Assembly (NCBI GenBank): GCA_041494705.1
Contig: JBGQBI010000001.1
Location: 120,001-152,000 of the forward strand
DNA: 32,000 nucleotides
From: Candidatus Methanoperedens sp.
GTDB lineage: Archaea; Halobacteriota; Methanosarcinia; Methanosarcinales; Methanoperedenaceae
Reading direction: 5' to 3'
Part shown: in pieces, positions 1 to 32,000 of the stretch
Layout of the letters: each line of letters starts with the position of its first letter
Numbering within the stretch: position 1 is the first letter of the stretch
Program-made: the position numbers and the translations under genes
The notes under the pieces: generated by a model
Databases searched by the model: none
What the model was told of the DNA's origin: nothing
What the model saw: only the letters and a program-made list of their open reading frames with translations

Positions 1-347
1 ATCCAGTCCTTTTTTGCCCCTTCATGACCTGGAAGATACGGCGGATTAAATATTATAATATCGAATTTCCCTTTAACACAGCTTAACAAATCGCCCCTGA
101 TTGCATCCACGCCATTTTCTTTCGTGCATGCCGCTGCGTATGGGTTGATATCAATACCTGTTATTTTTGCTTTTGTATTGGCTTTTATGACCGCGGAAAT
201 TATCCCGCTCCCGCAGCCTACTTCTAAAATCCTCTCCGAGTCTTTTATTTCTGATAATGCTGCCTCTGCGAGCAGGAAAGAGTCTTCGGAAGGTTCATAG
301 ACCGAATCCGTATATTTTATGACAGTATTTTTATAATGAATATTCAT
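1..347 (-). CDS. SAM-dependent methyltransferase, HemK-related/Mtq2-like (N-terminal ~115 codons; the rest runs off the window)
   Basis: Absent from the ORF track because the window edge truncates it. Reverse-strand ATG at 345-347. My translation, MNIHYKNTVIKYTDSVYEPSEDSFLLAEAAL...ILEVGCGSGIISAVI...GIDINPYA...FDIIIFNPPYLP, carries SAM motif I (EVGCGSG) and the NPPY motif of N5-glutamine/N6-adenine methyltransferases. Confidence 0.7.
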   Translation of the reverse strand, partial: MNIHYKNTVIKYTDSVYEPSEDSFLLAEAALSEIKDSERILEVGCGSGIISAVIKANTKAKITGIDINPYAAACTKENGVDAIRGDLLSCVKGKFDIIIFNPPYLPGHEGAKKDW

Positions 348-395
348 CGGGGGATTCTGACATTGGCTGTTAAACTGATAATGATATCCATGCAA

Positions 396-403
396 TTTAA
401 ATA
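396..403 (+). promoter_or_regulatory. candidate archaeal TATA box upstream of cdhA
   Basis: TTTAAATA matches the archaeal TATA consensus (TTTAWATA) in the AT-rich 348-558 spacer. It would imply a 5' UTR of roughly 130 nt. Motif match only. Confidence 0.25.
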
Positions 404-558
404 TAATGGATGATAATGATAAATACAAAAACGTTTAAGTACATTGATGTGAATTAGGGCTTAAAGCCATATCCGTCAATATCGGAAAATTATAATATTA
501 TGAGAATTAGTCTGGGTAGGAAAGCATGCCATGTAAATCTAATCATCGGAGATATTAA

Positions 559-2931
559 ATGATAGTTAAAAAAGGAAGTTTTGTAATAGAAGGATTGGAA
601 AACGTCCAGATAAATATTGGCAAAATCGGCGAGGGGCAGGAAGAAAAGGTAGAAGGGCCTACGCCCCGTCCCGACATTATCAGTCTTCGGAACTGGGATT
701 ACCGCCTCCTTGACAGGTACAACCCTGTTTATACACCCACAAGCGATTTGTGCGATTACTGCACGTACGGGAAATGCGACCTGACAGGCAACAAGGAAGG
801 GGCGTGCGGCATTGACCTTGAAGGGCAATCAGCAAGACAGGCGCTCATGACAAGTATAATGGGGGCGGCATGCCACACCGCGCACGGTCGTCATCTTCTT
901 CATTACCTGATAAAAAAATACGGCGAAGACCGCCTGATTGATGTCGGCCCGAGCAACCTTAAAGCCCCGCTTACCGAGACGATAATGGGTATCCAGCCGC
1001 AAACCATTGGCGACTTTCTCCCGGTACTTGATTATGTGGAAGAGCAATTGACCCAGCTTATAGCCGCAGCCAATACGGGACAGGAGGGTTCAGCCCGGGA
1101 TTTTGAGTCCAAAGCGCTTCATGCCGGGATGCTTGACCTCCTGGGAATGGAAGTGGCTGACATAATCCAGATTTCATGCATGGGGTTCCCTAAATCAGAT
1201 GAGAAAACACCTCTGGCAGAAGTGGGGATGGGCATTCTTGATTCCAAAAAACCGGTTGTAATATGCGTGGGACATAATATCGCTGCTCCGGCGTACATAC
1301 TGGATTACATGGACAAAGGCGGTCTTTTTGATAAAATAGAGATTGCAGGGTTGTGCTGTACCGCCCATGATATGACCCGTTATAACAAATCCGCAAAAAT
1401 CATCGGTTCCATGAGCAAGGAATTGAAATATATACGCTCAGGGATTCCCGATGTACTGGTCACTGATGAGCAGTGCGTAAGGGCTGATATATTGAAAGAA
1501 GCACAAAAACTTCATATTCCGGTAATTGCCACTAACGAAAAAATCACATACGGATTGCCTGACAGGTCAAATGACAGTGTTGATGTTATCATAGATGACC
1601 TTGTGAGCGGAAAACAGGCAGGGGTACTGCTTCTTGATTTTGAAAAAATCGGGGAACTCGTCCCTAAACTTGCAATGAAGATGGGACCAATCAGGAAAGC
1701 CAAAGGATTAACCGCTCTTCCGAATGATGAGGAATTCAAGAAACTTGTTTCAAAATGTACAAAATGCCTCCAGTGCACAAGGGATTGCCCGCAGAGCTTG
1801 CCAATATCAGATGCCATGGTGGCTGCCGTGAACGGCGACCTTTCGCCTTTTGAGATACTCCATGACAAATGCGTGGGCTGCGGACGGTGCGATTATAGCT
1901 GCCCTGTGGATATACCCGTACTAAATGTTATCGAAAAGGCATCGCAGCGCGTAATCAGGGAAGAAAAAGGCAAGGTGAGGATTGGAAGAGGACAGATAGG
2001 CGACCCCGAGATACGGGAGGAGGGGCGTAACCTTGTGCTTGGTACAACGCCAGGAGTGCTTGCTTTTGTAGGCTGCGGCAATTATCCCGATGGCACGAAA
2101 GATGTGTATGATGTTGTTGAAGAAATGATACAGCGCAGTTATATTATAATTACTTCAGGCTGCGCTGCCATGGATGTGGGAATGTATAAGGATAAGGAAG
2201 GAAAAACCCTGTACGAGCGCTACCCGGGAAGATTCATCAAGGGCAATCTCCTGAACACCGGTTCCTGCGTCTCGAACGCCCACATAGCAGCGACAACGAT
2301 AAAAGTGGCTTCGATATTTGCAGGAAGAAAGACAAAAGGCAACTGGGAAGAAATAGCAGATTATGTGCTTAACAGGGTCGGAGCCGTCGGGATAGCGTGG
2401 GGAGCCTATTCGCAGAAGGCTTTTGCGATAGCCACCGGATGCAACAGGCTCGGTATCCCTGTTGTTGCAGGACCGCACGGGACAAAGTACAGGCGCGCTT
2501 TCATTGGTAAACCTTACAGGAAAGAGGACTGGAACGTCCTTGACGGAAGGGACGGCTCGGTAATTAATGTCGAACCTGCACCTGAGCATCTGATGATTAC
2601 GGCCGAGACTAAGGATGAGCTTATGCCTCTTTTGGCGAAGCTGTGTTTCAGGCCAAGCGACAACAGCCTCGGGAGAGCCATCAAACTGACGCATTACATT
2701 GAACTCAGCGAGAAATACCTTAAAAAGATGCCAGACGACTGGCATATCTATGTCCGAAATGAGGCAGACCTTCCCGTGGCAAAGAGGGAGCAGCTATTGA
2801 AACTGCTTGAGGAAAAAGGATGGAAGATTGACTGGGAGAAGAAAAAGATAACCGAAGGGCCGCTTCGGAAAGTGGACGTTTCATTCCAGCCGACAAACGT
2901 CCCCCGCCTGTGCAAGGAGGTTAAGAAATGA
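559..2931 (+). CDS. cdhA: CO dehydrogenase/acetyl-CoA synthase complex, alpha subunit (CODH catalytic subunit)
   Basis: 790-aa ORF. GGAG sits 7 nt upstream of the ATG. N-terminal Cys cluster ([11 protein letters not shown]...GACG). Two ferredoxin-type 4Fe-4S motifs ([24 protein letters not shown]). Size and layout are typical of archaeal CdhA, and cdhB and cdhC follow directly. Confidence 0.95.
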
Positions 2932-3545
2932 CAAAAAAGGAGCACTTGAAACCTGCCGAAAAGACAGGCGGAAAACCAATTGAAAAACCCGTTGCCAAAA
3001 CTCTGGATAAACAGGAGGCTATCGATACTACCCGCCAGGCAGTACCATTTGACACAGGGAATATCCCCGGACCTAAGATGGCGCGTGCTGTAATGCCTGC
3101 CGTCCCGGGAAAAATGCTTGCCAAAGCAAAGCGACCTTTGCTGATAGTGGGTTCTGAAATCGAGGATAAGGATGTTCTGGCAAGAGTTGTCGCGATTGGA
3201 AAAACCGGAATACAAATAGCTTCCGTAGGCGACTCATATAAATATCTTGGTGATAAAGGTCTTGATGCCCATTACGCGAATATGCATGCCCTTGCGTCAT
3301 ACCTCTGCGACCCCGAGTGGCCGGGGCTTGACGGCAAAGGCGGATACGACCTTGTTGTGTTTTTCGGGATAACATATTATTATGCATCCCAGGCGATATC
3401 TGCACTCAAGAATTTCTCAAAAATCAGGGTTATATCTATCGATAAATACTATCATCCGAATGCGGATATGTCATTCGGGAACCTCAAAAAAGATGTATTC
3501 ATCGCGGCGCTTGATGAGGTCATAAAGGAGTTACCAAAAAGATAA
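2928..3545 (+). CDS. cdhB: CODH/ACS complex epsilon subunit
   Basis: The ATG overlaps the cdhA stop (ATGA), which suggests translational coupling. Position between cdhA and cdhC, and the ...[13 protein letters not shown]... core, fit CdhB. At 205 aa it appears to carry a roughly 35-aa Lys/Pro/Glu-rich N-terminal extension compared with the ~170-aa forms I remember. Confidence 0.85.
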
Positions 3546-3591
3546 AGACCCCGTATTTGAATACGGGTGCAAATAATACAGGACGGCAACC

Positions 3592-5001
3592 ATGGCAAAT
3601 GAATTTCCCTTTGAAATCTCACCCATGTTCGAGGGTGAACGAGTAAGAAAAGATGATATGTTCGTTGAGCTTGCAGGCCCCAAGTCCAGGGGATTTGAAC
3701 TTGTAAGGGCGGCTGGATTGGACGAGATAGAAGATGGAAAGTTTACACTTATCGGGCCCGACATTTCCGGGATGCAGGAGGGGTCACGGCATCCTTATGC
3801 AATGATATACCGAATCGCAGGAAAACTTGTTGAGGCCGACCTTGAGGCTATTGTGGAGAGGCGAAACCACGATTTCCAGAATTATATCCAGGGATACATG
3901 CACCTGAACCAGCGCTATGACGTATGGGTGCGGATTAACAAGGATGCCATTAAAAAAGGGCTCAAATCGTTTGAACAGGTAGCCAAAGCCACAATGATGC
4001 TGTTCAAGAACGAGCTGCCTTTTATCGAGAAAATAGAAGCCACATATATCACCGACCCTGAAGAAGTGGAAAAACAAAGAGAAGAGGCAATAAAAATCTA
4101 TGAGGCAAGAGATGCCAGGACGCGCGGGCTTCATGATGAGGATGTGGATGTGTTCTACGGTTGCACCCTGTGCCAGAGCTTTGCACCCACAAACGTATGC
4201 GTCGTGACGCCGGACAGGATTTCATTATGCGGCGCTATCAACTGGTTTGACGGGCGCGCTGCTGCCAAGGTGGACCCCGAAGGGCCGCAGTTCGCCATTC
4301 CCAAAGGCGAGATAATAGACAAGGTTGGCGGTGAATACTCTGGTGTTAATGAGAAAGCTGTAGCACTATCGGGCGGTGAGTATTCACGCATCAAGCTGCA
4401 CTCATTTTTTGAGTACCCTCACACAAGCTGCGGATGTTTTGAAGTGGTCGGTTTTTACATTCCTGAAGTGGACGGCATTGGATGGGTTGACCGGGATTTC
4501 AGCGGAACAGCCCCCAACGGGCTTGCTTTCTCGACAATGGCAGGACAGACAGGCGGAGGAAAGCAGATTATAGGTTTCCTTGGCGTGGGAGTGAATTATT
4601 TCCGCTCGCCCAAATTCATACAGGCAGACGGCGGCTGGGAGCGCGTAATCTGGATGCCAAAGAACCTCATGGAAAAAATCAAGGCGGATATACCTGCGGA
4701 ACTTATGGATAAGATACCTACGGAAGAGGATGTTACCGACCTGAAGGCGCTTCGTGATTATCTTGAGAAAAAGCAGCACCCGATTACCCAGCGCTGGGCA
4801 AAGGAAGAAGCAGCTGCGGAAGCCGCGCCCCAAGAGAGCGCTGCGGCGGCGCCTGCATGGTCTGTACCCGCCATGACAATGCCTGCCGGAATGCCCATGA
4901 TGCCGCAGTTCGGAGGCGGAGAGGGCGTGAAACTTGTTTTCAAGAATGCTAAAATCACCATCGACCGCATCGTACTCAAAGGCAAAGAGAAACAGAGTTG
5001 A
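3592..5001 (+). CDS. cdhC: CODH/ACS complex beta subunit (acetyl-CoA synthase, A-cluster subunit)
   Basis: 469 aa. It contains the Cys-Gly-Cys A-cluster motif (HTSCGCFEVVGFY) and upstream Cys ligands (YGCTLCQSF...CVVTPD...LCG). The Ala/Pro/Met-rich C-terminal tail is typical of Methanosarcinales-type CdhC. Confidence 0.95.
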   Translation: MANEFPFEISPMFEGERVRKDDMFVELAGPKSRGFELVRAAGLDEIEDGKFTLIGPDISGMQEGSRHPYAMIYRIAGKLVEADLEAIVERRNHDFQNYIQGYMHLNQRYDVWVRINKDAIKKGLKSFEQVAKATMMLFKNELPFIEKIEATYITDPEEVEKQREEAIKIYEARDARTRGLHDEDVDVFYGCTLCQSFAPTNVCVVTPDRISLCGAINWFDGRAAAKVDPEGPQFAIPKGEIIDKVGGEYSGVNEKAVALSGGEYSRIKLHSFFEYPHTSCGCFEVVGFYIPEVDGIGWVDRDFSGTAPNGLAFSTMAGQTGGGKQIIGFLGVGVNYFRSPKFIQADGGWERVIWMPKNLMEKIKADIPAELMDKIPTEEDVTDLKALRDYLEKKQHPITQRWAKEEAAAEAAPQESAAAAPAWSVPAMTMPAGMPMMPQFGGGEGVKLVFKNAKITIDRIVLKGKEKQS

Positions 5002-5010
5002 TTGAGAATT

Positions 5011-5044
5011 TTAACAGCGAACTAATACCAACTCGTACGAACTC
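5011..5044. repeat. 34-bp dispersed repeat, copy 1 (TTAACAGCGAACTAATACCAACTCGTACGAACTC)
   Basis: Identical to 6841-6874 except for one mismatch (C5029 versus G6859). Internally it is built from ~10-nt AACTnnTAC-like units. Confidence 0.9.
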
Positions 5045-5094
5045 CCGGCGGCGTGAGTTCGTATCAGTTAGTACGAGTTAGTTGTTGATTTTTT
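5020..5094 (+). terminator. long imperfect hairpin plus T6 tract between cdhC and cooC (terminator, attenuator or processing site)
   Basis: Perfect 9-bp core stem TACGAACTC (5036-5044) / GAGTTCGTA (5055-5063) with a 10-nt loop. The arms extend imperfectly to about 5020 and 5083. TTTTTT follows at 5089-5094, 18 nt before the cooC ATG. Confidence 0.4.
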
Positions 5095-5112
5095 CATTAC
5101 ACGATAATTCTT

Positions 5113-5862
5113 ATGAAAGTAATCGCAATTACAGGCAAGGGCGGAACAGGAAAAACAGCCGTAGCCGGGATGCTGATAAAACACCTGTCTTCAGGCAAAA
5201 AAACGCTGCTCGCCATTGACGCAGACCCGGATTCCAACCTGCCAGATGTGCTTGGCGTGAAAGTAGAAAAGACAATCGGCGACATGCGGGAATTCATGCT
5301 ACAGGAGCGCGATAAGATGCCTCCTGATACCAATAAGGAGAGGTTGCTGGAATCGAAAGTGTATGAGGTTCTCACTGAGATGCCGCATTATGACCTGCTG
5401 GTGATGGGACGGCCTGAGGGTGCTGGCTGCTACTGCTTTGCCAATAACCTCCTGCGCGGGATTATGGACAGGATTCTTAAGAACTATGACCTGACGATAA
5501 TCGACACGGCGGCAGGGCTTGAGCATTTGTCGAGGCGGATAATCCGCGATGTGGATGAACTGCTCGTGGTCACGGACGGATCGCGCCGCGGCCTCCAGAC
5601 TGCTGAGCGGATACGGGAACTGGCAAAGTCGCTGAATTTGAATATTAAAAAGATGCATGTGATAGCGAACAAGGTCACACCTGAGAACCGCGCAAGGATT
5701 GAGGAGTATGCGAGGGAGTTGAAGATGGACCTGGTGGGAGTTGTGCCTTTTGATGAGACGCTTGCGAGTTTTGACCTTGAGGGGAGACCGCTTGCGGAGT
5801 TGCCGGAGGATTCGGCTGCATTCCTGGGGGTCGGGGAGATTGCGAAGAGGATGGGGTTGTAG
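5113..5862 (+). CDS. cooC: CooC-type Ni-insertion accessory ATPase for CODH/ACS
   Basis: 249 aa. Deviant Walker A motif GKGGTGKT at the N-terminus, the CxC metal-binding motif (GAGCYCF), and a position directly after cdhABC. Confidence 0.9.
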   Translation: MKVIAITGKGGTGKTAVAGMLIKHLSSGKKTLLAIDADPDSNLPDVLGVKVEKTIGDMREFMLQERDKMPPDTNKERLLESKVYEVLTEMPHYDLLVMGRPEGAGCYCFANNLLRGIMDRILKNYDLTIIDTAAGLEHLSRRIIRDVDELLVVTDGSRRGLQTAERIRELAKSLNLNIKKMHVIANKVTPENRARIEEYARELKMDLVGVVPFDETLASFDLEGRPLAELPEDSAAFLGVGEIAKRMGL

Positions 5863-5913
5863 GGAAAAATAATCGAACACAAACATTGCGTTATTTTAAT
5901 CAACGATATCTAT

Positions 5914-5954
5914 TTAATGTCTAAATGTCATCTCTAAATGTTGATAGTAAATGT
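5914..5954 (+). promoter_or_regulatory. direct-repeat candidate operator of the vapBC operon
   Basis: TAAATGT occurs at 5922-5928, 5935-5941 and 5948-5954, at exact 13-bp spacing, with a TTAATGT variant at 5914-5920. The last copy overlaps the vapB ATG at 5951. Confidence 0.35.
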
Positions 5955-6184
5955 CCGAAGTAAAATATATCCAGAGCGAACTTGAAACGCATCTTTATTC
6001 ACAACTAAAAAAGACTGCTGAAAAGAAAGGCATTTCTATAAAAGAAGCTATAAGAGAAGCTGTGTTAGAGTGGGTCAGGGGTAAATCCGGTTTTGATCCA
6101 AAAGACCCCTTCTTCAAAATGCGTACTTTCCAGGCATCAAAAGACTTATCAGAAAAACATGATGAAATCTACAACGAGGACTGA
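5951..6184 (+). CDS. vapB: ribbon-helix-helix (CopG/VapB-like) antitoxin
   Basis: 77 aa. The N-terminal pattern (YIQSELETHLYSQLKKTAEKKGISIKEAIREAV) fits a beta-strand followed by two helices, as in an RHH fold. The stop lies 2 nt before the PIN-domain gene. Confidence 0.7.
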   Translation: MSEVKYIQSELETHLYSQLKKTAEKKGISIKEAIREAVLEWVRGKSGFDPKDPFFKMRTFQASKDLSEKHDEIYNED

Positions 6185-6186
6185 AT

Positions 6187-6597
6187 ATGCTTTTCGTGGA
6201 TACATCGGCTTTTCTCGCGCTTGTAAATGAAAAGGACAACAATCATGCCGCTGCGACCAGTTTTCTTGAAGAAATTAAGAATGGCAAGGTAAAGATAAAG
6301 AAAATAATAACTTCGGATTATATAATAGATGAGACCCTGACAAGAATTCGCTACACTGTGGGGCACAAGGAAGCGGTTGAATGGGGACAGGACATCATTG
6401 CGTCGAATGTTGTTGAGAAAATCGGGGTGGGACGGGAATTATTTGAGCCTGCATGGGAACTTTTTAAGACGTATGATGATAAGAAATTAAGTTTTACAGA
6501 CTGCACGAGTTTTGCTATAATGAAGACACGGGGCATAGAGAAGGTGTTTTCATTTGACGATGATTTTGAAAGAGTGGGATTCAAGCTTATGCCGTGA
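6187..6597 (+). CDS. vapC: PIN-domain ribonuclease toxin
   Basis: 136 aa. Acidic PIN residues occur in the expected order (MLFVDTSAF..., IIDET, SFTDC, FDDDF), and the gene is paired tightly with the upstream antitoxin. Confidence 0.85.
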   Translation: MLFVDTSAFLALVNEKDNNHAAATSFLEEIKNGKVKIKKIITSDYIIDETLTRIRYTVGHKEAVEWGQDIIASNVVEKIGVGRELFEPAWELFKTYDDKKLSFTDCTSFAIMKTRGIEKVFSFDDDFERVGFKLMP

Positions 6598-6742
6598 AGC
6601 ATTAACTTCCTGATGTTATCGCACGTATCGGTGTCATCTGTGCTATCCATCTGAGGCGTCACATATTTATTACATTTTAAATATTTAACCACAGGCGCCG
6701 GTATTGCCTCCAGACAACCGCCTCACATCAAAATTGAAAAAC

Positions 6743-6767
6743 CACAGAGCGCACAGAGGACACAGAG
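6743..6767. repeat. 3x tandem CACAGAG heptamer at 9-bp period
   Basis: CACAGAGcgCACAGAGgaCACAGAG, read directly from the sequence. Confidence 0.9.
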
Positions 6768-6840
6768 AAAAAAGATTGGGAAAAAAGTTTTGAGAATAGT
6801 TATTAAAGGAAGAGAAGAACCGTTAAAACAGGCACAAACA

Positions 6841-6874
6841 TTAACAGCGAACTAATACGAACTCGTACGAACTC
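6841..6874. repeat. 34-bp dispersed repeat, copy 2
   Basis: TTAACAGCGAACTAATACGAACTCGTACGAACTC. It has one mismatch to 5011-5044 and the same orientation. Confidence 0.9.
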
Positions 6875-6901
6875 TGAGTTAAATATTTTCAACTGTTCGG
6901 C

Positions 6902-7003
6902 GCGCCGATAGAAACCGATGCAGCCTATGCGTATCGGAAATATAAACCGCAGATAAACACAGATAAACGCAGATTTGCTGCATCGTATCTGAAGCATCGG
7001 CGC
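6902..7003. repeat. imperfect ~100-bp hairpin enclosing a 3x tandem AAACnCAGAT repeat
   Basis: The outer stem is GCGCCGAT (6902-6909) / ATCGGCGC (6996-7003) and the inner stem is CGATGCAGC (6916-6924) / GCTGCATCG (6977-6985). Between them lie AAACCGCAGAT, AAACACAGAT and AAACGCAGAT (6944-6974). Confidence 0.8.
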
Positions 7004-7049
7004 CAATAATTTAATATTAAAAAAGTGATATATTTGTGGCGCTTTTCAC

Positions 7050-7074
7050 CGCAAAGTTCGCAAAGACCGCAAAG
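7050..7074. repeat. 3x tandem CGCAAAG heptamer at 9-bp period
   Basis: CGCAAAGttCGCAAAGacCGCAAAG, read directly from the sequence. Confidence 0.9.
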
Positions 7075-7279
7075 CTGGGCGTATTTTAGTAATGCGCCAT
7101 GAGCGGCTTCACGCGACCGGGCGCCCCGCTTGAGCGCAGGACTGTCGCCTCCCGCACAAGGACGCAGGCGGATGCGGGCTTGTTCCGCACCTGTGGGCGG
7201 CGCACGTCTTGGCGCGTATGGAATAATTGACGGTTGAATTTGAGAGTTGTATTTTTATGAGAGTAGTGTAAACAGTATA

Positions 7280-7287
7280 TTTAAATA
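7280..7287 (+). promoter_or_regulatory. candidate TATA box for the 7314 gene (short-leader or leaderless transcript)
   Basis: TTTAAATA lies 27-34 nt upstream of the ATG at 7314, and no Shine-Dalgarno sequence is visible between them. Confidence 0.3.
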
Positions 7288-7313
7288 TGTAAACAAAATT
7301 ATATAAGGTAAAT

Positions 7314-7625
7314 ATGAAACCGTTTAGAAGACCTATTACAAAACTTGGGCGATGTCCATTATGCAAAGAACTTGTCTCGAAAAGAGTAAGACATAGTATT
7401 TTTGGAGATAATCCTATGTGGATTACTACAAACATGGGAGTTTTCCATAGGCATTGTTGGGAATTGCATAAAAAGAGTATTCCAACAAAGACCGAATCAA
7501 CAGCAACATTTTCAATGCCTCCATTTAAATTAGAAATAAAAAGGGAGAAAGAGGAAATAAAAACGGAAGACGAGAGGAAGGAGCAAAAAGAAAAAGATGT
7601 AAATGGGGAAAAAGGAAAAGGTTGA
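7314..7625 (+). CDS. hypothetical small zinc-finger-like protein with a Lys/Glu-rich tail
   Basis: 103-aa ORF. CPLC...HRHC could form a Cys2-His/Cys zinc site. The C-terminal third is highly charged (KREKEEIKTEDERKEQKEKD). Low GC. I recognise no family. Confidence 0.5.
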   Translation: MKPFRRPITKLGRCPLCKELVSKRVRHSIFGDNPMWITTNMGVFHRHCWELHKKSIPTKTESTATFSMPPFKLEIKREKEEIKTEDERKEQKEKDVNGEKGKG

Positions 7626-7649
7626 TAAGTTTCATAAAGGAGAGATTAA

Positions 7650-7991
7650 ATGGGCGATGAATTGTCGGCGGCAATATTTGGGGGGATAATTGGCGGTATT
7701 CTTGGCTGTGCTGGAACTATCATAACATCTTATTGGGGGCCGCGAAAGTTAGATGAATATAAGGAGAATCTAGCTGAAAAGCGACTTAATGGTCCGCGAA
7801 AAAGTAACCTGAAAAAGTTACTGGAGGATGATAAATTTAAGTGGCGCCGTCTTTCCACATTGGCTCGTGTAACTGGAACTAATCAAGAAGAATGTCGGCG
7901 ATTGTTGATAGAAATCGGTGCGAGAGGTTCACTCTCAGAAGGAGATGAAATGTGGGGATTGATAAGCCGTAATCCAATTGAAGAGCAATAG
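7650..7991 (+). CDS. hypothetical protein: N-terminal Gly-rich transmembrane helix plus a possible winged-helix C-terminal domain
   Basis: 113-aa ORF with GGAGAG upstream. AAIFGGIIGGILGCAGTIITSYW is hydrophobic. The C-terminal WRRLSTLARVTGTNQEECRRLLIEIGA resembles an HTH segment. I recognise no family. Confidence 0.5.
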   Translation: MGDELSAAIFGGIIGGILGCAGTIITSYWGPRKLDEYKENLAEKRLNGPRKSNLKKLLEDDKFKWRRLSTLARVTGTNQEECRRLLIEIGARGSLSEGDEMWGLISRNPIEEQ

Positions 7992-8074
7992 AATTTCCCG
8001 CGAAAGCCCCCGCCGCCCAAAAGCCGCACAATCGGAATATTTAAAATAATTGAGGTACTCTACACTCAGGTATC

Positions 8075-9742
8075 ATGAGAAGCGATAATATAAAAAAAGG
8101 ACTTGAACGCGCCCCTCACAGGTCTTTATTAAAAGCAGTAGGGCTGACCGATGAAGAAATGGCTCTTCCCTTCATAGGAGTGGTAAACTCCTGGAACGAG
8201 ATAATACCTGGGCACATTCATCTTGACAAGCTCGCCGAAGCCGTAAAAGCCGGGATACGCATGGCAGGCGGCGTACCTTTTGAGTTCAACACCATCGGGA
8301 TATGCGACGGCATAGCAATGGGGCATACGGGCATGAAGAATTCGCTGCCAAGCAGGGAATTGATAGCAGACAGCATCGAACTCATGGTCGAAGCGCACCA
8401 GTTTGACGGCATGGTCATGATACCCACATGCGATAAAATTGTCCCTGGTCACCTGATGGCAGCAGGAAGGCTGGACATCCCCGCCATCGTTGTGACAGGC
8501 GGACCCATGATGCCGGGGATGGTCGGGGATGAGCCCCGCGATGTTATCTCTCTCTTCGAGGCAGTCGGGGCGCGCAGAAACAATACGATAACAGACCGGG
8601 AACTCAAGAACCTTGAGGACTGCGCGTGCTGCGGGGCGGGTTCATGCGCCGGATTATTTACAGCCAATACGATGGCATGTGTTACAGAGGCGCTGGGCTT
8701 GAGCCTTCCCGGATGCGGAACAGCGCATGCAGTGGACGCCAAAAAGACAAGGATAGCAAAGCATTCAGGCATGAAGATACTTGAACTCGTGGAAAAAGGC
8801 ATAAGACCAACCCAAATAGTCACACGGGAATCGCTTGATAATGCGATACGCGTGGACATGGCAATAGGGGGCAGCACAAATACCGCGCTTCATTTACCCG
8901 CAATAGCGCAGGAATTCGGGCTTGACCTTCCGCTTATGAGGTTTGATGAAATAAGCAAAGAGACTCCGCATCTTATAAACCTGAGGCCGGGAGGAGACCG
9001 ATACCTTATAGACTTTGAACGCGCCGGCGGAGTACCCGCAATCCAGCAGCGGATGCAGGAGAAACTTGACATGGGCACCCTGACCGTATCAGGAAAAACC
9101 CTTGGAGAGAACCTGAAGGAATATATAATCATAAATCCGCGCGCCAATAAGGAGATAATCGCAACACTTGAATCACCGATACATGCCGAAGGTGGTATAG
9201 CTGTGCTGAAAGGCAGCCTCGCTCCTGATGGTTCGGTAATAAAACAGACTGCAGTAAGCCGGAAAATGCAGAGGCACTCAGGGCCTGCGCGTGTTTTTGA
9301 CGGCGAGGAGGCGGCGATGAAGGCTATAATGGCAAAGAAAATCAAATCTGGCGATTGCCTCGTTATCAGGTATGAAGGGCCAAAAGGAGGACCGGGAATG
9401 CGGGAAATGCTTTCACCGACTGCTGCGATAGCAGGCATGGGACTTATCGATTCGGTTGCGCTCATAACAGATGGGCGGTTCTCTGGCGGCACGAGGGGCC
9501 CGTGCATAGGTCATGTATCGCCTGAGGCTGCTGATGGCGGAGCCATTGCGCTTGTGAGGGATGGCGATATTATTGAGATTGATATACCAAAGCGTGTGTT
9601 GAATCTCAAGCTCTCGCAGGAAGAACTTGAGAAAAGAAGAAAAGCGTGGAAACCACCGGCGCCAAAGGTTACGAGAGGTTATCTGGCGCGGTATCAGAAA
9701 CAGGTGAGTTCGGCTGATAAAGGAGCCATCTTCAGGAATTAA
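8075..9742 (+). CDS. ilvD: dihydroxy-acid dehydratase
   Basis: 555 aa. IlvD/Edd signatures are present ([30 protein letters not shown]). Confidence 0.95.
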
Positions 9743-9812
9743 TTCCACCATCTTTTTATATATCCGATGCAATGTATAATTATCGCAAAGACCTATTAAT
9801 TCAGGCTTTAAT

Positions 9813-10106
9813 ATGAAAACACTTGATGAAATAAAAAATATCCTTTCGCAGCATAAGGAAGAAATAAAACAAAAGTATGAAGTCAGAGAGATAGGGATAT
9901 TTGGCTCATATGTGAGAGGAGAAGAAAGAGAAGCCAGCGATATTGACATTCTCGTGGAGCTTGGGAAAGCTATTGGATTGATAAAATTTATCGAAATCGA
10001 GGAATACCTTAGCGAGCTATTAGGGGTGAAAGTAGACCTCGTGATGAAAGGGGCACTCAAACCAAGGATAGGGAAGCGTATTTTAAGGGAAGTGGTCTAT
10101 GTATAA
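9813..10106 (+). CDS. mntA: minimal nucleotidyltransferase (MNT) antitoxin of a HEPN/MNT module
   Basis: 97 aa. It carries the GSxxRGx(n)SDIDILV nucleotidyltransferase motif (GIFGSYVRGEEREASDIDILVE) and overlaps the downstream HEPN gene by 8 nt. Confidence 0.85.
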   Translation: MKTLDEIKNILSQHKEEIKQKYEVREIGIFGSYVRGEEREASDIDILVELGKAIGLIKFIEIEEYLSELLGVKVDLVMKGALKPRIGKRILREVVYV

Positions 10107-10437
10107 GAGAGAGTACGGGGACTATATAGAAGACATAGTTGATGCCATGGATAAAGCCGTGCAATTTACGGAAAATATGGACTACAGTGATTTTATTCAT
10201 GATAACAAGACTATCTTTGCTGTAATCAGGGCGCTGGAAATAATAGGCGAAGCCGTGAAAAAGATTCCTGAGGATGTAAGAATAAAGAATCCTGAAATTC
10301 CCTGGAAGCGCATAGCAGGGATGAGAGATAAGGTTATTCACGAGTATTTTGGTGTCAAGTTAGAAGTTGTCTGGACAACGGTAAAAGAGGAAATTCCTGC
10401 TTTAAAACCCCTTTTTCAAGATATTCTGAAAAAGTAA
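10099..10437 (+). CDS. hepT: HEPN-domain (DUF86) toxin of a HEPN/MNT module
   Basis: 112 aa. The Rx4HxY RNase motif is present as RDKVIHEY. Overlaps the MNT gene. Confidence 0.85.
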   Translation: MYKREYGDYIEDIVDAMDKAVQFTENMDYSDFIHDNKTIFAVIRALEIIGEAVKKIPEDVRIKNPEIPWKRIAGMRDKVIHEYFGVKLEVVWTTVKEEIPALKPLFQDILKK

Positions 10438-10472
10438 ATAGCCATGATGTGGCCGTTTTTTGCAATTTTGCA

Positions 10473-11435
10473 TTAATATTTCCGCTCAATCATATAATCC
10501 GCAAGCCCTATGAGCGTCTTCTTTGCTTCGGAATCAGGAAGCACTGACAGTGCAGCCTTGCCCTCATCCACAAACCCAAGCGCCTTGTTCATTGCATAAT
10601 CAACCGAACCTGATTCTTTAAGGGTGGTAAGCGCTGCGGATATCTCGCTCCTTGTCGCATTGCTCTTCCCGAGCGCATCTATGCTGACCCCTTTTGACAA
10701 TGCATGGATAACAATAAGTGTGCGTTTACCCTCGATAATGTCCCCTCCCTGCGCTTTCCCAAGAATCTCCTCAGGCGTAATAAGGTCAATAACATCGTCG
10801 TATATCTGGAACCCAACTCCTGTCAGCCGGCCGAAATCCCACAGCGCACGTACTACTTCCCTGTTAGCCCCGGACAGTACAGCGCCCATTTTCACGGCAG
10901 TGGCAAAAAGCACTGCGGTCTTTTTCTCCACCATGCGCATGTACTCTTCTTCGGTAACGTCCTTCCTTGTTTCAAAATTCATATCCATCCACTGGCCTTC
11001 GCAGATATCCGTACAGGTTTTCGAAAGGAGTTCAAGACTTTCAACAAGCCTTTGCGGCTCGCTTTTTGTGCAGGAAAGGATTTCAAAAGCTTTTGAATAA
11101 AGGGCATCGCCCGCGATAATCGCTCTCGGAACACCCCATTTTTTATGAACTGTGGTAAGTCCCCTTCTGAGGTCTGCCTCGTCCATTATGTCATCATGTA
11201 TCAAAGTGAAATTATGAACCAGTTCTACAGCCACTGCCGCGGGAAGTACATCTTCGGGCTTGCCTCCTACAGCTTCTGCCGCCAATAACAATGCAGACGG
11301 GCGAAGCCTTTTTCCTCCACCATCCAGCAGGTGGCGCATGGCTTTATACAATTCATCCGGGGGAGTGATAGGAAGGAATTTGGGGATGGATTCGTCCACC
11401 AATTTGGCTTTTTTCTGGAGGATTTCTTCAATCAT
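10473..11435 (-). CDS. idsA: (geranyl)geranyl diphosphate synthase, trans-polyprenyl synthetase family
   Basis: 320 aa. The first and second Asp-rich motifs are present (LIHDDIMDEAD and QIYDDVID). Confidence 0.9.
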   Translation of the reverse strand: MIEEILQKKAKLVDESIPKFLPITPPDELYKAMRHLLDGGGKRLRPSALLLAAEAVGGKPEDVLPAAVAVELVHNFTLIHDDIMDEADLRRGLTTVHKKWGVPRAIIAGDALYSKAFEILSCTKSEPQRLVESLELLSKTCTDICEGQWMDMNFETRKDVTEEEYMRMVEKKTAVLFATAVKMGAVLSGANREVVRALWDFGRLTGVGFQIYDDVIDLITPEEILGKAQGGDIIEGKRTLIVIHALSKGVSIDALGKSNATRSEISAALTTLKESGSVDYAMNKALGFVDEGKAALSVLPDSEAKKTLIGLADYMIERKY

Positions 11436-11477
11436 AAACTGGTTATCTCCGTTTTAAAGAATTTCTTATGAGGTGTT

Positions 11478-12815
11478 TCATAAAACCATTTCCTCACCGT
11501 TTCTCATGATATGCACCGTGTCTCCGAATACATAGCCTGCATCCTCGGCAAGCTCGACGTAATGGGAATGCATTACCATATTTCCGTGTGATGGTATTAC
11601 CTGTTCAGGGTTTACCATTCTCAAAAGTTCCCAGTGGTCTTCCTTGGAAGCATGCCCTGAAACATGCACATTTTCATAAAGGCGCGCTCCTGCCATTTTC
11701 AATTTTATTTCAAGAGCATGCCTGTTCGCCATCGTCATCGGGCTGGGTATGGTGTTCGCCGAAAAAATCACTTTATCTCCGGGCTCAATCCTAAACTGCG
11801 TCTCCCCGTTCGCTATCCGTGTCAGGATAGAATCGGGTTCGCCCTGATGTCCCGTTACAATGGGGAGGTATCTCTTCTTTCCCTCCTGGGATATGCGTTT
11901 CAAGGCTTTTTCGACAGCGTTCCTGTTGCCGTATACTTCAAGGTTTTCCGGGAATTTTATATACTTCATCTTCTCGGCTATTGAAAGATAGCGTTCCATC
12001 GAACGCCCGAGAAGCACCGGTATCCTGTCCATCTCCTCAGCCGCCTGGATAATTGCATTAATCCGGGCCACGTGGGATGAGAATGTGGTGATTATAACTC
12101 CCGATTCCGTTTCTTCAGTTCCAAGAAGCACATCGCGGACAAGGTCTTTTGCTATCTGTTCAGACGGCGTCTTCCCCGATAGCCCTGAGTTCGTACTCTC
12201 GGTAATCATTGCCTTTACACCCTCATTTCCGAGTTTCCGGAGCCTCTGGAAGTCGGGCGCTTCCTGCAGTGTAGGCGTGCGGTCCAATTTGAAATCGCTG
12301 GCATACAAGATTACGCCATCCGGGGTATGGATTGCCGCAAACGCCGAATCCACAATGCTGTGCTGTATGCGGACAAATTCAATCTGTATATCCGGCGTTA
12401 ATTTATAGATCCCGCCAAGGCGGAGGGGAATCACTTCATTGGTAACCCTGAATTTCTTTTCATCCGATATCTCATGTTTTACAAGTTCTGCAGTATAAGG
12501 TGTGGCGATAATAGGCGCTTTGTACCTGTGCGCCAATTTGGAGATTGCCCCGATATGGTCAAGGTGACCATGTGTGCATACAATAGCCCGGACGCTTCCG
12601 CCGGCTTCGTTCATGATGGTGTCGTCTGGAATAGCCCCCATCTTGATGAGTTCCATTGAGTGCATCTTGTCTATTTCCACATCTTCATGTATCTGCACCC
12701 TGTCCAATTGCAGTCCCATGTCAAGTACAATTATATCCTTATCAATCCTTACGCCAGTCATGTTCCGGCCCATTTCGTTATAGCCGCCGACTGCAATAAT
12801 TCCAATTTCTGTCAT
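11478..12815 (-). CDS. rnj: archaeal RNase J (metallo-beta-lactamase/beta-CASP ribonuclease)
   Basis: HGHLDH motif and a size typical of archaeal RNase J. The ORF track starts at a GTG (12824). I prefer the ATG at 12813-12815 (MTEIGIIAVGG...) because GGAGTG lies 7 nt upstream. Confidence 0.85.
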   Translation of the reverse strand: MTEIGIIAVGGYNEMGRNMTGVRIDKDIIVLDMGLQLDRVQIHEDVEIDKMHSMELIKMGAIPDDTIMNEAGGSVRAIVCTHGHLDHIGAISKLAHRYKAPIIATPYTAELVKHEISDEKKFRVTNEVIPLRLGGIYKLTPDIQIEFVRIQHSIVDSAFAAIHTPDGVILYASDFKLDRTPTLQEAPDFQRLRKLGNEGVKAMITESTNSGLSGKTPSEQIAKDLVRDVLLGTEETESGVIITTFSSHVARINAIIQAAEEMDRIPVLLGRSMERYLSIAEKMKYIKFPENLEVYGNRNAVEKALKRISQEGKKRYLPIVTGHQGEPDSILTRIANGETQFRIEPGDKVIFSANTIPSPMTMANRHALEIKLKMAGARLYENVHVSGHASKEDHWELLRMVNPEQVIPSHGNMVMHSHYVELAEDAGYVFGDTVHIMRNGEEMVL

Positions 12816-12854
12816 TTGATTCACTCCATAATAATAATTCTTTATATTTTACAT

Positions 12855-13961
12855 TTACATTTTATATCTTTTTCTTGCAAATTTAGCAGTTTCAAAACCT
12901 CTCTGCTCCAAAAATTCTCTTGTCCTGCCTGTAATAACCACAGGCGCATTACCAAGCTCTTCAACATTCTGGCATCCGTTCAGGAACATGGCAACTTTGA
13001 GCTCTTCAATAATCATGGCGAGCTTATCGACCACATCTTTCTGTCCCTTTAAAGCAGGCGCTACAAGCGGGAGCGCAATACCGCAGAGGGACGCCCCCAG
13101 GGCAATGGATTTTGCGGCATCAATGCCTGAACGGATGCCGCCCGTTGCGATAACTGGGATGGAGATAGTGGATTCTACAATGCTTACTGCGGTCGGTATT
13201 CCCCAGTTCCAGAATTCCTTGCCAAGATGTTCTGACAATACATCACCGCGTTTTTGCGCCCTGTATGTTTCAACTCCAGCCCAGCTTGTCCCGCCAAGAC
13301 CGCCGACGTCTATGGCAGCTGCGCCCGCATCGCATATAGCCAATGCCTGGGAATGAGCTATGCCCGCTCCCGTCTCTTTTACGATTACGGGAACCGAAAG
13401 TTCGGTACAGATTTTCTTGATTGCAGCAAGGCATCCCGATGCATCGATATTGCCTTCGGGCTGTATAGCCTCCTGCAGGAAATTCAAGTGAATTGCCATA
13501 GCATCTGCGCCTATCATCTCGACAGCCCGCTCAAGTCCTTCAATTCCGAACTCGCCAAGCTGGGCTGCGCCCACATTTCCATAGATAAACGCATTGGGAG
13601 CTTTATCCCTGACTATCCTGAATGAATCTTCCATGCTCGGGTCTTCTATTGCTGCCCTCTGGCTGCCCACTCCGATACCTATGCCAAGCTCCTCAGCCGC
13701 GCTTGCAAGGGTGGCATTTACGGATTTGGTGTCAGGATGCCCGCCCGTCATCGATGCTATCAGGAACGGGGAGCGTAATTTCTTACCCAGGAACTCAGTC
13801 TCAAGATTCAGGTTTTTCTTGTTGATTTCGGGAAGACAGTTATGAACAAGTTCAAGGTCATCAAAACCGCACGCTCTAAGCCCTGTATGACCTCTATGCG
13901 CTTCAACGTCTTTTTCAACGCATAATAATAAATGTTCAATCTTCCTATCGGATGTCGTCAT
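12855..13961 (-). CDS. fni: type 2 (FMN-dependent) isopentenyl-diphosphate delta-isomerase
   Basis: 368 aa. TIM-barrel flavoenzyme motifs are present (SMTGG, VKETGAG, GGLGGTSWA, ATGGIRSG), and the gene sits in the isoprenoid operon. Confidence 0.9.
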   Translation of the reverse strand: MTTSDRKIEHLLLCVEKDVEAHRGHTGLRACGFDDLELVHNCLPEINKKNLNLETEFLGKKLRSPFLIASMTGGHPDTKSVNATLASAAEELGIGIGVGSQRAAIEDPSMEDSFRIVRDKAPNAFIYGNVGAAQLGEFGIEGLERAVEMIGADAMAIHLNFLQEAIQPEGNIDASGCLAAIKKICTELSVPVIVKETGAGIAHSQALAICDAGAAAIDVGGLGGTSWAGVETYRAQKRGDVLSEHLGKEFWNWGIPTAVSIVESTISIPVIATGGIRSGIDAAKSIALGASLCGIALPLVAPALKGQKDVVDKLAMIIEELKVAMFLNGCQNVEELGNAPVVITGRTREFLEQRGFETAKFARKRYKM

Positions 13962-13995
13962 CTAATACCTTTACGTTCGAACTTTTATATATAAC

Positions 13996-14763
13996 TCATT
14001 TGTCTGTTATCAATGTCCCTACATCTTCTCCATATAAAAATCTTGAGACGACACCTTTCCTTCCGGCATTGAAAATCCGCGAGCTTATCCCTTTGCCTGC
14101 AAGTTCCAGGAGTTCGGATACCTTCCCGAGCATTCCGCCGGTCACGTCGGTTGATGTTGAACCCCTGATATTTTTCTTCATATCGGCAAAGCTAAGAGGC
14201 GTGATTTTTTTTATAACAATGCCATCGGCATCCATCACGCCGTCAACATCGCTTCCCGCCCCTATTTTTGTGGCGTTTAAAGCAAGTGCTATGTACGGGA
14301 TTATCCTGTCGCCTGAGAGGACTGCCGCTCCTTTAATCCTGTCCATTACCACATCACCGTGAATTACAGGTATTATCCCTCTTTCCAGCATCAATTTCAC
14401 CTGGCTGAGCTGGAATTCAATGAGTTTCCCGTTTTCAAGGAGGCATGAACTTAACGGGTGAACAGGCAGCGCATGGGCGCCCGCACGATTCAATGAATCC
14501 ACTACCATCGAATTCAGTGTTTTGACCGAAACGTGTGTCAAATACACGCCTTCTGCATCGAATCTTTCGTCAAGTTTGTATTTCATCGCCTGCGGATGAC
14601 CGAAAGACCCTGCCCCGTGGACAAGTATCAGGTTTGAACCTGAATCAGAGTAAAACGAGGCAATCTCCTCTGATATCCTGTCGATTTCATCTTTCCTGGC
14701 GCTTGATACTGAACCCTTGTCCGTTATCACGCTTCCCCCGATTTTTAAAATCACAAGGCTCAT
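13996..14763 (-). CDS. ipk: isopentenyl phosphate kinase (amino-acid-kinase fold)
   Basis: 255 aa. ILKIGGSVITDK and LVHGAGSFGH motifs. The start overlaps the mvk stop (ATGA). Confidence 0.85.
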   Translation of the reverse strand: MSLVILKIGGSVITDKGSVSSARKDEIDRISEEIASFYSDSGSNLILVHGAGSFGHPQAMKYKLDERFDAEGVYLTHVSVKTLNSMVVDSLNRAGAHALPVHPLSSCLLENGKLIEFQLSQVKLMLERGIIPVIHGDVVMDRIKGAAVLSGDRIIPYIALALNATKIGAGSDVDGVMDADGIVIKKITPLSFADMKKNIRGSTSTDVTGGMLGKVSELLELAGKGISSRIFNAGRKGVVSRFLYGEDVGTLITDK

Positions 14764-15659
14764 TCCTGAATTACCCCCTCTGGAGTGGCTCTGGTAATTA
14801 TCGCTTTCCCGCCTGCTTTTTCTATGGCTTCTGCCACTTCACGGGGTGAATCCGAAAGGGCAACCATACAGCCGCCGCCGCCTGCGCCTGTGAGTTTTGC
14901 CCCATACGCTCCAGCGTTCCTTGCAGCATAAACAAGGGCTGATAATTCCATTGTGCTCACGCCAAGGGCATCAAGCAGCCCGTGGTTCACGTTCATGAGT
15001 TTGCCAAGCGAAGCATAATTTTTTTGGGAAACCATGACTTTGCCCTGTCCTGCGAATGAACCGATTGTTTTGATTATCGGGTTTATGATGTCGGGATGTT
15101 CTTCCCTGAGCCGGGCGACCTGCAAAACGAGTTTTGCGGTTTTCTTGGGAGATGCGCCTTTATTCGTGTTGCCGATTACTATGCCGCAGTCAAGGAGTTC
15201 AAGTTTCTTTCGCGAAGGTATCTCCACCACCCCGCCAAATGTCGAGACAAATGTATCGGTTGGGCTTGCCGCTCCCTGCACTTCCTTTTCTATTTCATGC
15301 CCCATTTTTGCAAGTTCTTCTTTTTCATATCCAAGCCCGAATTCGATATTGATGGCGGATAGCGTTGCTATGGTGACGGCTGCGGATGAGCCGAGTCCCG
15401 AGCCTACGGGGATTTCTGAGGTTATTTCTATAAAGACGCTGGGAGAGCCCAGTTTCCGGATAGCTGAGGAGACATAAGGATGAATATCAAAATCAAGTTT
15501 TGTTGTACCGATATCAGAGGAGATGGTTATTTCATTAGCTCTTTTTGCAAGAACGCGGGTTCGAAGCTCGACTGCGCATGCGATAGCCGGCTCGCCATAT
15601 ACCACGGCATGCTCGCCAAACAGGTATATCTTGCCCGGGGCTGAGCAGGTAGTGGTCAT
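14760..15659 (-). CDS. mvk: mevalonate kinase (GHMP kinase)
   Basis: 299 aa. N-terminal GKIYLFGEHAVVYG, GHMP motif PVGSGLGSSAA, and C-terminal KLTGAGGGGC. Confidence 0.9.
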   Translation of the reverse strand: MTTTCSAPGKIYLFGEHAVVYGEPAIACAVELRTRVLAKRANEITISSDIGTTKLDFDIHPYVSSAIRKLGSPSVFIEITSEIPVGSGLGSSAAVTIATLSAINIEFGLGYEKEELAKMGHEIEKEVQGAASPTDTFVSTFGGVVEIPSRKKLELLDCGIVIGNTNKGASPKKTAKLVLQVARLREEHPDIINPIIKTIGSFAGQGKVMVSQKNYASLGKLMNVNHGLLDALGVSTMELSALVYAARNAGAYGAKLTGAGGGGCMVALSDSPREVAEAIEKAGGKAIITRATPEGVIQE

Positions 15660-15764
15660 TTCAGAAGTTCTCCTGCCTTAGAGATGACACGGATAAATAT
15701 AAGCGTTGCCGATTCGAACATACGAAACGAAAAAAGATTTAAAGCTTGAAGACAAGCATCGTAT

Positions 15765-15875
15765 ATGAGTGAATTTTCTAAAGCTGAGCTTGAAGAAATC
15801 GAACAACTAAAAAAAGAATCTTCGAAGGGAGAGCATGTTCGATGGGACGATTTAAAGAAGGATTTGTTTTCGTGA
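15765..15875 (+). CDS. very small ORF (36 aa), possible antitoxin fragment
   Basis: Hand-found ORF: MSEFSKAELEEIEQLKKESSKGEHVRWDDLKKDLFS. Charged and helical-looking. No clear RBS and no family recognised. Confidence 0.2.
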   Translation: MSEFSKAELEEIEQLKKESSKGEHVRWDDLKKDLFS

Positions 15876-15926
15876 ATCTGTTAGAACAAAGGGTTTTAGT
15901 CGGTTCAAGCTGATGAAGGCAGGAAA

Positions 15927-16100
15927 ATGAAATCCATTGAGCTTTATAAACAGGGCAAAGTCAGTCTCGGTCTTGGGGCGAAAATTGCAAGGCTTTCAAT
16001 ATCGGAATATATAGACTTGTTAAAAGAGTATAAGGTTCAAATCAACATCGATATTGATGATGCTAAAAAAGCGTTGGGGTATGCGAGAGGGAATCTATAA
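15927..16100 (+). CDS. small UPF0175-like (antitoxin-like) protein, 57 aa
   Basis: Hand-found ORF: MKSIELYKQGKVSLGLGAKIARLSISEYIDLLKEYKVQINIDIDDAKKALGYARGNL. The LY..GK.SLG.AA..A..S..EF...L pattern matches my memory of UPF0175 antitoxin-like proteins. No partner toxin follows. Confidence 0.4.
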   Translation: MKSIELYKQGKVSLGLGAKIARLSISEYIDLLKEYKVQINIDIDDAKKALGYARGNL

Positions 16101-16739
16101 CCTTCGCATTGATATCCCCTCCCCATCACACACAAGAACCTCGCCCTCATATCCGCGCGGCAGCGTCCGCAAGTTAGCGAAACTCAGCTTATCCCCAAGC
16201 TGCGCCATGATGCTCATATAACTTCGCAGCTTCTTCATCTCATACCGCTTAAGCACCCATGCCATTCCATCCGCGCTCTCACTCGCCATCTCCTTCTCAA
16301 GCCCCTCGCAGTGCATCACTTCCACGCCCCGCTCGCCCATAAAAAAAGGATAGCATCTGCAAATCATGGGACGAAATTCGTATATCGTGCAAGCGCCATC
16401 CCTGTAAAAAAAGCACTCTCCATCATCATTTCGCGGCAGTATCCACCCGATTGCCCACATATTATCACCGTCTGATAAGCATGAATAAATATCAGGCTGC
16501 GCCACATCATCCCATTTCATTCCTGTTCCTTTCATTATGCGCCTGATATCATCGGGAAATATAGAAATCGCATTAGAGGGACGCAAAATATCCTTCGTAA
16601 TCCTGATGCTGAAATTATCATGGCAGCACCAGCCGCAGCGCGCGCATGAAAAGCCGGATTTCAGGATATCCGGGACATAACCTCGTGAATGTGTATGAAT
16701 GAGGCTTTCCACTCTTCCCCGGAGAGAGACGATGTCCAT
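16095..16739 (-). CDS. YkgJ-family (CxxCxxCC) zinc/iron-chelating cysteine-cluster protein
   Basis: 214 aa. CARCGWCCHDNF is the CxxCxxCC signature, and further Cys residues lie downstream (CTIYEFRPMICRCYPF). Confidence 0.7.
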   Translation of the reverse strand: MDIVSLRGRVESLIHTHSRGYVPDILKSGFSCARCGWCCHDNFSIRITKDILRPSNAISIFPDDIRRIMKGTGMKWDDVAQPDIYSCLSDGDNMWAIGWILPRNDDGECFFYRDGACTIYEFRPMICRCYPFFMGERGVEVMHCEGLEKEMASESADGMAWVLKRYEMKKLRSYMSIMAQLGDKLSFANLRTLPRGYEGEVLVCDGEGISMRRL

Positions 16740-16921
16740 GAATAAACATCGTATCGGGAGGGATATAAAGTCTTTTGATTGTTCAAAGGTGCTGGGGATT
16801 TAATCAAAATCCAGCAAGCAAGGAAGCAAGGAAAAGATATATAAATGTTTGGAGACACAATAAAAATGATGAGTTGTGGGAATATCCATAAAGTTTCAAT
16901 AATTAATTTGGGTGATATTGA

Positions 16922-18289
16922 ATGAGTGAGAAAGAAGCTGTAACCGAAAAAGCACCAGAGGCAGCGAAGCAGAACTGTGTATCTCAAAAACAACAACCAG
17001 AGTTCTCGCTAACAGCAGGTTCGCCTGTTGGACGCATCCTGTTCATGCAAAGAACCATCGGGAATCAGGCAGTTGGGAGGTTTATTAAGTCAGGCGCCCT
17101 GCATGGTAAATTCAGGATCGGAAAAGCCGATGATATCTATGAAAAGGAAGCCGACATAGCAGCAAAGCAGGTGATGAGTGACATAAATATGCCCGACGGG
17201 CTGTCACCCCAGGTGCACAAAGACCTGGCTGGCCCGCCTGCTATGAAACGCTCCTGCAACTGTGAAGGTAAATCCAGATGGGACGAAAACCCGGAGGTGC
17301 GCCGCTTGCCTGCACTGTCATTCTCCACTATTGAAGATAGCGTCGTTGCAAGGGTAATCGACCCTAACGACCTCGCCGACAGCCAGCCAGTCGAAGAAAT
17401 CTTCGGCGTGGTAAAGGCCGATGAAAAGATGGCACAGCGCAAAGCCGCAGACGGAGCATTTCCTCAAGCACCCGACCTATCCCAATCGATCGACGGCGCT
17501 TGCCGCAGCGGTGGACAACCCCTTCCATCCGAATCACAGCAGTTCATGGAGCGCCGTTTCGGTCACAACTTCGGCGCCGTGCGCATTCACGCCGACCAGA
17601 TTGCGGGAGACCTGGCTCACCAGCTCCAAGCCCGTGCCTTCACTACCGGCAACCACGTCTTCTTCGCCCCGGGCGAATTCCAGCCTGACCGGGCGAGTGG
17701 AAAGTACCTCCTCGCCCACGAACTTGCGCATGTGGTGCAGCAGAGCAAGGACGGTGTGTACCGGAATATCCAGCGCACGGGGAACGGTGGCCTGAACTGT
17801 CCGCCCTATGCTAGCTATGACGGGTCACGTGACCTCTCCACCTACAATTGCGCAGGCCTCGCGCACCGGACATATGATTTCAAGAGCCTCACCAATACGA
17901 AGACTGCTCTGGCCAATGGATCGAGCCTAGCCTGCGGCACTCCCTGCAATCACGTCGGGGTGGTGAAGCACTGGCTGTGGGAATACGACATCCGCGTGGA
18001 AGATTCCGATGGTAAAGTGGTCGTCCCCACCTGGCAAGACTTCCATACGGTGGGGGGTCCCACAGATGGCGATCCGGTGGCGAAAGATTCCGACGAGTTT
18101 TACACGAAGAATGGAAAGAGGAAGGTCTACGGCCCCGGCACTGCACCGAGCTTCAAGCCCGTCGCCAAGGACCAGGCGCTCAAGAACGAGCCGGCCGAGA
18201 CGCCGATGATCGACGAGAAGGGCAAGCCCCTCTACAAAGTGCGCTCGAACATCAAGGAGACCTGTTATTGCTTGCCGTGTCCAAAGTAG
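16922..18289 (+). CDS. DUF4157-domain protein with HExxH, polymorphic-toxin-like architecture and a Cys-rich C-terminal domain
   Basis: 455 aa. The N-terminus (LFMQRTIGNQAVGRFI...YEKEADIAAKQVM) and core (ERRFGHNFGAVRIHAD...ARAFTTGNHVFFAPGEF...LLAHELAHVVQQ) match the DUF4157 pattern as I remember it. Residues ~285-455 form an unassigned domain with 8 Cys. Confidence 0.8.
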   Translation: MSEKEAVTEKAPEAAKQNCVSQKQQPEFSLTAGSPVGRILFMQRTIGNQAVGRFIKSGALHGKFRIGKADDIYEKEADIAAKQVMSDINMPDGLSPQVHKDLAGPPAMKRSCNCEGKSRWDENPEVRRLPALSFSTIEDSVVARVIDPNDLADSQPVEEIFGVVKADEKMAQRKAADGAFPQAPDLSQSIDGACRSGGQPLPSESQQFMERRFGHNFGAVRIHADQIAGDLAHQLQARAFTTGNHVFFAPGEFQPDRASGKYLLAHELAHVVQQSKDGVYRNIQRTGNGGLNCPPYASYDGSRDLSTYNCAGLAHRTYDFKSLTNTKTALANGSSLACGTPCNHVGVVKHWLWEYDIRVEDSDGKVVVPTWQDFHTVGGPTDGDPVAKDSDEFYTKNGKRKVYGPGTAPSFKPVAKDQALKNEPAETPMIDEKGKPLYKVRSNIKETCYCLPCPK

Positions 18290-18382
18290 TCCACGTGGGC
18301 GGCCCACCCGGTTTGCTCATGCCTCTCCTCGCCTTCACGACGACGGATTGCGCACCGTTTGCACGAGCCTGAGGCGAAGCAG

Positions 18383-18757
18383 ATGAACATCGAGACGCTC
18401 ACGTTTCCCAGCGAGTCAATCCGTTGCCAGCGAGGTGATTACATCCTGCAGCGGGGCGCTGGCGGCGGGCGCATCCGGGTCTACAGGGTGGAGGACATGG
18501 TCAAGCTGAGTCGTCTCGTGCCGTTCGGCAAAGACGCGCTCATCGAAGAACAAACTATCCTCGATTCGGAGCGGCCGGCGTTCATGGACGAGGTCCACCT
18601 CCTCCTCACGGCATTTGACTTGAACTTCGCTTCGCTTGAGGAGGCCATACGTGCCGTCGAGGCCGGCGGCCTGGGAGCCACTACCGAGGGGTTTTGCCTG
18701 GATATCCGCCGTTTTCCCCTGAGTAGCAGCCAGGTTTATCGGCCCGCTGCGCACTGA
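18383..18757 (+). CDS. hypothetical protein, candidate immunity partner of the DUF4157 protein
   Basis: The ORF track starts at a TTG (18359); the first ATG is at 18383 (MNIETLTFPSE...). It lies ~95 nt downstream of the toxin-like gene and shares its CGN/ATC/AAG codon bias. No family recognised. Confidence 0.45.
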   Translation: MNIETLTFPSESIRCQRGDYILQRGAGGGRIRVYRVEDMVKLSRLVPFGKDALIEEQTILDSERPAFMDEVHLLLTAFDLNFASLEEAIRAVEAGGLGATTEGFCLDIRRFPLSSSQVYRPAAH

Positions 18758-18910
18758 ATGTGCAATGATGGAAAGCTGTCAGGAACCTTATTCAAATAAT
18801 CTTTTTCTGGATATTTAGTATTGTTTTTCAAATTTATTAATGCAAATCTCTTCAAATTGCAATATTATTAAATATGATAAGGTTAAATTATCTACTACGG
18901 GGTGTTTTAT

Positions 18911-19501
18911 ATGGCATACGAAGCAAAGAATTTCGAGAGCTTGTTGGGAACGAAAGGGTTAAGCGATACGCTGCTGAAAAACCATTTTACGTTATACCAG
19001 GGCTATGTAACAAATACGAATAAAGTAGCGGATGCGCTTGGCGCTATGGCAAAAGAAGGGAAGACCGCAACTCCTGAATACGCAGAACTCAAGCGCAGAT
19101 TCGGGTGGGAGTGGAACGGCATGAGATTGCATGAATTCTATTTCGGGAATATGGTAAAAGGCGGGAAACCAATCGATAAAAATACGAATTTATACAAGAA
19201 AATTGTCGCTGATTTTGGGTCATATGAGAACTGGGAAAAGGATATCAAGGCGACAGGTGCCATGCGCGGCATCGGCTGGGTTATATTATATTATGACTTT
19301 CATGCCGGACGGCTCTTTAATACATGGATAAATGAACACGATTCGGGTCATCTTTGCGGCGCCAGCCCCATGCTGGTCATGGATGTCTTCGAACATGCCT
19401 ATATGGTTGATTACGGGCTTAAGAAAGCAGATTATATCGAGGCATTTTTCAAGGCAATCGACTGGACAATCGATCCAAAATTCGATTCCATGCTGGGGTG
19501 A
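18911..19501 (+). CDS. sod: Fe/Mn superoxide dismutase family protein (divergent)
   Basis: The ORF opens at GTG 18902; the ATG at 18911 gives MAYEAKNFESL.... SOD-like ligand contexts are present (KNHFTLYQGYV, RLHEFYFGNM, DVFEHAYMVDY). Confidence 0.75.
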   Translation: MAYEAKNFESLLGTKGLSDTLLKNHFTLYQGYVTNTNKVADALGAMAKEGKTATPEYAELKRRFGWEWNGMRLHEFYFGNMVKGGKPIDKNTNLYKKIVADFGSYENWEKDIKATGAMRGIGWVILYYDFHAGRLFNTWINEHDSGHLCGASPMLVMDVFEHAYMVDYGLKKADYIEAFFKAIDWTIDPKFDSMLG

Positions 19502-19507
19502 AATAAT

Positions 19508-19684
19508 ATGGTGGAGTGGGGTACTCCATTTAAGCGGCAAGCCGTACGTTCATGCAAGAGCTGCGGTTCGCCAATGAACAGGCCGGAGGATTTTGGAACA
19601 AACGTTTTTGGAAGTAAGAGCAAGGAATACTGCCAGTATTGTTTCCAGAACGGAAAATTCATAAAATCAATAACAGCACGTTAA
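19508..19684 (+). CDS. small zinc-ribbon protein (58 aa)
   Basis: Hand-found ORF: MVEWGTPFKRQAVRSCKSCGSPMNRPEDFGTNVFGSKSKEYCQYCFQNGKFIKSITAR. The pattern CxxCG...FGTN..GS.S.EYC.YC.QNG.F matches the 'putative zinc ribbon' family as I remember it. Confidence 0.6.
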   Translation: MVEWGTPFKRQAVRSCKSCGSPMNRPEDFGTNVFGSKSKEYCQYCFQNGKFIKSITAR

Positions 19685-19719
19685 AGAGCAAAAAAGAATC
19701 CTGGTTACAAGCGGCCGCC

Positions 19720-19842
19720 CTATTTGATTAATTTCATGTCCTCACCGCAGCAGACCAGAGTTCCTCCGCCCGCTTTGGTTACCACTACCTCATTCCCGCA
19801 AATATTACACCTGTACTTCTCGCCAACTTTTTCTACGCCCAT
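19720..19842 (-). CDS. desulforedoxin (40 aa, Fe(Cys)4 protein)
   Basis: Hand-found ORF: [40 protein letters not shown]. It has the CxxCG...CCG desulforedoxin signature. A GGAGG sequence precedes the ATG, with 7 nt between them. Confidence 0.75.
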
Positions 19843-19915
19843 GATTTAACCTCCTTGTAATACTTATCCGATAAGATATATAATCTTTAGGCATAAAACT
19901 ACCATAACAAGGTAA

Positions 19916-20053
19916 AAGAGTGTAAATGAGTGCAAAATCGAGGAGAGAAGATTGCTTTCCGTTTTCGGGGATGAATACAGGAGATACCGGCAGGAGGTAT
20001 CCATGTTCATTCCTGTGAAATGGGTAAAGAAACTTATATCGAAATTATTATAA
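19916..20053 (+). pseudogene. 3' remnant of an isoprenylcysteine carboxyl/phospholipid methyltransferase-family gene
   Basis: The open frame from 19916 translates to ...IEERRLLSVFGDEYRRYRQEVSMFIPVKWVKKLISKLL*. The EE..L...FGDEY..Y...V....P block is the conserved C-terminus of the ICMT/PEMT family. Only ~45 codons exist, with no room upstream for the remaining ~150 aa. Confidence 0.55.
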
Positions 20054-20077
20054 ACGAATAAAACTTAACCATTCCTC

Positions 20078-20449
20078 ATGGATAGATTGCTTGGAAGTGT
20101 AATAGATGATTATACCCTCTATAAAATTATTGAAGGGTTTATTGCAATACTTTCCCTTGTCATGATTTATCTTGGCGTTCAAATAGCTCTGACATGGAAA
20201 TCCTTAAAAAAAGAAGGAGGAGGTCCCGGTGAAATTATTGCACAACAGGGGAATTTTTTCAGGAGCAGCGTGTTCATTTTCATTGCAGGACTTTCCATGA
20301 TTGTCCATGAATTGTTTGAAGGTCTTGAGAAAATTGCGCCTGATTATACAACGTATGAGATGTTTGAACTCATAGGGCTTGCGGGAATAGTATTATTCCT
20401 CAATGAGTGGAATAAAATATTGAAGAAACTGAAAAAAAAGGATTTCTGA
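20078..20449 (+). CDS. hypothetical small membrane protein (about 3 TM segments)
   Basis: 123-aa ORF with hydrophobic stretches (IIEGFIAILSLVMIYLGVQIAL, SSVFIFIAGLSMIV, LIGLAGIVLFL). Low GC. Confidence 0.55.
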   Translation: MDRLLGSVIDDYTLYKIIEGFIAILSLVMIYLGVQIALTWKSLKKEGGGPGEIIAQQGNFFRSSVFIFIAGLSMIVHELFEGLEKIAPDYTTYEMFELIGLAGIVLFLNEWNKILKKLKKKDF

Positions 20450-20469
20450 CAGTGCTTTAAACCGCTGTC

Positions 20470-23400
20470 TTAATTCAACTTTATCCCTGTAATACTTGAA
20501 ATATTGTTCTCCTGCATGGCAACCCCCAGAGTCCGTTTTGCAGCCTCAATCATGGGTTTCCGAAGCGAGACCACAATAAACTGTGCATTGGCTGCGGATT
20601 TCTGGATGCGTCTTGCTACTTTTTCGGCATTTATGCCGTCAAGGAACATATCAATCTCATCAAACGCATAGAACGGCGCGGGCCTGTACTGCTGGATAGC
20701 GAAAAGGAGCGACAAAGCGGTCAGGCTTTTCTCCCCGCCCGACATTGCTTCAAGCCGCTGCAGGGTCTTCTCGGACGGCTGGGCTTTTATGGTCATCCCG
20801 CCTGTGAACGGCTCGTCGGGTTTCTCAAGGAAAATCGAGCCTGTGCCATCTGATAACTCCGCGAAAACCTGTTTGAATTGTTCGTTCACGCCATTGAATG
20901 TTTCCATGAACGCTTCTTTTTTCAGTTCCTCGTATTTCTTGATGCGAAGCAGCAGCTCCTCCCTTTCATGGAAAAGGATATCGCGCCGCGATTTTAAATC
21001 CTTCTGCCTGTTTTCCACCTCGTTGTACTCATCTATCGCCCTCATGTTAACAGGTTCAAGTTTCTCCATTGCGCGGGTAAGCGCTGCGATGCGCGAGGCT
21101 ATGGACTCGGAGGACGGAACTTCTTCTTCCCGGGCTATTCCAAGCTCTGCGATTTCATTATCCAGTTTTATTATCTGCTCGGTCAGCGCATCTTTTGTAG
21201 AATAGAGCGCAAGCAAATTCCGCTCCATATCGTTTTGCATTCTTTCAACATCCAGAAGCCGTTCCCTTAAAGACGCATGCTCTTTTTGCACGGTTTCCCT
21301 TTTTTTCTGGAGTTCAAGCAGTTCCCCGCCCAGTTCTTTTTCCCTTGCGTTCTTGACATTCAGTTCGGATTCAAGAGCCTTAATCTGTTCCCTTAAGCCG
21401 TTTATCCTTTTCCTGTGCTCGTTTTTCTTATTGTCAAGTTCAACAAGCCGCTCTTTAGTCTCATCTATTTTAGCCTGGGCATATTTGCGTTCAAGCGTAA
21501 CTGCATTAATCCCGGCCTCAATATCCCGGAGCCTCCCTTCGAGCCTCTGTATTTCCTCCTCAATCCCTGAGGCTTTGCTGTTAAGCTCAGGCACCTGCGA
21601 ATCTTTCAATAATTCCTCTATTTTACCAATCTCTTCCAGCAGCGTATCGATTGCAGCGTCTTTTTCCCGCTTTTTCTCTTCGACATTATCCATGTCCTTC
21701 TTTATCTGGATGCGCGCAGCTTCTATTTCCTTAAGTTCTTTATTCCTTGTTTCCAGCACTTCAGCAAGACGCGTCCCGCGGCCCTTGATTTCAGCCAGCT
21801 GCATCTCAAGCTTTGTTATTTCATTATCAAAACCTGCCGCTTCTGCCTTTACCCGTGAAAGCTGTTCATCGAACTTTTCGAACTTATTGAGAGCAGCTTT
21901 GCGTCTTCCTTCATATTCTGCAATCTGCTCTGCAATTTTTTTTATATTTTCCTCTTCGCCCGATGCAAACGACAGTTTTGATTTTATCGTGCCTCCGGTC
22001 ATTGCCCCCGCTTTCTCGATCAATTCCCCGTCAAGCGTCACAAGCCGCTTCCCGCCCATTAGCCGCCTTGCGGTTGTCAGGCTGTCGGAAACAAGGGTAT
22101 CCCGGAAAACGTACCAGAAAGCAGGTCCAAATTTTGATTCATAATTAACAAGATTGAGCGCATAATCTATGATGCCCTCTTTTTCCGTCTTTGAAAGTTT
22201 TTGCCCCGCTTCTAACTTATTTAGTGGTAAAAACGTGACCCTGCCAAGGCGCTTTTCTTTGAGATAATTTATCGCCCTTGCCGCATCCTCATCATTATCC
22301 ACCACAACCGACTGCATCCTTGCCCCGGCGGCTATCTCAAGCGCCACTGAATATTTTTTATCCACCTTCCCGAGTTCTGCAATGGTGCCGTAAATGCCCG
22401 GAAGCTCTTTGTTTTTCTTTGCGCGAAGGACCGATTCGACAGGCTCGCTGTAATTGATTTCAGCCGCAGCTTTTAACCTTGCCTCAGACCTTGCGTATTC
22501 CTGCTGGAATAGCCGCAGGGAGTTCTCAATGTCCGAAATCACGCTTTTTATCTGGACCCTGTTTTTCTCAAGGTCAAACGTGTCTTTTACAAGTTCCTGC
22601 TTTTTTGCATTGGTTTCCTCTATCCCCGACCGGGCATTAGCGGCATCGAAATCCGCGGAGCTCATTTTGGATGTCGCATCCTCTATCTCAAGCTCCCTGT
22701 CCCGCGCCTCCGAGGATTTGCGGCGTATCGCATCGAGCAGGCGGTCTTCCTCGCGCATGAGTTCATTCTTTTCATTTTTGAGGGTTTCAAGGGCAAGTTT
22801 AGCCTCGGTGAGTTTATCCCGCGTTTTGGAAAACCTGGCGTCCACTTCTGCAATCTTGCTCTTCACCACAAGCAGTTGAGTGTTTTTATCGCCAACCTCA
22901 TTGGAAATGGTATCTTTCCTGAGAGTTTCTTCATTTAATTTCTCATTAAATCCTGCGACTTTCCCCTGGACATCATCTATCTCAAGAAACGCTTTTCTTT
23001 TCAGGGACTCGATGTCATTTATTTCGTTCTCGGCAAGTTCGATTGTGCCGGTGCTTCGGGAAATCTCCCCTCTTATCGATTCTATCTCTTTCTTAAGCGC
23101 TATCTGTTCACTTTCGCCTTTTTTGATAATTAAAGCGTTTAAATCTGAAAGCTTACCTTCAATTCCGCACAGTTCCTCTTTTCGAATCTCAAGCTGTTTT
23201 GTGAAATCTTCTTTTTTAGCTTCCTTATCGTTAAGTTCCCCGGCGAGTTTATCAAGTTCATTTTTTGCATCCTTGAGTTTGGCAAGCAGGATATATCCTT
23301 CATATTTTCGTTTCTCATCCCGAAGCGACTGGTATTTCAAAGCCTGGTCGCGCTCAAGCTTGAGTTTTGCAAGCTGGTCATCAACTTCAGCCAGGATAAT

Positions 23401-23979
23401 ATCCACTCTTTCTATACGCTCCCGGACAATTTCCAGTTCGTTGAGAGCCTGGTCTTTTTTATCATCGAACTCTGCCACCCCTGCAATTTCATCGATAATT
23501 TTACGCCTTTCGGTAGCCGTCATTTCAATTATGTTTGTCACGTCCCCCTGCATGACCACGTTATAACCTTCAGGTGTTATTTTGGCTTTTGAAAGGTAAT
23601 TGTGAATATCCGATAATCCCACTGCTTTCTCATTAAAATAATAATAACTGTAATAACCGGATTCGGTCTGCCTCACTTTACGCGTGATTACAACTTCGTC
23701 AGAATCGACAGGCATCTCACGGTCTTTATTGTCAAAATGTATACTTACCTGGGCAAAATCCCTCGGGCGCGTATCCCCGTTATAAATGAGGTCGGTCAGT
23801 TTCTCAGCCCTCATAACCCTTGAATTGGATAAGCCGAGCGCGAAAAGAATACCGTCGATAATATTGGATTTTCCGCTTCCGTTTGGACCGGATATGGTAG
23901 TGAAGTCGTCGAAGAAAGGTATTTTTACTTTTTTTCCGAATGATTTGAAATTTTGAAGCTCAATTTCTTTGATATGCAA
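20470..23979 (-). CDS. smc: chromosome segregation protein SMC
   Basis: 1169 aa. Walker A motif GPNGSGKSN, long coiled coils, a hinge region, ABC signature LSGGEKSLTALSLLFA and Walker B FYAFDEIDMFLD. The start codon is TTG with GAGGT 6 nt upstream. Confidence 0.95.
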   Translation of the reverse strand: MHIKEIELQNFKSFGKKVKIPFFDDFTTISGPNGSGKSNIIDGILFALGLSNSRVMRAEKLTDLIYNGDTRPRDFAQVSIHFDNKDREMPVDSDEVVITRKVRQTESGYYSYYYFNEKAVGLSDIHNYLSKAKITPEGYNVVMQGDVTNIIEMTATERRKIIDEIAGVAEFDDKKDQALNELEIVRERIERVDIILAEVDDQLAKLKLERDQALKYQSLRDEKRKYEGYILLAKLKDAKNELDKLAGELNDKEAKKEDFTKQLEIRKEELCGIEGKLSDLNALIIKKGESEQIALKKEIESIRGEISRSTGTIELAENEINDIESLKRKAFLEIDDVQGKVAGFNEKLNEETLRKDTISNEVGDKNTQLLVVKSKIAEVDARFSKTRDKLTEAKLALETLKNEKNELMREEDRLLDAIRRKSSEARDRELEIEDATSKMSSADFDAANARSGIEETNAKKQELVKDTFDLEKNRVQIKSVISDIENSLRLFQQEYARSEARLKAAAEINYSEPVESVLRAKKNKELPGIYGTIAELGKVDKKYSVALEIAAGARMQSVVVDNDEDAARAINYLKEKRLGRVTFLPLNKLEAGQKLSKTEKEGIIDYALNLVNYESKFGPAFWYVFRDTLVSDSLTTARRLMGGKRLVTLDGELIEKAGAMTGGTIKSKLSFASGEEENIKKIAEQIAEYEGRRKAALNKFEKFDEQLSRVKAEAAGFDNEITKLEMQLAEIKGRGTRLAEVLETRNKELKEIEAARIQIKKDMDNVEEKKREKDAAIDTLLEEIGKIEELLKDSQVPELNSKASGIEEEIQRLEGRLRDIEAGINAVTLERKYAQAKIDETKERLVELDNKKNEHRKRINGLREQIKALESELNVKNAREKELGGELLELQKKRETVQKEHASLRERLLDVERMQNDMERNLLALYSTKDALTEQIIKLDNEIAELGIAREEEVPSSESIASRIAALTRAMEKLEPVNMRAIDEYNEVENRQKDLKSRRDILFHEREELLLRIKKYEELKKEAFMETFNGVNEQFKQVFAELSDGTGSIFLEKPDEPFTGGMTIKAQPSEKTLQRLEAMSGGEKSLTALSLLFAIQQYRPAPFYAFDEIDMFLDGINAEKVARRIQKSAANAQFIVVSLRKPMIEAAKRTLGVAMQENNISSITGIKLN

Positions 23980-23981
23980 AT

Positions 23982-24644
23982 TTACCTCTTCTTCATGGTT
24001 TCTACGATTTCCACCCCTTCAACTACCTTTTCGCTCTTCTTCAAGGCTGGTTTTTTCAATAGTTCTTTTTCCCTTTCATCCGACACTATGGTCTTTTCTT
24101 CAGCTTCGATTACCGGCGCTTGTTTTTTTCTCTCCCTCGGGACATAATTGTCAGCGATTATGTACGTGCTTTTCGGTTTGGGTTTTTCAGCCGGTTTTTC
24201 CTCTTCTTTAGGTTTTATTTCCGGTTTGGGCTTTAGCTCTTCCCTGAACACTTTCCTGGGTTTTATTTCCTGGATTATCGATTTCTGGTCAAGAAGCTCT
24301 TTCATGACGCCGTCATAAGAACTATTAAGTTCTATGAGCCTGTGTTCCATCCTGTCCATCCGGTTCTGGCATTCCTTAAGGGTATCGCTTTCCGATTTTC
24401 GCTCCTCAACCAGGGAATTTCTGAGGGATTTATTCATCTCGATTATCTCTTTTATTTTCTCGCTGAATTTGACCTTGATATCTTCAAGTGTTGATTCCCT
24501 GAGTTTGATTTTATCAGTGAACCGCTTTTCCATTTCCACGAGAATGGAATCTTTCAAAGCTCCCTGCATCTCTGCAAACTCTTTATCGCGTGCAGCCAGC
24601 TTTTGCTCAAGTCTCTCTATTATAATATCCCTTTCAGTGCTCAT
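23982..24644 (-). CDS. coiled-coil protein of unknown function, tightly coupled to smc
   Basis: 220 aa. The N-terminal ~110 aa are heptad-like, followed by a Lys/Pro/Glu-rich linker (KPKPEIKPKEEEKPAEKPKPK). Its stop lies 2 nt before the smc start. Confidence 0.65.
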   Translation of the reverse strand: MSTERDIIIERLEQKLAARDKEFAEMQGALKDSILVEMEKRFTDKIKLRESTLEDIKVKFSEKIKEIIEMNKSLRNSLVEERKSESDTLKECQNRMDRMEHRLIELNSSYDGVMKELLDQKSIIQEIKPRKVFREELKPKPEIKPKEEEKPAEKPKPKSTYIIADNYVPRERKKQAPVIEAEEKTIVSDEREKELLKKPALKKSEKVVEGVEIVETMKKR

Positions 24645-24737
24645 AATATCCCTCGTTCTTTAATCGGCAAAAATACTCAAATAGTTTTTGGTAATTGACT
24701 TTTTGCACAGTACACATATCGTATTAAGTTAAATATT

Positions 24738-32000: not shown

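Follow-up and report, generated by a model that had tools for sequence, protein, structure and literature searches.

Within a 32,000-nucleotide stretch of Candidatus Methanoperedens DNA (GenBank assembly GCA_041494705.1, contig JBGQBI010000001.1, positions 120,001 to 152,000; hereafter the window), a gene encoding a DUF4157 protein and the small gene downstream of it are best explained, at a probability of about 0.6, as an orphan pair of effector and immunity genes belonging to a contractile injection system (eCIS or T6SS-like), the effector being a cross-domain chimera. The effector gene and its partner form an inserted 2-kb pair and probably encode a toxin and its antidote. The features on which this reading rests are given below in window coordinates.

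16095..16739, minus strand: left flank, CxxCxxCC Fe/Zn-chelating domain protein (Pfam PF03692), syntenic in all Methanoperedens loci
16778..18848, no strand: inserted cassette of 2,071 bp (putative promoter region, chimeric candidate toxin gene, candidate immunity gene, AT-rich tail), missing from the empty site of a relative
16778..16921, plus strand: AT-rich 5' region with a TATA-like ATATATAAAT at 16837-16846 and a Shine-Dalgarno-like GGGTGAT at 16910-16916
16922..18289, plus strand: chimeric DUF4157 effector gene, 455 aa (open reading frame list, Pfam)
16922..17178, plus strand: host-type N-terminal domain, about aa 1-86, candidate injection-system loading sequence, GC3 0.45, assigned by homology to array effectors
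17177..17191, plus strand: recombination junction, codons 86-90, where Methanoperedens-type similarity ends (17178) and L067-type similarity begins (17189)
17189..17518, plus strand: bacterial-type linker, aa 90-199, least constrained segment, GC3 0.59, dS 0.45, assigned by homology
17519..17749, plus strand: DUF4157/eCIS_core domain, aa 200-276 (Pfam PF13699), with HELAH at 17717-17731
17777..18286, plus strand: unannotated C-terminal domain, aa 286-455, candidate toxin, defined by its family and an AF2 model, in no database family
18383..18757, plus strand: candidate immunity gene, 124 aa from ATG, GC3 0.75, recognised by downstream conservation across loci
18758..18848, plus strand: AT-rich 3' tail with oligo-T runs at ~18799-18806 and ~18823-18828
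18911..19501, plus strand: right flank, Fe/Mn superoxide dismutase (Pfam Sod_Fe_C), adjoining the CxxCxxCC gene in contigs L032 and L057

A preliminary description of this DNA, made from its letters, had assigned both the HELAH-containing core and the N-terminal region of the effector to DUF4157. The core assignment was borne out by a match to PF13699 (eCIS_core, formerly DUF4157) at E=1.7e-30, with a score of 105.5 bits against a cut-off of 22 and model positions 1-77 of 79 covered; inside this domain HELAH (aa 266-270) forms a HExxH metallopeptidase-like motif. The N-terminal region lies outside the Pfam match and is instead a separate conserved module. The C-terminal domain had rightly been left unassigned, as it matches nothing in Pfam, and NCBIfam and PADLOC return nothing for either the effector or the partner protein; it contains seven cysteines (293, 310, 338, 342, 448, 450 and 453) and not the eight first counted. 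The effector is predicted to carry neither a transmembrane segment nor a Sec signal, since the Kyte-Doolittle 19-residue maximum over the whole protein is only 0.84. Its first 40 residues are rich in K, E and Q, with a mean hydropathy of -0.61, and with hydropathy and K/E/Q content taken as a proxy, this N-terminus resembles the hydrophilic, disordered signal of EAT-type effectors. An independent Logan assembly and an NCBI MAG each encode the identical 455-aa protein.

From its first residue onwards, the N-terminal segment of ~86 residues runs collinear with the N-termini encoded by at least nine genes of Methanoperedens effector arrays (loci L029 and L030; 50-60% amino-acid identity). At the nucleotide level, positions 17020-17178 are 72-77% identical to the 5' ends of Methanoperedens effector genes, and all of these matches stop at 17176-17178. 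The module is absent from 17 bacterial loci, except for weak matches of 32-39% in two of them (L017 and L019), and all proteins closely related to the remainder of the gene product (P0004, P0007, P0008 and P0012) differ from it in N-terminal architecture. Every array effector carries VMxMP at aa 83-84, which is where its N-terminal module ends, and in the window gene a four-codon scar, SDIN, stands exactly at the conserved VM-R-MPD motif and splits it. These alignments show that the two parental effector types were joined inside a shared VM(R)MPD motif, and they identify the N-terminal ~86 residues as the only host-type part of the effector. The junction, previously sought at codon ~170 or ~285, is placed by homology at codons 86-90.

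Downstream of this junction contig L067 (GC 0.61) could be aligned continuously over 1,634 nt, at 77.2% identity, with window positions 17189-18752, that is, from the linker through the partner gene. Two further contigs, L006 and L007, are 78% and 72% identical to this block at the nucleotide level; all three were called bacterial-like from GC content and gene content. Seventeen named bacterial species carry the C-terminal domain and are more distant than these contigs. Matches to the linker are confined to proteins that have the same C-terminal domain (P0004 at 63% amino-acid identity, P0008 at 52%, and others), and the protein identity of the DUF4157 core is 71-75% to L006/L007 versus 44-51% to Methanoperedens array cores. 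Taken together, these comparisons show the stretch that starts at codon ~90 and runs through the partner gene's stop codon to be a single foreign block with its origin in high-GC bacteria. The earlier proposal that a foreign toxin-plus-immunity segment had been fused to host-type sequence thus stands in its first part and falls in its second, which made DUF4157 the resident carrier: both the core and the linker upstream of it lie within the foreign block.

The codon counts that had suggested such a fusion were exact. In the first 145 codons AGR accounts for 5 of 9 Arg codons and ATA for 2 of 9 Ile codons. CGN makes up 13 of the 14 Arg codons beyond codon 170, where Lys is mostly AAG, and ATA is used for none of the 8 Ile codons when these are counted after codon ~160. 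By codon block, GC3 is 0.45 (1-86), 0.59 (87-199), 0.74 (200-285) and 0.74 (286-455), and it is 0.75 in the downstream open reading frame. The shift is significant both in a change-point permutation test (0/2000) and against the other 25 genes of the window, in which 243 hundred-codon windows have a GC3 of 0.498 +/- 0.074 with a maximum of 0.68 (z = 3.3). The value of 0.45 in the N-terminal part is host-like, the equivalent region of bacterial homologues having 0.60-0.76. The best single likelihood change point falls at codon ~205; since the change is gradual and the likelihood forms a plateau from codon 80 to codon 210, composition alone mislocates the junction. Codons 87-199, with their intermediate GC3, correspond to the linker, which is the least constrained segment and has the highest dS in the gene.

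The insertion site is known from a close relative, contig L032, which is ~90-92% identical to the window at the nucleotide level in the flanks. Homology stops at 16777 and resumes at 18849, and the relative holds 154 unrelated bp at the site. Its superoxide dismutase gene is separated from its CxxCxxCC gene by 245 bp of gene-free DNA; the two genes are adjacent in L057 as well, and in some Methanoperedens lineages the cassette sits between them. Because the empty site is gene-free, the 2.07-kb cassette was inserted whole and already chimeric, with the recombination having taken place elsewhere than at this locus; the same evidence counts against the suggestion that a foreign segment recombined into a carrier resident here. 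The left boundary of the cassette is identical in L003 and L010. Its 5' region is kept in these two contigs, and its 3' tail is shared by them and the window; both are absent from L032. The TATA-like and Shine-Dalgarno-like elements suggest a promoter function for the 5' region, and the oligo-T runs of the tail may be archaeal terminators. At the cassette ends, target-site duplications and terminal inverted repeats were sought and just short chance-level repeats were found, with a TTCAAA microhomology at both boundaries as one possible exception. No integrase or transposase lies near the cassette, no tRNA or Rfam feature is present in the window as an integration target, and a tblastn search of plasmid and phage collections with the C-terminal domain gave no match and identified no mobile vector. 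The cassette and its junctions recur in GCA_041491305.1 and GCA_041476085.1 (NCBI MAGs, P0002 form), in a JGI metagenome contig, in a Logan run and in MAG JAPZAO01, and between orthologous copies the divergence is 5-12%, at a dN/dS far lower than 1. The dS of the cassette is below that of the flanks; we considered this as proof of recent spread between lineages and set it aside, as the identity profile differs only modestly.

Other origins for the gene were weighed against a cross-domain chimera joined at codons 86-90. Textbook polymorphic-toxin behaviour would be an exchange of only the C-terminal toxin-plus-immunity segment, at codon ~170-285, in a resident DUF4157 carrier that kept its N-terminus and core, and the rise of GC3 along the gene with its best change point at codon ~205 accords with such an exchange. 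We judge it very unlikely, given that the bacterial-like contigs align unbroken from nucleotide 17189 (codon 90) through the immunity gene, that the core is far closer to those of L006/L007 than to the array cores, that the intermediate GC3 falls in the least constrained segment, where dS is highest, and that the empty site shows no resident carrier gene. The absence of any intragenic recombination, with a single bacterium or mobile element as donor of the whole gene, with N-termini of this type already present on that donor's effectors, and with a gradient that reflects amino-acid content or uneven amelioration, would agree with insertion of an intact cassette with its own AT-rich promoter and tail, the fusion not having occurred at the site, and with the weak N-terminal similarity in bacterial loci L017 and L019. 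This too is unlikely: the 5' 257 nt are 72-77% identical to many Methanoperedens array genes and the similarity ends abruptly at 17176-17178, the four closely related proteins differ in N-terminal architecture, the N-terminal GC3 is that of the host and below that of bacterial homologues, and the SDIN scar lies exactly at the motif. Finally, the GC island stands out abruptly in a genome assembled from metagenomic data, and it could reflect an assembly or binning artefact, with a bacterial fragment mis-joined into an archaeal contig. Such an error is extremely improbable here, as archaeal flanks stand on both sides, the junctions recur across independent assemblies and sequencing runs, and the divergence of the orthologues under low dN/dS is unlike that of a chimeric assembly product.

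The candidate immunity gene is best read from its ATG, a 132-aa form from a TTG start at 18359 being probably an over-extension. In 15 of the 20 loci of the genome collection, the C-terminal domain is directly followed (within ~30-300 nt) by a homologue; these comprise 2 Methanoperedens and 13 bacterial loci from several phyla, among them L015, in which the domain stands alone with no DUF4157. The 25 homologues of the partner found in databases are on contigs that match in size those of the toxin homologues. The small downstream gene thus co-varies with the C-terminal domain, as is expected of polymorphic toxins. The partner protein has no transmembrane segment and no signal peptide. Both effector and partner evolve under purifying selection, with dN/dS of 0.19-0.33 for the effector and 0.27 (p=0.0016) for the partner.

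The C-terminal domain defines a family of 203 clusters in which it is almost always C-terminal. Among 98 longer representatives, the upstream scaffolds are eCIS_core in 41, RHS_repeat in 4, YD-shell in 2 and RHS in 1, so that one domain is coupled to differing N-terminal delivery scaffolds; stand-alone forms of ~190 aa also exist, with the partner gene and without a delivery domain. The position of the domain at the C-terminus of DUF4157 and Rhs proteins, together with a near-constant downstream homologue, fits a toxin plus its immunity protein and supports the polymorphic-toxin architecture first suggested for the gene. PG_binding_1 occurs in 13 family members and OmpA in 2, which could indicate a cell-wall rather than a cytoplasmic target. 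Asn309-Cys310 (Cys codon 17849-17851) and Asp373-Phe-His375 (His codon 18044-18046) are near-invariant: Cys310 is present in 98 of 98 diverse representatives, and N309, D373, F374 and H375 each in at least 90%. The AF2 model of the domain (pLDDT 93, pTM 0.87) is dominated by a long beta-hairpin. DSSP assigns to it a helix of just five residues (domain residues 25-29) that begins at the Cys, and places the His within a strand at residues 81-97.

Cys310 and His375 had previously been taken as hints of a papain/NlpC-P60-like hydrolase. In the model they do follow one another in NlpC/P60-like order, with the Cys starting a helix, and a Cys at the N-terminus of a helix with a conserved His on a beta-strand ~65 residues further on would be papain-like. 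Around the putative nucleophile, NCAGLAHRTY can be set beside DCSGFVQRTF of MepS, and the sole resemblance to NlpC/P60 is confined to 14 residues around the Cys (YNCAGLAHRTYDFK vs IDCSGFVQRTFREQ). The idea found no support beyond this: the domain and 35 relatives have no NlpC/P60 Pfam match at E<=1, and membership was rejected when the family profile, compared with E. coli MepS by hhalign, aligned over 14 columns at a probability of 0.5%. A Foldseek search of the PDB with the domain returned nothing at E<=0.001, with the best TM below 0.25, and there was no fold match in either PDB or BFVD; the best hit of the family profile to PDB sequences has an E of 0.25. The domain would be the toxic enzyme, probably a Cys310/His375 hydrolase or transferase; as no known toxin family or fold was matched, this activity is a guess from the conserved residues and from the modelled position of the Cys at a helix N-terminus. 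Immunity proteins of the T6SS Tae effectors are periplasmic, and the present partner differs from the NlpC/P60 and Tae systems in having no signal peptide. We judged a peptidoglycan amidase less likely, though some relatives carry OmpA, SH3 or PG_binding_1, because the partner has no export signal, be it for archaea or for bacteria, and an archaeon that has no murein keeps it under selection.

Polymorphic toxins of the Rhs/YD and CDI types exchange C-terminal toxin plus immunity cassettes. The pair described here resembles them in the use of one C-terminal domain on unrelated scaffolds, in the cognate small gene and in recombination at a conserved motif that bounds a module. It differs in that the exchange reaches beyond the C-terminal tip to take in all that follows the N-terminal addressing module, and in that the joint is the VM(R)MPD that ends the N-terminal domain, versus the pre-toxin motifs VENN or PxxxxDPxGL. 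DUF4157 itself occurs with high specificity in eCIS contexts (odds ratio 2614; PMC8213781). Like the EATs of Geller 2021 (PMC8213781) and Danov 2024 (PMC11297309), the window gene has DUF4157 upstream of a C-terminal toxin domain of the often unannotated kind; 983 of 1,130 predicted DUF4157 EATs have no second domain, and some have adjacent immunity genes (PMC8213781, PMC11297309). Most EATs are defined by a distance of no more than ~ten genes to an eCIS operon, whereas the window gene is an orphan in a region of core metabolism: no sheath, tube, baseplate or AAA+ gene was found in the 32-kb window, which is core chromosome, or in the 19-kb locus L001, and no eCIS operon falls within ~ten genes in either. 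The link to injection systems is through the N-terminal module, which is shared, as in array-type cargo, with effectors encoded beside injection-system genes in the same genus. In Methanoperedens L029 an Afp15-like AAA+ ATPase gene is followed by five eCIS_core genes, and in L030 baseplate genes are followed by the effector array, in agreement with published Methanoperedens injection loci with arrays of DUF4157 effectors (PMC9012536; PMC13444090).

Two characterised systems offer close parallels. Haloarchaeal DUF4157 proteins that are scattered in the genome and secreted by a contractile injection system are toxic and are neutralised by a downstream partner (PMC11566945). Hbor_02990 and Hbor_38900 of Halogeometricum borinquense share with the window pair an archaeal host and a two-gene layout with an unannotated small downstream gene, and in that organism some DUF4157 genes lie within the injection cluster and others far away from it (PMC11566945). 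Methanoperedens belongs to another archaeal class (ANME-2d), however, and its pair has another C-terminal domain and another partner family, neither of them in Pfam; moreover, the effector body is, on the sequence evidence, of recent bacterial origin and is set on a host-type N-terminus. In the bacterial AlgoCIS, the N-terminal domain is needed for cargo loading and DUF4157 is dispensable (bioRxiv 10.64898/2026.05.27.728243). Its cargo proteins Cgo1 and Cgo2 from Algoriphagus machipongonensis likewise combine a hydrophilic, disordered, system-specific N-terminus with DUF4157 and a variable C-terminal effector domain (PMC8894135). Their N-termini have no detectable sequence similarity to that of the window gene, whose modules are assigned putative roles by homology and chimerism.

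It is also conceivable that the pair is no injected weapon: it could serve in addiction or defence as a TA-like module, or consist of a non-toxic enzyme and its dedicated partner or chaperone, with DUF4157 as a metallopeptidase in a cell-autonomous role. The 32-kb window lacks injection genes, the region contains genes of TA type (UPF0175, MNT/HepT and PIN, with a ParE-like gene in relatives), the C-terminal domain and partner occur as stand-alone copies with no delivery domain, and the cassette varies in presence among related strains, as addiction modules often do. We regard this alternative as doubtful nonetheless: PADLOC finds nothing, DUF4157 has the eCIS specificity noted above, the N-terminus is that of the effector arrays at Methanoperedens injection loci, the C-terminal domain is also found on Rhs/YD proteins, and haloarchaeal orphan DUF4157 proteins encoded far from the cluster are secreted by the injection system (PMC11566945). 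In the preferred account, an orphan effector of an injection system with its immunity protein, the host-type N-terminal module would, by analogy with AlgoCIS, address the effector to a resident injection particle. The C-terminal domain would then act on a cytoplasmic target shared by bacteria and archaea; its soluble partner, which lacks a signal peptide, would bind and neutralise it in the producer and its kin.

The pair offers a clear natural case in which a weapon of a familiar type has been re-fitted across domains of life, and not a new kind of system; it leaves the known picture of polymorphic toxins unchanged and adds one well-resolved case. More tentatively, we suggest a cross-domain 're-addressing': a bacterial effector with its immunity gene would have come within reach of an archaeal contractile injection system solely through exchange of its first ~86 residues for the host loading sequence, by recombination at VM(R)MPD, a motif common to all DUF4157 cargo. 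The captured C-terminal domain would be a new Cys-His enzyme fold, unrelated to any in the PDB, with a cytoplasmic target. A target common to bacteria and archaea would explain why the immunity gene has been kept under selection. If this reading of the pair is correct, it would provide evolutionary support, independent of one bacterial engineering study, for the N-terminal region and not DUF4157 as the cargo address, and VM-x-MPD would mark an exact and conserved place at which cargo might be spliced for re-targeting. It would further imply that Methanoperedens takes up ready-made bacterial toxin-immunity modules and keeps them under selection, which would bear on competition and interaction of these uncultured methane-oxidising archaea in consortia. 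The small unannotated family of the C-terminal domain and the family of its partner, with a confident model and no structural relative, are candidates for a new enzymatic activity. The array effectors of Methanoperedens have a mosaic GC3 downstream of VMxMP, and if this mosaic has the same cause, the joint would be a general route by which ANME archaea acquire bacterial weapons.

The 455-aa open reading frame was confirmed, and its proposed assignment to DUF4157 is borne out by its sole strong Pfam match and by the presence of the HELAH motif. The protein is encoded in the Candidatus Methanoperedens MAG GCA_041489935.1 and has also been assembled independently from run SRR29604878. The 124-aa downstream frame, the candidate immunity gene, has no match in Pfam, NCBIfam or PADLOC, and both proteins lack a hydrophobic segment or signal peptide. 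Elsewhere the window consists of core chromosome, with CODH/ACS genes, ilvD, SMC, AspRS and genes of the mevalonate pathway; its 32 kb contain no injection-system structural genes and no tRNA or Rfam features.

Features of the gene pair and third-position GC content (GC3), in window coordinates unless codons or residues are given
16778-18848, inserted cassette of 2,071 bp, delimited by comparison with contig L032, which has 154 unrelated bp at this place
16922..18289, + strand, chimeric DUF4157 ORF, 455 aa
aa 200-276, PF13699 eCIS_core (DUF4157 renamed), Pfam E=1.7e-30
aa 266-270, HELAH motif
codons 1-86, GC3 0.45
codons 87-199, GC3 0.59
codons 200-285, GC3 0.74
codons 286-455, GC3 0.74
18383..18757, downstream ORF, 124 aa, GC3 0.75

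The two parental types of the chimera can be distinguished by homology. From residue 1, the N-terminal 85 residues are 50-60% identical to the N-termini of many DUF4157 proteins, the named ones all from Methanoperedens, and nucleotides 17020-17178 share 72-77% identity with the 5' ends of at least nine effector genes in two Methanoperedens loci. The nearest relatives of the remaining protein (P0004, P0007, P0008 and P0012) possess another N-terminal architecture and are encoded on contigs of 61-66% GC. For one high-GC, bacterial-like contig (L067), a single 1,634-nt alignment of 77.2% identity covers positions 17189-18752; it starts at codon 90 and reaches the end of the downstream gene. Two others, L006 (78%) and L007 (72%), match over the core together with the C-terminal domain and partner gene. 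Since each Methanoperedens match ends at 17176-17178 and the L067 match begins at 17189, the break lies within codons 86-90. At this point the window protein has VM-SDIN-MPD in place of the VM-R-MPD of both parental types. Judged by homology, the linker and the DUF4157 core are part of the foreign block, the core sharing 71-75% identity with those of L006 and L007, against only 44-51% with those of the Methanoperedens effector arrays. The preliminary description was broadly right that a foreign toxin-plus-immunity module had been joined to host sequence by the logic of polymorphic toxins, but it mistook both the part that was swapped and the position of the swap, which it placed near codon 170. 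All array effectors carry VMxMP at aa 83-84, and GC3 downstream of it varies from 0.22 to 0.75, which suggests, but does not prove, that this joint has been used repeatedly among them.

The shift in codon usage on which that description was based is real. A recount of the Arg, Ile and Lys codons agreed exactly with the count made by hand. In 243 hundred-codon windows drawn from the 25 other genes of the window, GC3 was 0.498 +/- 0.074 and never exceeded 0.68, and the change-point statistic of the ORF was reached by none of 2000 permutations. The GC island extends over approximately 17100-18760. Composition by itself yields a wide plateau for the junction, codons 80-210. The switch was placed too far downstream because codons 87-199, with their intermediate GC3, form the stretch of the gene under least constraint, where dS is highest (0.45) and identity lowest.

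Searching for relatives of the CxxCxxCC gene, which borders the cassette on the left, led to an empty site on contig L032. Its flanks are approximately 90-92% identical to the window, with 245 bp between sod and the CxxCxxCC gene; homology is lost after 16777 and returns at 18849. The two genes are likewise adjacent in a more distant relative (L057). The cassette has its own AT-rich 5' part, containing both a TATA-like box and the Shine-Dalgarno-like GGGTGAT, and an AT-rich 3' tail of 91 bp with T-runs. Because an empty site exists and the insert brings its own 5' region and tail, the chimera was not built here from a resident gene; it was put together at another site, in a setting of Methanoperedens type, and then inserted whole. 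A search of the cassette ends revealed no target-site duplication, terminal repeat or recombinase. An assembly artefact is excluded, as the cassette is also present in two more MAG assemblies, both with the P0002 form (GCA_041491305.1 and GCA_041476085.1), in one JGI metagenome and in MAG JAPZAO01, with an identical left boundary in all cassette-bearing contigs. The 154 bp at the L032 empty site (reverse complement, 2484-2637) are unrelated to the cassette and contain an imperfect palindrome, GCCTCGGAGGCGCAGAGAACACAGAG...CTCTGTGACCTCCGTGTCTCCGGTGGC; since L057 has only about 100 bp there, this stretch could be a small inserted element in its own right.

Comparison of the window with two other cassette-bearing loci, L003 and L010, indicates that both genes are maintained, as dN/dS is 0.19-0.33 for the toxin gene (Fisher test, p=3e-15) and 0.27 for the downstream gene (p=0.0016). 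Synonymous divergence is lower in the cassette (0.08-0.26) than in flanking genes (0.29-0.41); between the window and L010 the cassette gives 0.08-0.10, and sod and the CxxCxxCC gene give 0.37-0.41. Spread of the cassette among Methanoperedens lineages after their divergence might account for this, or codon constraints in the GC-rich block. We place little weight on the former, because the nucleotide identity profiles of cassette and flanks differ only modestly.

DUF4157 is a highly specific marker of extracellular contractile injection system (eCIS) loci and their toxins (PMC8213781, PMC11297309), and injection clusters have been reported from every ANME group, ANME-2d among them, as well as from extrachromosomal elements of Methanoperedens (PMC9012536, PMC13444090). 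Two Methanoperedens loci contain effector arrays: in L029 five eCIS_core genes come after an Afp15-like AAA+ ATPase, and in L030 the array comes after baseplate genes. The N-terminus of the window protein is the one common to these array genes. In AlgoCIS, loading of cargo into the tube requires a disordered, system-specific N-terminal domain, and DUF4157 and the C-terminal domain are dispensable for it (bioRxiv 10.64898/2026.05.27.728243). A host-type address placed on a foreign payload would provide a simple rationale for the chimerism. The contractile system of the haloarchaeon Halogeometricum borinquense secretes DUF4157 proteins encoded far from its cluster, and toxic ones are neutralised by a downstream partner (PMC11566945). 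The window pair fits the same pattern and probably represents a well-resolved case of a known type, an orphan effector of an injection system, carrying DUF4157 and paired with its immunity gene. It comes from an archaeal group whose effectors had gone unexamined, and brings with it a candidate toxin domain without earlier annotation and a precise cross-domain fusion point.

Within L029 (5027-8572), two further ORFs begin with the host-type N-terminal module. One encodes a 367-aa protein without a Pfam DUF4157 match; the other, of 156 aa (6366-6836), overlaps by 4 nt the start of a gene with eCIS_core and OmpA (6833-8572) from which the module is absent. Across this second ORF and the gene that it overlaps, GC3 jumps from 0.35 to approximately 0.7, and the two look like one effector that was split or frameshifted. 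In the L029 and L030 arrays, several effectors bear the peptidoglycan-binding modules PG_binding_1 and OmpA, and one neighbouring gene joins PG_binding_1 to a cellulase domain. In an archaeon without murein, this hints that the injection system targets bacteria.

An exhaustive profile search of 1.84 billion representatives found the C-terminal domain in only 203 clusters (50% identity), almost always at the protein C-terminus. Among 98 longer members it is accompanied by eCIS_core (41), PG_binding_1 (13), RHS repeats (4, plus YD-shell and RHS matches), OmpA (2) or LysM (1). In the genome collection it occurs in 20 species: two Methanoperedens, one uncultured archaeon and 17 bacteria of many phyla. 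A homologue of the downstream gene lies directly 3' of the domain at 15 of the 20 loci, 13 of them bacterial; two of the other five stop at a contig edge. At L015 the partner homologue follows the domain even though DUF4157 is absent. Partner homologues in the database lie on contigs of the same lengths as those of the toxin homologues.

Stand-alone forms of approximately 190 aa (P0123-P0137 and 6001-6888 of L015, a Desulfobacterales MAG with the partner gene immediately downstream) have Cys/Pro-rich leaders, for example ...CPPCPAY, and short N-termini such as MPGC and MPLSGC. Of the bacterial-like relatives, L006 (ENA ERZ25039489 contig_22758, 4934-16520) is one of the closest two. Its pair is surrounded by transposase genes (IS66, DDE_Tnp_1, DDE_3 and Y2) and by the reverse transcriptase of a group II intron, placing the module of this putative donor lineage in a highly mobile context. 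A further archaeal record, that of the uncultured archaeon LFW-151_2 (L011, a 3.7-kb contig), encodes the same domain at 67% identity. Its N-terminus is not of Methanoperedens type, another DUF4157 core lies upstream, and the domain may have been acquired independently; the contig ends before the partner position.

The domain contains seven cysteines rather than the eight first counted, and Cys310 is invariant in 98 of 98 diverse representatives, with Asn309, Asp373, Phe374 and His375 conserved in at least 90%. In an AlphaFold2 model (35-sequence alignment, pLDDT 93, pTM 0.87), Cys310 begins a short helix and a long beta-hairpin holds His375 in one of its arms. The most economical guess is a candidate Cys-His(-Asp) hydrolase or transferase. 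Membership of the NlpC/P60 family or papain clan, hinted at previously, is unsupported: there was no match to Pfam, none of the family profile to PDB sequences and none by Foldseek to PDB or BFVD, and the hhalign alignment to E. coli MepS was confined to 14 residues around the nucleophile, at a probability of 0.5%. The retention under selection of a soluble partner in an archaeon without murein argues for a cytoplasmic target common to bacteria and archaea, with the caveat that some relatives carry cell-wall-binding domains.

Other intergenic slots of this conserved region also vary. Between the mevalonate kinase and CxxCxxCC genes (15660-16100), a UPF0175 antitoxin-like gene (15927-16100) and a 36-aa ORF are found in the window, where L003 (6567-7144), L004 and L005 have a ParE-like toxin gene and a 103-aa partner; window and L010 do not align there (42-53% identity). 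An MNT/HepT (nucleotidyltransferase and HEPN) toxin-antitoxin pair follows ilvD at 9813-10437, the position of a DUF6010 gene in the syntenic relatives L003 and L004, and a PIN-domain gene occupies 6187-6597. These occurrences show that small modules of toxin-antitoxin type turn over in several of the slots.
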